DNA from: a virus
Lineage: Duplodnaviria > Heunggongvirae > Uroviricota > Caudoviricetes
Virus record (IMG/VR): IMGVR_UViG_3300033076_000972
Location: 43,329 to 107,328 of that record
DNA: 64,000 bases
Strand: one strand, 5' to 3'
In this document: in pieces, positions 1-64,000 of the stretch
Layout of the letters: each line of letters opens with the position of its first letter
Position numbering within the stretch: the stretch's first letter is position 1
Notes under the pieces: generated by a model
Told to the model about the DNA's origin: nothing
The model's input: only the letters and a program-made list of their open reading frames with translations
The model's database searches: none
Position numbers and translations under genes: made by a program

Positions 1-1
1 G

Positions 2-301
2 ATTAATGGTTTTGCACCACCACCAATTATTCCAACCGCAGATACCAAGCCTTGGGAAATTAAAGCTCTTGATACTAAAGAATTATGGAACGGTACGAAC
101 CCATTCACAATCGCATCATTAGAATTAATTTCAGTTTCAATGGGATGTGAATCATCAAAAGGTGGTCCCGTTACAGGTGGTGTTGTTCACCATTCTTATT
201 GGGAAGCAGGAATTTTAGATAAAATTGCCGAATATTGTGAAGACGATGTAAAAGCGTTAGTAGACCTAATCGAAAAATTTGATAAATTACAATATGTTTA
301 A
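2..301 (+). CDS. DEDDy-type 3'-5' exonuclease-like protein, C-terminal fragment (5' end lies outside the window)
   Basis: Frame is open from the window edge to TAA at 299-301. The C-terminal YCEDDVKALVDL resembles the Exo III (Y-x3-D) motif of Klenow/DnaQ-type proofreading exonucleases. Confidence 0.3.
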   Translation: MNGFAPPPIIPTADTKPWEIKALDTKELWNGTNPFTIASLELISVSMGCESSKGGPVTGGVVHHSYWEAGILDKIAEYCEDDVKALVDLIEKFDKLQYV

Positions 302-890
302 AAATTTAAAACAAATGAATAACTTAATTTCTGAAATGAAGAAATTAACTAATGACCCCGACGCATTAAAAAACCCACAAGCCATGATGGACTCTATGGG
401 TATTAACCAAGAAGAATTGGAAAAACAATTATCGGGTCTGTTGTCCAAAAAAGCAACATTAAAATATACTAAAATACACCCTGAATCTGTTGACCCAAAG
501 TATAATTACGAAAGTGACTCAGGATTTGATTTACATTCAACAGAGGATATTACTGTAGAAGGACTAGGTAGAGCGTTGGTTCCAACAGGATTAAGGTTTG
601 ATATTCCAATGGGTCACGAAATACAAGTTAGACCAAAGAGTGGTTTAGCATTAAAAGAAGGTTTAACAGTTTTAAACACACCGGGAACTGTTGATGCCGG
701 ATATGATGGAGAAGTTAAGGTTATTATTTACAATACAAACCCACAGTCATATCAAGTAAAAAAAGGACAAAAAATTGCACAAGCTGTTTTATGTCCGGTA
801 TTAAATGGTAAATTTGTAACATTACACGAAGTAGTTGAATTAAATGAAAAAGAACGAGGCTCAAACGGATTTGGTTCCACAGGAATCTAA
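294..890 (+). CDS. dut: dUTP diphosphatase (dUTPase) with an N-terminal extension of about 55 aa
   Basis: Canonical dUTPase motifs are present: SGFDLHS (motif 1), GTVDAGYDGEV (motif 3), and a C-terminal RGSNGFGSTG (motif 5). The ORF track starts at TTG 279; the first ATG is at 294. Confidence 0.9.
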   Translation: MFKNLKQMNNLISEMKKLTNDPDALKNPQAMMDSMGINQEELEKQLSGLLSKKATLKYTKIHPESVDPKYNYESDSGFDLHSTEDITVEGLGRALVPTGLRFDIPMGHEIQVRPKSGLALKEGLTVLNTPGTVDAGYDGEVKVIIYNTNPQSYQVKKGQKIAQAVLCPVLNGKFVTLHEVVELNEKERGSNGFGSTGI

Positions 891-1266
891 TATCAGTCCA
901 GTATTACCTAACGGTGTTAAAAACTACTTGATTGATATTGATGGTACCATCACAGAAGATGTACCTAATGAAGAACCAGAACGTATGGCAACTTGTTTAC
1001 CATACAAAGGTTCTGTTGATATGATTAATTCTTGGTATGATGAAGGAAATGTTATTACTTTCTTTACTTCAAGAACCAATGAACATGAAGTAGTTACCAA
1101 ACAATGGTTAGATAAACACGGTTTTAAGTACCATTATTTATTACTTAATAAACCAAGAGGTGGAAATTATCATTGGATTGATAATCACATTGTCAGAGCA
1201 ACTCGTTATGACGGTAAATGGAGTGAATTAGTTAAGAAAGAACACACAATAGAAGTATTTGAATAA
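844..1266 (+). CDS. HAD-superfamily phosphatase, possibly a nucleotidase or a Pnk-like 3'-phosphatase domain
   Basis: LIDIDGTITED matches the DxDGT HAD motif I. Its size and position next to dUTPase fit that reading. The annotated start overlaps dut by 47 nt, so the true start is uncertain. Confidence 0.55.
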   Translation: MKKNEAQTDLVPQESNISPVLPNGVKNYLIDIDGTITEDVPNEEPERMATCLPYKGSVDMINSWYDEGNVITFFTSRTNEHEVVTKQWLDKHGFKYHYLLLNKPRGGNYHWIDNHIVRATRYDGKWSELVKKEHTIEVFE

Positions 1267-2906
1267 TGATTACAATTGGATATAGTACCCGAAGTTCAAA
1301 ACCTGAACTACAAGAATATTTTAAAAAAACTTGTGGTGTAAAAAATATACAGGTTATTGAAAAAGTTAACCCAAATGGTCAGTCGTTAACTGACGTTTAT
1401 AACGATATTTTAAATGAATCTGAAAATGACATTGTTGTACTTTGTCACGATGACATTTATTTTGAAAATAAAAGTTGGGGTTTTAAATTAATTGAGCACT
1501 TTAAAAAAAGTGATTACGGTATTTTAGGTGTTGCCGGGTCAACTTCGTTACCAAAGTCAGGGATGTGGTGGGAAGACCGTCGTAAAATGGTTGGAATTGT
1601 AAATCACGAACATGAAGGTAAGAAATGGGAATCAAAATACTCAAATGATTTAGGTAACAAAATTTATCAAACAGTATTGATTGATGGATTATTTATGGTG
1701 ATTAACAAGAGTCGTATTAAAGAAAATTTTGATACATCAGTAAAAGGTTTTCATTTATACGACGTTGATTTTTGTTTTAGAAATTATTTACAAGATGTTA
1801 AAATTGGTGTTTTATTTAATATTAGAATTACTCACAAATCTATTGGTATGACCAATGAGCAATGGGAGTTAAATCGACAAGAGTTTTCAAATAAGTATAA
1901 AGATAAACTACCAATTAAAATTAAAAAAAATAAACAAGATAGATTAAAAATATTATTATCTTGTTTGAATTTTAAAACCTTTACAGGTTCCGAAGTTTAT
2001 GTTTATGAATTAGCTAAAGGTTTGGTAAAAATGGGACATGATGTAACTGTTTTATCTGAAATTGGTGGACCATTAACCGACAAAGCCAAAAACTTAGGTA
2101 TTAAAGTAAAACCTTTTAGTGAACCACCAGGTTTTAAAATGGGTGATGGAAAATGGGGAATGACTACACCAAATGGAACCGAAGTTTCCAAAGAAGGAAT
2201 GTTATATAAAATACAAGATATGAACTATGATATTATTCACGTTCAACACGAACCTGTAACAAATATGATTTTACAATTATATCCGAATATTGAAAAGATT
2301 GCCACTATTCATTCTGAAGTTATTGACTTGGAAAAACCAATAAAACATGAATCAATCAAAAGATATATTGCAATTAGACCTGAAATAAAAGAACACATTA
2401 TTGAACAAGATGGTATTGATGAAAAGTTAATTGATGTTATTTACAACCCAATTGATGAATCAAGATTTAATCAAAAAGATAATGTTGAAGAAAATGCGGT
2501 TTTATTTGTAGGTACTATTGATTATTTAAGAGAACAATCAATTAAAGATTTAGTTGAATACACAAAAGAAAATCAAATGGAGTTATGGATTGTAGGTGAA
2601 AATAAATCAAATTATTTAGACGATATTTTAATAAATTCTCACGTCAAAAGATTTACGCCGACATGGAATACTGAAACATTTGTTAGAAAGGCAAAAGAAA
2701 CCGCTGGTATTCTTTTAGGTAGAACAACAATTGAAAGTTGGATGTGTGGTAAAAAATCTTGGATTTATAATGTTGATAAATCAGGTGGAATTTTAGGTAA
2801 AGAACTTACTTCACCCCCATCAGATATTGATAAATTTTACAGCTCAACAGTTTGTGATAAATTGGTTGAGTCATATTTGAATATAATTAATGAAACTTCT
2901 AATTAA
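1266..2906 (+). CDS. Two-domain glycosyltransferase (N-terminal GT-A-like, C-terminal GT-B/GT4-like)
   Basis: The N-terminal half has a VVLCHDD acidic motif after a hydrophobic strand, as in a GT-A DxD. The C-terminal half has KILLSCLNF...GSEVYVYELAKGLVKMGHDVTVLS and a distal ...VGTIDY... block typical of the GT4 N- and C-lobes. Confidence 0.55.
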   Translation: MITIGYSTRSSKPELQEYFKKTCGVKNIQVIEKVNPNGQSLTDVYNDILNESENDIVVLCHDDIYFENKSWGFKLIEHFKKSDYGILGVAGSTSLPKSGMWWEDRRKMVGIVNHEHEGKKWESKYSNDLGNKIYQTVLIDGLFMVINKSRIKENFDTSVKGFHLYDVDFCFRNYLQDVKIGVLFNIRITHKSIGMTNEQWELNRQEFSNKYKDKLPIKIKKNKQDRLKILLSCLNFKTFTGSEVYVYELAKGLVKMGHDVTVLSEIGGPLTDKAKNLGIKVKPFSEPPGFKMGDGKWGMTTPNGTEVSKEGMLYKIQDMNYDIIHVQHEPVTNMILQLYPNIEKIATIHSEVIDLEKPIKHESIKRYIAIRPEIKEHIIEQDGIDEKLIDVIYNPIDESRFNQKDNVEENAVLFVGTIDYLREQSIKDLVEYTKENQMELWIVGENKSNYLDDILINSHVKRFTPTWNTETFVRKAKETAGILLGRTTIESWMCGKKSWIYNVDKSGGILGKELTSPPSDIDKFYSSTVCDKLVESYLNIINETSN

Positions 2907-3552
2907 ATTTCCGACAAGGTCTCGTAGAAAACAATTTTTTGAAACTTTTGATAAATACCAACAGTTTATTACTGAACCCACTACTAAATTTTTAATTACC
3001 ATAGATGAGGATGACTCAGATATGAATAATGATGAAGTATTGGCAATACTTGAGTCATATGAAAATGTAACATTTGTGGTTGGTAAGAGTAATTCTAAAA
3101 TTCATGCTATTAATAGAGATATTAATAAAAATGATGATTGGGATATTATTCTTTTAGCATCTGACGATATGATACCACAAGTTAAAGGGTTTGATAAAGT
3201 AATAAACACTTTGATGTCTTCAAATTATCCCGATACTGACGGTATCTTATTTTTTAATGACGGATTTAAAGGTCAAGAATTAAACACACTTTGTATATTG
3301 GGTAAGAAATATTATGAAAGATTCGGATACATTTATTACCCTGAGTATAAATCAACATGGTGTGATAATGAATTTATGATGGTTGGTAATATTCTTAAAC
3401 GACAAAAATATTTCCCAATGGTGATTATTAAACATGAACACCCTGATTGGGGATATGGAAAACACGATATTATACATCATAAAAATCATTCAGATTTGTC
3501 GTTTGACATGAATCTATATAAAGACAGAAAATCCAAAAACTTTTACATATGA
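2890..3552 (+). CDS. Hypothetical protein, possible GT-A-fold glycosyltransferase
   Basis: IILLASDDM is a hydrophobic strand followed by an acidic pair, DxD-like. The gene sits inside the glycosyltransferase cluster. Confidence 0.3.
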   Translation: MKLLIKFPTRSRRKQFFETFDKYQQFITEPTTKFLITIDEDDSDMNNDEVLAILESYENVTFVVGKSNSKIHAINRDINKNDDWDIILLASDDMIPQVKGFDKVINTLMSSNYPDTDGILFFNDGFKGQELNTLCILGKKYYERFGYIYYPEYKSTWCDNEFMMVGNILKRQKYFPMVIIKHEHPDWGYGKHDIIHHKNHSDLSFDMNLYKDRKSKNFYI

Positions 3553-4208
3553 AAAAAATAATTTCATTTTCATTATGGGGTGACAACCCAAAATATACAA
3601 TTGGTGCAATTGAGAACGCTAAATTAGCTAAAATAATATATCCTGATTGGGTATGTCGATTTTATGTTGGTACATCAACACCTGATGAAATTTGGGATGA
3701 ATTATATGATATGGACAATACTGAAATGATTAATATGGATATTGAGGGAGATTGGTCAGGAATGTTTTGGAGATTTTATCCTGCATCTGAAAATGATGTA
3801 GATGTTTTTATTGTTAGAGATACCGATTCAAGATTAAGTAAAAGAGAAAAACAAGCCGTTGATGAGTGGTTATCATCAGATAAAGGATTACATATAATGA
3901 GAGACCATCCTTATCACAATAGTTTAATTATGGGTGGAATGTGGGGAATGAAAAAAGGTACATTTCCTAAAATGAAAGAATTAATTGAAATTTACAAGGG
4001 TGGTGATTTTTGGCAAGTTGACCAAAACTTTCTAAATGAAATGGTTTACCCTTTATGTAAAAACAATACATTTATACATGACGAGTTTATGACATTTGAA
4101 ACTTGGAAAAAACCATTTCCAAGTGAAAGAAATGATAAAGAATTTGTTGGAGATGTTTTTGATGAAAAAAATCAAAGGCACCCCGAATATTATAAATTTT
4201 TAAACTAA
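3549..4208 (+). CDS. Hypothetical protein, possible DxD glycosyltransferase
   Basis: FIVRDTDSRL is a DxD-type motif. An ATGA overlap with the upstream gene indicates co-translation with the cluster. Confidence 0.3.
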   Translation: MKKIISFSLWGDNPKYTIGAIENAKLAKIIYPDWVCRFYVGTSTPDEIWDELYDMDNTEMINMDIEGDWSGMFWRFYPASENDVDVFIVRDTDSRLSKREKQAVDEWLSSDKGLHIMRDHPYHNSLIMGGMWGMKKGTFPKMKELIEIYKGGDFWQVDQNFLNEMVYPLCKNNTFIHDEFMTFETWKKPFPSERNDKEFVGDVFDEKNQRHPEYYKFLN

Positions 4209-4214
4209 AGAGAT

Positions 4215-4874
4215 ATGAAAACAACTGAAGAAATATTAGAAATGTTCCCAGCGAGACTGGTTGAATCAAGAAACTTTAATTACAATGGTAAAACGTATTT
4301 TCAACCATATGAAACAATTTACATAAATGGAGAAAAATTTGACGGACTTAGAAAAAATACAGACCGTGCTGAATTGTTTGATAAAATATTAGAATCAAAA
4401 AATGTTGACTATGACCGTCATTTAGACGTTGGTTCTAATTTAGGTTTTTTTGTTCACCATTTTAGTAAAAAATTTAAAACTAATAATGGTGTTGAAATGG
4501 AAAAATTTTACACAGATATGTGTAATGATATTTTATATCCTGAAATTAGTGGTAGATTCATCAACAATGATTTAAATGTTAAACCTTTAAGAGACTTGTT
4601 TTCTGAACAATTTAACGTTATCACAGCACTTTCAATGATTGAGTATATTAACGATAAATCAAAATTTGTTGAGGACTTATATAATTTAACAAAACAAGTT
4701 TGTATTGTTGAGGGACATAGTGAAGATATTAAAAAAGGATTAGATATTGTTTATGAAAACCATTTAAAATCTCAAGATTGGGAAGTTGAAAGATATTCAG
4801 AACTTACAGAAGCTGGTACTAACGCACCATCAGATTCACCGGGAAGACCTTTATGGATTTGTACTAAAAAATGA
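4215..4874 (+). CDS. Class I SAM-dependent methyltransferase
   Basis: HLDVGSNLGFFVHHF resembles the Rossmann motif I (hh-D/E-h-G-x-G-x-G) of SAM methyltransferases. Confidence 0.45.
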   Translation: MKTTEEILEMFPARLVESRNFNYNGKTYFQPYETIYINGEKFDGLRKNTDRAELFDKILESKNVDYDRHLDVGSNLGFFVHHFSKKFKTNNGVEMEKFYTDMCNDILYPEISGRFINNDLNVKPLRDLFSEQFNVITALSMIEYINDKSKFVEDLYNLTKQVCIVEGHSEDIKKGLDIVYENHLKSQDWEVERYSELTEAGTNAPSDSPGRPLWICTKK

Positions 4875-5344
4875 AAACTTTCATACCCAAAACAAATACA
4901 GTAAATAAAGACAGGATGTATTTTGTCGATAATGATGTATTCATTAAAATTGATACAAATGTTGATAGAGGTAAAAATGAATCAAAAATATTAAATGAAC
5001 TTAAGGGTTTTAAGTATGTACCACAAATTGTTGAATCGATTGAACAGAGTTCAACCCACACACTTAAAATGAATTTTATTTCAGGTGAAACTATAGAAAA
5101 TTGTATATCATTATTATCACTTGATGATAAATTAAAAATCATTAAAGACTTAACAAAAATTATACAATTTTTATTTGACAAAAATATTGTTCATGGTGAT
5201 ATAAATGAAAGTAATATTATTTTTAATTTAGAAACAAAAGAAACATATTTGATTGATTTTGAAACAGGTAAAATTGAAAATAGTATTTTTGATTTGGGGA
5301 GTTATCGTGGTTTACAATATATTATAAATTTTTTTAAATTATGA
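4871..5344 (+). CDS. Small protein-kinase-fold phosphotransferase (APH / choline-kinase / Kdo-kinase-like)
   Basis: Catalytic-loop IVHGDINESNIIF (HGDxxxxN) and LIDFE (DFG-like) motifs are present. At 157 aa it is shorter than typical kinases. Confidence 0.45.
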   Translation: MKTFIPKTNTVNKDRMYFVDNDVFIKIDTNVDRGKNESKILNELKGFKYVPQIVESIEQSSTHTLKMNFISGETIENCISLLSLDDKLKIIKDLTKIIQFLFDKNIVHGDINESNIIFNLETKETYLIDFETGKIENSIFDLGSYRGLQYIINFFKL

Positions 5345-6012
5345 AAATTAAAGATTATCTAAAAAAAGATTTTATTGAGGAGTGTTTATCATTCTTTGGT
5401 GAAAGTGTTAGTGAAATATTAAATGAGGATGTTGATGAGGTTTTATTACATTCGATGAATTTAAGACCTGGTGATTCTTTTTCGTTTTATTCACTTCCGT
5501 TATATGTTGTGGTTAGGATGATAAAACCTGAAAATATTATTGAGACGGGTACACAAAATGGTGGTTCGGCACAAACAATGTTATATGCCTTACACAAAAA
5601 CGGAAAGGGTACATTACATTCAATTGATTCAGGTAATGTGTCAACTGATAATACACATGTCATAACAATTGGTTTACCAGGTGAAAAAATAACAAAATTT
5701 TTAAAAGAAAGATGGAAATTACATTTAGGATTTTCATACGATGTTTTAAGACCTTTATTGGATGAAATAAAAACTGTTGACTTATTTTTTCATGATTCTG
5801 ACCACTCAAAAAAATGTATTGAGTTTGAATTTTCCGAAATAATAAAAAATATAACCAATACATCATTAGTTGGTTTACATGACCATTATGACCAGTGGGA
5901 TTCTAAATCAATTCTTAATGGATTTGAACAAATATTTGCAAAAACAAGACCAAACCAACATTTAGTAAATGGTGAATATCACAATGTATTAAGACTATGG
6001 AAAAGAAGTTAA
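5341..6012 (+). CDS. TylF/MycF-type or CmcI-like SAM-dependent O-methyltransferase
   Basis: IIETGTQNGGSAQTM matches the E-x-G-x-x-x-G-x-S signature of macrocin-O-methyltransferase-family enzymes. Confidence 0.5.
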   Translation: MKIKDYLKKDFIEECLSFFGESVSEILNEDVDEVLLHSMNLRPGDSFSFYSLPLYVVVRMIKPENIIETGTQNGGSAQTMLYALHKNGKGTLHSIDSGNVSTDNTHVITIGLPGEKITKFLKERWKLHLGFSYDVLRPLLDEIKTVDLFFHDSDHSKKCIEFEFSEIIKNITNTSLVGLHDHYDQWDSKSILNGFEQIFAKTRPNQHLVNGEYHNVLRLWKRS

Positions 6013-7079
6013 ACGTAATGCATTATGTTGGCGGATTAAATTACGCAGGTACAAATCGAACTATGGAAAGATTTGTACGAGAAATGGATAAAAATAAATT
6101 TAATGTTTACGTTTTATATAATGAGGTCACAAATGAATTGTATAATCGAACTGATGAATTATCTCGATTAGAGTATTTTAAAAACATTCCAAACATAACT
6201 TTAGTTCCATATAAAATGTGGGACAGGGATGCTGAATACTATTCACCAAATAACACTGATTTTTTTGAAGTTATTTCATCTTTACCTGAAAAAATTGATA
6301 TTTTTCACTTTCACAGAAGTGGTCACACTGAATGGCCAATAACACCAAAGACTGTTAATTTATTTAATAAAGTTGTTGAAACTAATATATTTGCTAGTAG
6401 TGATAATGTAATAAATTTGGATTTATCATTATGCGTGTCAAACCATATTTACTCAAGAAAATCAAATAAAAATAATACCAAAGTATTATACAATGGTATT
6501 GAATTACCTAAAACAGACAAAAATTTACGAGATAAATTAGATATATCTAATGATACATTTGTTTTTGGTAGAATTGGTCGAGATAGTAATTTTACTGATA
6601 TTGCGCTAAAAGCATTTAAAGAAGTTGAAGACAGAAGGGCAAATGTTAAATATATAATTGTAAATCCTTGTAGTAACACAAAAGAATTTGTTTCTAATAA
6701 TAACATTAAAAATGTAATTTTTTTAGACAAAATAATTGATGATGTTGAAATATCAAAATTTTTCAACACAATTGATTGTTTGGCCCATTATAGGTCAGAT
6801 GGTGAGTGTTGTCCTGTTAACATACAAGAATCCATGATTCATGGAAAACCTGTTATATCACACACATCAAATACATTTAATGGACAGGCTGAAATTATAT
6901 CTGATTGTGGTTTTGTGACCAACAACAGTTATGAATATTTTGCAAAGATGATGACACTTATTGATGATAAAAATTTATATCAAGAATTATCCAAAAAATC
7001 ATTTGATTTGGCAAATTCAACATATAGAATTGATGTGATTACAAGACAACTTGAAAATTATTATTTAGAATTGTTTTAA
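5997..7079 (+). CDS. GT-B (GT4-family) glycosyltransferase
   Basis: The C-terminal YRSDGECCPVNIQESMIHGKPVISH fits the E-x7-E / EAMA-G-PVI motif of retaining GT4 enzymes. Confidence 0.65.
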   Translation: MEKKLNVMHYVGGLNYAGTNRTMERFVREMDKNKFNVYVLYNEVTNELYNRTDELSRLEYFKNIPNITLVPYKMWDRDAEYYSPNNTDFFEVISSLPEKIDIFHFHRSGHTEWPITPKTVNLFNKVVETNIFASSDNVINLDLSLCVSNHIYSRKSNKNNTKVLYNGIELPKTDKNLRDKLDISNDTFVFGRIGRDSNFTDIALKAFKEVEDRRANVKYIIVNPCSNTKEFVSNNNIKNVIFLDKIIDDVEISKFFNTIDCLAHYRSDGECCPVNIQESMIHGKPVISHTSNTFNGQAEIISDCGFVTNNSYEYFAKMMTLIDDKNLYQELSKKSFDLANSTYRIDVITRQLENYYLELF

Positions 7080-7080
7080 A

Positions 7081-7776
7081 ATGGAAAAATATATTAGAAT
7101 GGATGATTACCCTCATGGTATGCCAAATTACAGACCAAATTACAAAGAAATAGTTACCGAGTGGGTTAATATATTTGAAAAATATAATATAAAATACATT
7201 TTAGGTGTGACACCACTTTTATTAAAAATGGATGACATACCCCTACTTCAAAAGATTATTAAAAAAGGTAAGATAGTAATGCACGGATTTAACCATAAAT
7301 TTGACCACCCTGGTGATTGGAATACCATTGTTGATACATGGGAACATGGCGGTGAGTTTATGAATATGAGTGAGAATAATATTGATATAAAATATAATCA
7401 ATCAAATAAAATTTTATCTATTTTTGATTCATATGATTCATCACATTTTATACCACCATTTAATTGTCTAACTCAAAATTTAATAAACGTTTTGTCTGAA
7501 AAAGGTGTCAAATACATTCACACTTGTGATAAAGAATACGATGAGTATAATTACAAAAATTTAGATTTTAAAAACATAACCCCAATCATATCAAAATATC
7601 ATAAAGGGTACGACCATGTACACGAAGTAACTAAAAGAATTGGTGGTGATATTGGACAGATTACCCTACACTGGATTTTTGATTCTAATTTTAATGGGTG
7701 GATAAACAATTATGAAAATTTTGCAAAAATATTAAATGAAGATACTGATTATACAGGAGAATGGCAGACACCCTGA
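7081..7776 (+). CDS. Hypothetical protein
   Basis: Long ORF in the co-oriented block. No confident motif found. Confidence 0.5.
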   Translation: MEKYIRMDDYPHGMPNYRPNYKEIVTEWVNIFEKYNIKYILGVTPLLLKMDDIPLLQKIIKKGKIVMHGFNHKFDHPGDWNTIVDTWEHGGEFMNMSENNIDIKYNQSNKILSIFDSYDSSHFIPPFNCLTQNLINVLSEKGVKYIHTCDKEYDEYNYKNLDFKNITPIISKYHKGYDHVHEVTKRIGGDIGQITLHWIFDSNFNGWINNYENFAKILNEDTDYTGEWQTP

Positions 7777-8596
7777 AAACCGAGAATTTAGAGAGTGTTT
7801 CAACTTACAAAGAGCACTTTTAAGAAAAAATATTGATGTCATTGTGTGGGGGTTGGGTCATGAAAACTTTAACACACCTTTTCAAGAAATAATAAAAGAT
7901 ATTGACGTTATTATTCTTTTAGAAAATTACGAATCAAATGGTTGGTTGCCAGATTTAAGTAATCTTAAAATATTGAAAGTATTTTGGAGTATTGATTCGC
8001 ACATGGTTCCAATGAATCACATCACAACTGTGGTTAAAAATAAAATAGATATTGTCTTAAACGCCATAGAATCACACCAAAATTATTTTAAAACATCAAA
8101 AACTTTTTATTTTCCAAATGCGTACCCATCTGATTTAATACAACCAATCAATGGGATTGAGAAAAATATATTTTTAGGATTTTGTGGCTCATTACTTAAT
8201 CGTAATGATATTCTTAACTCATTAGAAACCAAATTTAATTTAAAAAGAGATATTTGGAAATTGGGAAATGAAATGGTAAAAACAATAAACGGATATAAAA
8301 TCCATTTCAATAAAACGTTGTCAAATGATATTAATTACAGAATTTTTGAAACAATGGGATGTAATACTTTAATATTAACTAACAACACCGAAAATATTAA
8401 CACATTTTTTAACGATATGGAAAATGTTGTTGTTTATAACAATGAACCTGAATTGTTTGAGAAATTAAACTTATTATCATCTAACGATGACTTAATTAAA
8501 AAAATTAGTAACTCAGGATATGAATTAGTTAAAAACAATCACACGTATGATAATCGTGCGGATGTTTTACTTAAAATAATTAACGATTACATTTAA
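7736..8596 (+). CDS. Hypothetical protein with a GT-B C-terminal-like tail
   Basis: The C-terminal region (…NEPELFEKLNLLSSNDDLIKKISNSGYELVKNN…) resembles the terminal helix region of GT1/GT4 enzymes. Confidence 0.35.
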   Translation: MKILIIQENGRHPENREFRECFNLQRALLRKNIDVIVWGLGHENFNTPFQEIIKDIDVIILLENYESNGWLPDLSNLKILKVFWSIDSHMVPMNHITTVVKNKIDIVLNAIESHQNYFKTSKTFYFPNAYPSDLIQPINGIEKNIFLGFCGSLLNRNDILNSLETKFNLKRDIWKLGNEMVKTINGYKIHFNKTLSNDINYRIFETMGCNTLILTNNTENINTFFNDMENVVVYNNEPELFEKLNLLSSNDDLIKKISNSGYELVKNNHTYDNRADVLLKIINDYI

Positions 8597-8605
8597 AATT
8601 AAATT

Positions 8606-9355
8606 ATGGATAATAAAAAACCGAGAAGAAAACCTACAGTATCTGTAGAAGACGTAAATCAACAACATAAATCAAAAAAAGAAATTATCAGTACTTTAAT
8701 AAAAAAGAAAACAAAAGATAAATTTTTGTCTAACAGTCAAAGAGAGTATTATGATATTTTACAAAATAGTCAAATAACAATTTGTTCAGGACCTGCAGGT
8801 GTTGGTAAATCATACATCGCAATGAAAGCGGCTGTTGATTTATTGGCAGACCCAAACAATTCTTATGAAAAATTAATTATTGTTAGACCTGCGGTTGAAG
8901 CAGAAGAAAAATTAGGTTCTTTACCTGGTAATGTTGAGGAAAAATTGGACCCGTACATTTTCCCGTCTTATTACCTTTTGAATAAAATTATTGGTAAAGA
9001 TGTTAGAGAAAAATTAAAAGACTTAGAAATTATTGAGGTGTTCGCCTTGGCATATATGAGAGGTATGAACATTGATAACTCAATTCTTATTTTTGAAGAA
9101 GCTCAGAACTGTACACCAAAACAAATGAAACTTCTTATGACAAGAATAGGATTCAATAGTAAATTTTTCATATCAGGAGATTTAGAACAAACTGACCGAT
9201 ATAAAGATAAAACACAATCAGGATTGTGGGATGCATTGGGTAAATTCAAAGACATTGAAGATATTGGAACTTTTACATTTAAAGATTCTGACATTGTAAG
9301 AAATCCAATAATAACTAAAATATTGAAACAATACGAAGATGAAGTTCGCTTTTGA
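8606..9355 (+). CDS. phoH: PhoH-like ATPase
   Basis: Walker A GPAGVGKSYIAMKAAVDLL is present, with an overall PhoH layout including a downstream EEAQNCT Walker B region. Confidence 0.85.
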   Translation: MDNKKPRRKPTVSVEDVNQQHKSKKEIISTLIKKKTKDKFLSNSQREYYDILQNSQITICSGPAGVGKSYIAMKAAVDLLADPNNSYEKLIIVRPAVEAEEKLGSLPGNVEEKLDPYIFPSYYLLNKIIGKDVREKLKDLEIIEVFALAYMRGMNIDNSILIFEEAQNCTPKQMKLLMTRIGFNSKFFISGDLEQTDRYKDKTQSGLWDALGKFKDIEDIGTFTFKDSDIVRNPIITKILKQYEDEVRF

Positions 9356-9950
9356 TACCGATGAAGTTTTAAGGGATACTCTTTCCAAAATAAAAGCAAC
9401 TTATGAAAAGTTTTTTATTGAGGATTATGTATCTGAAGAAGGTGAAGAAGAATTTGAATACAAAATTATAGAGCCAATTACGACTCATAAATTTTCAGAT
9501 TACTTTTTATTTCCATCTGAAAGTGATTATATAAATTTTTTATATTTGGATTTTCCTATGAATATTTTTGGTCACGCACCATCAATATCCGCAAATACAT
9601 TTAACACATTTTCTGAAATACAAAAAAATGTTTTATCAAAAAGAGATAAATTAAGTGTTATTGGTATGGGTATTGCTAAAACAAAACCAGCATCATTATT
9701 TTTTTATTCAAAATATGGGATGGAAGTAGATAACATACTTTTTTATAATAAAAAAACTATAAAAAACATATGGTCAAAATTCGATGTTATTGTTACTGCA
9801 AATCCTGATTTACTTGAAATTAAACCAAAAAATAAAATTTCAATCAAAATAAACACTGAATATAACCAAGATTATGAATCTGATTTTTCAATTGATTCTA
9901 TAGAAGGTTTTACTTCGGTATATAATCAATTAAAATTAAAACATGTTTAA
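9339..9950 (+). CDS. Hypothetical protein
   Basis: ORF in the co-oriented block. Confidence 0.5.
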   Translation: MKFAFDTDEVLRDTLSKIKATYEKFFIEDYVSEEGEEEFEYKIIEPITTHKFSDYFLFPSESDYINFLYLDFPMNIFGHAPSISANTFNTFSEIQKNVLSKRDKLSVIGMGIAKTKPASLFFYSKYGMEVDNILFYNKKTIKNIWSKFDVIVTANPDLLEIKPKNKISIKINTEYNQDYESDFSIDSIEGFTSVYNQLKLKHV

Positions 9951-10209
9951 TATACTTGGTGAAAAATATCACATTGATTTTCAAAAAATTGAAGATTTAA
10001 TTACAATAAAACAAACCGAATCTGGTGACACTGAACAAAACGTAAGTATTGTTAAGTTTGAACTAATTAAAACTATGTTAGATGTTGTCTTATCAGAATC
10101 AGGAGACATTGATGAGAAGATGGGAATGAAAGGGTCAAATGACTTAACTCTTCCCTTTAAATTTGCTTTTAATACATTATTAAGATACGGTATAATACAA
10201 ACATTATGA
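9943..10209 (+). CDS. Hypothetical protein
   Basis: ORF with overlapping start and stop relative to its neighbours. Confidence 0.45.
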   Translation: MFNILGEKYHIDFQKIEDLITIKQTESGDTEQNVSIVKFELIKTMLDVVLSESGDIDEKMGMKGSNDLTLPFKFAFNTLLRYGIIQTL

Positions 10210-11261
10210 ACACAGAACTTATAACAAAATTAGAATTATCAGTTAGTAATCTGAAAAATAAAAAATCAAGAATATATTTTTTAGTTCAGGATACTAAGGG
10301 GAATGCCAAAGCCTCAATTAGAGTAATTTATGAAATGGCTTACCATCTTTTTGAAAGTGGTTATAACGCAATTATTATGCATGAACAAAGTGATTACAAA
10401 GGGGTATCATCTTGGTTGGATGAAAAATATATGAGCTTACCTCACAGAGCAATTGAGGGTCAAAACTTAGAAATTTCACCTGAAGATTTAATGATAATAC
10501 CTGAACTTTATGGTCATGTGATGGAACAAGTTTCCAAATTCCCATGTGGTAAAATTGTATTTTGTCAATCATACGATTACATTATGGAGACATTAAGTCC
10601 AGGTGCATCTTGGTCACAATACGGATTTTTAAAATGTATTACAACAAGTGAGGAGCAAAAAAATTACTTAGAAAAAGTAATGAAAAATGTTTCATTTGAT
10701 GTTATCAAACCAACAATATCAACTTGTTTTGAAAAGAAATCAGTACCCGCAAAACCAATAGTTTCGGTGCACACAAGAGACCAAAGAGACACAATGAAAT
10801 TAATTAAAACTTTTTATCTTAAATACCCACAATTTAGATGGGTCACTTTTAGAGATATGAGAGGTTTAAGTGAATGGGAATTTGCAACAATATTAAAAGA
10901 TTCGTATGTTTCAGTTTGGGTCGATGATGTTTCAGGATTTGGTACATACCCATTAGAGTCAATGAAAACTGGTACACCTGTTATTGGTAAAATACCAAAT
11001 TTAAAACCTGAATGGATGGATGAACATAATGGTATTTGGACTAACGACGTTATAAATATGGTAGACGTATTAGCTGAGTTTACTCAGAATTGGTTAGAAG
11101 ATAATATTTCTGAAAAATTGTATGAATCAGGTTACACCACCGCTGAAAAATACTCAAACCAAGACGAATTTAAATCTGAAGTTTTAAAAAACTTTTCATT
11201 ATATATAAACACAAGATTAGCAAATTTTGAATCACAATTAGAAAAATTAAAGGCAGAATAA
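10206..11261 (+). CDS. GT-B (GT4-like) glycosyltransferase
   Basis: VSGFGTYPLESMKTGTPVIG matches the EgFGlvxlEAMaxGxPVI motif of the GT4 C-lobe. Confidence 0.5.
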   Translation: MNTELITKLELSVSNLKNKKSRIYFLVQDTKGNAKASIRVIYEMAYHLFESGYNAIIMHEQSDYKGVSSWLDEKYMSLPHRAIEGQNLEISPEDLMIIPELYGHVMEQVSKFPCGKIVFCQSYDYIMETLSPGASWSQYGFLKCITTSEEQKNYLEKVMKNVSFDVIKPTISTCFEKKSVPAKPIVSVHTRDQRDTMKLIKTFYLKYPQFRWVTFRDMRGLSEWEFATILKDSYVSVWVDDVSGFGTYPLESMKTGTPVIGKIPNLKPEWMDEHNGIWTNDVINMVDVLAEFTQNWLEDNISEKLYESGYTTAEKYSNQDEFKSEVLKNFSLYINTRLANFESQLEKLKAE

Positions 11262-11263
11262 TT

Positions 11264-12073
11264 ATGGAACCAATATTAGATATTTCAGTTATATTACCAA
11301 TCGCATCGTCATTTGGAAAAGATTTTGATGAGTTGTTTGAAAAAGCAATTCAATCAATAAAAAAACAACAGGTAAAAATAAATGAATTAATTATTGTTCA
11401 TTCGGATGAAGAATCATTATGTAATAAATTAAACACATTTGATTTTGGTGATTTAAATGTTGTTAAAATTTTAAATGATTCAAAAGATACTGATTACGCA
11501 TCTCAAATTAATTTAGGTATTAAAAACGCTAAATCTACATGGGTTAGTTTTTTTGAACATGATGATGAATATGCGTTTATTTGGTTTAAAAATGTTGCGG
11601 AGTATATTAATTTTCATCCCGAATGTGATGGTTTTTTACCAATTGTCGTTGATGTTAATGAACAAGACATGTTTGCCGGATATACAAATGAAGCAACATT
11701 TGCAGCGTCATTTAACTCCGAAATTGGAATTTTAACTAACGAATTATTAAATCAATATCAAAACTTCCAATCAAGTGGAATGGTGGTTAAAAAATCAGTG
11801 TTGGACAATTTTGGTGGGTTTAAAAAATCAATGAAATTAACTTTTGTTTATGAATTTTTACTTAGATTAACATATAATTCTGCAAGAATTATGACTATCC
11901 CAAGATTAGGATATAAGCATGTTAATATGAGAGAATCTTCTATTTTTTGGAATTACAAAAACGGAAAAAATATTCTAACAGATAATGAAGTTAAATTTTG
12001 GGTAGATACGGCCAAAAAAGAATATTTTTTTACAAATGACCGTAACATAAAATACGAAGAAACCAATAGTTAA
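11264..12073 (+). CDS. GT2-family (GT-A) glycosyltransferase
   Basis: The N-terminal DISVILPIAS is a typical GT2 start. FFEHDDEYA provides a DxD-like motif. Confidence 0.55.
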   Translation: MEPILDISVILPIASSFGKDFDELFEKAIQSIKKQQVKINELIIVHSDEESLCNKLNTFDFGDLNVVKILNDSKDTDYASQINLGIKNAKSTWVSFFEHDDEYAFIWFKNVAEYINFHPECDGFLPIVVDVNEQDMFAGYTNEATFAASFNSEIGILTNELLNQYQNFQSSGMVVKKSVLDNFGGFKKSMKLTFVYEFLLRLTYNSARIMTIPRLGYKHVNMRESSIFWNYKNGKNILTDNEVKFWVDTAKKEYFFTNDRNIKYEETNS

Positions 12074-12828
12074 TGTTATTAGCTGAAGAAATTCAAAGTG
12101 GAACTACCGAGTCCTTAGAATCAAAACGCAGTAAAAAAGTTAAGTCAAATAATTACTTTGACGTAAGAGAAGAAACTGCGGTTGTTATGTTTTTACAGGC
12201 AGAGACAATGAAAGAAAGGAACGAAATCTACAATGAATTTTTAAAAAAACCAATTGAGAAAATGGTATCTTCAATTATTAGAAGATACAAACTATATAGG
12301 AAAGATATGTCGTTTGAGGAAATCTTAAACGACACTCATTCTTTTCTGATTACCAAGTCAGACAAATTTATACCCGACAAAAATAAAAAGGCTTACTCTT
12401 ATTTTGGTACAATCTGTAAAAATTATTTGATGGGTCAAATAATTAAAGACCAAAAAGATACAAATAGAAAAGTATCATATGAAGATATATCATCTAGTTT
12501 AGAGGAAAGACCTGATTTGGTTTACTATATTGAAAATGATGTTGTTGAAACCGACAAAATAATCATGGATTATATTGGTCAACTAAAGTCTTTTATTGAG
12601 TCGTCATCTTTAAATGAAAATGAAGTAAAATTAGGTTATGCCTTATTAGAGTTATTTGAAAATTATGACAGTATTTTTGTAGGTAATGATAATAAAAAAT
12701 TTAATAAAAATTTAGTATTAATGTCTATCCGTGAGATGACAAATTTATCGACAAAGGAAATTAGGTTAAGTATGAAAAAGTACAAAAAACTATACTTTGA
12801 TTTTGTTAAAAACATTGATAACAGATAA
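12073..12828 (+). CDS. Hypothetical protein (weak sigma-factor region-2-like stretch)
   Basis: The segment EIYNEFLKKPIEKMVSSIIRRYKLY loosely resembles sigma-70 region 2.1-2.2. This is not conclusive. Confidence 0.3.
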   Translation: MLLAEEIQSGTTESLESKRSKKVKSNNYFDVREETAVVMFLQAETMKERNEIYNEFLKKPIEKMVSSIIRRYKLYRKDMSFEEILNDTHSFLITKSDKFIPDKNKKAYSYFGTICKNYLMGQIIKDQKDTNRKVSYEDISSSLEERPDLVYYIENDVVETDKIIMDYIGQLKSFIESSSLNENEVKLGYALLELFENYDSIFVGNDNKKFNKNLVLMSIREMTNLSTKEIRLSMKKYKKLYFDFVKNIDNR

Positions 12829-12853
12829 AATCTGTTATTAAATATTTATAAGT

Positions 12854-13231
12854 ATGTCAAGACCTAAGAAAAAAGAAATATCGTTAAATAAAGAATCTGT
12901 ATTATCTTTAATGCAAGAAATTTATAATGAGCTTGTTGAACAAAGAGCAACTGCATTAAGAATTCAAAACAAAATGTTGGCATTAATGAAAGACACTTCC
13001 GACATGGCGGTTATTGGTCCAATCATTAAAGAACAACAAAAAATAATTAACGACACTGTTGAAAAAAAGTTAACTTTATCCAAACTACAATCAACTGTTT
13101 GGGACAAATCACAACAAAAAAATAATGATGAAAACTTCTCAATATCTGATATTGATGATACATTAATTCAAGACTTACTTAAAAAAGACATTTCAAACGA
13201 AGGTTCAGACGGGTATAAACTTAATAAATAA
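12854..13231 (+). CDS. Hypothetical protein
   Basis: ORF. Confidence 0.5.
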   Translation: MSRPKKKEISLNKESVLSLMQEIYNELVEQRATALRIQNKMLALMKDTSDMAVIGPIIKEQQKIINDTVEKKLTLSKLQSTVWDKSQQKNNDENFSISDIDDTLIQDLLKKDISNEGSDGYKLNK

Positions 13232-13240
13232 TTTAATGTT

Positions 13241-15406
13241 ATGGCTGAAGAAACACCTTCCGAAGGACACAAAAAAGTTAGGAAAAAAATTAATGTTTAT
13301 AAAACCGCTGTAGACATTAATAAAAAACAAAAAGAGATTAAAAAAAAGGTTGAGAAAGGTGAATATGATTCAGTTGTCAACCAAGTTGAGGGTAAATTTA
13401 AAAAAGATTTACAATCATACAGTGAAAAAGTTAAAGACAAACAAAAACATTTCACTGAGGCTGCAAAAAACCAGCTTTCCCAACTTATTGAGACATTTAA
13501 AATGTCAGTATCAAGTGGTGAGGACTCAAGCACTAATTCACAAACAGATACTAAACAATTAGATAATTTAAAAACACAACTATCCGAAAAAGAGTCTTTA
13601 CTTGCACAGGCAAAAAAAGATAAAAATCAGGGTAATATTGATTTGTACCAATCTGAAATTAACGATTTAAATAAAGAAATCAACCAAATTAATTTTAGTA
13701 ATTTTAAAAGTGATAGTGCTAAAAACGCAACAGAAGCACTTAGAAATACATTTATACAAACAGTTAATAGAACCAAAGAAAAACTACAACAAGTTTTATT
13801 TAATGAAACCGTTTCAGCCTTAGGATGTTCACAAGAACAAAATTACGAAACTAACAAGCCAATCTATATTAAGGTTGCTAGTATTGATATTTTTGGTAAA
13901 ACATTACAAACCAATCCAAATGAATCACCAGGTAAATACATTTACGAAGTTAAACCATTCTCACCGAGAAAACAACCTTATTCATTTAACCGAGAATTAT
14001 ATAATAGATTACAAAACCCTGGTAAAAGTTACAAAACTGAATACAATGTAAACTTTTTGGGTTCAACAGCACAAGATTTATTTAATATCACTTATGTTAA
14101 AGACCCAATACCTGTTGGTAAACCACAGTTATATGGTGATTATTATAAAGTAGAATTATCACCAAGATTAACGGGTGTTAAAGTTGTTGATTTTTTAAAT
14201 GATTATTATAATACAATTGACATTTTAAATTTCAATGAATTATATTGTAATGTTTTAAATTTATTAACGGGAGCCGTTTCAATGAAACTTAGTATTGGTG
14301 AAGATGATGCTAGAAAACAAACTGAATTTGAAAAAATATTACAAAGAATATTGGGTTTGTGTTTTGATAATCGACAAGAAATTGATGTAAGTGGTACTGG
14401 AAAACTTGATGCTTTGGACCAAATAGATGATAGTTTCTTTGTTTTAAGCCCAAAAGAAATGGTTGAGGTTGAAAACAAAGTTAAAAACATATTAGAAAAA
14501 GTTGTTCAATATAGAGATTGTGGTACTTTGTCATTACCTGTTAATGTTGATGCGAATTTATCATTATTAGATAAATTTTTAACTGATGGTGTAAACGCTT
14601 CTAATGCTGACAAATACGCTCAAGATTTAATTGATGGTATAACAAAGAATCCTGAGTGGAAAATCCCAACAAACATTGATATACAGTTAGCGGTTAATAC
14701 AGAATTTTTAAACTTAATACCAATTGCAATTACAAATTCATTATTGTCACCAAAGCATTTATTTCCTTTAATGGTAATGGCAAAGGCGTTACAAAATGAA
14801 TTTGTTGATAGTATTGAAACGTTAGAAGATTTTTTACGTGAATTTAAAAAGTTTATTATAAACCTACAATCAAAAATATCCGCAATATTTGTTGAGGAAT
14901 TAGTAAAACAAATTCGTAAAAATATTAAAGAGTTAATGCAATCAATTGTTCAACAAACAACAAATGAACTACTTGATAAAAAATCAAAAATTATTTTAGC
15001 GAGTATAAATTTGGCATTAACGTTAGCATCTGCAATTGAAGATTATAGAAGATGTAAAAGTGTAATTGACGAGTTACAAAAAATGTTACAATTAGCACTT
15101 CAAATAAGAAGTTTAACAGGGGGTAGTATTCCACCGTTAATTAATTATTTGGCTAATTTAAAACCAGGAATGTCACCAACATCTATGTTAACAAGATTTA
15201 TAGATAAGTTAGAAGAAGCTGGTGTACCAACGGGTGATTTACCTGACGGTAGTCCAAATTTAGGTATTATAATTCAACAGTCTTTTAATCAAACATTAAT
15301 TGATGAAATGGCTGAAAATGGAAAAACGGAAGTAACCATAACAGGTATTGAAGTTGGCGATTTATCGGCAAAAGGATTTACCAAAGTATCAGGAAATTTA
15401 CTATAA
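13241..15406 (+). CDS. Large coiled-coil protein, probably virion- or tail-associated
   Basis: 721-aa ORF, Lys/Glu-rich heptad-like N-terminus, first gene of the large-protein block. Confidence 0.45.
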   Translation: MAEETPSEGHKKVRKKINVYKTAVDINKKQKEIKKKVEKGEYDSVVNQVEGKFKKDLQSYSEKVKDKQKHFTEAAKNQLSQLIETFKMSVSSGEDSSTNSQTDTKQLDNLKTQLSEKESLLAQAKKDKNQGNIDLYQSEINDLNKEINQINFSNFKSDSAKNATEALRNTFIQTVNRTKEKLQQVLFNETVSALGCSQEQNYETNKPIYIKVASIDIFGKTLQTNPNESPGKYIYEVKPFSPRKQPYSFNRELYNRLQNPGKSYKTEYNVNFLGSTAQDLFNITYVKDPIPVGKPQLYGDYYKVELSPRLTGVKVVDFLNDYYNTIDILNFNELYCNVLNLLTGAVSMKLSIGEDDARKQTEFEKILQRILGLCFDNRQEIDVSGTGKLDALDQIDDSFFVLSPKEMVEVENKVKNILEKVVQYRDCGTLSLPVNVDANLSLLDKFLTDGVNASNADKYAQDLIDGITKNPEWKIPTNIDIQLAVNTEFLNLIPIAITNSLLSPKHLFPLMVMAKALQNEFVDSIETLEDFLREFKKFIINLQSKISAIFVEELVKQIRKNIKELMQSIVQQTTNELLDKKSKIILASINLALTLASAIEDYRRCKSVIDELQKMLQLALQIRSLTGGSIPPLINYLANLKPGMSPTSMLTRFIDKLEEAGVPTGDLPDGSPNLGIIIQQSFNQTLIDEMAENGKTEVTITGIEVGDLSAKGFTKVSGNLL

Positions 15407-15603
15407 TGGAGCCAAGTAAAATTAAAGAAGTTATTAGTGACCCAAAAAACCAGTCAAATACTGTTTTGATTGAAAGTTTGGATTATTTATCAAACGAACA
15501 TGAAGAATTAAAAAACACGATATTAAAATTGACTTACCATTTGGATGAAGTTGAATTTTCATATAATAAAATTTTGGAAGAATATAAAAATAGAACCAAA
15601 TGA
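15406..15603 (+). CDS. Small hypothetical protein
   Basis: TAATG overlap upstream and ATGA overlap downstream indicate translational coupling. Confidence 0.45.
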   Translation: MEPSKIKEVISDPKNQSNTVLIESLDYLSNEHEELKNTILKLTYHLDEVEFSYNKILEEYKNRTK

Positions 15604-17159
15604 TGGATGATGTAAAACACCACTCCTCGTTACCCAAAAAGTATACGCAAGTTGTTAACTACGGAAAAGTAGTTAGTAATAATGACCCTATGAATTTAGG
15701 TAGGATTAGGGTGGAACCTGTTGCGTGGCAAAACGAAGACCAATACAGTGCATTTAAAGGGACTTTTGGTCAACCACTAACTGAAAAAGATTTTTGGAAA
15801 ACTCAGGACCCTTTTGTTTTCATGCCGTTATTACCTATATTTGTTTACCAAGTACCAAAAGTTGGTGAATATGTTCACGTAATATATTATAACACTGAAT
15901 TACAAGATAGAAATAAATTTTATATTCAAGGTGTTTTTTCAAGTCCAAATAATACAAAATTTGAACCTTATGATTCTTCATTAGCATTTACAGCAAAAGG
16001 TGAAAGAAACGCTTTACCAAACAATATTAGAAATATTAATGGTGATTACATCAATGTTGAACAAGTTGGTCTTTATCCTGACGTAAATACAATTGGTTTA
16101 TTAGGTAGATATAATTCAGATATTTTACTTCCTGAAAATGGTGTTGTTTTAAGAGCAAATACTATTTTAGATGGTTCTGACCAATTAAACCCAACCTTCA
16201 ATAAAAAACATAGTTTTGTTTCTTTACAAAAATACCAATCCAAAAATGTGGACAATGGTAACACAACATATTTTGAAAACAACAAAGTTGTTCAAAGAGT
16301 TAAATACTTGGTCGAATACAATGTTTACGGTGGTTTGGGTACTTTGACAGGAAACTATTCAGCGTATGCGTATGTTTACAAAATTTCAGAGTATCAACCA
16401 GTATACACTAATAGTGTTGATAATACATGGTATGAATTTCCTGAGGTTTCTAAAATAGGTCCAATATATAAAGAAGATTACACATTTAAAAGTTTTGATG
16501 ATGTAGTAACAGGAATTAATAATTTAATTCAAAGAGTTAATAGTGGTAAATTTTTAGTTGGTAACACACTAATAAATGATGTTTTTCCTTTTGTTTTTCA
16601 ACCTGAAAAATCACTATTTGACAAATATAGTTTAAACACAATTACTGATGTTACCGAATCTATAAATGCACAAAGATTTATATCTGCAGTTCACTTAAAT
16701 AAAACCGATGCCAATGTAGGTTTGGGATTAGTTTCAAAACAAGGTGAATTAGGACCCCTAACCGAACTTAAATCATTTGATGTTCCAAATATAACAGTTG
16801 AGCCAAATCCAATAACTTATGGTATTAATGTTTCAGATATATCATTTTGGTTATCACATGATTCACAAATTCCCGGTACAAATAAAATTGATTTTGATAC
16901 CGCAAATTTTTCAGGAAACTCACTTGCGCAAGATTTTGTCGAAAACTCAATATTACCAAATACCAATTCTATGGTAAGGGGAGAACAACTTTTAAACCTT
17001 ATTGAATTAATTGTTAAATACTTAGTAACACACGTTCACCCATATCACGGGATGGGTCCAAATCCAGTTTCTTTGGATGGAACACAATCACAAAAAATAC
17101 TTGCAGAATTATTTAATGCAACTGAAACAGTTTTAAATAAAAACTTACGAATTAATTGA
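15600..17159 (+). CDS. Hypothetical structural protein
   Basis: 519-aa ORF. Confidence 0.45.
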   Translation: MMDDVKHHSSLPKKYTQVVNYGKVVSNNDPMNLGRIRVEPVAWQNEDQYSAFKGTFGQPLTEKDFWKTQDPFVFMPLLPIFVYQVPKVGEYVHVIYYNTELQDRNKFYIQGVFSSPNNTKFEPYDSSLAFTAKGERNALPNNIRNINGDYINVEQVGLYPDVNTIGLLGRYNSDILLPENGVVLRANTILDGSDQLNPTFNKKHSFVSLQKYQSKNVDNGNTTYFENNKVVQRVKYLVEYNVYGGLGTLTGNYSAYAYVYKISEYQPVYTNSVDNTWYEFPEVSKIGPIYKEDYTFKSFDDVVTGINNLIQRVNSGKFLVGNTLINDVFPFVFQPEKSLFDKYSLNTITDVTESINAQRFISAVHLNKTDANVGLGLVSKQGELGPLTELKSFDVPNITVEPNPITYGINVSDISFWLSHDSQIPGTNKIDFDTANFSGNSLAQDFVENSILPNTNSMVRGEQLLNLIELIVKYLVTHVHPYHGMGPNPVSLDGTQSQKILAELFNATETVLNKNLRIN

Positions 17160-17171
17160 TATTTATATATA

Positions 17172-18665
17172 ATGTCAATACACAAATCGTACTTCAATAA
17201 GAATAATACTATTATTTACAATAGTTCTGGAAATACAGGACAAAATCCTGTGACTGAATTATTTTTTGGTAGAACTGAAAATGTGTTATCAACACCGGGA
17301 TACTCAAGATTTATTTTTAATGTTGACTTAACAGAATTACAACAAAAAATTGCGGATGGTGTTGTATACACAGGTAGCCCAATGACTCATAAATTAAAAA
17401 TGACCAATACTATCATGTTTAATTATGAGTTATTAAACACAACAACATCTGATAATAGAAGAAGAGCAACAGCTTTTGATTTATATCTATTTAGAATACC
17501 TAAAGTTGGTGCTGTTGCACAAACATGGGATGAAGGTGTTGGATATGATTACTATGATAATAATACTCAAAACACATCAAATTCAAGTTTGACATCAAGA
17601 AATTATCGAGATAACGATAAGTCATATTCAAACAGACCTTCAAATTGGTATAGAAGAAGTATTTCAAACGCTTGGTCAACACCTGGAATATATTACAATG
17701 ATAATAGTGGTACAGGTACATCTGTAAACTATTCAGCATTAACACAAGTTGACTTTCAACATTTTGAATTTGGTAATGAAAATATTGAATTCGATATGAC
17801 AAATGAAATTAATAGTATATTGACCGGTGCAACAACAGGAGTATCTGGTTATATTATTGCATTTGCCCCTGATTTAGAAAATTTAACAGGTTTAACAGAA
17901 AATTACTCAGTCGGTTTCTTTACTAGACACACACAAACATTTTACGAACCATATTTAGAAACAACATACGATGATTTAATTTTAGATGATAGAACCGCAT
18001 TTTATGAAAATAAAGTAAATAAATTGTATCTATATTCATATATCAACGGAACCCCAACTAATTTTGATTTTAACCCCAAAGTAAATATTGCCGATGCTAA
18101 TGGTGATTTAATATCATCATTAACTGGTTTGACAACTGTTAGACGTACTGAAGGTGTTTATGAGTGTACAATTCCAATAATGACAGGGTACACAACACCA
18201 TGTCAATTTAGTGATATATGGAGTGGTGTAACAATTAATGGTGTTTCATTAGGTGACATTACTAATGATTTAATATTAAAACCAGCGTCAGAATATTATA
18301 TTGTAGGACCCGTAGCTAAAGACCCTGTATTATATGGATTTGATTTCTCAGGTATCAAACAAGATGAAAAAATATTAAACACGGATATTCGTAAAGTTGT
18401 CGTTCAAATTAAACAAGCATATACATCTAATGTGATATACCCTAATTTTAAAGCGTATTATAGAATATATGTTAAAGAAGGTACAACCGAAGTTTTAGTA
18501 CAAGATTGGACAAGAATAAATCAAACACCTAATGAATATTATTTTATGTTTGACACTAGAGACAAAATCCCTAATGAATATTATGTTGATATCAAAGTAT
18601 TAACTTCAGGTGAAGTAGATACTTATAAAAGAGAATTAAAATTTCAAATAGTTAATCAAAAATGA
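17172..18665 (+). CDS. Hypothetical structural protein (Asn/Thr/Tyr-rich, fibre-like)
   Basis: 497-aa ORF with a beta-rich composition. Confidence 0.45.
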   Translation: MSIHKSYFNKNNTIIYNSSGNTGQNPVTELFFGRTENVLSTPGYSRFIFNVDLTELQQKIADGVVYTGSPMTHKLKMTNTIMFNYELLNTTTSDNRRRATAFDLYLFRIPKVGAVAQTWDEGVGYDYYDNNTQNTSNSSLTSRNYRDNDKSYSNRPSNWYRRSISNAWSTPGIYYNDNSGTGTSVNYSALTQVDFQHFEFGNENIEFDMTNEINSILTGATTGVSGYIIAFAPDLENLTGLTENYSVGFFTRHTQTFYEPYLETTYDDLILDDRTAFYENKVNKLYLYSYINGTPTNFDFNPKVNIADANGDLISSLTGLTTVRRTEGVYECTIPIMTGYTTPCQFSDIWSGVTINGVSLGDITNDLILKPASEYYIVGPVAKDPVLYGFDFSGIKQDEKILNTDIRKVVVQIKQAYTSNVIYPNFKAYYRIYVKEGTTEVLVQDWTRINQTPNEYYFMFDTRDKIPNEYYVDIKVLTSGEVDTYKRELKFQIVNQK

Positions 18666-19372
18666 AAAATATAAATGAATTAGACGTGGCAAGTATGTTA
18701 AAAAACCTTGCTGGTGACACAGCTAGAAATGTATTAACAAGTATTCCTGGTCTTGGTACTGCGGTTGGTGTTGGAGCGTCTGTAAAAAATTACAGTGAAT
18801 TAAATGATGATTTAGATAAATACAAAGAATTAAAGGCTAGTATTGTTGATGGTGAAGATATGAATCCTGATACGTTTGAAAAGTTACTTGATGTACAAGA
18901 CGAATTAGAAGTTGATTTTATTGATTTATTACAATCAATCGCAGGTATTACTAGTATTCCTGGATTAGGGTTTGTTGCTCAGGGATTAGGACCATTATTA
19001 GTTAAATTAAGTATTGAGGAAATACTTGAAAAAATTAGTGATATTGTTCCAATTGATAAAGATGTAGAAAAATCTGTTATTCCATATTTAGCAGCAATTA
19101 AAGATATTGAGGATTTAAAAATTAAATCTAAAGAATTAGAACCAATTGCCAAAGATGCGGATAAATTTATGGACCAAATGTTGGAAAAAACAAATTTGGA
19201 AGAGGGGAGAAAAAAAACAGGAACTAAATTATGTTCTCGTGGTAAATCAGCAGCTAAATCAAAATTTGATGTATATCCATCAGCATATGCCAATGGTTAT
19301 GCAATTCAAGTCTGTAAAGGTAAAATTAAAGGATTAGACGGAAAAAAAAGGTGTTCACCACCATATTGTTAA
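18662..19372 (+). CDS. Hypothetical protein
   Basis: ORF ending at a bidirectional terminator. Confidence 0.45.
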   Translation: MKNINELDVASMLKNLAGDTARNVLTSIPGLGTAVGVGASVKNYSELNDDLDKYKELKASIVDGEDMNPDTFEKLLDVQDELEVDFIDLLQSIAGITSIPGLGFVAQGLGPLLVKLSIEEILEKISDIVPIDKDVEKSVIPYLAAIKDIEDLKIKSKELEPIAKDADKFMDQMLEKTNLEEGRKKTGTKLCSRGKSAAKSKFDVYPSAYANGYAIQVCKGKIKGLDGKKRCSPPYC

Positions 19373-19378
19373 GAAAAT

Positions 19379-19408
19379 AAAAAAAGGGGTTTTAAGACCC
19401 CTTTTTTA
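19379..19408. terminator. Bidirectional intrinsic terminator
   Basis: AAAAAGGGGTTTTAAGACCCCTTTTTT sits between convergent genes. Confidence 0.7.
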
Positions 19409-20105
19409 ATGTATATAAAACAGTATTAACCCATCGTTTTGTTTCATCACCACCTAATAAAAGATAATTTAATTTATCTTTTGTTGATTCTGAAATTAAA
19501 TTATTATTTAATAATTCGCTCAACTCCATAATCATTTTTTCAGTAAATGGTACTCTATTATAAAGGTTTTTTATTGTTGATAAATTTTCTGTAATTTTAT
19601 TTTTTTTAGCTTCGTATAATATTTTACCTGCCAAATTTACTAATTTAATTGGTGGTAAAAACTCAACAGACTCTTTTCTTGGTTTATAAGATGAATATAC
19701 AGGTGTTTGTCCTTTACCTGATTGAGTATCTTTCTTTTCAGCCTTTCTTTTTTTAGCACACGCTGATTTTTTTTGTGAATCACTCATTTTAGATGCCACA
19801 CTTTTTGCTCTACACTTAGGATACCCTTTCGGGTCAGCATCAGGTCTTCCGCATGGTGGATGTTTTCCATCAACTTTTCTGCAAATATTAACCCAAGGCC
19901 CCTGTGGTTGTTTTGACCCTTTTGGTTTTTTCTTAGTACCAAACCATACCGCCAAATCTTCATTAAGAATATCTTCGACTTGTACTTTATTATTATTCAT
20001 TTTTTTACGATTATTATATAAATATCTAATTATGATTAATAACACACAAAAACTATTTGATTTTTTACAGTATAATTCTAATGAAGAGTTTGAAAAGATA
20101 ATCAA
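19392..20105 (-). CDS. Basic Lys-rich hypothetical protein
   Basis: ORF; its stop lies inside the terminator hairpin. Confidence 0.45.
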   Translation of the reverse strand: MIIFSNSSLELYCKKSNSFCVLLIIIRYLYNNRKKMNNNKVQVEDILNEDLAVWFGTKKKPKGSKQPQGPWVNICRKVDGKHPPCGRPDADPKGYPKCRAKSVASKMSDSQKKSACAKKRKAEKKDTQSGKGQTPVYSSYKPRKESVEFLPPIKLVNLAGKILYEAKKNKITENLSTIKNLYNRVPFTEKMIMELSELLNNNLISESTKDKLNYLLLGGDETKRWVNTVLYTLKKGS

Positions 20106-20259
20106 CTCAATAGAAAAAGAACAATCTTTATTTTATATAATACAAGGAATTAAATCAGCATATAAGAGGGGTTGTTTTACTTTAGAAGAATCCGAAATTA
20201 TTTCAAAATCTATCCGTGTGTTAAGTACACCTGAAAAACCAAAAACTGAAGAAGCATAA
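20032..20259 (+). CDS. Small hypothetical protein
   Basis: 75-aa ORF, not antisense to any other gene, followed immediately by a terminator. Confidence 0.35.
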   Translation: MINNTQKLFDFLQYNSNEEFEKIINSIEKEQSLFYIIQGIKSAYKRGCFTLEESEIISKSIRVLSTPEKPKTEEA

Positions 20260-20290
20260 AAAAAAGGGACAATTTCTTGTCCCTTTTTTA
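20258..20290. terminator. Bidirectional intrinsic terminator
   Basis: AAAAAAAAGGGACAATTTCTTGTCCCTTTTTT. Confidence 0.7.
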
Positions 20291-20306
20291 TTACCTTTAG
20301 AAAAGA

Positions 20307-22136
20307 TTATCTCAATTCTCTCAAGTCAAACGTTCTAACGCCATCAACTGTGATTTTACCGTAGAAACGGTTGTTCACCATCTTCTTAGCGTATCTTGTC
20401 ATGATACCTTTGATAGGTGTGAAGTTGAATGGGTTATACATTGTTGGAGTTAATTGTAATGGTACGTATGGTGCGTACACATAACCTGTATCTAACAACG
20501 AGTTACCTTTGTGACCCAACAATACTGTGTTTGGTGGGAAATAAGGGTCTCTGTAAACTTGGTATCTACCAGCCAAAGTACCAACTCTTTCAATACCCAT
20601 GTTGTATTGGTCTTGCTCAGGAGCTGCATTTGATACGTGGAAGTATTCCAAATCATCAAAGATTGCACTGATTTCAGAAGAAACAACAATCCAGTTAGCT
20701 CCACCTCTCAATGTTGATTTGTGGATTTGTGCTGAAATTTGGTTGATTGCTGTAATCAATGTTTGGTTCCAATCTTTTTGAGTGTATTGTGTTAATGGAT
20801 TAGCAGATGTACCTCTCTTCCATCCGTTGTAATCCCATCTCAATGACCATGCCGCACCTTTTCTCAAATCTCTCAAGATTTCTCTGTCGATTTCAGCCGC
20901 AACTTGCTCAGACAATAAAGCTGTCAATTCAGCTTCAGCGTCGATGTTGTGGAATGCTGCAACGTCTTGTGCCATTTCAGGTGACCATTGAGCTCTTAAT
21001 TTTCTTTCAGTTACAGAAACTGTTACTGACTGAAGGTCAAATGATACTTCACCAATTTTATCTTCAAATTCTAACTCTTCGTATCTTCTCCAAGTCGCCA
21101 AGAAAGGAGCTTGAGCCAAAGTACCAATTGTTTGAGTTGTGAAACCTGAATAACCATCTAATGAACCTGCACCAATAGCACATGGTACTTGAGTGTCAAC
21201 TTCTAAGTAGATGATACCTTCTTGACTACAGATATTATCATAAGTACCACCGTTACCTAATGAATCAAATGTAGCTGTTGATTGTGTACCATATTGTACT
21301 ATACCTTTACCGTATTTTTGAGTAACAACTCTAAACAACAATGGACCAGTACCTAAAGAAGTACCGTTAGTTGTTCCTGTGAATCCGTTACCTGCCAAAC
21401 CAGTACGAACTGTGATTTGTAATGAAGATAAGAATTCTTCAGTATCCATTTCGTTACCGCTTGGGCCAATTAATTTACCTTCACCAGCAGTTGCAAAACC
21501 TGACATAGCAAGTAATACTTTTCTATATTCAGTTGTTTGTGTGTATGCACTAGGTACTAAATCAGAACCACTCCATGCAACTGTACCACAGTTAGAAGTT
21601 TCAGCACTGAATCTACCTTTTGAGTAGTCAAATAAACCTGGTGGGTCTAATGCTGGTTCGTTACCTTCGTAGAATCTGTCATACAAATTCTTGTCAGTAG
21701 CTTGGTTGTAACCTGCAGTTGCAGATGCTGGACCGTTTGGTGCTCCATAAGGTGCGTAGTGTGTACCACCCGCAGTTGGGTCAGTCAAGTTAGGGTCGTA
21801 AGCCTGAATTTTAGGTACGAAGTAGAACAATTTACCGATAGGTAAGTTCATTGCTTGTACAGAAACGATGTCGTTAGCTAACAACTTAGAGAAAACTCTT
21901 CTTACGATTGGAAATACAACCGTTTCGAAAGAACCGTCTGAAGATGTAGTAGCAGCTTCGTTGATTAAGTGTGATGCTTGGTTTTCATAAAGTTGAGCGA
22001 TGTTTTCTTTAACATGACCTCTCAAACCTTCCAAGAATCCTAATTTGTCCCATTTGTTAATAGTATCTTCTTTGATAACTTTAAGGTGCTTAAGACCGAT
22101 GTTACCAACAAGACCTGATTCTAATAATGCTCCCAT
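20307..22136 (-). CDS. Major capsid protein candidate
   Basis: 609 aa with strongly biased, high-expression codon usage. It is the last gene of the terminase-portal-protease-scaffold series and sits immediately after the acidic scaffold gene. Confidence 0.65.
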   Translation of the reverse strand: MGALLESGLVGNIGLKHLKVIKEDTINKWDKLGFLEGLRGHVKENIAQLYENQASHLINEAATTSSDGSFETVVFPIVRRVFSKLLANDIVSVQAMNLPIGKLFYFVPKIQAYDPNLTDPTAGGTHYAPYGAPNGPASATAGYNQATDKNLYDRFYEGNEPALDPPGLFDYSKGRFSAETSNCGTVAWSGSDLVPSAYTQTTEYRKVLLAMSGFATAGEGKLIGPSGNEMDTEEFLSSLQITVRTGLAGNGFTGTTNGTSLGTGPLLFRVVTQKYGKGIVQYGTQSTATFDSLGNGGTYDNICSQEGIIYLEVDTQVPCAIGAGSLDGYSGFTTQTIGTLAQAPFLATWRRYEELEFEDKIGEVSFDLQSVTVSVTERKLRAQWSPEMAQDVAAFHNIDAEAELTALLSEQVAAEIDREILRDLRKGAAWSLRWDYNGWKRGTSANPLTQYTQKDWNQTLITAINQISAQIHKSTLRGGANWIVVSSEISAIFDDLEYFHVSNAAPEQDQYNMGIERVGTLAGRYQVYRDPYFPPNTVLLGHKGNSLLDTGYVYAPYVPLQLTPTMYNPFNFTPIKGIMTRYAKKMVNNRFYGKITVDGVRTFDLRELR

Positions 22137-22171
22137 TTTTTAAAATATTTAGTTTGTTTTTAGTTTATTTT

Positions 22172-23452
22172 TTATTTATTCATTTTTGACATAAGGTCCT
22201 TCATTCTTAAGAATTGTGGATTTTCATATGTCTTGTTTTCAACCAAATTAGTTGAACCTTTAGATGGTGTTCTATCAATGTTTTCAACGATAGATTCTTT
22301 AACCATTGGTTTTTCAACTGAACCTAATTCATCTTTAATAGTTTGATAAAGATTTTTAGATTCTTTGATTGTTTCGACGTTGTCAAAACGTCTCATAATA
22401 TTTATTTTTTCTTGTTTTGTAGTTGTATGTTCTGTAAACAATCTTGTTGCGTAAGCCAAGTTAGAATTGAAAACAGCTACTTCATTTAATTTTTCTCTGA
22501 AAATATTTAATGCTTTTCTGTATTCTTCATTTTTAGCTCTCAACTTTTCAACTTCTTCTTGTAAAGCGTCATTTGTAATAACTTTCATTTTTGGAAGACC
22601 TTTTCTTTTTGGGAAATTTCTACTTCCATTACCTAAAGTTCTTGCTGCTTCTTTTGTTTCAGTTTCTTTTGTTTCAACTTCATCTTCTTCACCTTCCTTG
22701 AACTCAAATTTCTTAGGACCTTTGAAACTTTCTTTGTGTTGTTTCATGTCTTCTTTAAAACCTTTCATGTTCACTTTACCTGAAGGAGTTTCAGATTTAG
22801 CTTTTCCCATACCCATACCTTTTGGTTTAACCATCATACTAGATTCCGTTACTGTTGATTCATCTTGTTGGTCGTCATCATCGTCATCGTCATCGTCGTC
22901 ATCATCTTCACCTAATTCAATTTCATAAACAATTTCCTCATCAATTGATTCATCCATATCATCATCTTTATCGTCATCATCTGACTCTTCTAATGATTCC
23001 ATCATGTCTTCGTCTTGGAAAGTAATTTTGTCTACATCTAAATCGTCACCAGTCTTTTTAATGATTACACCGTCATTATCGCCCATACCATCAAGTACTG
23101 CCATAATTTCTTCCATAGATGCTCCCGTCATATCTAACGGTTCTAGTTCATCATCATCTTCCATTCCCATGTTGTCCATGTTCATAGAATCTGAATCATC
23201 AGACATATCATCACCCATAGGTTCTTCAATGCCCATAACCTCCAATGAATCTTCATCTTCAGTAACTTCCTCGTTACTCCAAGATTCATCTTCAGTGCTC
23301 TTCTCAGCCTCTTCAAGAGACTCTTTTACTAACTCTTCGATTTCTTCCTTCATTGTAGAAGCAAGTATTCCCTTTGCGTTTTCGGTAACAACCTGTTCCA
23401 AATTTTTCATTTGTAACAATGCTTCCTCAACTAATGATTTTTTTTCGCTCAT
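22172..23452 (-). CDS. Scaffolding / prohead core protein (highly acidic)
   Basis: Long Asp/Glu runs (D13 and others), a coiled-coil C-terminus, and a position immediately upstream of the capsid gene. Confidence 0.55.
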   Translation of the reverse strand: MSEKKSLVEEALLQMKNLEQVVTENAKGILASTMKEEIEELVKESLEEAEKSTEDESWSNEEVTEDEDSLEVMGIEEPMGDDMSDDSDSMNMDNMGMEDDDELEPLDMTGASMEEIMAVLDGMGDNDGVIIKKTGDDLDVDKITFQDEDMMESLEESDDDDKDDDMDESIDEEIVYEIELGEDDDDDDDDDDDDQQDESTVTESSMMVKPKGMGMGKAKSETPSGKVNMKGFKEDMKQHKESFKGPKKFEFKEGEEDEVETKETETKEAARTLGNGSRNFPKRKGLPKMKVITNDALQEEVEKLRAKNEEYRKALNIFREKLNEVAVFNSNLAYATRLFTEHTTTKQEKINIMRRFDNVETIKESKNLYQTIKDELGSVEKPMVKESIVENIDRTPSKGSTNLVENKTYENPQFLRMKDLMSKMNK

Positions 23453-23533
23453 TTTTTGTGCAATAAAATATTTTTATTTACACTATAAATATGCCCTTAA
23501 TCAAAAAAATCTTAAATGGTGATATAAATAAAA

Positions 23534-23559
23534 TAAAAAAACCCGATTTCTCGGGTTTT
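23534..23559 (-). terminator. Intrinsic terminator
   Basis: CCCGATTTCTCGGG hairpin flanked by A and T runs. Confidence 0.5.
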
Positions 23560-23562
23560 AAG

Positions 23563-23772
23563 TTAATCAAAAACTTCGTCAATTTTACTTTCACTGACTG
23601 ACGTTATTCGCCAATCGTGTTGAAATCCTGTAAACTTTTTTGTTACTTTGGCTTCAACATCTGTTACACTGTAACCTTTAACCAATTTTTCTTCTCTTAC
23701 TTTTTTGATTTTTCCTGAGTTCTCATCAATCAAATCATACTGAATTTTTGCTACAAAATATTTTTCGTCCAT
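23563..23772 (-). CDS. Small hypothetical protein
   Basis: 69-aa ORF. Confidence 0.4.
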   Translation of the reverse strand: MDEKYFVAKIQYDLIDENSGKIKKVREEKLVKGYSVTDVEAKVTKKFTGFQHDWRITSVSESKIDEVFD

Positions 23773-23782
23773 AATAATAATT

Positions 23783-24505
23783 TTATCTATATCCCAAAAA
23801 ATCGTTCAATTTTCCCATTAAGTCAAGCGATTTACCCAAACCACCATCAATTCTTCCTTCTTCTTTTGATTTTTTTTCTTCTTCAAGATTTTCATCGTAT
23901 TTGTGACGGTCATCTTTATTAAGGAATAGATATGCACCAGGAGTGGACGGATTCATAACCAAGTCAAAACAAATCATTTCATAATCTTCTTGGACTTCGT
24001 TGTGTTCACCTTTTTTTGCCAATGAACCAACACCACGTGAAGATACACCCATAGTAACACCTTGTCTCATTAAGTTTGCTGCAACATCTCCTTTAGATGA
24101 TACAACACCTCTTTCGTGAAAACCTGGTGTTGTTAACAATCTTAGTTTACCCATAAGAACATTATCATCCCACCAAATATCATCAATAATGTGTGACACT
24201 CTATCTAAATCAATTAAAGATGATTCAGGGTGATTTAATTCTGAGGTTGCTAAACCTTTAGCAATTGTTTTCTTATATTTTTCAGCTTCTCTTTTAAGAA
24301 TCTTTTCAGGGTATACACGACCATTTCTATTTGGTACACCATACTTTTGTAATGTTGCATAAAATACAAATGGTTTAGAATGGTCTAATTGTGTTTTTTG
24401 TTCATTAACAAAATCATTATCTACGGCATTTTTCATAGATATATGACCTGCATCATATTCTATTAATATTCCTTTACCTATTTCATTCGGTTTGAGTATC
24501 TTCAT
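23783..24505 (-). CDS. Prohead maturation protease candidate
   Basis: Sits between the portal-side genes and the scaffold, as T4 gp21 does. Contains His- and Ser-bearing segments (NHPESS, GVSSRGVGS). Confidence 0.35.
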   Translation of the reverse strand: MKILKPNEIGKGILIEYDAGHISMKNAVDNDFVNEQKTQLDHSKPFVFYATLQKYGVPNRNGRVYPEKILKREAEKYKKTIAKGLATSELNHPESSLIDLDRVSHIIDDIWWDDNVLMGKLRLLTTPGFHERGVVSSKGDVAANLMRQGVTMGVSSRGVGSLAKKGEHNEVQEDYEMICFDLVMNPSTPGAYLFLNKDDRHKYDENLEEEKKSKEEGRIDGGLGKSLDLMGKLNDFLGYR

Positions 24506-24528
24506 ATCAAAATATTTATTGATAAATA

Positions 24529-24987
24529 TTAAGAAATCTCAAAGTTTTTATTTTTTAACTTGCTTTTAGAATATTGAATAGTAAAATATTTTGTTTTCTC
24601 TAAAACATTATCATGAACTTCCTTTAAAATACGATTAAGTTCTTTTGATAATTCATCTGATTTGAAGTCGATATCTTGTTTGGTAAAAAAAGTTATTTCA
24701 AGATTTAGAAAACTTGCCTTGTCAACTTTAATTCCACTTGTTCTTAAATCTAAATCAACTATAAAATGTTCTCTAAATAATGACTTATTATATATTTCTA
24801 AAATTTTATGTTTAATACTTCGAGATATTGTACCCACGACTCTTTCCCAATTATCTCTTTCTTCGGTTGGTTTTACCCATGTTTGTAATACTAAATAAAT
24901 TGATTTTAATTCTGTAGCATCTACACTACCATAATAACATTTAGCATCTTGGAATAAATCCAATTTTGATGTTTTCCCTTTTTTCAT
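24529..24987 (-). CDS. Hypothetical protein
   Basis: ORF. Confidence 0.45.
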   Translation of the reverse strand: MKKGKTSKLDLFQDAKCYYGSVDATELKSIYLVLQTWVKPTEERDNWERVVGTISRSIKHKILEIYNKSLFREHFIVDLDLRTSGIKVDKASFLNLEITFFTKQDIDFKSDELSKELNRILKEVHDNVLEKTKYFTIQYSKSKLKNKNFEIS

Positions 24988-25098
24988 TCTTTTTCATTTG
25001 TGTAATGTTTATTTCTTAGTAAAAATATACTAAAAAAAAACTTATTAACAAATTTATTTTTTTTCCTATATTTATATCAATAACACATATTTTTTTAT

Positions 25099-25293
25099 AT
25101 GATAAAAATTATTATTCAAAAGGGTGAAAGTTTAGATAAAGCCTTAAAACGTTACAAGTACAAAGTCATCAAAACAAAACAAATTGAAGAACTTCGTGCA
25201 AGACAAGAGTTTGTTAAAAAAACAACTGTCAAAAGGGAACAAATGAAAAAGGCTAAATACAAACAACAAATAGCTCAAAGTAACATTGACTAA
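25099..25293 (+). CDS. rpsU: Ribosomal protein bS21
   Basis: MIKIIIQKGESLDKALKRYKYKVIKTKQIEELRARQEFVKKTTVKREQMKKAKYKQ matches the bS21 signature (KALKRFKRK…ELRxRQ(Y/F)(F/Y)xKP-like), has the right length (64 aa), and is Lys/Arg-rich. Confidence 0.8.
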   Translation: MIKIIIQKGESLDKALKRYKYKVIKTKQIEELRARQEFVKKTTVKREQMKKAKYKQQIAQSNID

Positions 25294-25320
25294 TATTTAT
25301 TGGTAACAAATACCAAGAAT

Positions 25321-25560
25321 ATGAAAAACTTTATCATGAATTTACTAGGAAACGGTTCAGACGTTTCATCAAAAAGATTTGCATCTTTATTCACTTTATT
25401 AAACGTAATTATTTTAGCATATGTTGCAACATTTACATCTAAAGATGGTGTAACACCTGAATATATGTTTGATGCACTTTGTTTAATCGCTGGTGGTGGA
25501 TTGGGTCTTACAGTTGTTGAGAAGATTTTCTCAAAAGGTTCAGACAAAAAAGCTGAATAA
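25321..25560 (+). CDS. Small membrane protein
   Basis: Two hydrophobic helices, a terminator directly downstream, and co-transcription with rpsU. Confidence 0.45.
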   Translation: MKNFIMNLLGNGSDVSSKRFASLFTLLNVIILAYVATFTSKDGVTPEYMFDALCLIAGGGLGLTVVEKIFSKGSDKKAE

Positions 25561-25561
25561 C

Positions 25562-25591
25562 AAAAAACCCCTCTTTTGAGGGGTTTTTATT
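25562..25591. terminator. Bidirectional intrinsic terminator
   Basis: AAAAAACCCCTCTTTTGAGGGGTTTTTATTTT. Confidence 0.7.
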
Positions 25592-26317
25592 TTAAAGTCC
25601 TTCTGACAACTTTTTAAGTTTGTAGTATGATAATGAATCAATTGGTGTTGATTCAATCCTCATTTTTGTCTCATTTAATTTCTTATTGGTATCTTCGTCA
25701 CTTTCATTAATATTTGAAAGTTTTCCTAAAACTTCAACCTTTAATCTTTCAATACCTTCTGTCAATTCTTCTTGTGACATTCTTAATATTGATTTTAACT
25801 CAAATAACTCAGATTCACTTAATTGTGAATATTCTTTTGCAAATGTGTCAGCAGCCACACCAAACATTGATTCTAATGGGATGTTAACAGATTCCGTAAT
25901 TGTTGATTCCTCTTTTGTTTCAGTCATTAACTTCCACATTTGTTTTCTTGATTCAACTAATTTAATAAAATCATCAGCTGTTTTTGCAAAAATCATATTA
26001 TCTAATAACTCATATTGATTTTCAACACCTTCACCTAAAGTTTCCACCCAAGCATCAAATTGTTCAAATTCACGTTTGTTGTTATTGATTGTTGATTTAA
26101 TGTTATCAACTGAAAGTCCTAAAAATTCTTTAGCAACTTCCTCGTTCAATCCTTTAGTTTTCATTAAAGTACCGTACTCAACGTATAGTTCACCTACGGC
26201 TTTATTATCTTTAATGAAATCTCTAAATTCTTTTATAATTTGTTTGAAATCTTCAGTTTTATATGTTTTAACCAAAGAATTTTCAACAATACTTTTTAAT
26301 AATCCAAAATTTCTCAT
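25592..26317 (-). CDS. Hypothetical protein (prohead core protein position)
   Basis: ORF between the portal and protease candidates. Confidence 0.4.
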   Translation of the reverse strand: MRNFGLLKSIVENSLVKTYKTEDFKQIIKEFRDFIKDNKAVGELYVEYGTLMKTKGLNEEVAKEFLGLSVDNIKSTINNNKREFEQFDAWVETLGEGVENQYELLDNMIFAKTADDFIKLVESRKQMWKLMTETKEESTITESVNIPLESMFGVAADTFAKEYSQLSESELFELKSILRMSQEELTEGIERLKVEVLGKLSNINESDEDTNKKLNETKMRIESTPIDSLSYYKLKKLSEGL

Positions 26318-26330
26318 ATCAATAAATATC

Positions 26331-28169
26331 TTAACTATTTAATAGTTCATTTAATTTAGTTTCAATCTCATTAATTGAAGTTCTACCTTTTGATAAATCG
26401 ATTTCATCTCTTCCGCTAATTAAATCATCTTCCAAAATTAAATTCAAATCATTCATTCTACTTTCAGGTGTAACCTCACCTCCTGCTGGTGGTTCAGGTG
26501 TCTCAGGTGCTTCAGGAGCTCCACCTTCTTCAGGTCCTCCTCCTAATCCACCTAAACTACTCATACCTCCTGATGGTGGTCCTCCACCCATTTCTTCACC
26601 TTCTGCTGGCGGTGTTGCAACCTCACCAGGTTTTTTACCGTATAATCTATCAATGTTATCAAATATACCTGTATGAATAATAACCTCAGGTGTTTTTTGT
26701 AATTCAGCTCCAACCGCTTTTTCAATTCTTTGTTGTTGGATATCCAATTTGATTTCTTCGTCAGAGAATCCAAGAATATGTTTTTTAGCCCATGTTGTTG
26801 ATACCGCCTGAATACCATTACCAGGGTCAGCAACCGCATCTTTATAAAGAAGAATTTTTTCTTTCCAATTCTCAATCTTTAACAAATCTGCTTGAGTTGA
26901 TGGGTTTGTTAATCCTAATGTAAAGTTTGTTAATTCATCTTCAAAACCAAGTATAAATAAGTGAATAATTGCAATCTTATTTAATTCTTGAATCATTGAT
27001 TTTTGAATTCTATTAATTGTTCTTGCAAAACGAATATCTTGTAATGCTAAGTTCTTCCCATCACCAACAACCTCTTCAAAACCTAAGAATGCTTTTGGTA
27101 CACGAAGAGCTGTCAATAATTTCTTTTGGATATATTCAATATCCGCAATTTCAGAAAGGTTTTGCGCTCCCGCTAAAGTTTCAATTGGACTTGTTTGTGC
27201 TGGGTCACGAACAGGGATAAAATAATCTTGGTCAACCGCCATTTGGTTCATACGTAAATCTACGTTACCTGTCTTTGAGTCAACAACTTGGTCTCTCTTA
27301 AACTTATTGGCAATTCTTTGGATATATGGTTCGACATCCTTATCATCCATATTACCAACATAAACTTTAAATACACGTCTTTCAGGTGCTCTTGATGTTC
27401 GATAAACCAACATCGCATCTTCAGATAATAATAATTGTTTCCAAGTACGTCTTGCTTTTTCCAACATTGATGTACCATAAGGAAGTTTTCTATCATCACC
27501 TAACAAACGGAAATGTGCTACCTCCCAAGTGTTCATTTCCATATCTTTTACTTTCCATACGAATTTCAAAGATTTGGCATCTTCAACAGTATTGTGAGCA
27601 GGTTTGATTTTCATACCACGTTCCAAACGTTCAATTTCAATATTTGGAAGTTGTTGACAACCCATAATACCCTTTTCAGAGTCTAATTTTAAATAAACGA
27701 AGTTATCACCGTACTTACATGTGTTTCTTGTCCACATAGGTAAGTTAGTGTTAATATCCAATCTGTTATTAAATAAATCCGCTAATATTCCCTTAATTCT
27801 ATTTGATTCAGAATAGATTTGTAAAATAAACCCATCTTCATTTGTTGTTGTAGATTCCTCAGCGTAGATATCAAGAGCGGCAGAAATCTCAGGGGTATAT
27901 TCCATACTCTCGTAATCGTAGTATGATGCCAATCTTGTTGGTTCGTAATAAATTGCTTGAGAATATAAATTATTTTCAATCTTACCCCACTGTTGACCAA
28001 GATACATTGTTTGTTGAGCTTGGAGTTTTTCCTTCTCGTATTCTTGTTTGTCAGTGGTTTTTAATAATTCTTTTTTGTCAAATTTATATACTGGAGGCTG
28101 TTGACCCAAAGTTGAGTCGGGACCAAAGACTTTTGTAAGTCGTTGCCATATGGTTAAATTATCTGCCAT
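26331..28169 (-). CDS. Portal protein candidate
   Basis: 612 aa, immediately downstream of the large terminase, with a Gly/Pro/Glu-rich disordered region and a C-terminal tail. Confidence 0.55.
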   Translation of the reverse strand: MADNLTIWQRLTKVFGPDSTLGQQPPVYKFDKKELLKTTDKQEYEKEKLQAQQTMYLGQQWGKIENNLYSQAIYYEPTRLASYYDYESMEYTPEISAALDIYAEESTTTNEDGFILQIYSESNRIKGILADLFNNRLDINTNLPMWTRNTCKYGDNFVYLKLDSEKGIMGCQQLPNIEIERLERGMKIKPAHNTVEDAKSLKFVWKVKDMEMNTWEVAHFRLLGDDRKLPYGTSMLEKARRTWKQLLLSEDAMLVYRTSRAPERRVFKVYVGNMDDKDVEPYIQRIANKFKRDQVVDSKTGNVDLRMNQMAVDQDYFIPVRDPAQTSPIETLAGAQNLSEIADIEYIQKKLLTALRVPKAFLGFEEVVGDGKNLALQDIRFARTINRIQKSMIQELNKIAIIHLFILGFEDELTNFTLGLTNPSTQADLLKIENWKEKILLYKDAVADPGNGIQAVSTTWAKKHILGFSDEEIKLDIQQQRIEKAVGAELQKTPEVIIHTGIFDNIDRLYGKKPGEVATPPAEGEEMGGGPPSGGMSSLGGLGGGPEEGGAPEAPETPEPPAGGEVTPESRMNDLNLILEDDLISGRDEIDLSKGRTSINEIETKLNELLNS

Positions 28170-28206
28170 CCTTTAAAATATAGTATCTTTTTTTTATGAA
28201 TAAACT

Positions 28207-29976
28207 TTATCTTCTACCGAATAACCATAAATACTGTTCATAATCCTTTTTTGTTGGATTTGATGAAAAAGTATCATTATGACTTGATGGTGATAAAACA
28301 GGAATACCAGGATGAAATTGTGTTATTTCTCTGTTTGTACTATCATCGGCAACAGTCCAAGAACTTAACATGGCTTTAGTTTGTTCATTAACTTTTTCAA
28401 GTTGATTATAAGCGTTTTGACCTACATATAAAGCCATTGATATTGACATAATTAAATCATCATGATGTCCTTTCATGTGGTCAGGTCTTCCGTTCATATA
28501 CACAAACGTATTCATTTCACCAAGTAATCTTTGTGAATACAATTTAAATCCGTGTCTTAAAGCTTCCTCAAATGCTGATATAATTTGAACCCTTTTACTG
28601 TTGAAGTTAATACCTGGTATTTTTTCGTTTGACTTAACTGTTGATTCCCAAATATTTCCATAATTGATACCATCAACATATAAATTTTTATATCCCATTT
28701 CTTGTAACTTTCTTGATGTAGATACACCCATACCACCTGTGATATCAATTACAATAAATGCATCATAATAATTTCCCCACTTATATGCAATTTCAGCTGC
28801 AACATCAGGAGGTAGTTTTCCAACATATTCAGCAACTTGTTCTCTTTCATCAAAATCAATAACTTGAAACGATGTAAAGTCTTCTGAATCACCTCTTGAT
28901 ACGTCCATACCCATAATGTATCTGTGTCCAACAACTGGTTCTTTCCAAATCCACAATTGATTCTGAACCATCTTTGATTCAGGATGACGAACCATTTCAG
29001 TTCTAATTTTGTCGGTTAATTGTGCGTCAAACACGTTATCACCTGAACCCAAAAAGTTACATTCCAATTCCTGAGAAATTTTTCTCTTATCAAACTTTAA
29101 CTTTTTAGCCATGGTTTCAAACCAAGTAGAACTTACTTTGTAACCATCATCCATCAATTTTTTAAACTCATCAAAATTTCTCTCACTTTGTGGAATACCT
29201 TCATAACTTATAATTTCAGGGTTAGGATATTCTTCACGATTCAAAAAATAATGTATAATATCTTTAACCTTAATAAAATATAAATCTTTAGTATATCTTG
29301 GGTCTCTCCACCAAAACATTTCAGTAATCTTGAAATTATTCATCGCCTTTACAGCTTGTTCATAGATACTGTAATAAATTGCGTCATATCCATTCGGTGT
29401 GGAAATAACAATAACTTTACCACCTGTAGAAAGTGAAGCCATACAAGCTGCCCAGAAATCATCACCAGCCTCAATATACGCCGCCTCGTCAAATATTAAC
29501 ACGGTAGGGGTATAACCACGAAGTGCGTCATTTGACGTTGCAACGGCTTTAACCTCACAACCATTACTTAATTTCCAATGTCGAGCAGCATTTTTTTCGG
29601 TGGAAAATGTAACTCCCATCCATGCTGGCCATTGTTCTGTAAATTGTTTAATTTTATTTGCAAATTCAACAGATGTATCTAACTTGTTTGCAATAATCAA
29701 AATTTTCTCAGGTTTTTCTTTTTTAGCAAAAACCAATTTTTTTGAACTCCAAGCAGCAGTTACTGTTGATACACCCGCTTGACGATACTTTAAAGCAATG
29801 TTTTCTTCGTAGTTGTCATAATCTTCAACTAACTGAATTTGGTCGGCAAATAAATCTAAGGGAACGTATTTTGACTGTGTATTGTCATACGTTTGTAGAT
29901 ATGTTCTTAAAGCATATGGTGTGTTTCTTACACACTTGGCATATTCTATAAGGGCTTGTTCTTTTGTGATACTCAT
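28207..29976 (-). CDS. terL: Terminase large subunit
   Basis: N-terminal ATPase with a Walker A-like YRQAGVST and Walker B VLIFDEAAY. A C-terminal nuclease-sized domain is present; total 589 aa. Confidence 0.8.
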   Translation of the reverse strand: MSITKEQALIEYAKCVRNTPYALRTYLQTYDNTQSKYVPLDLFADQIQLVEDYDNYEENIALKYRQAGVSTVTAAWSSKKLVFAKKEKPEKILIIANKLDTSVEFANKIKQFTEQWPAWMGVTFSTEKNAARHWKLSNGCEVKAVATSNDALRGYTPTVLIFDEAAYIEAGDDFWAACMASLSTGGKVIVISTPNGYDAIYYSIYEQAVKAMNNFKITEMFWWRDPRYTKDLYFIKVKDIIHYFLNREEYPNPEIISYEGIPQSERNFDEFKKLMDDGYKVSSTWFETMAKKLKFDKRKISQELECNFLGSGDNVFDAQLTDKIRTEMVRHPESKMVQNQLWIWKEPVVGHRYIMGMDVSRGDSEDFTSFQVIDFDEREQVAEYVGKLPPDVAAEIAYKWGNYYDAFIVIDITGGMGVSTSRKLQEMGYKNLYVDGINYGNIWESTVKSNEKIPGINFNSKRVQIISAFEEALRHGFKLYSQRLLGEMNTFVYMNGRPDHMKGHHDDLIMSISMALYVGQNAYNQLEKVNEQTKAMLSSWTVADDSTNREITQFHPGIPVLSPSSHNDTFSSNPTKKDYEQYLWLFGRR

Positions 29977-29993
29977 CCCTTATAAATACTCCG

Positions 29994-31325
29994 TTACTTG
30001 GTTGGCGGAGTATCTATACCTAAATCGCTTAGGAAACTTAGGTCAATATCATCGTCATCATCGTCTTTTGACGGATAACCCATAGTATCGTCATCATCAT
30101 CTTCCTCATAGTTTGAACTACCCAAAATTTCTTCCAAATCTTGTTTATTAAGTTCATCAATGATTTGGTCGGCAATACGTTCCATTTCAGTATACGCAGT
30201 TGCATCACCTTTATTAACTCTTTGTGCTAAAGATGTGAATTTGTTTTTTGGTAATTTAGAAAATTCTCTAAAAATTAAACTCTGAACAATTTTCATGTTA
30301 TCTTCTAAAACTTTTGCAGGATATGATTCTAACAATTTTTCCCATAAATAAGTTCCTGTGATGATATCAAAAATTTCATTTACTAATGTATCTGCGGTTT
30401 GTTTAACCATTTGAGCCTGAATTGGGTCAGTAGGTAAAGAAGCGGCTCCTAATATATCGTAATAACCTTTAATTAATTCATGAACTAAGATTGGAAACAT
30501 AACCGCCTTTGCTTTAACAACAAAGTTACCTGTATATTCACCATCCTCATCTTGCTCCATTTCAATCTCTTCAGAACCACCCATATTTTGTCCTGATGCA
30601 GCCATTTGTTGAACCATTTGTGGTGGTAATAACCAATACAAATAATCATTCATAGCCATCAAAGCTCCATATTTGTCAGTAATACCAGGTTCCATCTCTT
30701 CTAACCCATCTCTAATTAATTCAAACATAAAATGACCTTTTTTAGCTGCTCCTTGAATAATTGCGTTCATAAATCTACGTTTAGCAACCATGTAATCGAA
30801 GTTTTCAAACGCATCTACAAATTCTTCCAAATCCTCACCAGAATCCTCAAACGCTAATTCAATATCTTCTGATGAAAATTCTTCAGGTTCTGCTTGGAAA
30901 TTTTCATTTCCTGTTTCACCCATCCCAACTAACTTAGGGTCAAATTTAATAAATTCGGCATATTTTGGGTCAACTAACTCTTTAGAAACTAAGTCTTTTG
31001 CCATTTGTTCAAGTTGTTCTTTTCTTGAACTTTCAAATTGCATTACTTCACCAAAAAGTCTCATCATCATCATTTGAAGACCACCCATGTTGTTAGGTAC
31101 ATTCATACCCAAATATCTTTCAAGTTTTGAAACAACATCTCTAAATCTTTTTGAAGCTGCAATCTCCTCAAATGATTGTCTATCACCTTCACCTTTCTTT
31201 GGTATAAAAGGACTGTTTGAAAGTGGCGTTTCACCTCTTTCAATAGCTCTTTTTAAATCAGGGTTCATTCTAAAACCACCTGGCTCATCAATAGGAGCTT
31301 CAAATATATTATTCTTGTTTTTCAT
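29994..31325 (-). CDS. Hypothetical protein with an acidic C-terminus
   Basis: 443-aa ORF ending in EEDDDDDTMGYPSKDDDDDDIDLSFL. Confidence 0.45.
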   Translation of the reverse strand: MKNKNNIFEAPIDEPGGFRMNPDLKRAIERGETPLSNSPFIPKKGEGDRQSFEEIAASKRFRDVVSKLERYLGMNVPNNMGGLQMMMMRLFGEVMQFESSRKEQLEQMAKDLVSKELVDPKYAEFIKFDPKLVGMGETGNENFQAEPEEFSSEDIELAFEDSGEDLEEFVDAFENFDYMVAKRRFMNAIIQGAAKKGHFMFELIRDGLEEMEPGITDKYGALMAMNDYLYWLLPPQMVQQMAASGQNMGGSEEIEMEQDEDGEYTGNFVVKAKAVMFPILVHELIKGYYDILGAASLPTDPIQAQMVKQTADTLVNEIFDIITGTYLWEKLLESYPAKVLEDNMKIVQSLIFREFSKLPKNKFTSLAQRVNKGDATAYTEMERIADQIIDELNKQDLEEILGSSNYEEDDDDDTMGYPSKDDDDDDIDLSFLSDLGIDTPPTK

Positions 31326-32278
31326 TATTTTAATGTATACCCCATAGAGGTGAATGTGTTATAGCTTAACCATTTTGGTCCCTTAGCCTTTGGATTTGGT
31401 TTTTGTGCTGGTTCTATTTTAAATGGATTTTTCTTACCAGGTGCTTTACTTGGTGTTTTTGTTGGAGTTTTAACAGGTGCTTTTGTTGGTGCAGGTGCTC
31501 CAACTCCCGCTTCAGTCATTTCAGCCTTTGGATTTGGTTTTTGAGCCGGCTCAATTTTAAATGGATTTTTCTTACCGGGTTTTACTTTTTCACCTGGTTT
31601 AACAGTAGGAACCTTTGTTGGTGCCGGAGCCGATTTTGTTGAACCTTCTAACATTTCCATCAATTTTGATTTAGTTATATGTTCAGGTATATGCTTTTCA
31701 ACTAACTTTGTCAAGCTCTCCTCTAATTCTTTAACGTCTTTCTTCTTTTTTTCAGGTAATTTACTAAAATCAGTATCGGCAGAAAACTCTTTAGCCCATT
31801 TACACCATTTTTTCTTGGCCTTTTCAGTTCTTGAATTTTCACATTTTGCCCAAAACAATTTTTGTTGTGCTTTTGATTGGAATTTTTCAGTCACTTCCAT
31901 TTCTTTCATCATACTTCTATCATTTCCACTGTCATCATCCATTCCATCATTTGGCATATCATTCTCATCATCAGGTGATAATTGACCTGTTACTTTTGTT
32001 GTGTAGTATTCTTCTTCAGAATCATCTCCTTCGTTTTGTACTGTAATTCCACCATCAGGATTAGGTATAATAGCTTTACCACCAGGAATTGGCATTCCTT
32101 TTTGTCTCATCGCTGAAATTTCAGAACCTGTATATGTTGTTGATGTGGTTGTTTTTGTTTGTGCCTCAACCAATCTTGTATATAATAAACCAATCTGAGA
32201 TTCATTCAAACCTCTTAAGGTATTATAAGTAAAACCATTACTTATTAATTTTTCTATTTTTGAGCCAATGTTAGACAT
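31325..32278 (-). CDS. Hypothetical protein carrying an internal 18-aa duplication
   Basis: GKKNPFKIEPAQKPNPKA occurs twice, from a direct DNA repeat of about 58 nt. Confidence 0.45.
   Translation of the reverse strand: MSNIGSKIEKLISNGFTYNTLRGLNESQIGLLYTRLVEAQTKTTTSTTYTGSEISAMRQKGMPIPGGKAIIPNPDGGITVQNEGDDSEEEYYTTKVTGQLSPDDENDMPNDGMDDDSGNDRSMMKEMEVTEKFQSKAQQKLFWAKCENSRTEKAKKKWCKWAKEFSADTDFSKLPEKKKKDVKELEESLTKLVEKHIPEHITKSKLMEMLEGSTKSAPAPTKVPTVKPGEKVKPGKKNPFKIEPAQKPNPKAEMTEAGVGAPAPTKAPVKTPTKTPSKAPGKKNPFKIEPAQKPNPKAKGPKWLSYNTFTSMGYTLK
31385..31580. repeat. Two copies of a ~58-nt direct repeat separated by ~80 nt
   Basis: AGCCTTTGGATTTGGTTTTTG…AAATGGATTTTTCTTACC occurs twice. Confidence 0.75.
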
Positions 32279-32675
32279 GTGTTAAATTCTTTTCAAATGT
32301 TAATATTATATCCCTTTCATATAGTTTTGACATAACATCTTCTTCACTATCACCATAATGAAAAACTAATCTTGTATCGTCTTCATTATAGTATTCATGT
32401 TCGATGTCCTCCCACGACAATGCGATAACTTTATCAACAGCATCATAGAAAGAAAAAAAGTCAGAGTTCTGAATAACGTTAAGTTTTATTTTATCGTTTT
32501 TTAGAACTCCAACTTTAGTTATATAATCTATATGAGGGGGTTGTGGATTTCCACCAGCTGGCGTTGATTCCCAATCCTCACCACTTACGTCTTCGTTGTT
32601 TGAGAATATAAACTCATAAAGGTTGTCACCTTTAAAGTTCGGACCTAACTCATTTACGAAAACTAAACGGTTCAT
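32271..32675 (-). CDS. Hypothetical protein
   Basis: ORF. Confidence 0.45.
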   Translation of the reverse strand: MNRLVFVNELGPNFKGDNLYEFIFSNNEDVSGEDWESTPAGGNPQPPHIDYITKVGVLKNDKIKLNVIQNSDFFSFYDAVDKVIALSWEDIEHEYYNEDDTRLVFHYGDSEEDVMSKLYERDIILTFEKNLTHV

Positions 32676-33907
32676 AGAATCTCACCTTTTGGAGAAACCT
32701 TGATTTGTTTTCCCTCGTTTTCAAATACTAAGTTTTTCAAGTTAGTTTTACCAATGAATTTAGCGTTTTCATTTTCTCTTAAGATAAATTCAGATGTTAA
32801 TTCTTGTTCAATAGTTTCTGAAAGATTTTTAACTTCATCCATAACACTAACTTTGTTTATTTTTTTCTTAATATAAGTTTGTACTTTTTTTGATTCGTTA
32901 AGTTCCTTTTCTTCAGGTGTCTCAACAAAATATTTAGATAAAATTTTGTCAACTTTAGATTCAGTAAAAATACCATCCATAATTGCATTTATTTTACCCA
33001 TGTGTCTGTCTTCACCTACTTCAGGTTCAGCAGTAATTTCACCACCCATATCTAAATCAGAAGTGTCAGGTTCAGTCGGTTCCATACCAATCTCGTCATA
33101 ATTAGAACCTTCTTCACCCCCTTCCTCACTTTCGAATCTTGATAAGATATCTTCCTTATCAGTTTCGTCTAACAAATTCAAATCTACGGCAGATAAGATT
33201 GAATTTAAGACATATTTTACATCTTCAGATGTCATTTCTTGTTCAGATGCATAAGCTCTTAATTTTTGACCTAATTTACCTGTCAATTTTTGAACTTGTT
33301 TTAATGTAACAGGTCCTTCATCACCTTCACCACCCATTGGTTCATCCATTGATGGTTCGTCCATTGCTGGTTCGTCCATTGATGGTTCATCCATTGATGG
33401 TTCGTCCATACCCATATCATCACTTGGTGGTTCAGGAGCAACATCATCACCCACAGGTGCTGGTGCTGGTTCAGGAGCCGGTGCAGGTGCAACAGGTGCT
33501 GGTGCCTCAGGAGCAGGTGCTGAAGATTTTGGTGTTTTCAAAACAAACTTTTTTTGTTCACCAAATAATTCAGTACCTTGTTCATTCTCAGTCAATCTAT
33601 TTAGTTCACCCGCAATTAAATTTAATTTCTTTAATGCTTGTGAATAAGATGAATGATATTTTCTATTTTTCATTGGGTCAATGTAATCCAAAGTAGATTC
33701 ATCAATACCTTTTTTAATGATGTATCCATTTCTTTCTTTAACAATACCATACACATTACCATCAGCAAGTATTCTAGTATAATCAGTTGTTTCATTTACA
33801 TTGATTTCTTGTTTAGGTGCTTCACCGTATCTTGCAATTTCCATTATTCTTGCAATTTTATCGGCTCCTTGAAGTTTTTCACTACCTATTGGTTTTAAAT
33901 CTGCCAT
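32672..33907 (-). CDS. Hypothetical protein with Pro/Ala-rich and (M/S)DEP(S/A) pentapeptide repeats
   Basis: PAPEAPAPVAPAPAPEPAPAPV, and DEPSMDEPSMDEPAMDEPSMDEP from 15-nt tandem repeats. Confidence 0.45.
   Translation of the reverse strand: MADLKPIGSEKLQGADKIARIMEIARYGEAPKQEINVNETTDYTRILADGNVYGIVKERNGYIIKKGIDESTLDYIDPMKNRKYHSSYSQALKKLNLIAGELNRLTENEQGTELFGEQKKFVLKTPKSSAPAPEAPAPVAPAPAPEPAPAPVGDDVAPEPPSDDMGMDEPSMDEPSMDEPAMDEPSMDEPMGGEGDEGPVTLKQVQKLTGKLGQKLRAYASEQEMTSEDVKYVLNSILSAVDLNLLDETDKEDILSRFESEEGGEEGSNYDEIGMEPTEPDTSDLDMGGEITAEPEVGEDRHMGKINAIMDGIFTESKVDKILSKYFVETPEEKELNESKKVQTYIKKKINKVSVMDEVKNLSETIEQELTSEFILRENENAKFIGKTNLKNLVFENEGKQIKVSPKGEIL
33340..33412. repeat. 15-nt tandem repeat (GGTTCRTCCATTGMT x ~5), in-frame within the Pro/Ala-rich protein
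   Basis: Seen directly in the sequence. Confidence 0.8.
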
Positions 33908-33933
33908 TTTATATATTTTTTAAGTTTTATCTT

Positions 33934-34434
33934 TTATGAGTTTAGTCCTCCAAATCCACCTAATTCTACCGCTCCTCCTTGTGGTGCAATTCCTCTTTGA
34001 TTTCCCATAAACATAGGGTTATTTGTGTTGAAAGTTACAACACTTCCATCCGTACTTCCTGTGCCTGGTACATAACCAACAATAGGTTGATTATAAATGT
34101 TTACAGGTGCAGTTCTTGGATAGTTTGAAGGTGTAGGAGTAATAGTAGGTGTTATTGTTGGTGTAACCGTAACAGTTGCAGTTGGAGTTATTGTTGGTGT
34201 TTGAGTTACTGTTGGTGTAACTGTTTTGGTTGGCGTAAGAGTTGGTGTAACAGTTCTAGTTGGTGTAATACTTGGTGTTACACTAATTGTAGGAGTTACA
34301 GTTGGTGTTGGTGTTTTTGTTGCGGTAACACTTGGGGTTGGCGTTTTTGTTGGCGTAATACTTGGTGTTACGGTAATTGTTGGGGTTACCGTAGGTGTTG
34401 GTGTAGGAGTAGGTGTCGGTGTTTCGGTCGCCAT
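33934..34434 (-). CDS. Pro/Thr-repeat (mucin-like linker) protein
   Basis: About 115 residues of (T/V/I/S)P T repeats, then a C-terminal folded region of about 50 aa. Confidence 0.45.
34140..34420. repeat. Degenerate 6-9-nt Pro/Thr codon repeats (GGTGTn / GTTGGn)
   Basis: Seen directly. Encodes TPTxTPT on the - strand. Confidence 0.7.
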
Positions 34435-34465
34435 GATAATTTTTCTTTATAAATATGTTATTATA

Positions 34466-35221
34466 TCAAAATAATTCATCTTCCTCTAAAGAAAGACGTT
34501 TATCCATTAGTTCATTTTCAAAATCAAATAATTTTTGAAGGTATCCATTTCTTCTTAAAACTTTAAATGTTAAATTTTCATACGAATATTCACCTTCTTT
34601 TTCTAACCCACTTGTTCTATATTTTTTAATCTTATCTTTGACTTTTTTAATCATTTCTTTGGCATCATCCAATTCTTCATCTTCAGCATTATTGATTACA
34701 GTATCAATAACATCTTGCATTTGACCTACTTTTTGAATCAAAATATCTTTATCAATATGAACGTCTTCTTCTTTTTTTGGAACGGTTTCCCATTCATCGT
34801 TCATAACTGAATAAACTCCTGATGAAAAATGAGCCTCGTTTGAATCTTGAATATATAACTCAACTTCAAATCCTCTAATTGTAATATTGTGTGAAGAATT
34901 AAATAAGGTTTTTTTTAATTTGAATAATTCAGAGTATAAATCTTTTTGTTCACCAAAATCTTCAAAATTTACAATAATATGTAAATCAACATCTGAATAT
35001 TCTGACCAATTGTAATTACATAGTGAACCCGTCATGATGATATCTTGAACAAACATATCAACATTAACAAATTTGATAAATTCTTCCGCAATTTCTTGTA
35101 GTTGGTCTCTAATCTCCAACTTCATGTGTGATTCAGGCGCATTGTCAGGATTTACCCATATCTCAGGGTTTAATTCTTCCTGTACACCAAAACTGGTGAT
35201 GATTTTTTCCAAGTCTTTCAC
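34466..35221 (-). CDS. Nucleotidyltransferase-fold protein (Pol-beta superfamily)
   Basis: MTGSLCNYNWSEYSDVDLHIIV matches the minimal nucleotidyltransferase signature hG-S-x9-13-D-h-D/E. Confidence 0.4.
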   Translation of the reverse strand: MKDLEKIITSFGVQEELNPEIWVNPDNAPESHMKLEIRDQLQEIAEEFIKFVNVDMFVQDIIMTGSLCNYNWSEYSDVDLHIIVNFEDFGEQKDLYSELFKLKKTLFNSSHNITIRGFEVELYIQDSNEAHFSSGVYSVMNDEWETVPKKEEDVHIDKDILIQKVGQMQDVIDTVINNAEDEELDDAKEMIKKVKDKIKKYRTSGLEKEGEYSYENLTFKVLRRNGYLQKLFDFENELMDKRLSLEEDELF

Positions 35222-35241
35222 ATTAATAAATACAAAGAATA

Positions 35242-35484
35242 TTACAATTTTTTGTATTTATAATTTTTACTGATTTCAGTGGTGAAAAATTTACCTTGAG
35301 ATTCGGTTAATCTGAATTGTGCGTAAACTTTGTGAGGTACATTTTCATACTCATACTTGGTACCATTTTTAAATGTAACAACCATTTTTTCGGTTGACAT
35401 ATCGTATTGTGATTCTGTGATGTTTGATGATTCAATTACATTGTAAATCATCATTCCTTTGATTTCTTCTTTTAAAATTGCCAT
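35242..35484 (-). CDS. Small hypothetical protein
   Basis: 80-aa ORF. Confidence 0.4.
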   Translation of the reverse strand: MAILKEEIKGMMIYNVIESSNITESQYDMSTEKMVVTFKNGTKYEYENVPHKVYAQFRLTESQGKFFTTEISKNYKYKKL

Positions 35485-35496
35485 ATTAATAAATAC

Positions 35497-35529
35497 AAAA
35501 AAACCCCTACTTTGTGTAGGGGTTTTTAT
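35497..35529. terminator. Bidirectional intrinsic terminator
   Basis: AAAAAAACCCCTACTTTGTGTAGGGGTTTTTATTT. Confidence 0.7.
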
Positions 35530-35988
35530 TTAGGATTTTATTTTATTTATTTTATCCCTTAATTTTATCGACTCTTCAAAATTTTGTTCTTTAATTGATT
35601 TGTCAAGTTGTGATTGTAATTCAGCAATCTTATCTCTATTAGATTCAATCTTTTGAATTTTATCTCTCAATTCACAAGCCTTTTCAAATTCCTGTGTCTC
35701 AATCGCATTTTCTAATTCTCGTCTTAATGAAGTTAATTCATTACTTTCTTTAGGTGATTTTGTTTTTGGTCCACCATAAGATGTTGTAGTAATAACGTAC
35801 CTAAACATTCCGTTTGGTGATGTGTACGTTTCTGTTTTCCATTCACCATTTTCATCTGAACCTTCTTTAATTTCAGATTTTTCATGTGAGATTGATGAAA
35901 ACTCTCGGTCTACTGAACCCAACATTTCATCCAATTCATCCATCATTTCTTTTAAACTTTTTCTGTTTCTTCCAAATAAATCAAACAT
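35530..35988 (-). CDS. Protein with two UVR motifs (UvrB/UvrC-type; also found in the ClpC M-domain)
   Basis: EFEKACELRDKIQKIE and a second EESIKLRDKINKI coiled-coil UVR-like motif. The gene is transcribed divergently from the Clp ATPase gene. Confidence 0.45.
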   Translation of the reverse strand: MFDLFGRNRKSLKEMMDELDEMLGSVDREFSSISHEKSEIKEGSDENGEWKTETYTSPNGMFRYVITTTSYGGPKTKSPKESNELTSLRRELENAIETQEFEKACELRDKIQKIESNRDKIAELQSQLDKSIKEQNFEESIKLRDKINKIKS

Positions 35989-36132
35989 ATTTTTTTTTCT
36001 TATTTTTTTAGTTTATCTTTGTAATTCCAATTATACAAAATTATGCCAAATAAACAATACTGACTTTTTGTCATATCAGTATGACATTTTGACATTATTG
36101 ATAAATTAGAATAAAAACTTATACTTTAACAT

Positions 36133-38217
36133 ATGATTGAATCACAAGACCAAAACGAAAAAATGGGTGGAAACCGAAAAGGTAAAACAGATACTATTAA
36201 CTCTAAAACACCGGTTTTAGATAATTTTTCTCGTGACCTTATTAAGTTAGCCAAAGAAGGTAAACTTGACCCTGTAATCGGTAGAGAGCATGAGATTGAA
36301 AGGTTGGCTCAAATTATATCAAGAAGAAAGAAAAACAACCCTATTCTTATAGGTGAACCTGGTTGTGGTAAAACCGCAATTGTTGAAGGTTTAGCAATGA
36401 AGATTTTTCAAGGGGATTGTCCACAAAATTTAATAGATAAACGAATTGTAAGTTTAGATATGACTTCTATTGTTGCTGGTACAAAATATCGTGGACAGTT
36501 TGAAGAACGTATTAAAGTTATTTTGGATGAATTAAGTGATAACCATGATGTTGTTGTGTTTATTGATGAAATACACACCATTATTGGTGCTGGTAATTCA
36601 TCAGGTTCATTAGACGCATCAAATATCTTCAAACCAGCTCTTGCACGTGGAGAACTCCAATGTATTGGTGCCACCACATTAGATGAATACCGTGAACATA
36701 TTGAAAAAGATGGTGCGTTAGAACGTCGTTTCCAAAAAGTTCACGTTGACCCAACATCAATTGAGGATACAATTAAGATTATGTACCGTGCTAAAGAAAA
36801 TTATGAAAAACATCATAAGGTTCATTTTAGTGATGAGGTAATCAAAACTTGTGTTATCTTGGCAGACCGTTATATTACTGACCGTGAGTTTCCAGATAAA
36901 GCAATTGACATTATGGATGAAGTTGGCGCAAGATGTCAAATCAATGTAACAGTTCCTGAAATTATTGAAAAACTTAAAGAAGAAGCGAACCAAATAAAAG
37001 AACGTAAAGTTGAAGTAGTTAGAAGTCAAAAATATGAAGAGGCTGCCGAACTACGTGATATGGAACGTAAAGTGTTGAGTCGTCTTCAAGAAGAAAAAGA
37101 AAAGTTTGAAAAGGAACGTTTAACCAATAAAAAAGAAGTTAGTGAGGAAATGGTTTATGAAGTTGTTGCTCAAATGACAAAAATTCCAATTTCAAAACTT
37201 TCACAATCTGAATCAGAATCATTGATTAATTTGGAAGAAAATTTAACAATGTCTGTTATTGGTCAAGAAGATGCTGTGTCTAAAATATCAAGAGCAATTC
37301 GTAGAAACCGTGTTGGAATTAAAGACCCAAACAAACCAATTGGTTCATTTATTTTCTTGGGTTCAACAGGTATTGGTAAAACACATTTGGCAAAACAATT
37401 GGCTAAAGAAATTTTTGGTAGTACAGATGCGTTGATTCGTGTTGACATGTCAGAATACCAAGAAAAGTTTACTATGACTAGATTGGTTGGTTCTCCTCCA
37501 GGTTACGTTGGTCACCAAGAAGGTGGACAATTAACTGAACAAGTTAAGAACAAACCTTATTGTGTTATTTTATTTGATGAAATTGAAAAGGCACACAAAG
37601 ATGTATATTCATTGTTACTTCAAGCAATGGATGAAGGTCACTTAACTGACGGACTTGGTAGAAAGATTAATTTCAAAAACACATTGATTATTATGACATC
37701 TAACATTGGCGCCAGAAAAGTTCAAGATTTTGGAACAGGTGTTGGTTTTGGTACTCGTTCTAAAAATGAAAAAGAAAGTGAGATTAAACAAATGATGGTT
37801 GAAGATGAACTTAAGAAATTTTTCCCACCTGAATTTTTAAACCGTGTTGATGATGTTATTTTCTTTAATCCACTTAAAGAAGAAGAAATTAAACAAATTG
37901 TTTCTTTGGAAATTTCAAAACTTACAACACGTTTGAAATCTATGAATTATGATATTGCAATTGGTGAGTCTTTAATCAAACAAATTTCTGATATTGGTTT
38001 TGATGAGAAATTTGGAGCTCGTCCAATCAAAAGAGCAATCCAAAATCAAATCGAAGATTTTATCTCTGATGAAATTTTAAAGAAGAATATTCTTCCTGAC
38101 ACAGTTTATTTCTTGGACTTTGTAGATGACAAGGTCCAAATAAATGAAAAAACATCAGAGTTACCTGATGTTTCAGAAAAACCAAAAAGGGGTAGAACAA
38201 AAAAAGGGGTCAATTAA
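36133..38217 (+). CDS. clpC: ClpC/ClpA-like two-ring AAA+ unfoldase that lacks the Clp_N domain and has a VGF ClpP-docking loop
   Basis: D1 carries GEPGCGKTA and [13 protein letters not shown] motif ([15 protein letters not shown]) sits in the linker. D2 carries [12 protein letters not shown] and [12 protein letters not shown]. The segment [10 protein letters not shown] contains the (I/V)GF tripeptide, and the sensor-2 GARP(I/L)KR is present. Confidence 0.9.
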
Positions 38218-38230
38218 GACCCCTTTTTTT
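38199..38230. terminator. Bidirectional intrinsic terminator
   Basis: AAAAAAAGGGGTCAATTAAGACCCCTTTTTTT. Confidence 0.7.
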
Positions 38231-39068
38231 AATCCCATAACATCCATCGTTCAGTTTTAGGTTTGTGTTCGTGGAATGTGTTACCCAAACTTTCAATCAT
38301 TTGTTTAACCATTTCAATTGCGTTGAACACATCTTCAATAACAACATACTCATTTGGTGTGTGGTAATTGTAATAACCACAAGATACATTCAAACAAGCA
38401 ATGTTAAATTTTGATGCAATTTGTGAAACGTCGGTGTACGGGTGTTTCATCAATTCATGTTTGTCTCCAAAATGTTCTTGAAGCAAAGGTCCAACCTTTT
38501 CAAAGAAAGGTGAATTACGGTCAAAAAGTTTTACACCCCAACAATATTCAGTTACCATCCAAGATTCGGGAGCATCAAACTGAATGCAGTAACCAACGTT
38601 AGAGAAAAACTCAGGACTTGCTTTTCTTGAACCATGACAACCTGTTTCTTCAGATACGAAGAAAGCGGCTTTAATTACTGGTAGTTGTTCAAGGAGATTC
38701 AAACATGAGTAGACACCACATTTGTCATCACCACCAATTCCTGTTGGGTGACCAGTCACAGCCTGGTAAGCCTTAAAAGAATCTTTTAGTTCCCCATAAA
38801 CATTTGGGAGTTGTTCTTCCTCTACAACCATTTCGGTAATCGAGTGTACGGTGTCCGTATGTGAAATTACACAAGGATAGATATCCGCATCACCTTTAGT
38901 GACATAAACGTTACCAAACTCATCGATTGTGTGGTTGTATCCTTTTTCAGTAAAATACTTGTCAAGATACTCAATCATAAGAGTTTCTTGATAAGTTTTA
39001 GTCGGAATAGAAAGGACTTCTTTTAGGTGTTGTATTTTTTCTGGTGTCATTTGACCACAAAGATACAA
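38229..39068 (-). CDS. M20/M28-like zinc metallopeptidase (short form)
   Basis: Metal-ligand motifs are ISHTDTVH (H-x-D), GIGGDDKCG (G-x-x-D-D-K-G) and SEETGCHGS (EE-G). Confidence 0.5.
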   Translation of the reverse strand: MYLCGQMTPEKIQHLKEVLSIPTKTYQETLMIEYLDKYFTEKGYNHTIDEFGNVYVTKGDADIYPCVISHTDTVHSITEMVVEEEQLPNVYGELKDSFKAYQAVTGHPTGIGGDDKCGVYSCLNLLEQLPVIKAAFFVSEETGCHGSRKASPEFFSNVGYCIQFDAPESWMVTEYCWGVKLFDRNSPFFEKVGPLLQEHFGDKHELMKHPYTDVSQIASKFNIACLNVSCGYYNYHTPNEYVVIEDVFNAIEMVKQMIESLGNTFHEHKPKTERWMLWD

Positions 39069-39076
39069 AAAATATT

Positions 39077-41227
39077 TTAAACTTCAAAAAGTTGATAATT
39101 TTTTAATAAAGAAATTAGTTGTTCAAAAGTTAATGTGTATTTATTAACCTTTGCTGAAAACCCATTAGTTTTTTCAATTTTGACAATTATTGAATTATCG
39201 GGCTCAACACCCAAAACTGTAATACCAGTATCCTTCAATGTTGGTATTTCTTTTTTAACATTAAATCCAATTTTATCAATAATATATGAAACAATTTTCT
39301 GATATTCTTCAATATCATCAAATACACCATCTTCTTCATCAATTAAATTTTCATATAATTCATCTAATAATTTTTCGGATTCAGAATTAAACCCTACGTT
39401 AAAAGTATCATAATCTCTATATTCATAGAAATTATCAAAGATGTCAGGTACTGAGATTTTTGAATCAATCGCTTCGGTAATAACGGCTCTAATTGATTTT
39501 TGTGGTGAACCATATTTTTCATAAAGTGATAACATATTGTCAACCGATGTATAATATTTACGAAAACAAACTTTGGGTTCAATATCAATTGGTTCTAAAG
39601 CATTACAATATTCATCATTAACCGCCGCCTCAATTCCAACTGTATATGCATCATCGGTAGCATATTGATATTCATCTGTCATCCCATCTTTGAACTTTTC
39701 ATGAGCACTTAAAACTTCAGCACATTTAGAATAATAATCACCCGTATAATTTTCCATCAATTCATCTTTTTGTAGAAATAATTGTGGCGAAATTATTTTG
39801 ATGATTTTATCCAATTTTTCTTTATTTTCTTCATTTAAAGATGATAAAACATAACCTTCCTTCCAATCTTCTTCTGCCATATAAGAATCCGTCCATTCAG
39901 TTTGTCTACCATAACTATTACCGGCAAATGATTCTAACTGAGATATTGTGTATTCGTACAGTTGGTGTTTAAACAATTTAAAATAATCTTCAGGGTCGAA
40001 AAGTAACATAACATTTCCGTCAACAATTTCAAAAGTTTCTTCATCACTTGTAATATTAAATGATGTGTCTGTTTTACCGTTTTTATAATTAATTAACGCT
40101 TGGTAGTCAGTACCACCTATGTTTAGAATATTACTTAATATTTCATCCATTCCTGGCATTGAGGCGTATAACACATCAAAATTTGAACGGTTGTCTTGTT
40201 GGTCCCAAACCTCAGGTTTTCCACTTTCAGGTATTCTAATTGCAAATTTTGAATTCCTTAAATTAGTTCCTTTTTTGTTTATCACATAAACAAATTTTGA
40301 ATTTCTGATATAGTCATCAAAATATCTTGAACTATCTCTTGATGCAACACACCATTTTGTTTCAGCACCATAAACACAAGACGCTTGGTGAGTCATTGGT
40401 TGAACAATCAAATATTTTTGGTCTTCATATAATTTTTTAGATTCATTTTTTGCTTTTTTAAGCTCGTCAGTTGTATATGTTCTTTTTTTGATTTGTCCAT
40501 AAAATTCTCTTATAGAATTTACGTCAGGATATGAATTGATGTCTTTTGGAGCTTTAACAATTTTATCGTATGACAAAGCAAAATTTTCCAAATCACCTCT
40601 TTTTAATCTCGCAGCCAATTCTTCGGTATCTTTTTTAGAAACTCTTCTATCGATAAAACTCATCATATCACTAACCTGAGCCATTGAATTTAAAAAACTA
40701 ATCCAATCAAGTTTTCCCAATTGTTTGCCTTGTGCTAATACCCATGGCAAATATTTTTTTGTTGGACTATTGTCACGAGCCCAAAGAGAGTCAAATATTT
40801 CTTTTTTTAAATTTTCATCATCAACATCCTTTCCCCAATCAATATCCAACTTTTTAAATTCATCAAACAAATCAGATTGTTTGTCTTCTTTAATTAACCC
40901 TTCAAAAAGTGTTCTAAGGTCTTCAGCAGGACCATTAAGGATTACGTCAATATAATGTGATGTTTCTTCAGGTTGGTCTTCTACACTACCCACAAATTCA
41001 GTTTTATCGTTAAACTCACAGTAGATACCACCATCATAAGTAATTGTCAAAGTAAAAGTTATTCCATCTCCTTCAATAACATATTGTTCAGTTCCAACAT
41101 CCATTGACTCATCATACACACATGAAATTCTTTCCGGTACAAAATTAAATTTTTCCAAAATTTCTTGTACTTTTGATATATATGAAAAATATGAGGCGGG
41201 TTGTCCGAAATAACTTATTTGTTTCAT
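39077..41227 (-). CDS. Large hypothetical protein (716 aa)
   Basis: ORF with no motif I could assign. Confidence 0.5.
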   Translation of the reverse strand: MKQISYFGQPASYFSYISKVQEILEKFNFVPERISCVYDESMDVGTEQYVIEGDGITFTLTITYDGGIYCEFNDKTEFVGSVEDQPEETSHYIDVILNGPAEDLRTLFEGLIKEDKQSDLFDEFKKLDIDWGKDVDDENLKKEIFDSLWARDNSPTKKYLPWVLAQGKQLGKLDWISFLNSMAQVSDMMSFIDRRVSKKDTEELAARLKRGDLENFALSYDKIVKAPKDINSYPDVNSIREFYGQIKKRTYTTDELKKAKNESKKLYEDQKYLIVQPMTHQASCVYGAETKWCVASRDSSRYFDDYIRNSKFVYVINKKGTNLRNSKFAIRIPESGKPEVWDQQDNRSNFDVLYASMPGMDEILSNILNIGGTDYQALINYKNGKTDTSFNITSDEETFEIVDGNVMLLFDPEDYFKLFKHQLYEYTISQLESFAGNSYGRQTEWTDSYMAEEDWKEGYVLSSLNEENKEKLDKIIKIISPQLFLQKDELMENYTGDYYSKCAEVLSAHEKFKDGMTDEYQYATDDAYTVGIEAAVNDEYCNALEPIDIEPKVCFRKYYTSVDNMLSLYEKYGSPQKSIRAVITEAIDSKISVPDIFDNFYEYRDYDTFNVGFNSESEKLLDELYENLIDEEDGVFDDIEEYQKIVSYIIDKIGFNVKKEIPTLKDTGITVLGVEPDNSIIVKIEKTNGFSAKVNKYTLTFEQLISLLKNYQLFEV

Positions 41228-41246
41228 TATAAATAAATACTTTGAT

Positions 41247-41277
41247 TTGGCAGTTTGAGATAATATTTATATCTTTG
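41247..41277 (+). promoter_or_regulatory. Bacteroidetes-type sigma-A promoter (TTG-N20-TATCTTTG) upstream of the tmRNA
   Basis: TTG at 41247-41249 and TATCTTTG at 41270-41277 match the Bacteroidetes -33/-7 consensus TTG / TAnnTTTG. Confidence 0.5.
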
Positions 41278-41381
41278 TATAACAAATCAGGAATAACCGT
41301 AAAAATGTACCTGAAGTGAGGATACCAAAGAGTATCACACCAAACGGTTGGGAGTTTCTGAATTATGTTCTTTGAAAATAT

Positions 41382-41765
41382 GGGGATGAATGGAATCGAC
41401 AGGTATTGTTGATTGATGGATGCACGTATGAGCTGAGTTAACTCATTAAAAACTGATTTAAAAAATTAGACGGCAACGTTTTGAACAAAATGGCAGCTAT
41501 CGGTTTAATCCGTGAAGATGCTTCTGTATTAGCTTAATTGTTAGTACAACTCAGGTCGGGGGACATATAACCTAGGAACAGAAGTCTTGAGAGATGTGGT
41601 TTCTATCTTAAAAGAAACAAGTGGAGGATTAGTTCTCAGTAAACCGAACCACTATAAAATAAGGGAATTGTGAAGTTCGGAACATTAGCAAATGTTGACC
41701 TAAACGTGTAGTATCTATTGGTTAAGGTAGACTGGACGAGGGTTCGATACCCTCCATCTCCACCA
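41382..41765 (+). ncRNA. ssrA: tmRNA (SsrA), phage-encoded, with the CCA encoded in the DNA
   Basis: The 5' end GGGGATGAATGGAATCGACAGG aligns with E. coli GGGGCUGAUUCUGGAUUCGACGGG. The 3' end GGACGAGGGTTCGATACCCTCCATCTCCACCA aligns with GGACGCGGGUUCAACUCCCGCCAGCUCCACCA. A 7-bp acceptor stem (GGGGATG/CATCTCC, one G-U pair) and a T-arm GAGGG-TTCGATA-CCCTC are present. Upstream of the tag, AAAAAUUAGAC is followed by the resume codon GGC at 41472, giving the tag GNVLNKMAAIGLIREDASVLA and a TAA at 41535. Confidence 0.8.
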
Positions 41766-41771
41766 AATTAA

Positions 41772-41800
41772 AGTGGTCAAATTTGACCACTTTTTTTTTT
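41772..41800 (+). terminator. Intrinsic terminator after the tmRNA
   Basis: AGTGGTCAAATTTGACCACT hairpin followed by T10. Confidence 0.75.
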
Positions 41801-41856
41801 GTAAATTAGAAAAATTGTCGTATCTTTGTATTGTTAATCACTACCACTATGACAAC
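41791..41856 (+). repeat. Direct repeat copy 1 (T-run + promoter + 5' gene start), about 65 nt
   Basis: Near-identical to 42331-42395, with three mismatches. Confidence 0.8.
41799..41828 (+). promoter_or_regulatory. Promoter TTG-N19-TATCTTTG (duplicated cassette, copy 1)
   Basis: TTG at 41799 and TATCTTTG at 41821-41828. The ATG at 41849 is about 14 nt from the predicted TSS. Confidence 0.55.
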
Positions 41857-42310
41857 AAAAACAAACATCAACTCAATCATAACTCTCACTGAAGGCGTAA
41901 TGTCAGGAGACGTATTCTACGGTTCTTTTAACACCGTACCTAAAGACAAAAAAATCACCGTAATGGTTTCCAACCACATCAAAGATGTCAACAAAGAATA
42001 TGAATTCCGTATCGCAGGAAAATGCAAGGCAGGTTTCATCAGCATCCATGATACCAAAGGAACTCCTCACAGTATCATCGCAGGATACAAGAAAAACGCT
42101 TTGGTTAATATCCAAGTAAAATCTGAACACGGTCATTGGATGAACGTATTCACCACTAAGGGTAGCAAGTGGTACGGAATTGACAAAGGGTTCTTAGAAG
42201 TGTTGACCGTAGGTGATATGAGACAGTCTTTCCCTGACATGTGTGACTCAAACATTTGGCAGTCGATGGGAGCTCAAACTTGGGCTGATAAAGCTTTCAC
42301 CCAAAATTAA
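41849..42310 (+). CDS. Hypothetical protein, paralog A (153 aa from the ATG)
   Basis: The ORF track starts at TTG 41831, inside the promoter; the first ATG is at 41849. Its N-terminus is shared with paralog B. Confidence 0.55.
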   Translation: MTTKTNINSIITLTEGVMSGDVFYGSFNTVPKDKKITVMVSNHIKDVNKEYEFRIAGKCKAGFISIHDTKGTPHSIIAGYKKNALVNIQVKSEHGHWMNVFTTKGSKWYGIDKGFLEVLTVGDMRQSFPDMCDSNIWQSMGAQTWADKAFTQN

Positions 42311-42311
42311 A

Positions 42312-42339
42312 AATTTCCCTCTTCGGAGGGATTTTTTTT
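42312..42339 (+). terminator. Intrinsic terminator
   Basis: CCCTCTTCGGAGGG hairpin followed by T8. Confidence 0.75.
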
Positions 42340-42395
42340 GTAAATTAGAAAAATTGCCGTATCTTTGTATTGTTAATCACTACCACTATGACAAA
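42331..42395 (+). repeat. Direct repeat copy 2
   Basis: Near-identical to 41791-41856. Confidence 0.8.
42338..42367 (+). promoter_or_regulatory. Promoter TTG-N19-TATCTTTG (duplicated cassette, copy 2)
   Basis: TTG at 42338 and TATCTTTG at 42360-42367. Confidence 0.55.
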
Positions 42396-43128
42396 CACAA
42401 CCACTAAACTCAACGCTAAAATCAGAAACTACAACGGTAAAAACGACTTCATCATCAAAATGAAACAAGTCGTATTCCAATACGGAGGTCTAACTGAAAA
42501 ACAAGCCCAAGTCGCAGAAAAAGCCTTGGCAGAACCAACAAAGGTTGAAACTCGTTTTCTTCCTGACAATATGAGAAGAATCGCCGACTACGCAGGTGAA
42601 AACACATTTGTGTTGGATGTGAAAGGTAAATTCCTCAAATACGGTACCTTGTCAGACGCACAAGTAACCGCAGCCAACAAACAAATCCAAAAAGAAGAAG
42701 ACGCCAAAAACCGAATGGACGTGAACATCGACGTAATTGGTGAGACAATCGTGGTGGGTCGTAAAACAGGTGAAGATTTGAAAAAACAAAAAGGTTTGGA
42801 ATTTAACCCCTTGTTGTTGGATATCACTGAGGTTATGACCTTAACCGCAAAAGCAGTGAAATTCAAAGGTAAGTTGACAACCAAAAACTGTGGTGTATGT
42901 AAATCATGTGGTCGTACATTGACCGATGAGTTCTCTCGTCTAACAGGATACGGTAAGACATGTGCTAAACACTTGAAAGTTGAGTACATCAAAGACAAGT
43001 CTGAAGTTGAACGTTTCAATAAAGATGTCCTTGCAAGAATCGAGGAAATTGGTGAAATGGAATTTTGGGTTCCTCGTCGTCAAATCAAAGTGTGGAACGG
43101 AGTTTCAGCAATGTTGTTGAAATTTTAA
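42388..43128 (+). CDS. Hypothetical protein, paralog B, with a C-terminal Cys cluster
   Basis: First ATG at 42388. The N-terminus MTNTTTKLN parallels paralog A. The C-terminus has CGVCKSCGRTL…CAKH, a CxxC…C…C zinc-ribbon-like arrangement. Confidence 0.55.
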   Translation: MTNTTTKLNAKIRNYNGKNDFIIKMKQVVFQYGGLTEKQAQVAEKALAEPTKVETRFLPDNMRRIADYAGENTFVLDVKGKFLKYGTLSDAQVTAANKQIQKEEDAKNRMDVNIDVIGETIVVGRKTGEDLKKQKGLEFNPLLLDITEVMTLTAKAVKFKGKLTTKNCGVCKSCGRTLTDEFSRLTGYGKTCAKHLKVEYIKDKSEVERFNKDVLARIEEIGEMEFWVPRRQIKVWNGVSAMLLKF

Positions 43129-43143
43129 TAAGAATAAAAAACA

Positions 43144-43179
43144 GATAAGTATTTGATACTTAGGTGTCAAATACTTATC
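43144..43179. repeat. Perfect 13-bp inverted repeat (hairpin GATAAGTATTTGA / TCAAATACTTATC with a 10-nt loop)
   Basis: Seen directly in the sequence. No T-run follows it. It overlaps the upstream TTG of the HNH ORF. Confidence 0.6.
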
Positions 43180-43193
43180 ATTACACAGAGTAT

Positions 43194-43703
43194 ATGGAAA
43201 AAGTATTAGTATTAAACAGCGATTACACACCCTTGAACGTAACAACAATGCGTAGAGGATTTGTATTGGTTGATAAGGGTAAAGCTGAAGTATTGAAAAA
43301 AGATGAAAATCCGATTGTTACTACTATTGGTAATTTTGTAAGACCAATCATCATTAGATTACTCAGTTATATCAGAATTAAGAAAAACGCCAAAGACATC
43401 AAGATTTCTCGTTCAAGAGTTTATCAAAGGGACGGACATGCTTGTGTATATTGTGGAGGAAATAAGAAATTGACAATTGACCATGTAATACCAAAATCTC
43501 GTGGTGGTGATAATACTTGGGAAAACATGGTCACTTGTTGTTTTGATTGTAACTCAAGGAAGGGAAGTAAGACACCTGAAGAAGCTGGTCTTAAATTTAG
43601 GGTTCGTCCTTATAGACCTTCAGTGTTTTCTGAACTTGTTGCGGGTCGTGCTGCACATATTTGGGAAGAATTCCAACACGATTTATTTGGTTTTTCAAAT
43701 TAA
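43194..43703 (+). CDS. Free-standing HNH endonuclease
   Basis: CVYCGGNKKLTIDHVIPKSRGGDNTWENMVTCCFDCNSRKG is an HNH motif with a Cys4 zinc site. The first ATG is at 43194 (the ORF track starts at TTG 43164). Confidence 0.75.
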   Translation: MEKVLVLNSDYTPLNVTTMRRGFVLVDKGKAEVLKKDENPIVTTIGNFVRPIIIRLLSYIRIKKNAKDIKISRSRVYQRDGHACVYCGGNKKLTIDHVIPKSRGGDNTWENMVTCCFDCNSRKGSKTPEEAGLKFRVRPYRPSVFSELVAGRAAHIWEEFQHDLFGFSN

Positions 43704-43716
43704 TTTCTTATCTTTG
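43687..43716 (+). promoter_or_regulatory. Promoter TTG-N19-TATCTTTG upstream of the tRNA-Leu gene
   Basis: TTG at 43687 and TATCTTTG at 43709-43716. The tRNA 5' end is at 43748. Confidence 0.5.
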
Positions 43717-43781
43717 TATAAGAAGTAAAAATGTTCTTTGATTTAATGCTCGGGTGATGGAATGGTAGACATGAAAGACTT

Positions 43782-44474
43782 AAACGTATTTTGTATACCT
43801 AATTGATATTTATCAATATGGGAAATGAAAAATATACAAAAGAGTTTTTGGAATCTATCGTTAAAGAATGTGGGTCAATAAGACAAGTTTTAATAAAACT
43901 TGGACTTAAAGAAGCTGGTGGTAATTATCATAATATTAAAACAAGAATAAAATTGTTTGATATTGATATTACCCATTTTCACGGAATGGTTTGGAATAAA
44001 GGTAAAAAATGGTCAAAAACCAAAGATTTATCTTCTAAATTAGTTGAACACTCAACATATTCGTCAGGTCTTCCAATTAATACATATGTTTTGAAAAATC
44101 AATTGTTAAAAATTGGTATTAAAACCCACATATGTGAAAATTGTGAATCTATTGAATGGTTGGGTGTTGAAATTCCTTTAGAATTACACCACATAAATGG
44201 TAATCGGTTTGATAATCGTATTGAAAATATACAACTATTATGTCCGAATTGTCATGCTTTAACTGAAAATTATAGAGCCAAAAATATGAGTGCTAGATGA
44301 GAAATTGTCTAAGTAGAACTCCGTAAATTCGGTGAACCCTGTAAAATGGGAATACCGAGCCAAGCCGAAAGGAAGGTGTAGAGACTAGACACGGAGAACC
44401 TAAGTCAGTTGATATGGTTAAGGTATAGTCCAGACCACAAACTATAAATAGGTAACGAAAGTTATAGTGGTAAG
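43782..44474 (+). mobile_element. Group I intron (carries an HNH ORF) in the tRNA-Leu anticodon loop
   Basis: The conserved core is present: an R-like GAGACTAGACACGG (44381-44394) and S element AAGGTATAGTCC (44420-44431) form P7 (GACTA/TAGTC). A U precedes the 5' splice site and the intron ends in a G (44474). This is the same insertion site as the cyanobacterial and plastid tRNA-Leu(UAA) intron. Confidence 0.7.
43818..44300 (+). CDS. Intron-encoded HNH homing endonuclease
   Basis: CENCESIEWLGVEIPLELHHINGNRFDNRIENIQLLCPNCHALTE is an HNH motif with CxxC…CxxC. The ORF lies entirely in the 5' part of the intron, before the ribozyme core. First ATG at 43818. Confidence 0.7.
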   Translation: MGNEKYTKEFLESIVKECGSIRQVLIKLGLKEAGGNYHNIKTRIKLFDIDITHFHGMVWNKGKKWSKTKDLSSKLVEHSTYSSGLPINTYVLKNQLLKIGIKTHICENCESIEWLGVEIPLELHHINGNRFDNRIENIQLLCPNCHALTENYRAKNMSAR

Positions 44475-44526
44475 AAAATCTTTTGGGTAGTAATACCCGT
44501 GCGGGTTCGAGTCCCGCCCCGAGTAC

Positions 44527-44560
44527 TAAAAGAAAAAGGTGTCTCACGACACCTTTTCTT
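44527..44560. terminator. Bidirectional intrinsic terminator
   Basis: AAAAGAAAAAGGTGTCTCACGACACCTTTTCTT. Confidence 0.65.
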
Positions 44561-44596
44561 AGATTAAGGACCCCTCCTTTCAGTTAAATGTTTATC

Positions 44597-45235
44597 CTAT
44601 ATGGAATTCCGAATCTCTTCGGCTTTAGCATCCATTTTATCGGACACCTTTTTGAGCTCTGAACAAATTTCTCCCATCATTTTATCTTGTAAATCTCTGT
44701 GGAAATTATCATCACCCATGATTGTTTGAACTGAAGATTTAAATACCTGACCTGTTTTTGACCCTAATTCGGTGTCAATTCCTGTTGCCAAGATATTATC
44801 ACCAAAACCTTGTATCATTCCTTTAGACACTTTGTCTGTCAAAAATCTACAATCTGAAAAAAGTTTTGGAACATCTTCATCACTTACATTTTCAATTTCT
44901 GCTTTTACTGCGTTTCTTACCCAACCATCAAATTCCATTTTATCTGAAATCCAATCTGCCAATCTTGATTTAACTGTTGCAAAAAACTCACTATCAAATT
45001 CACCAAATAAACCTTGTAACATGTTGAACAAAGATTCGTTGATTAATTTGTTTGAGAAATTTTTACTTTGGAAAATATTAACTTTATGTATTGTGGTTTC
45101 TATTAACGAATCTAAATCAGAACAGTTTTTTAATGTTCCGAAATGATTGTCAAGAATTTTACTTTCAATCATCAAAGAAGTTTTGTTCTGTTTTTCTTCT
45201 AATAAAGCCCCACGCAATTTCTTTCTAAGATTCAT
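44597..45235 (-). CDS. Hypothetical protein
   Basis: ORF. Confidence 0.45.
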   Translation of the reverse strand: MNLRKKLRGALLEEKQNKTSLMIESKILDNHFGTLKNCSDLDSLIETTIHKVNIFQSKNFSNKLINESLFNMLQGLFGEFDSEFFATVKSRLADWISDKMEFDGWVRNAVKAEIENVSDEDVPKLFSDCRFLTDKVSKGMIQGFGDNILATGIDTELGSKTGQVFKSSVQTIMGDDNFHRDLQDKMMGEICSELKKVSDKMDAKAEEIRNSI

Positions 45236-45261
45236 AACAATAAATATCTGTTGTTTTGAAT

Positions 45262-46398
45262 TTATTTAGTATATAATTCAGGAATGCTGAATGGATTGTT
45301 TGTATTAATAATATATTTTTTATCCAATGGATAAAAAGTCTTTTTAATTCCAATCTTACAACGTTTAACAGCTGTTTTAGCATTTGTTAATAACTCAGCT
45401 GTAATTGCTGTATTTGGTTGGCCAGCTTTATTTCCTATATCCCAATTTTTCGCTTGTTGTATATAATAATCTAATAGTGACTTACACGCTCCTTCTGATG
45501 GTGTCCCTGTTCCAACAGCAGTTGCATAATCATTTAAATATTTTACTTCAATCGGAACCTGTGTTTGTTTTTCAGGCGATGTTGTCTTTTGTGATGATAA
45601 TGTTGAACACAAACTCTTATATTGGTCGATACTACAAATTAAATCTTGATTGATGTTACCATTATCATTTGCTAAACCTTTTTTACCTTTATAATCAATA
45701 ATAAACTTGTCAAAATCTTCAGTAAAATAAGGTGTTTCATCTTTTGTATAACCTAACGCAATTTTAATTCTTTTAATTGTGTCACCTTTTTCACCTCTTC
45801 TAATTGCATCTCCACCACCAATAATTGTGCTAATTGTTTTATTTGATGCGTCTTTATATTTGTCAGATTCATCTTCAACTCGTGGTATTCCATTTTCAAT
45901 ATATACGGTAACCAAAGGTTCATCTTTTTGTTCTAAAATTAATGCCAAACCACGAACCTTTTTTAAAAATATTGATTCATTTAAAGATTTTAAACGAGCT
46001 TGTAAATTTGGTAAATAAGAATCAATTGCTTTTTGAGTTTGTTTATCAGTTTTATATTTTGTAAGTAATTTACCATGTATTTCTAATACCGCGCCAATAT
46101 AGGCGGCCGTTTTATCATAATTTTGACCTAAATAATATTTTATTTTTTTTCCAATTTGTGGTGAATAGTAAACATTGAAAATTTCATTATTTTTAGAGTA
46201 AAAATAAAATAAGTCATTAAAATTATCAAATATTTCTTTTGCCTCATCAACAGGTTGTGTTGGTTGAGGAGGTTGTACAGGTTGTACAGGTTGTACAGGT
46301 TGTACAGGTTGTACAGGTTTATTTTTAGACGTATTAACCTTTTGAGGTTTACCTGCTTTTTTTGGTTTGTCTTCTAATAATATTTTCTCTAATCCCAT
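45262..46398 (-). CDS. Hypothetical protein with an N-terminal (PVQ)n repeat
   Basis: KPVQPVQPVQPVQPVQPPQPTQPV from a 9-nt tandem repeat. Confidence 0.45.
   Translation of the reverse strand: MGLEKILLEDKPKKAGKPQKVNTSKNKPVQPVQPVQPVQPVQPPQPTQPVDEAKEIFDNFNDLFYFYSKNNEIFNVYYSPQIGKKIKYYLGQNYDKTAAYIGAVLEIHGKLLTKYKTDKQTQKAIDSYLPNLQARLKSLNESIFLKKVRGLALILEQKDEPLVTVYIENGIPRVEDESDKYKDASNKTISTIIGGGDAIRRGEKGDTIKRIKIALGYTKDETPYFTEDFDKFIIDYKGKKGLANDNGNINQDLICSIDQYKSLCSTLSSQKTTSPEKQTQVPIEVKYLNDYATAVGTGTPSEGACKSLLDYYIQQAKNWDIGNKAGQPNTAITAELLTNAKTAVKRCKIGIKKTFYPLDKKYIINTNNPFSIPELYTK
46272..46319. repeat. 9-nt tandem repeat GTTGTACAG x5 (in-frame; encodes PVQ on the - strand)
   Basis: Seen directly in the sequence. 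Confidence 0.8.
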
Positions 46399-46403
46399 GA
46401 TAA

Positions 46404-47726
46404 TTATTCTTCAAGATATTTAAAACTGTTACCATCCTCAATGTATTTATAATCAACACCATTTACATCAGTTACTATATAAACATTACCTTCTTTTTTA
46501 AATGTTTCTTTACCTGTATAGTCAGCACCCCAATCTTTTTTGATAAATTCTTTAAAATTAAATAATGGGTCAACTTTCTGTATTTGTTTTTTACCTTTTT
46601 CCCACAATTTATTAGCCTCTTCCATTGAAATGTTTTCAGATAACGTATCTTTGATATCCGATATAAATGTTGCTGGTAACCATAATGGTGTGTAGAAAAA
46701 CTTCATACCAATTTTACTTATAAAGTAATCATGCCATTCAGCTAAAGCAACTTCTCTTTGACTGTCAGTCATTGTTTCCCATTCAGGGTACTTCGCATTA
46801 ACCCATTTTAAAAAAAGTGCTTCTTTTATTCTCAAACTCTGAATTATTGAGTACCCGCTAATTACTAACCCAATTGTAAAATACCACTGTAGTACTCCTG
46901 TCAATTTATTACCTTCAAATTTATAATTTTTTAAAAACTTAGTTATCCATGATGTTTTATAATTTGCCGGTAACTCATCATAAATTTTTTGAACATCATT
47001 GGTTAAATATGTTAAAATATTTTCATATGTAGGGTCAGATACATTTTTAATAATTTTATTATATAAACCATCTAAAAATTCTTGAGAATTTCTTTTTTTA
47101 GTTATTGTGTTAAATTGGTCTCTTGTATTTGGGTCGGTAAGTAATTCAACTAAAGCATCATCAGCATTTTTAGTTATTGTATTTTTATCAACTTTGATTG
47201 TTTCATAAGCCCATTTAAATATTTTTTTTGGTGTTAGAATTGATGGGTCGGTTAAAAGTGAGTTTGTAATTTTTTTAATATTTACAGTGTCTTCTATACC
47301 TACTTTTTTCAAAAATAATTTAAAGTCATCGTATTCAAGAGCCCCCAAATCTTTAAGTAATGGTTTGTTTGTTAATAAATTATCAACAAAAGTTGTTTCT
47401 AATTTAGTATTGCTATTTATTAATTTTAAAAATTTTGATATTGCGGCTTCGTTAGTTGAAGTTGCTAATTCAGAAACTATTTTACTAGCTCTTGCAAATT
47501 CATCATCAACATTTGTTATAGTTCTACCTAAATCAGGAAACTCAGTCAAAAAATCATCAATTGAATTTGCGAATATATTTCTTTCGGCTCTTGAAAATGT
47601 TTTAATTCCTGTTAGTACGTTATCTAATACACTTAAAACTGTTGGGAGTAATCCTTCACCTTCTGTTATCAACATCAATTCTCTATATCTTTTGATTTCA
47701 CTAATAATATTTTGTTTCATAATCAT
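46404..47726 (-). CDS. Hypothetical protein
   Basis: 440-aa ORF. Confidence 0.45.
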   Translation of the reverse strand: MIMKQNIISEIKRYRELMLITEGEGLLPTVLSVLDNVLTGIKTFSRAERNIFANSIDDFLTEFPDLGRTITNVDDEFARASKIVSELATSTNEAAISKFLKLINSNTKLETTFVDNLLTNKPLLKDLGALEYDDFKLFLKKVGIEDTVNIKKITNSLLTDPSILTPKKIFKWAYETIKVDKNTITKNADDALVELLTDPNTRDQFNTITKKRNSQEFLDGLYNKIIKNVSDPTYENILTYLTNDVQKIYDELPANYKTSWITKFLKNYKFEGNKLTGVLQWYFTIGLVISGYSIIQSLRIKEALFLKWVNAKYPEWETMTDSQREVALAEWHDYFISKIGMKFFYTPLWLPATFISDIKDTLSENISMEEANKLWEKGKKQIQKVDPLFNFKEFIKKDWGADYTGKETFKKEGNVYIVTDVNGVDYKYIEDGNSFKYLEE

Positions 47727-47744
47727 ATAAATATATTGTAAAAA

Positions 47745-49685
47745 TTATTTATTTGTTTGTGTAGTATCTGCATTAATAAATAAATTCTTTTCATCTGGTT
47801 TTAATTCAACATCAAACATACCTGATAAATCAATTTCATTATCCATGTTATTAATTGTTGTGTCTAAACCATTTGTAATTTTTTCTAAGAACGCATTATA
47901 TTTTTCTTTTGCGGTTTTTTCTTTTAATTTATTAACAATATCTCTTTTTTTCTTAATTTCATCTAAAATTTCTTCAGCATTCTTAAATTTTTTTGCGGTG
48001 AATAACTTTTCAAAATTTGTTTTTAATTGATTTCTCTCATTTTCTGTTAGGTTTTGGTCCAAAGACAATGAATTAAAGATTAAATCAAACATTTCTAATC
48101 TAGTTTTAGATTGTATTTCAGCATCATCCAATGTATCCCAAAGAGAATATAAGGCTAATCCTGTCGCACCAAGTTCCGCACCTATTTTTTGACCAATTAT
48201 ATTAGATTTAACAGGACTTAATTTTACAAGTTCTTTAATTTTATTTTGTGCGTTTGTATTTTTTACTGAATTTATTACCTTTTCTAAATTACCTGTTTTT
48301 GATAACGCATCCATTATTTTTAACTCTTCGTCAGTCAATGTTTTGAATATATTCGCAACATCACTTTTTGTAGATGCGTTTGCAAACTTTTTGGCCAAGT
48401 TTGTGGCCTCCGAAGGACTAACTTTAATACCAAATGATGCAAATGGTGTAAATGCAAGTATGGTACTCAACAAAGCTCCCGCAGAATCACCTGAATCTGA
48501 TTGTATTTTTGCAGCAACTAAATCTAAACCAAGAGATGCTAAATAAGCAATTAAATTACCTTTACCAAGTACACTAACAATCATGGAAACCCCATTTAGT
48601 ATTAAAGCACCATATTCTTCTATAAATGAGGCGTTACCATATCTTAATTTATCGTAAGGAATTAATTTATCATTTGATTTGAAATAATATTTTTTTGATA
48701 TTTCGTAATTTCCTTCGTTATTTACAAATAAATTTTTTTTCCAAATATATTCATCATATGGTGGCGGTAATATAAAATCTTTTACAGTATCTTTAATTTT
48801 ACTAAATATCCATTGATATAAATCACCATTTTTAGGTACGTTACCTGATTGATAAAGTCCTTTAGGTGAATTTGTAAAACGTCTTAATTCATCATCTGTT
48901 AATTTGGTTATGAATGATTTTTTAATTGAGTCTACCGAATTAAAATCTTCGTAAGTAAAATAACTAACTTTACTATTTTTTGGTAGGTCAACATCACCAT
49001 ATTCATTAAAGGATGCAAATTTTGTTTTACCATATTTATCATTCAATTTTTTAACCTCTTGGCAGTACTCGGGATAGTACGCACAGCTACCCAAATTTTT
49101 TTGATATTGTATAATATAATCATCCAATTCTTTTCCAGATAAACCACTCCCATATGGTGAAACCATTTTTTTGGTACCAACACCAAATTGTTTTTTTAAT
49201 TCGGCTAATTCTCTTTGATATAAAGATTCAATATTTTTAAGTTGTTCTTTTTGTTTTAAAACCGGTGCTAATTTTTCTTGTTGTTTTGGGTCATACTCAG
49301 GAAATTGTTGTTGAAATCTTCCACCTGGTCCTAAGTAGTCTGATTGAGGTATTTGAGGTTTTTCAAATTTCGGAATTTGAGTTGTTTGTGTTTTTGGCAT
49401 CTGAGAAACAATTTTATTAATGTTTCTTCCTGCCAATGCTGTTTGAATTTTATTAAAATCGGCGGTTTGTGGGTATTGATTATTTGTGATATTTGGATAT
49501 ATATCTTTTGCTGGTATGTTTGAGTTGTTAGTACCAGGGTACCCAACTAATTTACCTGATGGTGTATAATAATATCCACCTTGTTCCAATATTATTTCTC
49601 TGTTTTCAGAAAGCGTTTTTGAACTATCGTACTTCATGCGAAGTAAAATCTCATTCAATATTTCTTGTGGATTCTGATTGTTCAT
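47745..49685 (-). CDS. Large hypothetical protein with a hydrophobic central segment (possible tail or tape-measure-like)
   Basis: 646 aa. Hydrophobic stretches GALILNGVSMIVSVLG…LASLGLDLVAAKI and a coiled-coil C-terminus. Confidence 0.35.
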   Translation of the reverse strand: MNNQNPQEILNEILLRMKYDSSKTLSENREIILEQGGYYYTPSGKLVGYPGTNNSNIPAKDIYPNITNNQYPQTADFNKIQTALAGRNINKIVSQMPKTQTTQIPKFEKPQIPQSDYLGPGGRFQQQFPEYDPKQQEKLAPVLKQKEQLKNIESLYQRELAELKKQFGVGTKKMVSPYGSGLSGKELDDYIIQYQKNLGSCAYYPEYCQEVKKLNDKYGKTKFASFNEYGDVDLPKNSKVSYFTYEDFNSVDSIKKSFITKLTDDELRRFTNSPKGLYQSGNVPKNGDLYQWIFSKIKDTVKDFILPPPYDEYIWKKNLFVNNEGNYEISKKYYFKSNDKLIPYDKLRYGNASFIEEYGALILNGVSMIVSVLGKGNLIAYLASLGLDLVAAKIQSDSGDSAGALLSTILAFTPFASFGIKVSPSEATNLAKKFANASTKSDVANIFKTLTDEELKIMDALSKTGNLEKVINSVKNTNAQNKIKELVKLSPVKSNIIGQKIGAELGATGLALYSLWDTLDDAEIQSKTRLEMFDLIFNSLSLDQNLTENERNQLKTNFEKLFTAKKFKNAEEILDEIKKKRDIVNKLKEKTAKEKYNAFLEKITNGLDTTINNMDNEIDLSGMFDVELKPDEKNLFINADTTQTNK

Positions 49686-50026
49686 TATAATAACGTGTTA
49701 CCTTTCCCTCTTTTAATTCCTGATTCCCATTTAGTGACACCAACTTGATTGGCTTTACCTCTTGTCAAACCTGATTCCCATTTAGTATTACCAACAGGAT
49801 TTGCCTTACCTCTTGATACACCTGATTCCCATTTTGTAACTGATGGGTATCCTTTTCCGCCCTTTTCACTTGTTGATGTACTTGATGAAGATGAAGAAGG
49901 TGCTGACGATGATGGTGTTGATGGTTCAGGAGCAGCCGCTGGTTCAGCAGCAGGTTCCTCATCTTCTACCATCATAAGTTGTTTGATTCTTTTTAATTCT
50001 TCATTCAGCATTACCAATAAATACAA
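49685..50026 (-). CDS. Small protein with a 3x 17-aa tandem repeat (TKWESG-x3-RGKAN-x-VG)
   Basis: Comes from a 51-nt DNA tandem repeat at 49719-49871. The N-terminus is Ala/Pro/Ser-rich. Confidence 0.45.
   Translation of the reverse strand: MYLLVMLNEELKRIKQLMMVEDEEPAAEPAAAPEPSTPSSSAPSSSSSSTSTSEKGGKGYPSVTKWESGVSRGKANPVGNTKWESGLTRGKANQVGVTKWESGIKRGKGNTLL
49719..49871. repeat. 51-nt tandem repeat x3
   Basis: The CCTGATTCCCATTT… units begin at 49719, 49770 and 49821. Confidence 0.8.
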
Positions 50027-50038
50027 CGTTATTGTATA

Positions 50039-50371
50039 TTATTCGTATTCTGCAGGTGGAATTTTATCAGGGTAAACAACATAGAATTCATTTAAAAAAG
50101 ACATAAGTTCATCTTCATCCAAATATTCAGGGAACTCATTATCAAATTCTAAAGAATCATCATCAAATAACCAGTCAGTCGCTGGTGCTAAATAATCAAA
50201 CCCAAATTCTTCAAAGAAGTTGTTTTCGATTACATCGGTCCTAACCATGTCCTCTTCATCGTTCATTAATCTAAAGGTGACTTCAGTAATGTTTTCAGAT
50301 TGGTGGTAGGAAATAATTTCAACTATTTCCATTTTGTTTTGTTGCAAAAAATATTTATCTTTGCTTATCAA
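50039..50371 (-). CDS. Acidic hypothetical protein
   Basis: ORF. Confidence 0.4.
   Translation of the reverse strand: MISKDKYFLQQNKMEIVEIISYHQSENITEVTFRLMNDEEDMVRTDVIENNFFEEFGFDYLAPATDWLFDDDSLEFDNEFPEYLDEDELMSFLNEFYVVYPDKIPPAEYE
50334..50363 (+). promoter_or_regulatory. Promoter TTG-N19-TATCTTTG
   Basis: TTG at 50334 and TATCTTTG at 50356-50363, upstream of the small + strand gene at 50415. Confidence 0.45.
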
Positions 50372-50414
50372 AATATCTTAATAAATTACAAAAGACACAG
50401 TAAATCCAAAAAAT

Positions 50415-50627
50415 ATGTTATTTAAAAAAACTAAATCCGAACCAAATTTGATTGAATTTCGTAAAGCTTGCGTTGTTATTGATTCATGTAAGACATATTC
50501 ACAACTAAAAACAGCGTTGAATTATGCCAATCTTTATTACGCTAAAAATAAAGATTATGCAACTCATCAACACTTGATGAAGTTAATTGCCAAAAAACTT
50601 GAGGAAACTAAATTAGTTAAATTTTGA
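50415..50627 (+). CDS. Small hypothetical protein
   Basis: 70-aa ORF with its own consensus promoter. Confidence 0.45.
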   Translation: MLFKKTKSEPNLIEFRKACVVIDSCKTYSQLKTALNYANLYYAKNKDYATHQHLMKLIAKKLEETKLVKF

Positions 50628-51311
50628 GAATCTTTTAAACCAATTCAAAGATTCTTGGATTGATTCTTTTACTTTTTCAGGGTCTTCAATACCTTCAAAA
50701 GTATCTGTTGAACCAAATGGTCCTGGTGAATCAAACTCGTATGCTGGTTTTTCTTCAGGGTACATTTCTTCACCGTCAGCTGATAAATCTAATGACATGT
50801 CATTTTTATCATCTAATGAATAAACATCATCGTGTTGGAATTGTTCAGGACCTTTAGAATCAAAATCATAATTATCAAAGTCTAATTCTGAATAAGGTTC
50901 AGCAACTTCATTTACACCTTCGTACATTCCACCACACTCATTACAAACACCTTCATTATACATTCCACCACATTCACACATTTCATTTTCAACATAATCA
51001 AATGCTCCGTAATGTGGTTCAGCAACAGGTCCACCTGCTTTGTATCCACACTCCATACATTCACCTTCATACATGTTACCACCACACTCACATTTTTCAC
51101 CCATTGATTCATTAATACCAACGTTGGTATAAGATTTAACCTCACCTTTATTATTAACTGTTACACCGCCTTTATCACCCGCTGGGTCATAAGTGTGAAT
51201 TCTGTTATCAGGTTCAGGAAATCTTAATGTTTGATAACCATCATATGGTTTATTATGTTGGCTTAATAAGGCTTGTTTTTCTTCGTCAGAAATGTTTAAC
51301 ATGTATCTCAT
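50613..51311 (-). CDS. Cys-rich repeat protein (3x CECGG-x-MYEG-x-C-x-ECG)
   Basis: KCECGGNMYEGECMECGYKAGG, MCECGGMYNEGVCNECGGMYEG and related units suggest zinc-ribbon-like repeats. Confidence 0.45.
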   Translation of the reverse strand: MRYMLNISDEEKQALLSQHNKPYDGYQTLRFPEPDNRIHTYDPAGDKGGVTVNNKGEVKSYTNVGINESMGEKCECGGNMYEGECMECGYKAGGPVAEPHYGAFDYVENEMCECGGMYNEGVCNECGGMYEGVNEVAEPYSELDFDNYDFDSKGPEQFQHDDVYSLDDKNDMSLDLSADGEEMYPEEKPAYEFDSPGPFGSTDTFEGIEDPEKVKESIQESLNWFKRFSKFN

Positions 51312-51471
51312 ACCTAATAAATATAATAATTTTCTAAAATCTACTTGATTCTAAAATTAAACTTTATTACAATTTCATTACAGGGTTAGGGAATGGTAAT
51401 TTAAGTCTCAAAGCATCTTGGTAATTTGTAAAAGCCCTAAATTCCATTCCACCCTTTTTTAAAACTAAAAA

Positions 51472-51768
51472 ATGAACTTTAATATAGATTTGGATGAATA
51501 CGCTGAAGGAGCCATTTTATTAGATGGACTTGAAGAAGCAATTATTGGTATTGTTGAAGAATTTGGAAACGGAAGAAGGGTCTTATATTCAAAACCAAAA
51601 ATATTATCAATCCTATGTGAAAGAGATTTGATGACAATGGGTGAGGCAGAAGAATTCTATGACTATAACATTTTAGGTTTACATGCTGGTGAACAAAATG
51701 CGGTTTTCTTGGATGTAGAAATTTTACCTGAAAAAACCGATGACGGTTACAAATATTTGATTCCTTAA
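51472..51768 (+). CDS. Hypothetical protein
   Basis: 98-aa ORF. Confidence 0.4.
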   Translation: MNFNIDLDEYAEGAILLDGLEEAIIGIVEEFGNGRRVLYSKPKILSILCERDLMTMGEAEEFYDYNILGLHAGEQNAVFLDVEILPEKTDDGYKYLIP

Positions 51769-51787
51769 TTTTTTTATTGTATCTTTG
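51757..51787 (+). promoter_or_regulatory. Promoter TTG-N20-TATCTTTG; the ATG lies about 5 nt from the -7 box, which implies a leaderless or near-leaderless mRNA
   Basis: TTG at 51757, TATCTTTG at 51780-51787, and the first ATG at 51792. Confidence 0.5.
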
Positions 51788-51791
51788 TAAC

Positions 51792-52442
51792 ATGAAATTG
51801 ATTTTAGAAAAGAATCAACAATTGTTTTTTACAAGTGATACTCACTATTCACACTCAAACATCTGTCGTGCAACGACTCGTTGGAACGGTGCGGATAATT
51901 TGACTCGTGATTTTAAATCGCTTGAACACATGAATGACACATTGGTAAACAATATCAATGAAGTTGTTGGTGAAAATGACATTTTGATTCACTTGGGTGA
52001 CTGGTCTTTTGGTGGATTTGAACAAATTCAAGATTTCCGTAATCGAATTTTGTGTAAAAACATTCACTTAATTTACGGAAACCACGACCACCACATTAGA
52101 AGAAATAAAGGTGATATACAAGAGATTTTTAGTTCAACTCAAGATTATATACACTTGGATTTAAGGATTCCAAACGGTAAAGAAGTTGATAAAATGACTT
52201 TGGTTTGTATGCACTACCCAATTGCAAGTTGGGATGGAATGAACGATGGTGTAATCCACTTACACGGTCACGTTCACTTACCACCTAATTTAAGACTTGC
52301 CGAAGGTAAAGCGATGGATGTTGGTGTTGACGGAAATAATTTGTATCCTATCAACATAAAAGAAATCCGTTCTATTATGAAAGATAGACCTCACAGAAAA
52401 TTAACATTACCTAAAGACCATCACGAAAAAAGAATTGACTAA
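51792..52442 (+). CDS. Calcineurin-like metallophosphoesterase
   Basis: Motifs SDTHYSH (D-x-H), GDWSFGG (GD), GNHDHH (GNHD/E) and HGHVH (GH-x-H). Confidence 0.75.
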   Translation: MKLILEKNQQLFFTSDTHYSHSNICRATTRWNGADNLTRDFKSLEHMNDTLVNNINEVVGENDILIHLGDWSFGGFEQIQDFRNRILCKNIHLIYGNHDHHIRRNKGDIQEIFSSTQDYIHLDLRIPNGKEVDKMTLVCMHYPIASWDGMNDGVIHLHGHVHLPPNLRLAEGKAMDVGVDGNNLYPINIKEIRSIMKDRPHRKLTLPKDHHEKRID

Positions 52443-52443
52443 T

Positions 52444-52866
52444 ATGACAACTTATACATCACAAGGAAAAAACCTTTATCTATTACGTGGAGTACCAGGA
52501 GCTGGTAAATCTACATTGGCAAAACAACTTGGTTGTACTCATTTTGAGACTGACACTTATTTTATGGTAGACGGTGAATACAAATTTGACCCGTCCAAAT
52601 TAAAAGATGCTCACAAGTGGTGTCAAGATGAAGTACATAATGCGATGATTCTGAATATCACCACAGGTGAACATTCTGATATTGTAGTTTCTAATACATT
52701 TACCCAAGCATGGGAAATGGAACCATATATGGAACTTGCTAAAAGTTGGGGATATAGAGTATTTTCATTGGTTGTTGAGCATAGACACGAGGGGTCTAAT
52801 CAACACAATGTTCCCGAAGAAAAGTTACAACAAATGACTGACAGATTTGAACTTAAATTAAAATAA
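52444..52866 (+). CDS. P-loop polynucleotide kinase-like protein (5'-OH kinase candidate)
   Basis: Walker A LLRGVPGAGKSTLAKQLG resembles the T4 Pnk and bacterial Pnkp kinase domains. It is 143 aa and starts 1 nt after the phosphoesterase stop. Confidence 0.55.
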   Translation: MTTYTSQGKNLYLLRGVPGAGKSTLAKQLGCTHFETDTYFMVDGEYKFDPSKLKDAHKWCQDEVHNAMILNITTGEHSDIVVSNTFTQAWEMEPYMELAKSWGYRVFSLVVEHRHEGSNQHNVPEEKLQQMTDRFELKLK

Positions 52867-52871
52867 AATAT

Positions 52872-53699
52872 ATGATTAAAAAACTAACACTTACGATGAT
52901 GGTGTTGTTTGCCACCTTAACAGCAAACGCAAGATGTGATTGGAGTAAAGTTACTCTCCAACAATGGAATTCTGGAACTTATTACAAATGGTACTTGAGA
53001 GGTTTTGATGTTGATTCTTGTAAATCAATGACGTTCCTAATGTATGATTTTCAGACTAAAAAAATTGACACGTTGTACCAACTTAACGGTTTGTGTCAAG
53101 TATCGTTTAATGTACCTGGTACATATAAACTCTATGTCAAATTGATTGACAAATGTAACAAGTGTGATACCGCTTTGTATCGTACGGTTGAAATTCAAAG
53201 ATGGTCACCAAAGGCATCTTATTCGGGTAAATTGGTAACTTGTGATAGTTTGGTTGGTGAAATGACCAAAGTAACTACAACTGACACTTGTTACCGTTAT
53301 TATTACACATTATATCATGGTGATGAATTAGATTCACTAACTCAACAACAATGGGATACTATGAGTGAAATGGATTTAGCAGTATCATATTCTTGGAACC
53401 CAAATGATGTTCATTATTATTCTGATAATTCAAGATTGATTAAATATAAATTTCCACATAATGGTAGATTCTTATTATTAGTTCAATACTATAATACATG
53501 TAATGAACAAGATACGTTCTTTATTCGAAAATATACGATTAATTGTAATTCTATTGGTCTTACAGAGTTGAAAAAATCGGAACCTAAATTGATTGGTGTT
53601 TATGATATGATGGGTCGACCTGTTCCATATATTCGTAAAGAAGAAATTTTAATTTACCTTTATGATAATGGAACAACCAAAAAGGTATTAATACACTAA
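52872..53699 (+). CDS. Secreted Cys-rich protein with a putative T9SS type-A C-terminal sorting domain
   Basis: Signal peptide MIKKLTLTMMVLFATLTANA. The C-terminal VYDMMGRPVPY…IYLYDNGTTKKVLI resembles the Por_Secre_tail (vYDllGRkV…GvYfv) consensus. Confidence 0.4.
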   Translation: MIKKLTLTMMVLFATLTANARCDWSKVTLQQWNSGTYYKWYLRGFDVDSCKSMTFLMYDFQTKKIDTLYQLNGLCQVSFNVPGTYKLYVKLIDKCNKCDTALYRTVEIQRWSPKASYSGKLVTCDSLVGEMTKVTTTDTCYRYYYTLYHGDELDSLTQQQWDTMSEMDLAVSYSWNPNDVHYYSDNSRLIKYKFPHNGRFLLLVQYYNTCNEQDTFFIRKYTINCNSIGLTELKKSEPKLIGVYDMMGRPVPYIRKEEILIYLYDNGTTKKVLIH

Positions 53700-53720
53700 T
53701 TTTATTTATTTCAAATATTT

Positions 53721-53756
53721 AAAATCCCCCACCTTAAAAATGGGGGATTTTTTTTA
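53721..53756 (+). terminator. Intrinsic terminator
   Basis: AAAATCCCCCACCTTAAAAATGGGGGATTTTTTTT. Confidence 0.7.
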
Positions 53757-53803
53757 CACTCAGAATACCTTTTAATGACTATTATTGTCTATACTTATAA
53801 AAT

Positions 53804-56800
53804 ATGAAGAAGTTATTGCTTTTTATGATGTTCTTGTTCAGTTTCTTGACTGTACAAGCAACCCACATGATGGGTGCAGATGTTTCCTACAAATGTTTGG
53901 GAAATGGAAAATATAAAATTATTGCTAAAGTTTACCGAGATTGTAGGGGTGTGTCTATGGGTACACCATCATTTGGTGCTTATGCAGGGTTAAACGGTGG
54001 AAATGGTTGTGGTAACTATACACTAAGTGGATTATCAAGGGTTTCAATTAAAGATGTTACCACAAGATGCTCAACTACTAGTAACCCGTGTGGTTCACCT
54101 AACTCAGCGTTTGCTAATAAAGGTGTTGAGGAACACACATTTGAAGCTACGATTGATTTTAATACGTCACCATTAAATAATTTTGTTAATAAATCAACAT
54201 GTTGTGAGGTTACATTTTATGTAAATGAATGTTGTAGAAATGGTGCAATTAGTACAGGTCAAGCCTCTCAAAATTTTTATGCAACTGCAATGATTAATAT
54301 TTGTAACCTTCAGAAAATGAAGGACAAATGTAACAGTTCACCACAACTATCAAACCCACCTATTGCCTTTCTATGTTGTAATCAGCCTTGGTATTATAAT
54401 AATGGTGCCATAGATACAATAGATTATGATTCAATTTCATATAAATTAGTCAATGGACTTCAAGGTATTCCAAATAGTTCGGTATCATACGCCTCACCAT
54501 TTACCGCAAAAGTTCCCATGACACCGTATTGTGTACCACCTACAACCATAAACTGTGTGCCAAACCCAAAAACAAATCCACCGAGAGGTTTTTATTTTGA
54601 CACCACAAATGGTGATGTTATTACGACACCAACTAAATGTGATGAATCTGCCGTTATATGTGTTGAACAGACTGAATGGAGAAAAGATACGTCAGGTGTA
54701 TGGCGTGTAATTGGTAGAACAAGACGTGACATGCAAGTTTGGGTTAGGGATGATTGTGGTTATAATAAAGCACCAACTCTTGGTCCAAAGTTTACATATC
54801 AAGTTTGTGAGGGTGAAACATTAAAATTCAAAGTGGAATCTGACGATGAAACATTTACACCGTATCAAACAACTCCTGACACAACAACAATGAAGTGGAA
54901 TGCGGGTATTCCCGGTGCAAAGTTTACATTAGCAAATAAAAGTGATTGGCCTGAAAAACGTAAGTCATATGCTTGGTTTGAATGGACACCTCCGATTGGT
55001 TCAGCTTCTGATATATCATATTCATTTACAGTTACAGTTAGTGACCAACACTGTGAACCACCAGCAACATCAATTCGTTCATTCAAGATTAAGGTTAATC
55101 CAAAACCTAAATCAAAACGTAGATATACACAATTAAAGTGTGGTAGGTTTGCCATGGAAGCATATGAAATATATGCAGCATCAAGTTATTCTTGGAGTGT
55201 TAGAGATACCTTAGCGAAAGAATTATTTTACTCTTCAAAGAAAACAGATACCATGAACTATTACTATGAAGGTAAGTACATTATAGTTCATAAATTAACA
55301 AGTGCTCAGTCATGTGTAACAATTTATAGTGATACTGTTTATCTAACACAACCACCAAAAGTAATATTGGCCGATGCTGATAGTTTTGCTTGTTATGGAA
55401 CAACTTTCAATCTCAAAGCAAAAGTTATTGCGGGTAAACCTACGTTGAAATATAAGTGGAACAACGGTGATACTTTGGACTATACCACAATCAAAAACTT
55501 CAAAAAAGATTCAACATTGATGTTGGAAGTAACGGATGGTGATGGTTGTAAATTCCGTGATACAACAAAAACATTTGTTAAACCATTACCTGTTGTTAGT
55601 TTGGGTTCAGATAAAGTTATCTGTACATATGAAACTAACACATTTGATGGTCAAAACAACGATACCGTAAAATACTTGTGGAGTACTGGTGATACTACCC
55701 GTTACATGACAACTAATCTCAAGGGAATCTATTGGGTTAAAATTACTGACACCACATATATGTGTGTTAAATACGACACGGCAATATTAGTTGTGAATGA
55801 TACTGTAATATCCAATGCGGGACCAAACCAAGCAATTTGTGATAAAGACACATTCATATTAAAGGCAACACACAATCCGTTTATTTTAACTCCAACATAT
55901 ACTTGGGGTGGATTGGGTAATTTGTCAACCTATAAGTTGAAATCTGATATAACAAAATCAGCTTATATGTTTACATTGAAGACGGTGATTACTCAAAATG
56001 GTCACACCTGTGAAGACATGGATACTATTTTTGTTAGAGTTAAACCATTACCAAAAATTAGTTGGAATCCAAAACCATTAAAACCACAATGTTATTCTTA
56101 TGGTGATATTTGGATGGAACCATTCTTGGTTAAACCTCATAACTTTGGAACATATGAAATATGGAGCGGAAGCAAAAATAAAATAGGAAACATTGTTACG
56201 AATCCATCTAACGGACGATTCCTGTTCAACACCCAATCATTGGACAACAGCAAACTACAGGGAGGTAATAACTACACCACCAAAATGTATGTTAAGTTTA
56301 ATGATACAAATGGTTGTTATAATATAGATTCAACAACCCAAGTAATTTATGGTACTCCATTAATTCAGTTAAAAAGTGCAACTGTTTGTCAGAACGCTAA
56401 ATTTTTAATGATGGACAATGTGAGAGTAAGACCCGCAACCAAAAACGGTGTAAGTATGTTATGGCAGGTAGTGAGAGGACCTGCAGGTGTTGACACTTCC
56501 AAGTTATTGATGAATATCTCAACAAATTCAACACCAAACATAATGTTTTGGTTTGGCACTGGCAATTCAAATTACTATAAGGGAAAATATACATTCAGAC
56601 TTACTGTTAAAGACGTACTCACTGGTTGTCAAAGCACAGATACTGTTGACATAAACGTTGCTGGTGAACCCGTTGTTTCATTAAAACCTCTACCAATATT
56701 CTGTGAGAACTCAGGTGTGAATATCAATTTGTTTGATTATGTTGATGTCAGTTATGTTACGGGTGGAATTGTAACAAAAAAACTGTCTATTCAAGATGTT

Positions 56801-58345
56801 AACGGTGATAAAAATGACCCAAGAGTGTTGACTGATTTATCCTCAGGATTTTTCAGAACAAGTCTTGGTGTGGGAACATATAAGATTAAAGTTCTTAGTA
56901 CAATATTGGACCCTAATTATTTAGTAACATGCTCAAGAGTAGATAGTTTCGATGTTGTTATCAGTTATAAACCTGACCTCAGAAAAATAGATATGGGTTT
57001 TTGTTCTACTCGTCCTTGGCCATTTGATTTGAAAACAGTAATTACATCTGAAAGTTGGGGTGTTGTAAAAATCACTTATCCTGATGGGGAATTTTTTACA
57101 CCCACTCCAAAGGCAAAAGGGTATATTGGTGGATTTAATAATCCCTATAAATTCATGATGGTAGGTGAAAGTCAATATGGTTGTAAAGATACTGAAATAC
57201 TAAAACTCACTGTGATGAATCAACCTGAGATTAAATTTGTTCCACCATTTGTAAGTTGTGGTAAAGATACTTGGACTCTAAAATTGGATACTGCGAATAT
57301 TGACCCAGCAGTTAAATTTAGATGGGTTGTTAATACAGGTCTTTATGATACTTTAACACCTCCTGGTGGAGAAGTGATTGGTGGAAAATGGGGGTTTGGT
57401 AAAAAACAATATATTCCAGATAACAAAGATACCTCAAGGGGTTACTTCACGGTAAAATTCAAATCATGGAATGCACCTCTTTGTGCTAAAGTTATTGACT
57501 CTGTTAAAGTTTTAATAACACCTTATCCTGAACCAGACTTTATAACAACAAATGGGTGTCAACCACATTCTATAATGTTCACACCAACAGAAAAAAGAGG
57601 TATCAAATCGATGACTTATTCTTGGGGAATAAATGATACATTTTCACAAGGTGGTAATTCAAGTTGGTCAAAGACATTTACTGACGTTGGATATTACAGA
57701 ACATCTTTAAGTGCTGTCAATACAACATTTACTCCCGACAAAATATGTGGAACTGTGATTACTAAAACATTTGAGGTATATCCAAAACCATACGCAATAT
57801 TTAGTACTGACCCATTATATAAAACAACAATTGCTTTACCTAGATTTAAGACGATAAACTCATCAAGTGTTAGTCAAAATCCATTTATAACTAAATTGGA
57901 TTACAGTTGGAGTTGGGGAAAAACATTCAAAACGGGTACTGACTCTACCAAGTCACCAAACATTATATTTGGTAAAGATACAGGACTATATTGGATTAAG
58001 TTAGTAACGACTACAGATAAAGGGTGTAAAGATTCTACCATGACTCGTGTTGTTATTGGACCTGATATTATAATATTTGTCCCTGACGCATTCACACCTG
58101 ATAATGCTGGTCCAAATGAAAACAATACATTTATTCCAAAAGTTACTAATCATAAAACATTTTATATGGGTGTTTACAACCGCTGGGGTGAAAAATTGTA
58201 TGAAACAACTGACCTAACAAAAGGTTGGGATGGTAATTATTTAGGAAAATCAGCACAACAAGGGGTTTATGTATATAAAATTATTGTAACTTCAATGGAA
58301 GATAAGGTTTTTCAATATAACGGAACTTTTACATTACTTAGATAA
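53804..58345 (+). CDS. Giant secreted adhesin-like protein with a T9SS type-B (gliding-motility-associated) C-terminal domain
   Basis: Signal peptide MKKLLLFMMFLFSFLTVQA, then 1513 aa that are Cys/Thr/Asn-rich. The C-terminal FVPDAFTPDNAGPNENNTFIP…GVYNRWGEKLYETTDLTKGWDGNYLGKSAQQGVYVYKI matches the SprB-type CTD consensus (fsPNGDGiND…FNRWGekvf…gWDG…GvYyY). Confidence 0.8.
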   Translation: MKKLLLFMMFLFSFLTVQATHMMGADVSYKCLGNGKYKIIAKVYRDCRGVSMGTPSFGAYAGLNGGNGCGNYTLSGLSRVSIKDVTTRCSTTSNPCGSPNSAFANKGVEEHTFEATIDFNTSPLNNFVNKSTCCEVTFYVNECCRNGAISTGQASQNFYATAMINICNLQKMKDKCNSSPQLSNPPIAFLCCNQPWYYNNGAIDTIDYDSISYKLVNGLQGIPNSSVSYASPFTAKVPMTPYCVPPTTINCVPNPKTNPPRGFYFDTTNGDVITTPTKCDESAVICVEQTEWRKDTSGVWRVIGRTRRDMQVWVRDDCGYNKAPTLGPKFTYQVCEGETLKFKVESDDETFTPYQTTPDTTTMKWNAGIPGAKFTLANKSDWPEKRKSYAWFEWTPPIGSASDISYSFTVTVSDQHCEPPATSIRSFKIKVNPKPKSKRRYTQLKCGRFAMEAYEIYAASSYSWSVRDTLAKELFYSSKKTDTMNYYYEGKYIIVHKLTSAQSCVTIYSDTVYLTQPPKVILADADSFACYGTTFNLKAKVIAGKPTLKYKWNNGDTLDYTTIKNFKKDSTLMLEVTDGDGCKFRDTTKTFVKPLPVVSLGSDKVICTYETNTFDGQNNDTVKYLWSTGDTTRYMTTNLKGIYWVKITDTTYMCVKYDTAILVVNDTVISNAGPNQAICDKDTFILKATHNPFILTPTYTWGGLGNLSTYKLKSDITKSAYMFTLKTVITQNGHTCEDMDTIFVRVKPLPKISWNPKPLKPQCYSYGDIWMEPFLVKPHNFGTYEIWSGSKNKIGNIVTNPSNGRFLFNTQSLDNSKLQGGNNYTTKMYVKFNDTNGCYNIDSTTQVIYGTPLIQLKSATVCQNAKFLMMDNVRVRPATKNGVSMLWQVVRGPAGVDTSKLLMNISTNSTPNIMFWFGTGNSNYYKGKYTFRLTVKDVLTGCQSTDTVDINVAGEPVVSLKPLPIFCENSGVNINLFDYVDVSYVTGGIVTKKLSIQDVNGDKNDPRVLTDLSSGFFRTSLGVGTYKIKVLSTILDPNYLVTCSRVDSFDVVISYKPDLRKIDMGFCSTRPWPFDLKTVITSESWGVVKITYPDGEFFTPTPKAKGYIGGFNNPYKFMMVGESQYGCKDTEILKLTVMNQPEIKFVPPFVSCGKDTWTLKLDTANIDPAVKFRWVVNTGLYDTLTPPGGEVIGGKWGFGKKQYIPDNKDTSRGYFTVKFKSWNAPLCAKVIDSVKVLITPYPEPDFITTNGCQPHSIMFTPTEKRGIKSMTYSWGINDTFSQGGNSSWSKTFTDVGYYRTSLSAVNTTFTPDKICGTVITKTFEVYPKPYAIFSTDPLYKTTIALPRFKTINSSSVSQNPFITKLDYSWSWGKTFKTGTDSTKSPNIIFGKDTGLYWIKLVTTTDKGCKDSTMTRVVIGPDIIIFVPDAFTPDNAGPNENNTFIPKVTNHKTFYMGVYNRWGEKLYETTDLTKGWDGNYLGKSAQQGVYVYKIIVTSMEDKVFQYNGTFTLLR

Positions 58346-58346
58346 T

Positions 58347-58532
58347 ATGAAATTGATTAAAATTATTTTTTTGTGTATTTTATTAGTAGGGTGTGAAAAA
58401 GAACCAATTAACATAAACACTGAAAAACTTAAAAAATATCAAAGTGAAATTAAAACAACTCCTAAAAAAAATAGAAGAAAGTTTAAATTGGGTAAAAAGT
58501 CGTTCCATCTTTCAAAAATTCTAAAGAAATAA
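58347..58532 (+). CDS. Small lipoprotein
   Basis: Lipobox LLVGC (MKLIKIIFLCILLVGCEK), 61 aa, with a terminator after it. Confidence 0.45.
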   Translation: MKLIKIIFLCILLVGCEKEPININTEKLKKYQSEIKTTPKKNRRKFKLGKKSFHLSKILKK

Positions 58533-58535
58533 TTT

Positions 58536-58569
58536 AAAAACCCAAGATTTGATTATCTTGGGTTTTTTT
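58536..58569 (+). terminator. Intrinsic terminator
   Basis: AAAAACCCAAGATTTGATTATCTTGGGTTTTTTT. Confidence 0.75.
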
Positions 58570-58583
58570 ATTATAATAACTTC

Positions 58584-59264
58584 ATGAAAAAAAATATAAT
58601 AGGGATGATACTTTTAATCATTTTAGTAATTTTCTGTTTTATTAATATAAGTTCGAATTTATATTCAAAACCAAATTTACCAAATGATACCATAATTGTA
58701 ATACCAAAAGTTCAAGATACCGTTGTTGATATTAACGGAAAGTATGGAACTTTTATTGGTGATTCACACACATCAAATCATAATTCAGGATGGCAAGTTA
58801 TTGTTTGTAAAAAAACGGGTTTAAGAATGAACAATTTGTCTGTTTCAGGTAAAACAACAGGTTGGATGCTTGAAACTGCTAAAGTATCATTACACAAAGG
58901 TATTGATTATTGTTTTGTCTATGGTGGTGCCAATGATATGTATACAAAATCAATCACACCTAAAAGAGCGGTTTCAAATATTCAACAAATAGTTGATTTA
59001 TGTCACACATATAACATTCATTGTGTTGTTTTAACAGGTTTTGACCCGATTAAATGTACAAGAACATCAAATCCGGCTTATGGTCCAAGATACGCTCAAT
59101 TTCAAAAAATGTTAATGGATTCAATATCAGGTGCAACTGTTGTTGACACACGTGTAATTGATAGAACTGGATGTTGGGATGAATTATGTCATATGAATCC
59201 TGAAGGGCACAAAAAGATTGGGATGGAAGTAATTAAAACAATGAAATTTCATATTATCAAATAA
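58584..59264 (+). CDS. SGNH/GDSL-family hydrolase with an N-terminal signal anchor
   Basis: Block I FIGDSHT (GDS-x), block III GGANDM (G-x-ND) and block V DELCHMNPEGH (D-x-x-H). Hydrophobic N-terminus. Confidence 0.7.
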   Translation: MKKNIIGMILLIILVIFCFINISSNLYSKPNLPNDTIIVIPKVQDTVVDINGKYGTFIGDSHTSNHNSGWQVIVCKKTGLRMNNLSVSGKTTGWMLETAKVSLHKGIDYCFVYGGANDMYTKSITPKRAVSNIQQIVDLCHTYNIHCVVLTGFDPIKCTRTSNPAYGPRYAQFQKMLMDSISGATVVDTRVIDRTGCWDELCHMNPEGHKKIGMEVIKTMKFHIIK

Positions 59265-59270
59265 TTTTAT

Positions 59271-59278
59271 TATCTTTG
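59271..59278 (+). promoter_or_regulatory. -7 box TATCTTTG (no clear -33 TTG) directly upstream of the RNA ligase gene
   Basis: The motif sits 5 nt before the GTG at 59283. Confidence 0.3.
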
Positions 59279-59282
59279 TACT

Positions 59283-60317
59283 GTGTTACCTAAACTGAAC
59301 AAATATCATAATGATGGACTGTTATATAAACAGACACACCCAACATTACCGTTAACTATATGGAACTACACACCTGCGGTTCAATACGGTGAAAAATGGG
59401 ATGAAGTTACCTTGGCTTGTAGAGGTTTAGTTACTGACAACGAAGGTAATATTGTTGCAAGACCATTTAAAAAATTCTTCAATATAGAGGAAAACAAACA
59501 CACACCTACCCAAGATTTTGAAGTTTTTGAAAAAATGGATGGTTCTTTGGGTATTATATTCAAATACAATGGTGAAGTGATTTACGCAACTCGTGGTTCA
59601 TTCACATCTGACCAGGCGAAATGGATGGAAAACTACTGTAAAGAATATAACTTCAAAGATATATTAGTTGAAGGATTTACCTACCTATTTGAAATTATCT
59701 ATCCTGAAAACCGTATTGTTGTTGACTATGAAGGTCAAGAAAGATTGGTTTTACTCGGTATAATTAAAACTGAAACAGGTGAAGAAATACCGTATGATGA
59801 TATTGTGGTTGCGCCTTGGGATATTGTAGAAAAATATGATGGTATTCGGGATTATTCCGAATTAAAGAATAAAGTTTTACAAAATCATGAGGGATTTGTA
59901 GTTCGTTTTTCTAATGGAGACCGAATGAAAATCAAAGGTGAGGAATATCTACGTCTACATAAAATAATGACCAATATATCAACTACTGGTGTATGGGAAC
60001 ACTTATCAAAAGGTGGTGATATAAATGATTTACTCAAAGACGTACCTGATGAATTTTACAAGAAAGTAAAAGAATATGCGGATTTACTTAAGTATGGTTA
60101 TTATCAAGTTTCTGAATATTGTGGAAAAGCTCACGACTATTTCCGATATGGAAAGTATAATGATAGAGAAGTAGAACCAACTAAAAAACAATTTGCAGAC
60201 CACGTTATGAATTATGGTCATCCACCATATAGAGCAGTAATGTTTGCAATGTGGGATAAAAAACCTTATGATAAATTGATATGGAACATATTAAAACCGG
60301 AATTTAAAAAACTATAA
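59283..60317 (+). CDS. ATP-dependent RNA ligase, Rnl1 family (T4 RnlA-like)
   Basis: Motif I FEKMDGSLG (K-x-DGSL), motif IV HEGFVVRF and motif V MKIKGEEY. The N-terminal stretch ACRGLV…RPFKKFFNIEEN parallels T4 Rnl1 ECRGIMF…RPMEKFFNLNEN. The only in-frame start is GTG. Confidence 0.75.
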   Translation: MLPKLNKYHNDGLLYKQTHPTLPLTIWNYTPAVQYGEKWDEVTLACRGLVTDNEGNIVARPFKKFFNIEENKHTPTQDFEVFEKMDGSLGIIFKYNGEVIYATRGSFTSDQAKWMENYCKEYNFKDILVEGFTYLFEIIYPENRIVVDYEGQERLVLLGIIKTETGEEIPYDDIVVAPWDIVEKYDGIRDYSELKNKVLQNHEGFVVRFSNGDRMKIKGEEYLRLHKIMTNISTTGVWEHLSKGGDINDLLKDVPDEFYKKVKEYADLLKYGYYQVSEYCGKAHDYFRYGKYNDREVEPTKKQFADHVMNYGHPPYRAVMFAMWDKKPYDKLIWNILKPEFKKL

Positions 60318-60321
60318 AATT

Positions 60322-60591
60322 ATGCCAGATTTTACATCAGAAATTGAAATTGACGTTGAGGAGTTTTGGGACGAGTGCTCAAGACATGAACGTGAAGAAT
60401 TAGTTGACCTTTTAGAAGAACAAGGATATGTTAAAAGAGCTATCCCTAAAGGTGTTAAACCATCTCATTACACACCAAACTTAATGGAAATTGAGTGGAA
60501 TGAAACTATGGATAAGTTATCACAATTAAGATTACGAATTACTCGTGATGAAGAAGAAATTATAAAAGCATTGGTAAAAAAATATCTATGA
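60322..60591 (+). CDS. Hypothetical protein
   Basis: ORF. Confidence 0.4.
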   Translation: MPDFTSEIEIDVEEFWDECSRHEREELVDLLEEQGYVKRAIPKGVKPSHYTPNLMEIEWNETMDKLSQLRLRITRDEEEIIKALVKKYL

Positions 60592-60965
60592 GAAACTCAA
60601 AAACATATTACTCAGAAAAGAGTGAAAAAAACGAATTTTTGGAAATCTATTGGGTTAAAGATAAATACATCCCTAAAGAATACCAAGAGCTAACGGTTAA
60701 TTTAAATGGTAGTTATCACAGCTATGACATAAATAATTTTAATAGGTACACTATTGAGTCAATATCAAGAGGTTATATCCAAAATGTAACTTTTGGCGAT
60801 AAGTGGATTACCGATACTGAGTTTGTTAAAAAATTTACAAAAATATTGATACCAATCGTTGAGGAATTTAAAAAAGATGTTGAATACCGTTATTCACTTG
60901 ATGGATGGATTGGTAGAATTTTTATAGAACCTGTTGAGAATTTTTTTGACTGGTTAAAAAAATAG
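60588..60965 (+). CDS. Hypothetical protein
   Basis: ORF with an ATGA overlap. Confidence 0.4.
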   Translation: MRNSKTYYSEKSEKNEFLEIYWVKDKYIPKEYQELTVNLNGSYHSYDINNFNRYTIESISRGYIQNVTFGDKWITDTEFVKKFTKILIPIVEEFKKDVEYRYSLDGWIGRIFIEPVENFFDWLKK

Positions 60966-60981
60966 TTGTATATTTGAAGAC

Positions 60982-61239
60982 ATGTTAAAGAAATTTTATA
61001 ACCTCGAGTTTGGATTACAGATGCTAATTACAGCATTAGTACTGTTTTTCAGTAATCAACTGACAACTTATACATTAAGTATGTGTAACCTACCAAGTAC
61101 CATTATTGTAAATCTTGGATTAATTCTAACTTTTGTAATATTTTTAATTCAAACAATTGCAATCTTTGTTGGAATCAAAGCAATTATTAATTACGTAAAA
61201 CAAACAAAAACAAAAAATAACGATGAGCAATCTAACTAA
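60982..61239 (+). CDS. Small membrane protein (two TM helices)
   Basis: Hydrophobic segments ITALVLFFS and LILTFVIFLIQTIAIFVGI. Confidence 0.4.
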   Translation: MLKKFYNLEFGLQMLITALVLFFSNQLTTYTLSMCNLPSTIIVNLGLILTFVIFLIQTIAIFVGIKAIINYVKQTKTKNNDEQSN

Positions 61240-62077
61240 ACTTTTAATCGGAGTATCGGCATTGGTACTTTTGATTTTCGGATTCACAGGATGTGAACGA
61301 ATTGACGCAGGACACGTAGGTGTTAAAGTAAATCTTTATGGTGATGGTAAAGGTGTGGACGATGTAACTGAGGTTACGGGATGGGTATTGTATAACCCAA
61401 TCTCAACCAAAATTGTCGAGTTCCCAACTTACGTTCAACACAAAGAATATAAGAAAACTGAAGATGGTATTGACGAATCTTTTGTAGTAAACTCTAAAGA
61501 TGGTTCTGAATTTCATTGTTCTCCAATGGTGAACTACGCTGTAAAACGTGAGAAGGTTCCATATATCTTTGCAAAGTATCGTGTTGAGTTGGACCGAATT
61601 GAATCGGGTTTCTTGAAGACATCTATATTTGACGCATTCCGTGTGGTAGCCAACAGTTATACTGCGGACGCACTTATATCTAATCGACAGGAATTTGAAA
61701 TCAAAGTACGACAGGTATTGGAAAAACAACTCGCACCTGAAGGTTTTATATTACAACAATTTACATCAAACTTGGTTTACCCTGAAACGTTTAAAAAGGC
61801 AATTGAAGCTAAGAACAACGCAGTACAGTCGGCACTTATGGCGGAAAATCAGGTTAAAACTGCTGAAGCACAGGCAAGAATTAAAATTGCAACCGCAGAA
61901 GGTAACGCACAGGCTTTATTGACAAACGCAAGAGCTGAGGCGGAATCTAACAAGTTGAGACAACAAACTTTAACACCGTTGTTACTTCAACAAATGTGGA
62001 TTGAGAAATGGCAAGGAAGTGTACCAAGTACTGTACTTGGAAGTGGTCAAAACTTAATGTTTGGATTGAACAAATGA
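61223..62077 (+). CDS. SPFH/band-7 (prohibitin / HflC-like) lipoprotein
   Basis: Lipobox LLIFGFTGC. The IDAGHVGVKVNLYG stretch marks the SPFH domain start, and the C-terminal coiled coil AEAQARIKIATAEGNAQALLTNARAEAESNKLRQ is typical of HflK/C and prohibitins. Confidence 0.55.
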   Translation: MSNLTKLLIGVSALVLLIFGFTGCERIDAGHVGVKVNLYGDGKGVDDVTEVTGWVLYNPISTKIVEFPTYVQHKEYKKTEDGIDESFVVNSKDGSEFHCSPMVNYAVKREKVPYIFAKYRVELDRIESGFLKTSIFDAFRVVANSYTADALISNRQEFEIKVRQVLEKQLAPEGFILQQFTSNLVYPETFKKAIEAKNNAVQSALMAENQVKTAEAQARIKIATAEGNAQALLTNARAEAESNKLRQQTLTPLLLQQMWIEKWQGSVPSTVLGSGQNLMFGLNK

Positions 62078-62295
62078 TAAACGTCTATTTACCATACTTA
62101 AATGATTTCTTTGATGAAATGGAATCGGCTCAAGAATCTTGGGACAAAAAGATTGAAGAAGTCAAAAGAGAATATTTTGAGGTAACGCCAAATCTTCCTC
62201 GTAAACAAAAAAAGAGACGAAGAAAGGAATTGAATGAAGAATATCGTTTTTTGGTAAGTATAAAAGATTATCAAGCAAACATGTTTACTTATTAA
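62074..62295 (+). CDS. Small basic hypothetical protein
   Basis: An ATGA overlap with the SPFH gene's stop is preferred over the longer 62008 start. A terminator follows. Confidence 0.4.
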   Translation: MINVYLPYLNDFFDEMESAQESWDKKIEEVKREYFEVTPNLPRKQKKRRRKELNEEYRFLVSIKDYQANMFTY

Positions 62296-62334
62296 AATAA
62301 TTAACCCGAGACTTTGTTATCTCGGGTTTTTTTT
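62296..62334 (+). terminator. Intrinsic terminator
   Basis: CCCGAGACTTTGTTATCTCGGG hairpin followed by T8. Confidence 0.75.
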
Positions 62335-62351
62335 ATTATATTTGTGGTAAT

Positions 62352-62528
62352 ATGGAACTATTATATATTGTACTTGGAACGTGGATTGGAATAGTTTTTA
62401 CTTATTTTCAATGGTACAGACCTATGGATGAAAAAATCAAAAACCTTGAAGAAGGAATTCACGATTGTATTAAAGCGGGTTTGATGGGACCAACAAACGG
62501 TGGTTCTGTCGATAAAGACATGGATTAA
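62352..62528 (+). CDS. Small membrane protein (58 aa, single TM; holin-like size)
   Basis: MELLYIVLGTWIGIVFTYFQW is one hydrophobic helix, followed by a charged tail. It is below the cutoff of the ORF track, and its stop abuts the next gene. Confidence 0.3.
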   Translation: MELLYIVLGTWIGIVFTYFQWYRPMDEKIKNLEEGIHDCIKAGLMGPTNGGSVDKDMD

Positions 62529-62532
62529 AATT

Positions 62533-62994
62533 ATGATAACATTTCAGGAAATTGAACGTAAGTTTTTATTAAAACGGTTCCCACGTCTTGCAAAAATTAA
62601 TACGGTATATCAAATCGAACAATGGTACCATGCCGATGGGTTTAGGTATAGACATCAACTTGAAATCACAACCGGTGATATCAAGATATTCAAGACAAAA
62701 AAAACCAACATTTCAAAAGGGGTAAACCAAGAAGAAGAAACTATTTTAAGCCAAAATGAGTTTCAACAACTTGATTTGGCAAATTCTCTTCATATTAAAA
62801 AGACAAGAACTGTTGTAAAACACAAAGGACACAAATTAGAAATTGATAAATACGAAGGTATGAACATTGTCATTATGGAAATCGAACTTGGTGACATTAA
62901 TGAAAAATACTCACTACCAAAATATATCGAAAAAGAAATTTTATACGAGGTGACGGGTATTAAAGAATTTAGTAATAAAAGTTTAGCAGAATGA
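62533..62994 (+). CDS. CYTH-domain protein (triphosphate tunnel metalloenzyme, CyaB / ThTPase-like)
   Basis: The N-terminal EIERKFLL is the defining ExExK motif of the CYTH fold. Length (153 aa) and downstream acidic residues fit this family. Confidence 0.6.
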   Translation: MITFQEIERKFLLKRFPRLAKINTVYQIEQWYHADGFRYRHQLEITTGDIKIFKTKKTNISKGVNQEEETILSQNEFQQLDLANSLHIKKTRTVVKHKGHKLEIDKYEGMNIVIMEIELGDINEKYSLPKYIEKEILYEVTGIKEFSNKSLAE

Positions 62995-63085
62995 GAAAAA
63001 TAGTAGACAAATTCATTATTTTTTTACTATGTTTAATACCGGGACCAATAATAATGCGGTTCATAAGAAATAATAAAAAAGACAA

Positions 63086-63406
63086 TTGGTTAATATGACA
63101 AACGAAGAATGGGTTGAAGAATTGTATCATTTGGCAAATGATATTGGGGTGTTTAATGAAATGCATCCAAAAATTGATGAATTAAAAAAGAAACATAACG
63201 ATTTAAGTCACACTGAATTGGTGGAATTGGCATATATCGAGTTAAAACGAAAGTATGAAGAATCAATTTCAAATGAAGAATTGATTAAAAACTCATATAT
63301 AAAATATGCTGTTAATGAAATTACCGACAACACAATGACACAAGGTGAATTTTTAAAAAAAATAGTTACAGATAAAAAATTTAGAGCAAAACATTTACAT
63401 GAATAA
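63086..63406 (+). CDS. Hypothetical protein
   Basis: ORF. Confidence 0.4.
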
Positions 63407-64000
63407 TTTAGATAAACAATACCAAGACTTGCTCCAATCCATTTTGGATTATGGTGTAGAAAAAAAAGACCGTACAGGTACAGGAACTAAATCTATTTTT
63501 GGTTATACAATCCGTCATAAAATGTCTGATGGGTTTCCATTACTTACAACCAAGAAAATGGCTTGGAAGACAATGGTGACTGAGTTACTTTGGTTTTTAA
63601 GAGGTGATACTAATATTAAATTCTTAGTTGATAATGATTGTCATATTTGGGATGGTGATGCGTATAAAGCGTATCTAGAATGTGAAAAAAATAATTCAAA
63701 AAAAGAGTATTTAGGTAGCAAATGTTCTTTATGTGGTAATATATCGAACCATGATACGGACTATCCTAATGAATATGATACTAATTGTATTCATTGTGGT
63801 AAAGAAGATGAATGGGAACACCAATATAAAAATTTACCTTCTTTAACTCAAGAAGAATTTATCAACAAAATCAAAACAGATGATGAGTTTGCTAAGAAGT
63901 GGGGTGAGTTAGGACCAATTTATGGTAAACAATGGAGAAGTTGGGATGCTCATAATAAATACGATATTGACCCAACACCAGTAGACCAAATATCAAACCT
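63399..64000 (+). CDS. thyA: Thymidylate synthase family protein (ThyA, or a dNMP hydroxymethylase homolog), N-terminal part; the 3' end lies outside the window
   Basis: [53 protein letters not shown] and [12 protein letters not shown] are ThyA hallmarks. A Cys4-containing insertion of about 60 aa lies between them. The frame is open to the window end. Confidence 0.8.

Follow-up and report, generated by a model that had tools for sequence, protein, structure and literature searches.

A glycosyltransferase locus with exchangeable cassettes in an uncultured T4-like phage, most likely for a variable sugar coat on phage proteins rather than DNA

The locus and its genes

The window, i.e., the whole 64-kb stretch of DNA analysed here, has the backbone of a T4-like phage, with Gp23, Portal_T4 and the terminase detected, and its sequence assigns the phage to an uncultured, virulent T4-like lineage. 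The window also encodes a ClpB-like ATPase. Support for a Bacteroidota host comes from a CHU_C/T9SS protein; the Flavobacteriia class proposed earlier goes beyond this, as the host is supported to the Bacteroidota level only. Positions 1266–12073 contain seven glycosyltransferase (GT) ORFs with eight GT domains, two SAM-methyltransferase-like ORFs, a minimal kinase and a DUF2334 protein, and a small HAD phosphatase and PhoH also belong to the glycan cluster gene set. Between 279 and 15406, every ORF is encoded on the + strand, gaps are at most 25 nt, and the overlapping junctions in this block measure 1, 4 (ATGA), 8, 16, 17, 41 or 47 nt. The features considered are the following:

279–890, +, dUTPase (Pfam dUTPase, 2e-25), conserved left neighbour of the locus
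844–1266, +, small HAD phosphatase of the 1xpj type (Pfam LNS2/Acid_phosphat_B)
1266–2906, +, fused bifunctional GT, N-terminal GT-A and C-terminal GT4-type GT-B (Pfam Glyco_tranf_2_5, 4e-26; Glyco_transf_4, 3e-17)
2890–3552, +, semi-conserved GT (phrog_14945 glycosyltransferase, 3e-18)
3549–4208, +, GT-A-fold GT of a family without a Pfam model
4203–7723, region, window-specific tailoring cassette of five genes at a recombination hot spot
4215–4874, +, weak SAM-dependent methyltransferase candidate (Methyltransf_23, 2.9e-4; Methyltransf_12, 2e-3; both below the Pfam cut-off)
4871–5344, +, minimal protein-kinase-fold phosphotransferase, 157 aa (Pkinase, 6e-10; also RIO1, ABC1, choline kinase, APH and Kdo kinase)
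5341–6012, +, class I SAM methyltransferase, Methyltransf_24 (Pfam, 4.1e-13)
5997–7079, +, GT4-type GT-B glycosyltransferase (Glycos_transf_1, 1.5e-8)
7081–7776, +, DUF2334 protein (Pfam DUF2334, 1.3e-7)
7736–8596, +, GT with a GT-B C-terminal domain (Glyco_trans_1_2, 3.8e-22)
8606–9355, +, PhoH-like ATPase (Pfam PhoH, 2.8e-62), first gene of the conserved right-hand block, within the cluster
9339–10209, +, two conserved ORFs of 203 aa and 88 aa, always between PhoH and GT-B in relatives
10206–11261, +, GT-B-like GT, 351 aa (PDB 8xsg/8xsh, A. minor glucoside glucosyltransferase, 1.6e-5)
11264–12073, +, GT2 (GT-A) glycosyltransferase (Glycos_transf_2, 1.5e-7; DxD in EHDDEY)
33934–34434, −, candidate glycan acceptor of the structural module, 166 aa, of which about 105 aa form a mucin-like Thr/Pro repeat
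63399–64000, +, putative thymidylate synthase, truncated at the window end after its first 200 aa; outside the glycan system

An earlier note on this DNA had described a sugar-modification cluster with at least five GTs of both GT-A and GT-B types, tightly coupled through ATGA overlaps after nucleotide-metabolism genes. The cluster is real: seven GT ORFs are assigned, both types occur (e.g., the fused GT and the GT2 at 11264–12073), and the block is co-directional with overlapping junctions. The profile classification suggested in that note as a check matched glycosyltransferase, methyltransferase and kinase families, and the kinase-fold protein that it had described is ORF 4871–5344. Of the two or three SAM methyltransferases claimed, two are present, that at 4215–4874 with sub-threshold matches only, and a third was not found in the cluster. 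As for the flanks, the dUTPase and the HAD phosphatase are confirmed, whereas PhoH lies inside the cluster, with two GT genes beyond it.

A dUTPase gene lies beside the fused GT in all but two of the 80 related loci (78 of 80). The HAD protein, present in 17 of the 80, is probably a sugar-phosphate phosphatase; in the PDB, it is closest to 1xpj (1.5e-4) and to 9iqw, a capsule biosynthesis protein, and 1xpj is also the top structural match for the sugar phosphatases RB69 gp51 and DLP3 gp81. In the fused GT, the DxD of the GT-A domain lies within CHDDIYF, and the AlphaFold model (pLDDT 91.3) comprises a GT-A plus a GT4-type GT-B. Foldseek matches the GT-B domain to 7qsg, MshA, BshA and PimA and the GT-A domain to 2nxv/2qgi, with GtfA (4pqg) and GlyE (5gvv) also matched in structure; among viral proteins, those of uncultured phages match best, followed by multi-domain GT-A+GT-B enzymes of giant viruses. 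The GT folds by themselves point to no acceptor; the GT4 PDB matches 7qsg, 3c4q, 3mbo, 5ze7 and 2gej are also the best matches for known DNA glycosyltransferases. ORF 4215–4874, in which the motif LDVGSNLGFF is readable, is probably a SAM-dependent methyltransferase, and ORF 4871–5344 is probably a sugar kinase, with matches to Bud32 (2e-13) and Kdo kinase (2e-6) and the catalytic HGDxxxxN and IDFE motifs. The DUF2334 protein is presumably polysaccharide-deacetylase-like.

A conserved frame around exchanged cassettes

The fused GT occurs in all 80 fetched loci at 44–90% identity and in at least 113 IMG/VR contigs, and matches more than 3,116 database (metagenomic) proteins, the top 120 of which are 60–91% identical over their full length. 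Just before the window start, an upstream GT-B (403 aa) is found in 77 of the 80 loci at 65% identity. On the right-hand side, PhoH shows about 76% identity in relatives, the two ORFs that follow it have no Pfam or PHROG match, and both the GT-B at 10206–11261 (55–88% identity) and the GT2 are present in 12 of 12 loci with at least 2.1 kb after PhoH. The conserved frame thus consists of four soluble GT genes, namely the upstream GT-B, the fused GT, the GT-B and the GT2. Database comparison found no homologue of the fused GT or of the four-gene frame in any cultured phage.

This frame surrounds a recombination hot spot at which sugar-tailoring cassettes are exchanged. The blastn colinearity of the window with the loci L001, L005 and L008 ends at 4202 and restarts at 7718–7736, with sharp breakpoints at 4202 and about 7724; none of the five cassette ORFs occurs in any of the 80 related loci, and the cassette has a GC content of 0.271 versus 0.304 in the left flank. 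In this phage, the unique cassette is flanked by the semi-conserved GTs at 2890–4208 and 7736–8596; the GT at 2890–3552 is present in 15 of 80 loci, with homologues annotated as GT in Streptomyces and Arthrobacter phages, and divergent alleles (56–87% identity) of the GT at 7736–8596 occupy the right island edge in five loci. The 796 island ORFs of the 80 loci and 19 window ORFs fall into 186 families, including 68 singletons, and island content is almost exclusively glycan enzymes. The alternative cassettes of relatives carry GT11 fucosyltransferase, GMD, epimerases, FkbM, UGDH, WbqC, DegT, sulfotransferases and acetyltransferases. Neither polytopic membrane proteins (at least three hydrophobic segments) nor lipid-carrier or export machinery were found among the 796 island ORFs or the window cluster ORFs.

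The claim that such a cluster would be new for Flavobacteriia phages was overstated, since T4-like cyanophages have very similar annotated islands and 'moraphages' are already described as having core GTs. The cyanophage glycan ('LPS'/cell-wall) islands of P-SSM2, S-SRM01, S-SCSM1 and S-SCSM2R share with the window lineage the T4-like backbone, the hypervariability, a repertoire of GT1, GT2, GT10, GT11, GT25, FkbM, GMD, GDP-fucose synthase and a small HAD phosphatase, and a function that is likewise putative. Direct homologues exist for ORF 3549–4208 (41% identity to a gene within the S-SRM01 island) and for the GT at 5997–7079 (27% identity to GT1 of P-SSM2 and P-SSM5). Unlike these islands, the window lineage has a Bacteroidota host, the four-gene GT frame with the fused GT-A/GT-B, a fixed insertion point, sharp cassette boundaries and mucin-like linkers in neighbouring genes, and no nucleotide-sugar synthesis genes were found in the window.

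Moraphages are large freshwater phages with predicted Bacteroidota hosts that have four core GT orthogroups, a core ClpA-like ATPase, PhoH and an MCP related to the Rhodothermus phage MCP (PMC12619734). According to this published description, they share with the window phage the freshwater origin, the predicted hosts, the Rhodothermus phage-related MCP and PhoH, and they have a ClpA-like versus a ClpB-like ATPase and four core versus four conserved GT genes; contigs related to the window phage reach 294 kb. That description gives no account of island architecture, cassette exchange or candidate acceptors.

Thr/Pro linkers and the ThyA homologue

The GT loci, 1.59 Mb in total, contain 108 Thr/Pro tracts, spread over 49 of the 80 loci, versus none in 0.81 Mb of ThyA loci, a control from a different genome region. 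The tracts lie directly downstream of a conserved 633-aa ORF in 37 of 59 loci and at its C-terminal junction, at a distance of 5.4–8 kb from the fused GT, in about 11 further loci. In most relatives, these Thr/Pro-linker ORFs are located about 5–8 kb upstream of the fused GT and consist of a conserved N-terminus, TP linkers and variable distal domains (Laminin_G_3 in L003); 32 distinct ORFs were checked, and a signal-peptide-like N-terminus was seen in none. Cultured phages gave no match to the 633-aa family, which, by its architecture, is a candidate fibre-like family. PT-rich linkers are also common flexible spacers without glycosylation. Among five close relatives fetched for the 166-aa protein of the window (L165–L169), homologues in L167 and L169 have 132–142 aa, with a different repeat length, and those in L165, L166 and L168 have 62 aa and no repeat. 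The protein therefore cannot be the obligatory acceptor: the contig with the repeat-less L165 homologue has retained the conserved GTs (L003).

A ThyA-family gene does run off the other window edge, as the earlier note had stated, 51 kb from the glycan cluster. Its suggested identity as a pyrimidine hydroxymethylase is not supported by the distinguishing residues, and it looks like a true thymidylate synthase: its N-terminal 200 aa match bona fide thymidylate synthases (2e-33) and keep W80 and Y94. The equivalents of E. coli L143, D169 and N177 are kept in the window homologue and in 63 of 63 scorable full-length relatives, among them L121, which has the highest synteny with the window; under the criteria in PMC13326640, these residues mark an enzyme as methyl-forming and dUMP-specific. 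Across 80 loci (1.6 Mb), the 10 kb around the fused GT contained neither a ThyA-like gene nor a C5-methyltransferase motif, no DNA-modification Pfam families were found in the rest of the window, and TET/JBP, DNA methylase and dCTPase families are absent from the Pfam matches reported for the window.

Possible products of the locus

The earlier note had implied a complex methylated oligosaccharide, and a genuine multi-enzyme glycan cluster such as this should make such a product; virion and host-glycan glycosylation, both of which it had offered, stay the leading readings. DNA hypermodification is improbable; here the GTs would add sugars to a hydroxylated pyrimidine of phage DNA (5hmC, 5hoC or 5hmU), as in T-even, RB69, DLP3 and RL38J1, with variable cassettes diversifying the DNA glycan against restriction. 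The window shares with the DNA glycosylation pathways of these phages and of the MT/5mYOX-GT clusters the GT4-type GT-B, the 1xpj-type HAD and a kinase-fold enzyme, the latter with BshA/MshA-like GT4 enzymes paralleling arabinosylation clusters; the locus is housed in an early-type block with dUTPase and PhoH, and actinophage homologues of 2890–3552 lie among replication genes, beside a nucleotidyltransferase, dNMP kinase and phosphatase. T-even phages have a true thymidylate synthase plus a second ThyA-family enzyme, and a second copy could also lie beyond the 64 kb here; moreover, in the ThyA proteins of two relatives, L121 and L137, YQRS is replaced by the unusual motif NMRS, which resembles that of T4 gp42. 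However, no base-hydroxylating enzyme was found in the window, the thymidylate-synthase residues of ThyA speak against this reading, as does its distance from the cluster, whereas DNA-hypermodification genes usually cluster, and the far richer tailoring set, with fucosyl-, sulfo-, amino-, acetyl- and methyl-transferases and up to 12 island genes, would make glycans exceeding the mono- to tri-saccharides known on DNA. Even less probable is the absence of any single product, the island merely collecting horizontally acquired sugar-metabolism genes (auxiliary metabolic genes) without a common acceptor, which would act independently on host pools or make a soluble/cytoplasmic methylated polysaccharide. 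The extreme turnover, the lower cassette GC and one top structural match of the fused GT, 7qsg, a cytoplasmic methylmannose-polysaccharide mannosyltransferase, are consistent with it, but the genes are translationally coupled in one block, the 80 loci are devoted to glycan enzymes, and the conserved flanking GTs and fixed insertion point argue for one pathway.

Remodelling of the host envelope is a rather unlikely alternative, in which soluble phage enzymes would modify, at the cytoplasmic face, the host's undecaprenyl-linked intermediates of the O-antigen, the capsule or the Bacteroidota general O-glycan, and host flippases, ABC transporters and ligases would export the product, altering the infected-cell surface and, e.g., blocking adsorption by other phages or progeny. 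This is the usual interpretation of the analogous cyanophage islands, and it agrees with enzyme families typical for O-antigen/capsule loci (WbqC, GT11, GMD, FkbM, DegT), with hypervariability like that of O-antigen loci and with a 34% homologue of the cassette GT4 (5997–7079) in a methyltransferase-rich bacterial Wzm/Wzt(Wzt_C) O-polysaccharide locus. In addition, exported proteins of the phage are rich in D(S/T)(A/I/L/V/M/T), the Bacteroidota O-glycosylation sequon; the T9SS protein has 23 of them, roughly fivefold more than expected by chance. Nevertheless, the 796 island ORFs include neither an initiating phosphoglycosyl transferase nor a flippase, polymerase, ligase or GtrA/B/C-like membrane protein, and four GT genes at 55–90% identity over a lineage probably spanning many hosts are unexpected, because the enzymes would need to recognise host-specific acceptors. 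With a virulent T4-like backbone, moreover, a non-growing infected cell is reasoned to insert little new surface glycan, which would limit the benefit.

Cytoplasmic O-glycosylation of virion proteins, with the locus as the phage's copy of a lineage-wide system, is tentatively preferred as the best explanation, at a little less than an even chance. Against it, the locus lies in a co-directional nucleotide-metabolism block, away from head and tail genes. In mycobacteriophages, as Freeman et al. (2023) reportedly described, and in chloroviruses and mimiviruses, virus-encoded soluble GTs act on structural proteins in the cytoplasm, whereas here this is a prediction. Chloroviruses combine multi-domain GTs with methyltransferases and have a conserved glycan core with clade-specific outer parts. 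Mycobacteriophages use a few GTs, whereas the enzyme set of the window locus is much larger, and the proposed acceptors are TP-rich linkers rather than the capsid/tail-tube C-termini or Asn sites of the mycobacteriophage and giant-virus systems. In serine-rich-repeat adhesins, a GT4 (GtfA/GtfB) starts cytoplasmic O-glycosylation of a Ser/Thr-rich repeat and strain-variable Gly GTs (GT-A/GT8, bifunctional) extend the glycan; the likeness is at the fold level only, and the window locus has no GtfB-like partner or accessory Sec system and Thr/Pro, not Ser-rich, repeats. Virion glycosylation by phage GTs in mycobacteriophages is counted as a precedent, as far as it is presented in PMC12619734.

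As to acceptor, sequence of steps and biological role, we infer that the cluster enzymes would act in the cytoplasm, drawing on host nucleotide sugars, and that the conserved GTs would attach and extend a core glycan on Thr/Pro-rich, mucin-like linkers of phage structural proteins, possibly the fibre-like 633-aa family, encoded next to the locus in relatives, and the TP-repeat protein of 166 aa at 33934–34434. The cassette enzymes may then add outer sugars that differ between strains, as well as O-methyl groups and perhaps phosphate. That the GTs are so strictly conserved across a lineage of virulent T4-like phages is consistent with a role connected to the virus particle, and the outcome would be virions with a variable glycan coat, most likely a sugar coat on phage proteins rather than DNA.

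Source phage and gene content of the cluster

A Pfam scan of the window found a Gp23 major capsid protein (1.9e-71), Portal_T4 (4e-78), a large terminase and a ClpB-like ATPase. The closest cultured capsid proteins (an uncultured phage, Microcystis phage Mel-JY01 and Flavobacterium phage immuto) are 41-45% identical, identity to that of Rhodothermus phage RM378 is 38%, and the type IX secretion (T9SS) protein of the window has weak relatives solely in Bacteroidota genomes (Ohtaekwangia, Chryseosolibacter, Saprospirales). Thus, judged by these sequence comparisons, the source is a divergent, uncultured T4-like phage infecting Bacteroidota. Its host class, given as Flavobacteriia in the earlier note, is not established by the T9SS protein, since the matches are at just 24-28% and spread over Cytophagia, Saprospirales and unclassified Bacteroidota MAGs. 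The features of the window also agree, circumstantially, with the freshwater moraphages, which have core ClpA-like and PhoH genes, a major capsid protein related to that of a Rhodothermus phage and four core glycosyltransferase (GT) orthogroups.

The 609-aa major capsid protein (20307-22136, -) has its best Gp23 stretch at residues 350-596, and its tblastn alignments to cultured phages span just some 55% of its length, which points to a large extra or insertion sequence. Immuto, among the closest cultured relatives by this protein, encodes a complete 7-deazaguanine DNA-modification set (DpdA, QueC/D/E/F, FolE) at 18607-37015 (locus L177); the Pfam scans of the window showed no member of any of them. 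Elsewhere in the window, a T4 Rnl1-type RNA ligase (59283-60317) and an AAA_33 P-loop kinase match, from a pooled scan of 25 window ORFs, suggest a tRNA-repair module, and there are two HNH endonuclease ORFs and one nucleotidyltransferase.

Between 279 and 15406 all ORFs have + orientation; neighbours overlap by 1-47 nt (an ATGA overlap in four cases) or are at most 25 nt apart, in keeping with the tight coupling and ATGA overlaps that had been described for the sugar-enzyme genes at 1266-12073.

Genes of the cluster and its left flank, with the basis of each assignment
279-890, +, dUTPase (profile search)
844-1266, +, small HAD phosphatase of the 1xpj type (profile search)
1266-2906, +, fused Glyco_tranf_2_5 and Glyco_transf_4, 546 aa (profile search)
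2890-3552, +, glycosyltransferase (PHROG GT family, 3e-18; weaker evidence, PHROG only)
3549-4208, +, GT-A-fold GT, here ORF 3549 (fold evidence)
4215-4874, +, probable methyltransferase (sub-threshold profile match)
4871-5344, +, minimal kinase, 157 aa (catalytic HGDxxxxN and IDFE motifs)
5341-6012, +, Methyltransf_24 (profile search)
5997-7079, +, Glycos_transf_1 (profile search)
7081-7776, +, DUF2334 (profile search)
7736-8596, +, Glyco_trans_1_2 (profile search)
8606-9355, +, PhoH (profile search)
10206-11261, +, GT-B-like GT (Actinobacillus glucosyltransferase structure 8xsg, 1.6e-5; weaker evidence)
11264-12073, +, Glycos_transf_2, GT2 (profile search)

Pfam, PHROG and PDB profile or sequence searches thus give seven GT ORFs with eight GT domains, where at least five GTs had been claimed, and GT-A (Rossmann-type, DxD) or GT-B (twin-Rossmann) folds were confirmed for 1266-2906, 3549-4208, 5997-7079, 7736-8596 and 11264-12073. 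The expected kinase-fold protein is also present, its motifs being intact; it is closest to Bud32, RIO and Kdo kinases, and a PDB sequence search returned Bud32 and CK2. Among the two or three SAM methyltransferases announced by the earlier note, one is firm (5341-6012) and one probable (4215-4874), and the third falls away. Likewise, the dUTPase and HAD phosphatase do flank the cluster on the left, but PhoH lies within it, with two GT genes beyond.

Megablast of 1-12500 against cultured phages gave zero matches, most ORFs had no functional assignment in PHROGs, and PDB sequence searches with 2890-3552, 11264-12073 and the ORF 3549 profile returned nothing useful. Fold searches with the fused GT (PDB, BFVD) brought up only generic GT4 and GT-A enzymes, from which the type of acceptor cannot be told. 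Among the ORFs of the block, only the 251-aa one immediately 3' of the GT2 gene (12073-12828, +) has homologues, at 23-26% identity, in cultured relatives (immuto, Mel-JY01 and a 484-kb uncultured phage); its product may act in regulation or late transcription as a conserved factor. The T4-type late promoter TATAAATA was considered as a clue to timing and dropped, because none of its 16 window matches is positioned to drive the cluster and a rough chance estimate in such AT-rich sequence (about 29) exceeds the number observed.

A conserved frame around exchangeable cassettes

At least 113 IMG/VR contigs, the longest of 294 kb, carry the fused GT, with identities of 44-90%, and more than 3,116 metagenomic proteins match it, the best 120 being full-length and 60-91% identical; the fused GT is absent from the cultured phages searched, where tblastn of the conserved right-hand block also found almost nothing. 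In 80 related loci fetched around it (L001-L080), the dUTPase gene neighbours that of the fused GT in 78-80, 2890-3552 is found in 15, 3549-4208 in seven and the five ORFs of 4215-7776 in none. PhoH, a 203-aa ORF, an 88-aa ORF, the GT-B and the GT2 follow in the same order in all 12 loci with at least 2.1 kb after PhoH. A further GT-B of 403 aa (Glyco_trans_1_4, 26.3 bits) lies in relatives just upstream of the window start (77 of 80 loci, 65% identity) and is followed by an exonuclease, the 3' end of which opens the window.

At the DNA level, three relatives are colinear with the window at 75-86% over 1-4202 and again from 7718-7736 or 8613, and the five-gene cassette at 4203-7723 is replaced in them by unrelated segments of 3.7-7.8 kb. 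The 796 island ORFs and 19 window ORFs fall into 186 families, including 68 singletons, the representatives of which match 79 Pfam families, among which GT2, FkbM and other methyltransferases, DegT aminotransferases, GMD/epimerases, sulfotransferases, GT47, acetyltransferases and cytidylyltransferases predominate. In the closest relatives the cassettes carry, for example, UDP-glucose dehydrogenase and WbqC, or GT2 with an epimerase, a GT11 fucosyltransferase and FkbM. At this locus, then, four conserved GT genes bound a fixed recombination hot spot for cassettes of glycan-tailoring genes, of which the window shows one instance.

In 60-71 of the 80 loci, a conserved run of small ORFs (encoding a DUF3721 protein and products of 135, 101, 135 and 196 aa) also separates a fibre-like gene from the upstream GT-B, some 4.5 kb before the fused GT.

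Candidate acceptors of the glycan

O-glycosylation of virion proteins by the cluster GTs is the favoured reading, at slightly less than an even chance. Upstream of the fused GT by 5.4 kb, and on the opposite strand, 68 of the 80 loci have a conserved 633-aa ORF, which is extended into, or followed by, large ORFs in which mucin-like Thr/Pro (TP) tracts link variable distal domains (Laminin_G_3 in locus L003). There are 108 TP tracts in 49 of the 80 loci, nearly all of them here, positioned directly downstream of the 633-aa ORF in 37 of 59 cases and at the junction in about 11 more, and none in 0.81 Mb of ThyA loci. The 633-aa family found no homologue by tblastn against cultured phages; its conserved N-terminus and variable distal domains, an arrangement usual for phage fibres, suggest that it is one. 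Moreover, none of 32 distinct TP-linker ORFs has a signal-peptide-like N-terminus, so that host periplasmic O-glycosylation could not reach them and cytoplasmic phage GTs could. Being syntenic with the locus, these mucin-like linker proteins provide the virion hypothesis with a concrete candidate acceptor that can be tested. Within the structural module of the window, the first 105 or so residues of a 166-aa protein (33934-34434) form a TP repeat that varies in length and is missing from the homologue in three close relatives, so that this protein is not a universal acceptor and would be at most a facultative one.

Two further repeat-bearing ORFs have no family match. The 113-aa ORF at 49685-50026 (-), with a Ser-rich tract (PSTPSSSAPSSSSSSTSTS) and then three TKWESGxxRGKxN repeats, is possibly another glycan acceptor or a glycan-binding repeat, and the 317-aa ORF adjoining the terminase gene (31325-32278, -) has in its C-terminal part two Pro/Lys/Thr-rich repeat copies, each ending GKKNPFKIEPAQKPNPKA. 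Separately, the 1,513-aa T9SS protein (53804-58345, +), with a signal peptide and PKD and CHU_C domains, contains the Bacteroidota O-glycosylation sequon, D(S/T)(A/I/L/V/M/T), 23 times, a density of 1.5 per 100 aa and some five times that expected by chance. A nearby exported protein and GDSL lipase (52872-53699, 58584-59264) are sequon-rich too, and the host O-glycosylation system would probably modify these secreted or surface proteins made by the phage.

Remodelling of host glycans is the customary interpretation of cyanophage islands, and the enzyme families fit it, with a 34% homologue lying within a Wzm/Wzt O-polysaccharide locus. Nevertheless, it seems rather unlikely here, since polytopic membrane proteins are missing from the 796 island ORFs (none of them, and none of 19 window ORFs, has three or more hydrophobic segments), an initiating transferase, flippase, polymerase and GtrABC-like component are all absent, and the four GTs are strictly conserved over a broad virulent lineage, where host-specific acceptors would predict otherwise. 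Seroconversion systems of temperate phages comprise a GtrA flippase, a GtrB bactoprenol GT and a polytopic GtrC-type transferase, and also O-acetylases. A GtrABC-type system was rejected for this T4-like virulent backbone without a polytopic membrane ORF; the match of ORF 3549 to GtrB covers the soluble GT-A domain only. The soluble GT-A and GT-B enzymes are encoded in a single translationally coupled block, and that they act independently, with no common product, is very improbable.

Glycosylation of DNA by the cluster GTs also appears improbable, even though the 1xpj-type HAD, the kinase fold and the GT4 enzymes parallel the arabinosylation genes of RB69 and DLP3. In the ThyA family, N177D marks dCMP specificity, L143D/E hydroxymethylation and D169N 5-hydroxylation (PMC13326640). 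The window ThyA (63399-64000, 200 aa) ends before the equivalents of residues 143, 169 and 177, and the fragment, which keeps W80 and Y94, has its matches (2e-33) among true thymidylate synthases of the long Firmicutes type. L143, D169 and N177 are kept in each of 63 full-length relatives suitable for scoring, the best-matching locus (L083) and the most syntenic one (L121) among them. On these diagnostic residues of the relatives, a hydroxymethylase or hydroxylase was rejected, and the suggestion of a pyrimidine hydroxymethylase was not upheld. A second ThyA-family gene could lie beyond the 64 kb; within them, Pfam scans found neither a maker of hydroxylated pyrimidines (variant ThyA, or C5-methyltransferase with 5mYOX/TET) nor, in the rest of the window, any DNA-modification family, and no ThyA-like gene or C5-methyltransferase motif was found in the 1.6 Mb around the fused GT in the 80 loci. 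Furthermore, DNA-hypermodification genes usually cluster, the GT genes lying within about 10 kb of the base-modifying enzyme, whereas ThyA starts 51 kb from the cluster end at 12073. The tailoring repertoire also implies a glycan larger than the mono- to tri-saccharides known on DNA.

The window thymidylate synthase has a Cys-rich (CxxC...CxxC) insertion within its small domain. The ThyA of L121 and L137, another such locus, has FNMRS(T/N)D in place of WNQRSVD, which resembles T4 gp42, with L143, D169 and N177 kept. Actinophage homologues of 2890-3552, as in Streptomyces phage Kenrey (57820-59099, locus L163), occur as GT pairs among replication genes, with genes for a nucleotidyltransferase, a dNMP kinase and a phosphatase adjoining. 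Such surroundings would suit DNA or nucleotide glycosylation in those actinophages.

Known systems, proposed pathway and significance

T4-like cyanophages share with this phage a T4-like genome and a variable island with several GT families, methyltransferases and NDP-sugar enzymes. That of S-SRM01 carries GT25, GT11, GT2, FkbM, NodZ, HAD, an NDP-sugar synthase, GDP-fucose synthase and GMD, together with a 41% homologue of ORF 3549, and P-SSM2 and S-SCSM2R have further annotated islands of this kind. Core GTs have also been noted in moraphages, and the novelty claimed for the glycan cluster was overstated. What is new is the four-gene conserved frame with its very abundant fused GT, cassette exchange with precise bounds, 80 loci without any membrane component and the synteny with mucin-like linker proteins.

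Virion glycosylation in mycobacteriophages, chloroviruses and mimivirus likewise employs virus-encoded soluble GTs without lipid-carrier, flippase or export parts. WbdD is a chain-terminating kinase and methyltransferase, and a WbdD-like capping module (methyltransferase-kinase-methyltransferase) found no support, PDB sequence searches with the kinase and first methyltransferase not listing it; the methyltransferase-kinase gene order of the cassette is the only likeness. Some 219-aa phage homologues of ORF 3549 bear the JGI name 'protein O-GlcNAc transferase', and in L170 (CAKLQH020000005.1, 'Acinetobacter phage MD-2021a'), evidently a bacterial chromosome fragment (recN, gspE/F, tpiA, secG), the homologue makes up the C-terminal portion of a 436-aa protein with a SPINDLY-family O-GlcNAc transferase annotation.

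No export machinery was found in the cluster or island ORFs, and no nucleotide-sugar synthesis genes in the window. In the proposed pathway, the conserved GTs would start and then extend a core O-glycan on Thr residues of the TP linkers, with host UDP- and GDP-sugars as donors; the semi-conserved GT-A enzymes (2890-4208) and the GT at 7736-8596 would extend it, and the cassette GT4, two methyltransferases, kinase and DUF2334 protein would add a strain-specific terminal sugar, O-methyl and phosphate groups and, possibly, de-N-acetylation. The HAD phosphatase may dephosphorylate sugar phosphates. It is tentatively proposed that a widespread lineage of large, uncultured freshwater Bacteroidota phages has its own mucin-type O-glycosylation, in which conserved initiating and core GTs and exchangeable 'serotype' cassettes decorate TP-rich linkers of virion fibres.

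Two abundant families of uncharacterised enzymes are represented here: that of the fused GT, with more than 3,000 sequences, and that of ORF 3549, which has more than 4,600 and lacks a Pfam model. With its four conserved GTs, its fixed insertion point and its naturally varying cassettes, the locus is a defined experimental handle, which could also be turned to the long-standing question of the role of 'LPS gene' islands in T4-like cyanophages. If the proposal is true, these phages would display a diversifying glycocalyx on their particles, analogous to bacterial O-antigen variation and giant-virus fibril glycans. With the glycans on virions, phage 'serotypes' would extend beyond actinobacteriophages, and lake phage particles would wear strain-specific sugar coats that might bear on adsorption, aggregation, decay, grazing and how host defences recognise the particles.

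What the first reader, a model, noticed from the sequence alone, without database searches (positions are those of the whole stretch)
25099..25560. Ribosomal protein bS21 gene inside the capsid morphogenesis block, on the opposite strand
A 64-aa ORF has the bS21 signature (…ALKRYKYKV…ELRARQEF…) and is followed by a small membrane protein and a terminator. It sits on the + strand inside a - strand structural operon. Viral bS21 genes have been reported mainly from phages of Flavobacteriia and marine SAR11. The gene adds to the host inference. The placement between the portal and protease genes suggests late expression. Together with the tmRNA, the tRNA gene and the RNA ligase, it suggests the phage acts on the host translation apparatus.
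Basis: partly seen in the sequence, partly recalled or inferred. Interest (0 to 1): 0.55.

Follow-up and report, generated by a model that had tools for sequence, protein, structure and literature searches.

The report
Phage-encoded ribosomal protein bS21 gene
A large phage of Bacteroidota bacteria carries its own well-conserved copy of the small ribosomal protein bS21, on the opposite strand inside its head-assembly genes; the gene is real, but a 2022 paper already described the same arrangement in closely similar lake phages.

Summary
ORF 25099-25293 (+) encodes a 64-aa bS21. It scores above the curated cut-offs of PF01165 and TIGR00030. A 79-aa two-helix membrane protein gene and a bidirectional hairpin terminator follow it. 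The cassette lies between the protease and portal genes, which are on the - strand.

All 88 related phage loci keep the gene at this position and on the opposite strand. All 87 complete copies are intact, and dN/dS is about 0.14. The protein is Bacteroidota-type: its best solved relative is Flavobacterium johnsoniae bS21, and Tyr54 is invariant.

Host signals agree with Bacteroidota. One protein carries a T9SS sorting domain, start codons lack Shine-Dalgarno sequences, and Bacteroidota-type promoters occur elsewhere in the window.

Chen et al. 2022 (ISME Commun) described the same gene order and strand in lake phages and showed late transcription. The finding is therefore already known.

Small additions from this work:
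- A promoter-like 8-mer, [AG]TATTTAT, precedes bS21, the protease, scaffold, orf241 and TerL genes.
- The phage gene lacks the strong SD leader that autoregulates host rpsU.
- A related phage holds the membrane gene alone at the same position, so the cargo there varies.

The tmRNA and RNA ligase are real. No tRNA gene was found.

The parts
25068..25075 (+). Promoter-like 8-mer ATATTTAT, 23 nt upstream of the bS21 start codon
   Evidence: The motif [AG]TATTTAT occurs 33 times in the window. Fifteen copies lie within 45 nt upstream of a start codon in the gene's orientation, against 4 in the reverse orientation. Shuffled upstream windows give 1.7 +/- 1.3. The motif is kept upstream of bS21 in 28 of 30 distinct upstream sequences from related loci.
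25099..25293 (+). bS21 (rpsU homologue), 64 aa
   Evidence: PF01165 at 40.3 bits, TIGR00030 at 39.7 bits and phrog_21469. The best solved relative is F. johnsoniae bS21, 7jil_z, E 1.3e-12. The ORF is intact in 87 of 87 relatives, and dN/dS against close relatives is 0.08-0.24.
25293..25300 (+). Second copy of the 8-mer (ATATTTAT). It overlaps the last base of the bS21 stop codon and ends 20 nt upstream of the membrane-protein start
   Evidence: It is kept in 9 of 11 distinct upstream sequences of the membrane gene in relatives.
25321..25560 (+). Small two-helix membrane protein of unknown function, 79 aa (74 aa from the ATG at 25336)
   Evidence: A hydropathy scan gives two hydrophobic segments, about residues 19-37 and 48-66. 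dN/dS is 0.00-0.12. The profile search finds more than 3000 relatives, none with a Pfam domain. Pfam, PHROGs and NCBIfam give no significant hit.
25563..25588 (.). Bidirectional intrinsic terminator between the convergent bS21/membrane unit and orf241
   Evidence: The terminator scan hits on both strands. Most related clades keep an A-tract, hairpin and T-tract here, with different stem sequences, at -13 to -20 kcal/mol.
24988..25098 (.). Divergent control region between orf152 (-) and bS21 (+)
   Evidence: Several blocks are conserved across all clades. A sigma-70-like element on the - strand (TTGTTA-16-TATATT, 25051-25024) sits about 36 nt upstream of orf152 in 28 of 34 distinct sequences.
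24529..24987 (-). orf152, the conserved neighbour transcribed divergently from bS21. By position it corresponds to fam32/fam656 of Chen et al.
   Evidence: It is syntenic in all 88 loci and has no family hit. The correspondence comes from the context table of PMC9723584.
25592..26317 (-). orf241, the conserved neighbour convergent with bS21. By position it corresponds to fam20/fam498, called 'bS21_CN' by Chen et al.
   Evidence: It is syntenic in all loci. The 8-mer lies 4 nt upstream of its start in the window and is kept in 32 of 32 distinct upstream sequences. Position.

Best explanation
This is a functional phage copy of ribosomal protein bS21. It is carried by an uncultured T4-like myophage of Bacteroidota, most likely Flavobacteriia.

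Shown here:
- It forms its own small transcription unit on the opposite strand, with its own promoter-like 8-mer, a short A/U-rich leader that has no SD, and a bidirectional terminator.
- The unit sits at a position between the protease and portal genes where the inserted genes vary between phages.
- The same 8-mer precedes the protease, scaffold, orf241 and TerL genes.

Inferred, with published RNA data for syntenic phages:
- The gene is switched on together with the head genes, late in infection.

Inferred from established knowledge: bS21 is a late-assembling, exchangeable 30S protein, and in Bacteroidota its Tyr54 holds the anti-SD tail of 16S rRNA away from mRNA.
- The phage protein occupies the bS21 site on host 30S subunits. 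It keeps them fully loaded and in the SD-independent mode that the SD-less phage mRNAs need.
- The phage mRNA lacks the strong SD through which host rpsU is translated by bS21-free ribosomes. Its synthesis should therefore escape host feedback.
- By filling bS21-free subunits, it should also reduce synthesis of host bS21.

Unresolved: whether the phage-specific surface (residues 21-30, and the loss of Pro5 and Pro41) also biases ribosomes towards phage mRNAs.
For: Identity. The ORF exceeds the curated cut-offs of PF01165 and TIGR00030. The best solved relative is F. johnsoniae bS21: same length, 28 of 59 aligned residues identical, E 1.3e-12. Tyr54 is present in 36 of 36 distinct phage proteins.

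Function under selection. All 87 complete copies are intact. There are 41 distinct DNA sequences. Median dN/dS is 0.14, and synonymous sites are saturated between clades while the proteins stay 62-92% identical.

Fixed position and strand. All 88 phage loci keep them, and the gene order is the same as in Chen et al. 2022.

Own unit and co-regulation. The 8-mer is enriched upstream of starts, 15 copies against 1.7 +/- 1.3 expected. It is conserved upstream of bS21 (28/30), orf241 (32/32), protease (29/29) and scaffold (24/25), but not upstream of DUF4494, MCP or orf152. This matches the transcription units that Chen et al. saw in RNA maps. The terminator is kept with different stems. Chen et al. 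found late co-transcription with the capsid genes.

No SD. Duplex energy between the 30 nt upstream of the start and the anti-SD is -4.2 to +1.0 kcal/mol for the 32 distinct phage upstream sequences examined. It is -13.2 kcal/mol for Algibacter rpsU. McNutt et al. 2023 show that such strong SDs autoregulate rpsU through bS21-free ribosomes.

SD-less phage genes. Only 6% of the 69 window genes have an upstream SD-like match, against 20% at internal control sites.

Host signals. A CHU_C T9SS sorting domain is present. The TTTG-N17-21-TAnnTTTG promoter pattern occurs 15 times against 5.9 +/- 2.3 expected. The nearest cultured relatives by portal include a Flavobacterium phage.

Incorporation into ribosomes. 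This has been shown for a different phage bS21, from HTVC008M, expressed in E. coli (Mizuno et al. 2019).
Against: The role of the 8-mer as a promoter is inferred, since no transcription start sites are available. In 9 of its 15 upstream copies in the window it lies only 4-5 nt from the start codon, which would also fit a translation signal. The phage protein departs from cellular Bacteroidota bS21 at conserved positions. The KPS hinge is KKT, Pro5 is lost, the Ile55 contact is Lys in the window, and the C-terminal part is more basic, at +4 against +1 in Algibacter. It may therefore not bind exactly like the host protein. Ribosomes carrying HTVC008M bS21 were nearly inactive in an E. coli system. 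The Foldseek matches to bS21 chains are not significant, with E of 0.2 or more.
Confidence: 0.6

Rival explanations
1. Specialised ribosomes. The phage bS21 replaces the host protein, and its divergent N-terminal helix makes ribosomes prefer phage late mRNAs over host mRNAs. This is the hypothesis of Chen et al. 2022 and Mizuno et al. 2019.
For: The anchoring features are kept: Tyr54 and the ALKRYK core. A contiguous patch differs from three Bacteroidota bS21 proteins in all or nearly all of the 36 phage proteins: V23, I24, Q28, I29, E30, K8 and K41. Chen et al. flagged positions 21, 23, 25 and 28 as significantly divergent and placed them where mRNA would lie. The patch is under purifying selection within phages.
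Against: There are no data on mRNA preference. Phage and host mRNAs are both SD-less, so the feature that would be discriminated is unknown. Related phages that lack bS21 manage without it: immuto, the L096 locus and the outgroups of Chen et al.
Confidence: 0.3
2. A role off the ribosome. The protein acts as a free RNA-binding protein, or is packaged into the head because of where its gene sits, and is injected to act early.
For: The gene sits among the head genes. Chen et al. raise packaging as a possibility. Extraribosomal roles for bS21 exist, for example in the OLE ribonucleoprotein (title).
Against: The residues that anchor bS21 to 16S rRNA are the conserved ones. No proteomic data exist. 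The opposite strand and the separate terminator argue against it being simply part of the head operon.
Confidence: 0.07
3. A recently captured host gene, or a decaying passenger gene with no role.
For: Ribosomal protein genes are occasionally picked up by phages.
Against: The gene is intact in 87 of 87 copies across clades whose synonymous sites are saturated, and dN/dS is 0.14. The closest cellular proteins found are only 38-47% identical, so the capture is old.
Confidence: 0.01
4. The host is SAR11 or another non-Bacteroidota bacterium, and the gene reflects that lineage.
For: GC content is low, about 31%. Pelagiphage HTVC008M carries a bS21 gene. A sigma-70-consensus element lies upstream of orf152.
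Against: No Pelagibacter phage appears among the tblastn hits at E <= 1e-3. The best solved match is the Bacteroidota type, with Tyr54. The window also has a T9SS CHU_C domain, SD depletion and Bacteroidota-type promoter patterns.
Confidence: 0.03

Closest known systems
bS21-encoding freshwater Bacteroidetes myophages, clades a-e (Chen et al. 2022, ISME Commun 2:31, PMC9723584)
   Same: The gene order and strand are the same: TerL, portal, a hypothetical gene (fam20/fam498), bS21 on the reverse strand, a hypothetical gene (fam32/fam656), S77 protease, DUF4494, scaffold, gp23 MCP (compared). GC content is about 31%. Both encode ClpB/chaperone and glycosyltransferase genes. Tyr54 is kept and the divergent positions are the same. 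The predicted host is Bacteroidota.
   Different: The window has an extra small membrane-protein gene after bS21. It has no gene between TerL and portal; some of their genomes have one. The window covers only 64 kb, so the 293-331 kb genome size is unverified.
Cellular bS21 of Flavobacteriia (F. johnsoniae 70S, PDB 7JIL chain z; Jha et al. 2021; McNutt et al. 2023)
   Same: Both are 64 aa. Twenty-eight of 59 aligned residues are identical. The ALKRYK core, K40, R46, K51-A52 and Tyr54 are shared.
   Different: Pro5 and Pro41 (the KPS hinge) are lost. Residues 21-30 are replaced. Ile55 is Lys. There is no strong SD leader, and therefore no rpsU-type autoregulatory element.
Pelagibacter phage HTVC008M bS21 (Mizuno et al. 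2019, PMC6375957)
   Same: It is a phage-borne bS21 in a T4-like myophage. Purifying selection was reported, and ribosome incorporation was shown experimentally.
   Different: It was captured independently from an alphaproteobacterial host. It is not detected by tblastn with this protein at E <= 1e-3.
Microcystis phage Mel-JY01 RpsU (PP395634.1)
   Same: The portal is related (39% identity), and bS21 lies inside the same head block, two genes after the protease.
   Different: The gene is on the same strand as the head genes and at a different position. The protein is of a different type: the KPS motif is kept and there is no Tyr54-type C-terminus. This points to an independent acquisition.
Francisella bS21 paralogues that change ribosome specificity (J Bacteriol 2022, PMC9578407; only the title and abstract were seen)
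   Same: It works in a similar way: swapping one bS21 variant for another changes which mRNAs are translated.
   Different: These are cellular paralogues in a different phylum, not a phage gene.

Membership tests
bS21 / Ribosomal_S21 (PF01165, TIGR00030) | Profile score above the curated cut-off | tested here: met
   PF01165 scores 40.3 bits against a cut-off of 27. TIGR00030 scores 39.7 against 28.95.
bS21 / Ribosomal_S21 (PF01165, TIGR00030) | Small, basic protein of about 55-71 aa with the conserved core (ALKRxK...K-T...LR...K..R..KA) | tested here: met
   The protein is 64 aa. A15, L16, K17, R18, K20, K22, T26, L32, K40, R46, K51 and A52 are shared with three cellular proteins.
bS21 / Ribosomal_S21 (PF01165, TIGR00030) | KPS/T hinge motif between the helices | tested here: not met
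   The motif reads KKT in the window. Pro41 is Lys in 32 and Asn in 4 of the 36 phage proteins.
bS21 / Ribosomal_S21 (PF01165, TIGR00030) | bS21 fold | tested here: inconclusive
   The AlphaFold2 model has mean pLDDT 84 and two helices. Eleven of 13 Foldseek PDB matches are bS21 chains, but all have E of 0.2 or more.
bS21 / Ribosomal_S21 (PF01165, TIGR00030) | Binds the 30S platform next to the 3' end of 16S rRNA | not testable with these tools
   This needs ribosome purification with mass spectrometry, or cryo-EM.
Bacteroidota-type bS21 that sequesters the anti-SD (Jha et al. 2021) | Signature aromatic residue Tyr54, which stacks on A1534 | tested here: met
   Tyr54 is present in 36 of 36 distinct phage proteins.
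Bacteroidota-type bS21 that sequesters the anti-SD (Jha et al. 2021) | Ile55 van der Waals contact | tested here: not met
   The window has Lys55. Among the 36 phage proteins, 26 have K, 6 V, 1 I and 1 Q.
Bacteroidota-type bS21 that sequesters the anti-SD (Jha et al. 2021) | C-terminal part less basic than in other phyla | tested here: inconclusive
   Net charge after residue 42 is +4 in the window and +2 to +7 across the phage proteins. It is +1 in Algibacter and +3 for the partial F. johnsoniae sequence. No comparison across phyla was made.
Bacteroidota rpsU autoregulatory unit (McNutt et al. 2023) | Exceptionally strong SD upstream of the gene (< -13 kcal/mol) | tested here: not met
   The phage genes give -4.2 to +1.0 kcal/mol. 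Algibacter rpsU gives -13.2.
Chen-2022 bS21 phage cassette | bS21 on the reverse strand between the portal-side and protease-side hypothetical genes, inside the TerL...MCP block | tested here: met
   compared with the supplementary context table.
Chen-2022 bS21 phage cassette | Signals of a Bacteroidota host | tested here: met
   A CHU_C T9SS domain at 40.4 bits, SD depletion, the TTTG...TAnnTTTG pattern at 15 against 5.9 expected, and a bS21 nearest to the F. johnsoniae protein.
Chen-2022 bS21 phage cassette | TerL within clades a-e, and a genome of about 300 kb | not tested
Contigs of relatives reach 268,739 bp (L072).
Chen-2022 bS21 phage cassette | Late transcription together with the capsid genes | not testable with these tools
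   Only indirect evidence exists: the 8-mer is shared with the head genes. RNA data exist only for the published relatives.

The most novel reading that the evidence does not exclude
The 8-mer [AG]TATTTAT lies only 4-5 nt before the start codon in 9 of its 15 upstream copies in the window. It might be more than a promoter. It could be a phage-specific translation-initiation signal on very short or leaderless late mRNAs, read by ribosomes whose mRNA-facing bS21 helix has been replaced by the phage version. That would be a protein-mediated substitute for SD pairing in a host that does not use SD.
Probability: 0.05. Interest if true: 0.85.

Novelty: already known. Interest (0 to 1): 0.25.

Why it matters
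Phage-encoded bS21 is the commonest ribosomal protein gene in viruses, and nobody has yet shown what it does during infection. This window is a clean, well-conserved example in the lineage where the question is easiest to test, because F. johnsoniae offers ribosome structures, bS21 depletion strains and in vitro initiation assays. The gene and its placement add nothing new beyond Chen et al. 2022. Two details found here give concrete, testable predictions: the leader has no SD, so the gene should escape host rpsU autoregulation, and it shares an 8-mer with the head genes. The gene also supports assigning this uncultured phage to a Bacteroidota host.

Tried and rejected
- Megablast of 20000-30000 against GenBank phages found no match, so there is no close cultured relative.
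- The T4 late-promoter consensus TATAAATA is not enriched (16 against 10.9 +/- 3.4) and is not oriented with the genes. The copy at 25069 on the - strand is just the reverse reading of the near-palindromic 8-mer, so this reading was rejected.
- The genome-contig scan for cellular relatives returned only two loci, an Algibacter at 45% and a Saprospiraceae MAG at 38%. The scan depends on patterns, so it does not give a phylogeny.
- The structure route failed for this tiny RNA-dependent protein: Foldseek E-values were not significant.
- The membrane protein has no significant Pfam, PHROGs or NCBIfam match. The holin phrog_20 scores only E 0.96 on a 95-aa variant, so a holin reading is unsupported.
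- BLASTP of orf241 and orf152 against the genes at the same positions in phage immuto and Mel-JY01 found no detectable similarity.
- No supplementary-table entry of Chen et al. matched the IMG/VR contig identifiers found here.

Full report
**What is there**

The + strand ORF 25099-25293 encodes a 64-aa protein. It matches Pfam Ribosomal_S21 at 40.3 bits against a gathering score of 27, over almost the whole profile. It matches the NCBIfam equivalog TIGR00030 at 39.7 bits against 28.95, and the PHROG annotated as ribosomal protein S21.

A second + strand ORF follows 28 nt downstream, at 25321-25560, and encodes 79 aa. Other assemblies call it from the ATG at 25336, giving 74 aa. It has two hydrophobic segments. 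An A-tract, hairpin and T-tract at 25563-25588 then scores as a terminator on both strands.

Everything around the cassette is on the - strand:
- gp23-type major capsid protein
- an acidic scaffold-like protein
- DUF4494
- S77 prohead protease
- orf152
- the cassette
- orf241
- T4-type portal
- large terminase

**Is it a real, maintained gene?**

A search of public proteins found 119 relatives. Context look-ups and an IMG/VR scan gave 88 phage loci. All 88 have the order MCP, scaffold, DUF4494, protease, orf152 on one strand, then bS21 on the other strand, then orf241, portal and TerL.

All 87 copies that do not run off a contig are intact ORFs of 62-65 aa. They comprise 41 distinct DNA sequences and 36 distinct proteins. 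Nei-Gojobori dN/dS against close relatives is 0.08-0.24, with a median of 0.14 over 425 usable pairs. Between clades the synonymous sites are saturated, yet the proteins stay 62-92% identical.

**What kind of bS21, and whose?**

Among all solved structures, the best match is bS21 of the Flavobacterium johnsoniae ribosome, 7jil_z, at E 1.3e-12. It has the same length, and 28 of 59 aligned residues are identical. A second 63-aa chain, 9i5v_9, comes next. Firmicutes proteins lie far behind and E. coli further still.

Jha et al. identified Tyr54 as the Bacteroidota signature. It stacks on A1534 and holds the anti-SD tail of 16S rRNA away from mRNA. Tyr54 is present in all 36 phage proteins.

The rest of the window agrees with a Bacteroidota host:
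- A 1513-aa protein ends in a CHU_C type IX secretion sorting domain (40.4 bits).
- SD-like sequences are depleted upstream of the 69 window genes: 6% against 20% at internal control positions.
- The bipartite pattern TTTG-N17-21-TAnnTTTG occurs 15 times against 5.9 +/- 2.3 expected. From my own knowledge, this is the housekeeping promoter consensus of Bacteroidota. The copies include a run of near-identical TATCTTTG elements at 39-52 kb, one of them upstream of the tmRNA.
- The nearest cultured phages by portal protein are a Microcystis phage at 39% and Flavobacterium phage immuto at 38%.

The SAR11 alternative has no support. No pelagiphage appears among the tblastn hits.

**Comparison with the literature**

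Chen et al. 2022 (PMC9723584) describe 47 curated freshwater phage genomes, plus 14 from IMG/VR. Their complete genomes are 293-331 kb with 31-34% GC. [quoted passage not shown]

Their supplementary context table gives the order TerL, portal, fam20, bS21 (strand -1), fam32, Peptidase_S77, DUF4494, fam05, Gp23. This is the order in the window.

They also reported the following:
- Bacteroidetes hosts, with one Flavobacterium CRISPR spacer
- conservation of Tyr54
- significant divergence at positions 21, 23, 25 and 28
- chaperone, Clp and glycosyltransferase genes
- high transcription of bS21 together with the capsid genes

The window has a ClpB-like ATPase and glycosyltransferases too. The finding is thus a further example of a published phenomenon. 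I could not test whether it falls inside their clades a-e.

First, the 8-mer [AG]TATTTAT occurs 33 times in the window. Fifteen copies lie within 45 nt upstream of a start codon in the gene's orientation, against 4 in the reverse orientation. Composition-matched shuffles of the same upstream windows give 1.7 +/- 1.3, with a maximum of 8 in 2000 shuffles.

The motif precedes bS21 by 23 nt and the membrane gene by 20 nt. It also precedes TerL, orf241, the protease, the scaffold gene and several uncharacterised genes.

Across related loci, the motif is kept upstream of some genes and absent upstream of others (distinct upstream sequences):

| Gene | With motif |
|---|---|
| bS21 | 28 of 30 |
| orf241 | 32 of 32 |
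| protease | 29 of 29 |
| scaffold | 24 of 25 |
| DUF4494 | 0 |
| MCP | 0 |
| orf152 | 0 |

This partition matches the transcription units that Chen et al. inferred from RNA read maps: the protease with its downstream gene, and the MCP with its upstream gene. I therefore read the 8-mer as the promoter of a class that includes the head genes, and bS21 as a member of that class. This is inference; no transcription starts are available. The T4 late consensus TATAAATA is not enriched.

Second, the hairpin terminator between bS21 and orf241 is kept in most clades with different stem sequences. bS21 is therefore an insulated unit, not part of one 'structural operon'.

Third, host rpsU in Flavobacteriales carries an exceptionally strong SD that bS21-free ribosomes translate preferentially. 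This gives feedback control of bS21 synthesis (McNutt et al. 2023). The Algibacter rpsU found here has such an SD, at -13.2 kcal/mol. None of the 32 distinct phage upstream sequences examined does; they range from -4.2 to +1.0 kcal/mol. Phage bS21 synthesis should therefore be uncoupled from ribosome occupancy. By filling bS21-free subunits, it should also reduce host rpsU translation. This step is inferred.

Fourth, the phage proteins differ from three Bacteroidota bS21 proteins at a fixed set of positions. Pro5 is lost, Pro41 of the KPS hinge is replaced by Lys or Asn, and K8, V23, I24, Q28, I29, E30 and E47 are phage-specific. Ile55 is Lys in the window.

The 79-aa protein is under stronger constraint than bS21, with dN/dS of 0.00-0.12. 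It belongs to an unannotated family with more than 3000 members. Its link to bS21 is optional:
- The abundant P0071 clade has bS21 alone.
- Some clades carry a 95-100 aa variant.
- A more distant relative, L096 (portal 62% identical), has the membrane gene alone at the same opposite-strand position. It has the same 8-mer and a terminator, and no bS21.
- In other large phages the family sits in unrelated contexts.

Flavobacterium phage immuto has an uninterrupted block from portal to protease, with no gene on the opposite strand. Microcystis phage Mel-JY01 carries a different, non-Bacteroidota-type bS21 on the same strand as its head genes, after the protease.

The position between orf152 and orf241 thus behaves as an insertion point for extra genes, whose content varies between phages. 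Capture of bS21 next to the head genes has happened more than once, as Chen et al. also concluded from their survey.

**Mechanism and confidence**

That the ORF is a functional bS21 homologue of a Bacteroidota phage is close to certain. That it is expressed with the head genes is likely, given the shared motif here and the RNA data for syntenic relatives.

That it enters host 30S subunits is probable. It follows from the exchangeable, late-assembling nature of bS21, from the conserved anchoring residues, and from the HTVC008M precedent. It is not shown for this protein.

Whether it merely keeps ribosomes fully loaded in SD-independent mode or redirects them to phage mRNAs remains open. A search of the held literature from 2023 onwards found no experimental follow-up.

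**Context claims**

- The tmRNA is real: RF00023, 100.8 bits, full length, ending in CCA. ARAGORN misses it.
- An Rnl1-type RNA ligase is at 59283-60317.
- No tRNA gene was detected.

**Verdict**

Interest is low to moderate. It comes mainly from the testable predictions about escape from host autoregulation and about the shared 8-mer.

Noticed in passing
window 41382-41765 (+): A full-length one-piece tmRNA is encoded by the phage (RF00023, 100.8 bits, ending in CCA). ARAGORN does not call it. A Bacteroidota-type promoter pattern, TTTG-N20-TATCTTTG, lies at 41246-41277, just upstream. The tag reading frame was not worked out.
   Followed up: partly
window 39058-39088 (-), 41246-41277, 41798-41828, 42337-42367, 43686-43716, 50333-50363, 51756-51787 (+): A repeated bipartite element, TTTG-N19-20-TATCTTTG, matches the Bacteroidota housekeeping promoter consensus. 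The general pattern occurs 15 times against 5.9 +/- 2.3 expected. Two copies, at 41798 and 42337, sit in almost identical 40-nt stretches just after terminators. These are probably host-polymerase (early) promoters, a different class from the 8-mer in front of bS21.
   Followed up: partly
window, 15 sites including 12842, 17159, 26329 (-), 29989 (-), 35233 (-), 35496 (-), 41240 (-), 45247 (-), 51324 (-): In 9 of its 15 upstream copies, the 8-mer [AG]TATTTAT ends only 4-5 nt before the start codon. If it is a promoter, many late mRNAs would be leaderless or nearly so. If it is not, it could be a translation signal.
   Followed up: partly
window 25051-25024 (-), and the same place in L-loci: A sigma-70-consensus-like element lies about 36 nt upstream of orf152 in 28 of 34 distinct sequences. 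It reads TTGACA-17-TATAAT in the P0071 clade and TTGTTA-16-TATATT in the window. This is unexpected for a Bacteroidota host, whose main sigma factor uses a different consensus. It remains unexplained.
   Followed up: partly
window 53804-58345 (+): A 1513-aa protein has a PKD domain and a C-terminal CHU_C type IX secretion sorting domain. A phage protein that appears to be addressed to the Bacteroidota-specific T9SS is a strong host marker.
   Followed up: no
window 59283-60317 (+): A T4 Rnl1-type RNA ligase (PF09511, 78.9 bits). With the tmRNA, it makes a second RNA- or translation-related function in the window.
   Followed up: no
window 36133-38217 (+); 1266-2906 and 5997-7079 (+): A ClpB-like double AAA+ chaperone and several glycosyltransferases. 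Chen et al. 2022 list the same accessory functions for their bS21 phages.
   Followed up: no
L096 4001-4252 (Logan SRR7244352 contig): A related phage (portal 62% identical) carries only the small membrane-protein gene at the opposite-strand position between the protease and portal sides. It has the same 8-mer and a hairpin terminator, and no bS21. That locus also has an AAA ATPase gene inserted next to the protease.
   Followed up: yes
L095 11557-11784 (Microcystis phage Mel-JY01, PP395634.1): A cyanophage with a related portal carries a different bS21 (PF01165, 45.1 bits; KPS motif kept, no Tyr54-type tail). The gene is on the same strand as its head genes, two genes after the protease. This is an independent capture into the same block.
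   Followed up: partly
window 43164-43703 (+): An HNH endonuclease ORF (PF14279/PF01844) lies in the region rich in host-type promoters, next to the tmRNA.
   Followed up: no

Follow-up and report, generated by a model that had tools for sequence, protein, structure and literature searches.

Introduction

The cellular ClpC proteins of S. aureus, B. subtilis and M. tuberculosis (ClpC1) are the class I Hsp100 unfoldases of ClpCP. Their N-domain of about 150 residues binds MecA, the phospho-arginine made by McsB, and cyclic peptides, and it helps to anchor the resting state. McsA is an activator of the arginine kinase McsB. No role besides docking on ClpP is known for the P-loop tripeptide of these proteins, and the disaggregase ClpB does not have it. 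In S. aureus ClpC, the G672D/F673D exchange abolishes ClpP binding (bioRxiv 10.1101/2025.06.06.658286). S. aureus ΔN ClpC is by itself proteolytically inactive; ΔN ClpC-F436A, which has lost the M-domain contacts, is toxic and needs no adaptor to degrade GFP-SsrA (PMC12583610). On the phage side, SPO1 Gp53 targets host ClpC and stimulates its ATPase as host adaptor proteins do (PMC6873191), and the idea that phage tmRNA tags proteins for recycling was raised earlier (PMC9004378; PMC7162821). The accessible text on bS21-encoding freshwater Bacteroidetes phages (Chen et al. 2022, PMC9723584) and 'moraphages' (Arch Virol 2025, PMC12619734) names genes for chaperones, for a putative peptidase, and for a Clp ATPase or protease.

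The DNA analyzed here, referred to as the window, is a 64-kb stretch from a large T4-like, bS21-encoding phage of freshwater Bacteroidota. It contains T4-like structural genes, bS21 encoded on the strand opposite to the structural module, and one tRNA gene. A preliminary description had listed a UVR protein, a ClpC-like ATPase, an M20-like peptidase, a protein of 716 aa, and a tmRNA, and all five were recovered with the same coordinates. The present analysis shows which genes and domains are present, how far motifs and gene order are conserved, where the promoter box and the operator lie, and how the tag is encoded and distributed.

An N-less ClpC-like ATPase

The ClpC-like Hsp100 ATPase (694 aa, positions 36133-38217, plus strand) was identified by its Pfam domains (AAA, AAA_lid_9, AAA_2, and ClpB_D2-small) and by alignment to S. 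aureus ClpC, which is its closest solved relative (residues 154-813, E 1e-222); it reached no NCBIfam equivalog cut-off. Both AAA+ rings, D1 and D2, are intact. The M-domain is short and of the ClpC type, with an alignment to S. aureus ClpC that runs through it without gaps and with Y301 (nt 37033-37035) as the tip residue, and the C-terminal tail is basic. In the alignment, the P-loop VGF (V537-G538-F539, nt 37741-37749) takes the place of the ClpP-docking tripeptide of S. aureus ClpC, AGF 671-673. Clp_N was not found by the Pfam search in this protein, and because the ORF begins 3 nt past an in-frame stop, the absence of the N-domain is not a start-codon artefact. The earlier picture of an ATPase with two rings, a UVR-like M-domain, a ClpP-docking VGF loop, and no Clp_N was therefore borne out, and the phage ClpC is, as judged from its sequence, an unfoldase of the ClpC type that is intact except for the missing N-domain.

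These features are kept among the 120 closest homologues. The [I/V/L]GF loop is present in 119, Walker motifs and pore loops are retained in 118-120, only 42-45 residues precede the DPVIGR motif in 118, and 114 have Y or F at the tip of the M-domain. ClpC without the N-domain and with an [I/V/L]GF loop is a widespread viral lineage, which is a new finding. No match to ClpP, ClpS, MecA, or SmpB was obtained by tblastn in the window or in the loci and flanks of relatives. This search covered part of the phage genome, and a phage ClpP or SmpB could be encoded elsewhere in it. With no ClpP gene in the stretches covered, host ClpP is the only visible partner, and the conserved loop suggests that the phage ClpC probably docks on ClpP.

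UVR152 and the divergent control region

The gene read divergently from ClpC (positions 35530-35988, minus strand) encodes a protein of 152 aa, designated UVR152. The two UVR motifs noted before were found again: Pfam UVR (PF02151) scored 46.4 bits against a cut-off of 21.5, over two stretches. According to the AlphaFold2 secondary structure, UVR152 begins with a helix and a three-stranded sheet and ends with three helices; the motifs lie on these C-terminal helices (about nt 35644-35742 and 35536-35634), where F101 and F137 take the position of F436, the M-domain tip residue of S. aureus ClpC. The likeness to the ClpC M-domain (E 0.02-0.4) and to the McsA C-terminus is at the motif level, and the family is confined to proteins of about 150 aa with the same architecture.

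UVR152 was the divergent neighbor of ClpC in every T4-like relative first examined. In a set of 25 loci, this slot was occupied by UVR152 in 16 and by an Hsp20 chaperone in 6; three of the nine relatives without UVR152 had neither, and the cofactor must therefore be dispensable or replaceable. A distant homologue of the UVR152 family, P0290, overlaps an Hsp70 gene. Three independent lines, namely the divergent pairing with ClpC over a conserved palindromic operator, the replacement by Hsp20, and the Hsp70 overlap, together with the motif matches to the ClpC M-domain and McsA, point on balance to UVR152 as a chaperone-associated cofactor, a role that we consider slightly favored.

The control region between the two genes (positions 35989-36132) contains a TATCTTTGTA box at 36014-36023 on the plus strand, a conserved TGCCAA box, and two operator-like 13-bp sites of the TGACA-N3-TGTCA type at 36061-36073 and 36082-36094. 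The palindromes are kept in relatives, also where Hsp20 replaces UVR152, with 3-5 operator pentamers per 142-295 bp versus 2.5 per kb in the window. The promoter-like box is an exact 10-nt sequence common to ClpC and tmRNA, the second copy being located 5′ of the tmRNA at 41270-41279 (plus strand). There are 7 exact copies versus 0.40 expected, all of them on the plus strand and at or just before the starts of plus-strand genes.

A hairpin resembling an intrinsic terminator, with 12 pairs and a T run, sits directly 3′ of UVR152 (35499-35527, minus strand), so UVR152 would be monocistronic. Other terminator-like hairpins were found within the ClpC reading frame at its 3′ end (38149-38174, minus strand), for the transcript of the 716-aa protein and the M20-type peptidase, and directly 3′ of the tmRNA (41770-41793, plus strand), where the hairpin is strong. 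The five features thus belong to four transcription units, which are encoded on both strands and each closed by a predicted terminator. Rather than a single operon, the region is a conserved series of auxiliary genes acting on protein quality control.

The tmRNA and its tag

The one-piece tmRNA (positions 41382-41765, plus strand) has a G3:U pair and an encoded CCA end. It matched Rfam RF00023 over its full length with 100.8 bits, compared to a gathering score of 47, and was missed by default ARAGORN. The metallopeptidase and the tmRNA had been placed within 3 kb of ClpC; this holds for the peptidase, while the tmRNA starts slightly beyond, 3.16 kb past the ClpC stop.

The tag reading frame, GNVLNKMAAIGLIREDASVLA followed by a TAA stop (positions 41472-41537, plus strand), was fixed by comparison of 8 relatives, since these always keep 21 codons and the stop, with synonymous changes. 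The conservation of the resulting 21-aa peptide goes far beyond that of a generic hydrophobic end. The tag pattern is present in 78 viral contigs and gave 0 matches in 185,579 cellular species genomes; the tag thus appears to be found only in viruses, which is also a new finding. That the phage ClpC reads this tag is conceivable and rather unlikely.

The M20-type peptidase and the 716-aa protein

The metallopeptidase (279 aa, positions 38229-39068, minus strand) matched Pfam Peptidase_M20 (29.1 bits, cut-off 24.6) and the 'peptidase' PHROG 4191 (E 3e-42). Its motifs SHTDTV, GGDDKCG, SEETG, and YHTPNE align with catalytic-domain motifs of peptidase T, and it lacks the lid/dimerization domain. 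The family occurs in 331 phage records. When the M20 and ClpC match lists were compared by the first word of the organism name, eleven names were comparable: Escherichia, Klebsiella, Vibrio, and Enterococcus were in both lists, Listeria and Staphylococcus only in that of ClpC, and Pectobacterium, Bacillus, Cellulophaga, Brevibacillus, and Shigella only in that of M20.

The multi-domain protein of 716 aa (unk716; positions 39077-41227, minus strand) is encoded 8 nt 5′ of M20 and read in the same direction, and the two genes therefore probably form one operon. It matched no Pfam or NCBIfam family, is limited at the sequence level to the phage family of the window, and showed no link to proteolysis. 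Family and structure searches, which the preliminary description had suggested, thus placed ClpC (with S. aureus ClpC) and the M20 protein, and returned no significant structural match for UVR152 and no family for unk716. Its view of all five genes as one proteolysis unit did not stand, given the four transcription units, the wide distribution of M20, and this result for unk716. It is improbable that M20 or unk716 belongs to the same pathway as ClpC and the tmRNA.

Conservation of the neighborhood

In all 26 loci with enough flanking sequence, ClpC lies 5′ of the tmRNA on the same strand at a distance of 1.9-6.5 kb, and ClpC, M20, an unk716-like gene, and the tmRNA occur together. Distant relatives show a rearranged right flank, with insertions and inversion of M20. 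Every positive case of co-location is from a single syntenic phage family that is collinear well beyond the block, from portal to HNH, so co-location alone is weak evidence. N-less ClpC is also found in the huge phages LR745206, LR756502, and LR756508, where none of the nine neighboring window proteins tested has a homologue within 12 kb of it, and no tmRNA was listed in an Rfam scan of these ClpC loci. Within the one family, relatives keep four of the features together; UVR152 is missing from 9/25 relatives.

Proposed role of the region and alternative explanations

The explanation that we propose starts from a ClpC-type unfoldase without an N-domain that keeps the ATPase rings, the pore loops, the aromatic M-domain tip, and the (I/V/L)GF P-loop. 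It would most likely be hexameric and dock on host ClpP, which would yield a phage protease outside host adaptor control. UVR152, divergent across the shared operator, would most likely be its cofactor, and with its two UVR hairpins, which resemble the ClpC M-domain, it could either release the resting state by capping the M-domain or pass on substrates; in some relatives, its place is taken by a small heat-shock protein. The tmRNA, presumably transcribed from the same promoter type as ClpC, would free stalled ribosomes with host SmpB and add the virus-specific 21-residue tag, which the N-less ClpC pore may recognize. The lid-less M20 and unk716 probably form a separate operon on the opposite strand, and no evidence ties either to the pathway. 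ClpP docking, the action of UVR152 on ClpC, and tag recognition are the steps that we infer. Support is partial for a chaperone core of ClpC plus cofactor to which a tmRNA is linked, and the reading as a whole, with this core in a conserved auxiliary stretch and M20 and unk716 apart, is tentative, at somewhat under an even chance. An N-less ClpC, an adjoining partner protein, and a virus-only tag on the tmRNA occur here together, and therefore the phage may run its own protein-tagging and protein-destruction pathway.

The genes could instead be neighbors by inheritance only, with ClpC, tmRNA, M20, and unk716 serving the phage separately, no substrate feeding, and a tmRNA that just frees ribosomes in step with the bS21 and tRNA genes. 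The separate transcription units with their own terminators, the collinearity from portal to HNH, the huge-phage ClpC without the tested neighbors, the abundance of M20 in phage records, and the presence of bS21 and a tRNA gene in the window are all consistent with this, as is the occurrence of tmRNA in ~2.3% of phage genomes, across diverse phage types (PMC9004378). However, the four features stay together in 26/26 loci despite the rearranged right flank, chaperone-type genes fill the slot beside ClpC in different lineages, ClpC and tmRNA have an exact promoter-like box in common, and the conservation of the tag peptide extends well past a generic hydrophobic end; we regard inheritance alone as possible, if somewhat unlikely.

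The other alternatives concern the two proteins at the left of the block. It is unlikely that the phage ClpC is a stand-alone unfoldase or disaggregase that works without ClpP and with UVR152, Hsp20, or Hsp70-type partners, folding or remodeling phage proteins (e.g., in head assembly) or keeping the stressed host proteome soluble: Hsp20 in the divergent slot of 6/25 loci, the coupling of a UVR152 homologue to Hsp70, the adjoining morphogenesis module (terminase, portal, prohead protease, and capsid), and the DnaK, DnaJ, and Hsp20 reported in related large freshwater phages (PMC12619734) would fit, but the [IVL]GF at the P-loop tip in 119/120 homologues argues for docking. The stand-alone and ClpP-docking roles are compatible with each other. 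By analogy to SPO1 Gp53, UVR152 might act on host ClpC as a free M-domain look-alike, capping host M-domains and thereby blocking adaptor-driven activation or forcing uncontrolled activation. The resemblance of its motifs to the M-domain, including the tip phenylalanine, its own promoter-like box and terminator, and the precedent of an adaptor-like phage protein on host ClpC (PMC6873191) agree with such a target. Where present, however, UVR152 is strictly paired with the phage ClpC over their common operator, its replacement is Hsp20 and not an inhibitor-like gene, and huge phages have N-less ClpC without UVR152, which leaves this a small probability.

Comparison with known systems

The phage ClpC is similar to cellular ClpC in its two AAA+ rings, short UVR-like M-domain, aromatic tip, and aligned P-loop tripeptide, and differs in that the whole Clp_N is missing, the C-terminal tail is basic, and the gene is viral. 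The engineered S. aureus ΔN ClpC and ΔN ClpC-F436A (Jenne et al., EMBO J 2025, PMC12583610) have the same domain content as this natural protein, and the latter is an example of what an N-less ClpC can do. In contrast to ΔN ClpC-F436A, the phage ClpC keeps an aromatic tip (Y or F), so it would probably still need its M-domain contacts to be broken. UVR152 is a candidate for this function.

McsA and chloroplast ClpF, like UVR152, are small UVR-motif proteins working with ClpC-type machines. McsA is the top NCBIfam match of UVR152 (33 bits at positions 138-174 of 182, the McsA cut-off being 210), but UVR152 does not have the zinc-finger cysteines of McsA. It also lacks the YccV domain of ClpF, and unlike both it combines two UVR motifs with an N-terminal helix-plus-sheet module of its own. 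SPO1 Gp53, which modulates the ClpC protease and dysregulates B. subtilis ClpCP (PMC6873191), is likewise a small phage protein. In contrast to that case, the phage described here brings its own ClpC, without an N-domain for Gp53-like adaptors to bind.

Other phage tmRNAs, in mycobacteriophages, huge phages, and the pelagiphage and methylophage Melnitz, are likewise complete tmRNAs in lytic phages with an early-type promoter. That of the window differs in being one-piece, with a 21-residue tag whose peptide is conserved across the family and whose pattern occurs in 0/185,579 species genomes, and in this family it is always linked to N-less ClpC (26/26 informative loci).

The phages of PMC9723584 and PMC12619734, freshwater contigs of 100-300 kb, resemble the window in their T4-like structural genes and opposite-strand bS21, which is a likeness of kind. 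The preliminary description knew of no equivalent in Bacteroidetes phages. The accessible text of the two reports gives annotations only, with nothing on a missing N-domain, P-loop, UVR partner, or Hsp20 swap, and contains 0 occurrences of tmRNA and no mention of a tag. In summary, the viral N-less ClpC lineage, the virus-only tag, the linkage of ClpC to tmRNA, and the swap of UVR152 and Hsp20 in one slot are new here.

Identification of a ClpC-like ATPase without an N-terminal domain

The five elements named in the preliminary description, a UVR protein, a ClpC-like ATPase, a peptidase, a 716-aa protein and a tmRNA, were all located by ORF listing, Pfam and Rfam. The ATPase (694 aa; 36133-38217, plus strand) matched the Pfam families AAA, AAA_lid_9, AAA_2 and ClpB_D2-small. 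Walker A/B motifs and pore loops are found in both of its AAA+ modules, and these are intact in 118-120 of 120 homologues. The best solved relative was S. aureus ClpC, residues 154-813 (E 1e-222); this alignment and the Pfam matches agree with the earlier reading of a Clp ATPase with both AAA+ rings, a VGF loop and no Clp_N domain. In the alignment, V537-G538-F539 of the phage protein falls on AGF 671-673, and the [I/V/L]GF tripeptide is retained in 119/120 homologues. The middle domain (M-domain) is a short coiled coil with motif 1 only and aligned with S. aureus ClpC 411-476 without gaps, which places Y301 on the tip residue F436; the tip is Y or F in 114 of the 120 homologues. ClpB chains aligned in two separate stretches only, and identity as a ClpB disaggregase was rejected on the TIGR03346 score (827 bits against a cut-off of 1232) and the presence of the P-loop, the D2 loop that carries the ClpP-docking tripeptide.

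The Clp_N double repeat, which binds adaptors and phospho-arginine, had no Pfam match in the phage ClpC and was absent from the precomputed Pfam lists of all 120 closest proteins in the metagenome collection, which are mostly 650-694 residues long. Only 42-45 residues stand ahead of the DPVIGR motif in 118/120 homologues. Because a stop codon lies 3 nt 5' of the ClpC ATG, the absence of the N-domain is real. The huge phages LR745206, LR756502 and LR756508 encode the same N-less ClpC at 50-59% identity, and when the phage collection was searched at the nucleotide and protein level, the top ClpC matches were huge phages (57-59% identity), with no close genome to the window in that collection. 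Many further "phage" ClpC matches were host-like ClpC or ClpB on contaminated or short records and were set aside. As judged from these comparisons, N-less ClpC proteins form a natural, widespread lineage among viruses, one that has discarded the N-domain and kept the ClpP-docking loop. A GOLLD RNA (RF02032, 275-287 bits; L001 9538-9943 and L002 6064-6470) and tRNA genes were observed 2-6 kb upstream of the N-less ClpC in LR745206 and LR756502, respectively the sources of these two loci.

ClpC is normally held off by its N-domain and M-domain and activated only through adaptors, and breaking this control by drugs or mutations kills bacteria. In S. aureus ClpC, the tripeptide at the P-loop tip docks into ClpP, and G672D/F673D abolishes binding (bioRxiv 10.1101/2025.06.06.658286). 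The kept tripeptide argues for binding of ClpP by the phage ClpC. Partner proteins were searched by tblastn, a search that distant or unrelated analogues would escape; it gave no ClpP (E. coli query) in the window or the relatives' flanks, no SmpB (E. coli query) in the window or loci, and only chance-level matches to MecA (B. subtilis) and ClpS (E. coli) in the window and loci. SmpB, the partner of the tmRNA, is presumed to be supplied by the host.

UVR152 and the gene position divergent from ClpC

The small protein read divergently from ClpC, UVR152 (152 aa; 35530-35988, minus strand), does carry two UVR motifs as first described (Pfam UVR, 46.4 bits). Its homologues were found in this phage family only and always with the same architecture, and a search against the phage collection gave no match. 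An AlphaFold2 model of moderate confidence consists of a helix, a three-stranded sheet and three helices, in which two UVR hairpins have a common long central helix. A Foldseek search of the UVR152 model against the PDB gave nothing below E 0.3. The UVR152 motifs match the ClpC M-domain, with F101 aligned to S. aureus F436, a residue of the M-domain-to-M-domain contact in the resting state. They also match the C-terminus of McsA; identity as McsA was rejected, with NF053706 scoring 33 bits against 210 over the UVR part only and a single cysteine in place of the zinc-finger cysteines.

The intergenic region between UVR152 and ClpC contains two TGACA-N3-TGTCA-type sites in all relatives, here termed the operator. 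Its pentamers occur 3-5 times per 142-295 bp in the intergenic regions, compared with 2.5 per kb in the window. The palindrome frequency in the window taken alone was not above chance, and the weight of the operator therefore comes from conservation in relatives only. The palindromes are also present in front of Hsp20 genes of relatives. UVR152 is missing from the position divergent from ClpC in 9/25 loci; a small heat-shock protein (Pfam HSP20, 50-55 bits) takes its place in six of these nine, and an unknown 100-aa helical protein stands alone there in the other three. Homology of UVR152 and Hsp20 was considered and rejected, since a profile comparison probability of 0.5% indicates that UVR152 and the Hsp20 that replaces it are not homologous. 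On another virus-like contig, P0290, a distant but full-length member of the UVR152 family, overlaps the 5' end of an Hsp70 gene (785 bits).

This overlap of a UVR152-family gene with an Hsp70 gene start lies at L027 122-3222 and on a 10.4-kb JGI contig. A 345-aa protein with an HEFNH (HExxH) motif is encoded 5' of the Hsp70-coupled UVR gene, and an FKBP-type isomerase a few kb downstream; this contig is a second chaperone cluster that is built differently. In L034, L040, L105, L055, L070 and L079, the region between KTSC and ClpC encodes a conserved helical protein (about 100 aa; ...YLELR..F.E.G.....LE...) without a Pfam match, which shares or replaces the UVR152 position.

The operator, the Hsp20 replacement and the Hsp70 coupling tie the UVR152 family to chaperones. 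A natural delta-N ClpC that has a tip aromatic, next to a neighbour with two M-domain-like hairpins, makes UVR152 a plausible switch, and the family is a candidate new cofactor family. If this inference holds, it would be a new type of Hsp100/Hsp70 cofactor.

The tmRNA and its tag

A one-piece tmRNA is encoded at 41382-41765 on the plus strand (RF00023, 100.8 bits against a gathering threshold of 47, model positions 1-374). Its tRNA-like domain has a G3:U pair and a CCA end and reads GGGGAUG...CAUCUCCACCA. ARAGORN did not detect it in the window with default settings; at a relaxed threshold the tmRNA was detected with the wrong tag picked. From an alignment of eight relatives, the tag reading frame begins with GGC at 41472, runs for 21 codons and closes with TAA at 41535-41537 (plus strand); it encodes GNVLNKMAAIGLIREDASVLA. 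Changes among the tags include synonymous ones, such as GGT TTA ATC CGT versus GGT CTT ATC CGC for GLIR, and the stop is kept. The consensus is G[NE][VT][LI]xK[ML]xA[IVC]GLIR followed by seven residues ending in alanine, and the C-terminus is non-polar, V(L/V)A or TVA, in the eight relatives. A degenerate DNA pattern of the tag had 0 matches among 185,579 bacterial and archaeal species (one genome each), while a search with the tag pattern that was independent of ClpC found 78 viral contigs. The conserved frame and the lack of matches in these species indicate that the tag belongs to this viral family alone and is under constraint at the peptide level.

Variation was also seen around the tag. 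The promoter box and the 5' end of the tmRNA are separated by a leader of about 100 nt (window 41280-41381; L006 15150-15251). Among close relatives the leader comes in two versions of unrelated sequence, and L009 is almost without it. A riboswitch was considered for this leader and is not supported, as the window and L006 leaders fold no better than shuffled sequences (z about -1.4); a search of the L006 leader against Rfam at E up to 1 gave no family. The tmRNAs of L006, L009, L016 and L017 have a T-arm without the usual GGTTCGA loop (CGCAGGGCAGTACTGCG), do not encode CCA, and score lower with Rfam, at 53-65 bits (for example, L006 15252-15644). The canonical T-loop is retained in the tmRNAs of the window and L013.

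Transcription units, the M20 peptidase and the 716-aa protein

A strong terminator-like hairpin was found directly 3' of UVR152 (35527-35499), and a further terminator-like hairpin 3' of the tmRNA (41770-41793). The exact 10-mer TATCTTTGTA, which contains a Bacteroidota-type TAnnTTTG box, occurs seven times against 0.40 expected. All copies (36014, 41270, 41821, 42360, 43709, 51780 and 59271) are on the plus strand at or just 5' of plus-strand gene or RNA starts, with that at 36014 belonging to ClpC and that at 41270 to the tmRNA. The 10-mer probably serves as a -7 promoter box of the Bacteroidota type, marking a single temporal class, and since it precedes both ClpC and the tmRNA, the two probably have their promoter class in common. 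Sigma-70 promoters were dropped in favor of the TAnnTTTG box after a scan gave fewer sites than shuffled sequences, and the count of the T4-late-type TATAAATA in the window was not above chance. The stretches 41795-41850 and 42333-42390 (plus strand), each with a terminator, a promoter box and first codons, are near-identical and precede a 159-aa ORF and a DUF6011 gene, apparently a regulatory cassette that was duplicated.

The 279-aa M20-like peptidase (38229-39068, minus strand) passed the PF01546 threshold narrowly (29.1 bits against 24.6) and matched PHROG 4191 well (E 3e-42). Its SHTDTV, GGDDKCG, SEETG and YHTPNE motifs aligned with those of the catalytic domain of peptidase T (3gb0). Residues 12-166 and 215-261 match PepT 9-168 and 326-371, and the lid/dimerization insert of about 150 residues is missing. 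No family was matched by the 716-aa protein. The two genes are separated by 8 nt on the minus strand, convergent with ClpC, and their terminator-like hairpin sits within the ClpC 3' end. Phage records with an M20 family member number 331, and phages of Klebsiella, Bacillus, Pectobacterium and Cellulophaga are among them. When the M20 and ClpC phage lists were compared by the first word of the organism name, 7 of the 11 comparable families differed: Listeria and Staphylococcus appeared only among the ClpC records, and Pectobacterium, Bacillus, Cellulophaga, Brevibacillus and Shigella only among the M20 records. The ClpC list contains many host-like or short contigs. The earlier proposal of a targeted-proteolysis unit is partly supported, in that a ClpC-cofactor core with a linked tmRNA stands as a genomic association. 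Membership in a functional unit is unsupported for the 716-aa protein and for the M20 peptidase, whose minus-strand operon has no 10-mer box.

Other genes of the window and the identity of the phage

The window encodes a T4-type capsid protein, a portal, a terminase and a prohead protease. A PKD/CHU_C protein of 1513 aa with a type IX secretion signal (53804-58345, plus strand) points to a Bacteroidota host through its CHU_C domain. Also present are a Pro/Thr-repeat protein (33934-34434, minus strand), a T4 Rnl1-type RNA ligase (59283-60317, plus strand) and a Band_7/SPFH protein (61223-62077, plus strand). A tRNA-Leu(UAA)-like gene (43747-44526, plus strand), undetected by default tRNA scans of the window, has its anticodon loop split by an insertion of about 691 nt that contains an ORF for an HNH endonuclease (43803-44300) together with a group I intron core (RF00028, 40.2 bits, E 1.3e-8, below the gathering threshold of 50). 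L006 has an uninterrupted 86-nt version of this gene.

Discussion

As a genomic association, the ClpC-plus-cofactor core with its linked virus-specific tmRNA is well founded. In the proposed mechanism, the phage tmRNA would mark nascent chains on stalled ribosomes with a 21-residue degron found only in viruses, and the adaptor-free N-less ClpC would read this degron via its pore and feed the chain to host ClpP. UVR152 would act as a free M-domain mimic that switches ClpC from the resting state to the active hexamer, with a small heat-shock protein taking over as the switch in some relatives. We infer the switch and the role of the tag as a signal; a pore-recognized tag is a plausible substrate signal. 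That all of these parts, the tmRNA degron, N-less ClpC, host ClpP and the UVR152 switch, form one private phage tag-and-destroy pathway is a doubtful reading to which we give a low probability.

The genes may instead be independent auxiliary genes. IMG/VR relatives with ClpC at 63-94% identity retain the whole stretch from a 411-aa protein to an HNH gene, and because collinearity is genome-wide, the synteny of close relatives says little by itself. Co-location, proposed earlier as a check, was borne out in part. Of the loci found by the tag, 26 have at least 6.5 kb upstream of the tmRNA, some of them being near-duplicates; in 26/26 the tmRNA shares its strand with an N-less ClpC 1.9-6.5 kb upstream (median 2.4 kb), in most with M20 and a gene like that of the 716-aa protein in between. 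In more distant relatives (ClpC about 71%), the M20 gene has the reverse orientation and insertions follow ClpC; UVR152, ClpC, M20, the 716-aa-like gene and the tmRNA are still present. The association does not extend to the huge phages: nine neighboring window proteins had no homologue within 12 kb of their ClpC, and no tmRNA appeared when these three loci were scanned with Rfam.

Two further alternatives concern the partners of each protein: the phage ClpC could have a ClpP-free chaperone role, in line with the company that the UVR152 family keeps, and UVR152 could act on host ClpC, its hairpins resembling the ClpC M-domain. The docking tripeptide speaks against the former and the shared intergenic operator against the latter. 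In S. aureus ClpC (PMC12583610), loss of the N-domain raised ATPase activity without proteolysis, which needed N-domain loss plus a broken M-domain contact (F436A), and delta-N ClpC-F436A degraded GFP-SsrA without an adaptor and showed greater toxicity than ClpC-F436A did. A switch acting at the M-domain of the phage ClpC, as in the proposed pathway, would supply such a second step.

With a virus-only tag that is conserved as a peptide, the old question of what a tmRNA does for a phage becomes open to direct test, since reporters bearing the tag can be compared in the presence and absence of the phage ClpC. The viral N-less ClpC lineage likewise offers a ready-made system for testing the control of such an enzyme, and is relevant to the benefit that a virus draws from proteolysis that is uncontrolled or re-targeted. 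The window also encodes ribosomal protein bS21 (25099-25293, plus strand, opposite to the T4-like structural genes; Pfam 40.3 bits). If the pathway were true, both protein making and protein breaking in the infected cell would be redirected by the phage, through the pathway together with bS21. Because such phages abound in lakes, the pathway could also have a bearing on Bacteroidota lysis and recycling.

The bS21 layout is that of bS21-encoding freshwater Bacteroidetes phages (PMC9723584), and the window is likewise consistent with the large freshwater "moraphages" (PMC12619734). The gene lists of both studies include a Clp ATPase, a peptidase and chaperones, and neither study mentions a tmRNA or analyzes the Clp protein. 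ClpC and tmRNA are themselves known kinds, and the cofactor family is the candidate new one. Compared with the engineered S. aureus delta-N ClpC, the phage protein is a natural delta-N ClpC in which the tip aromatic is retained.
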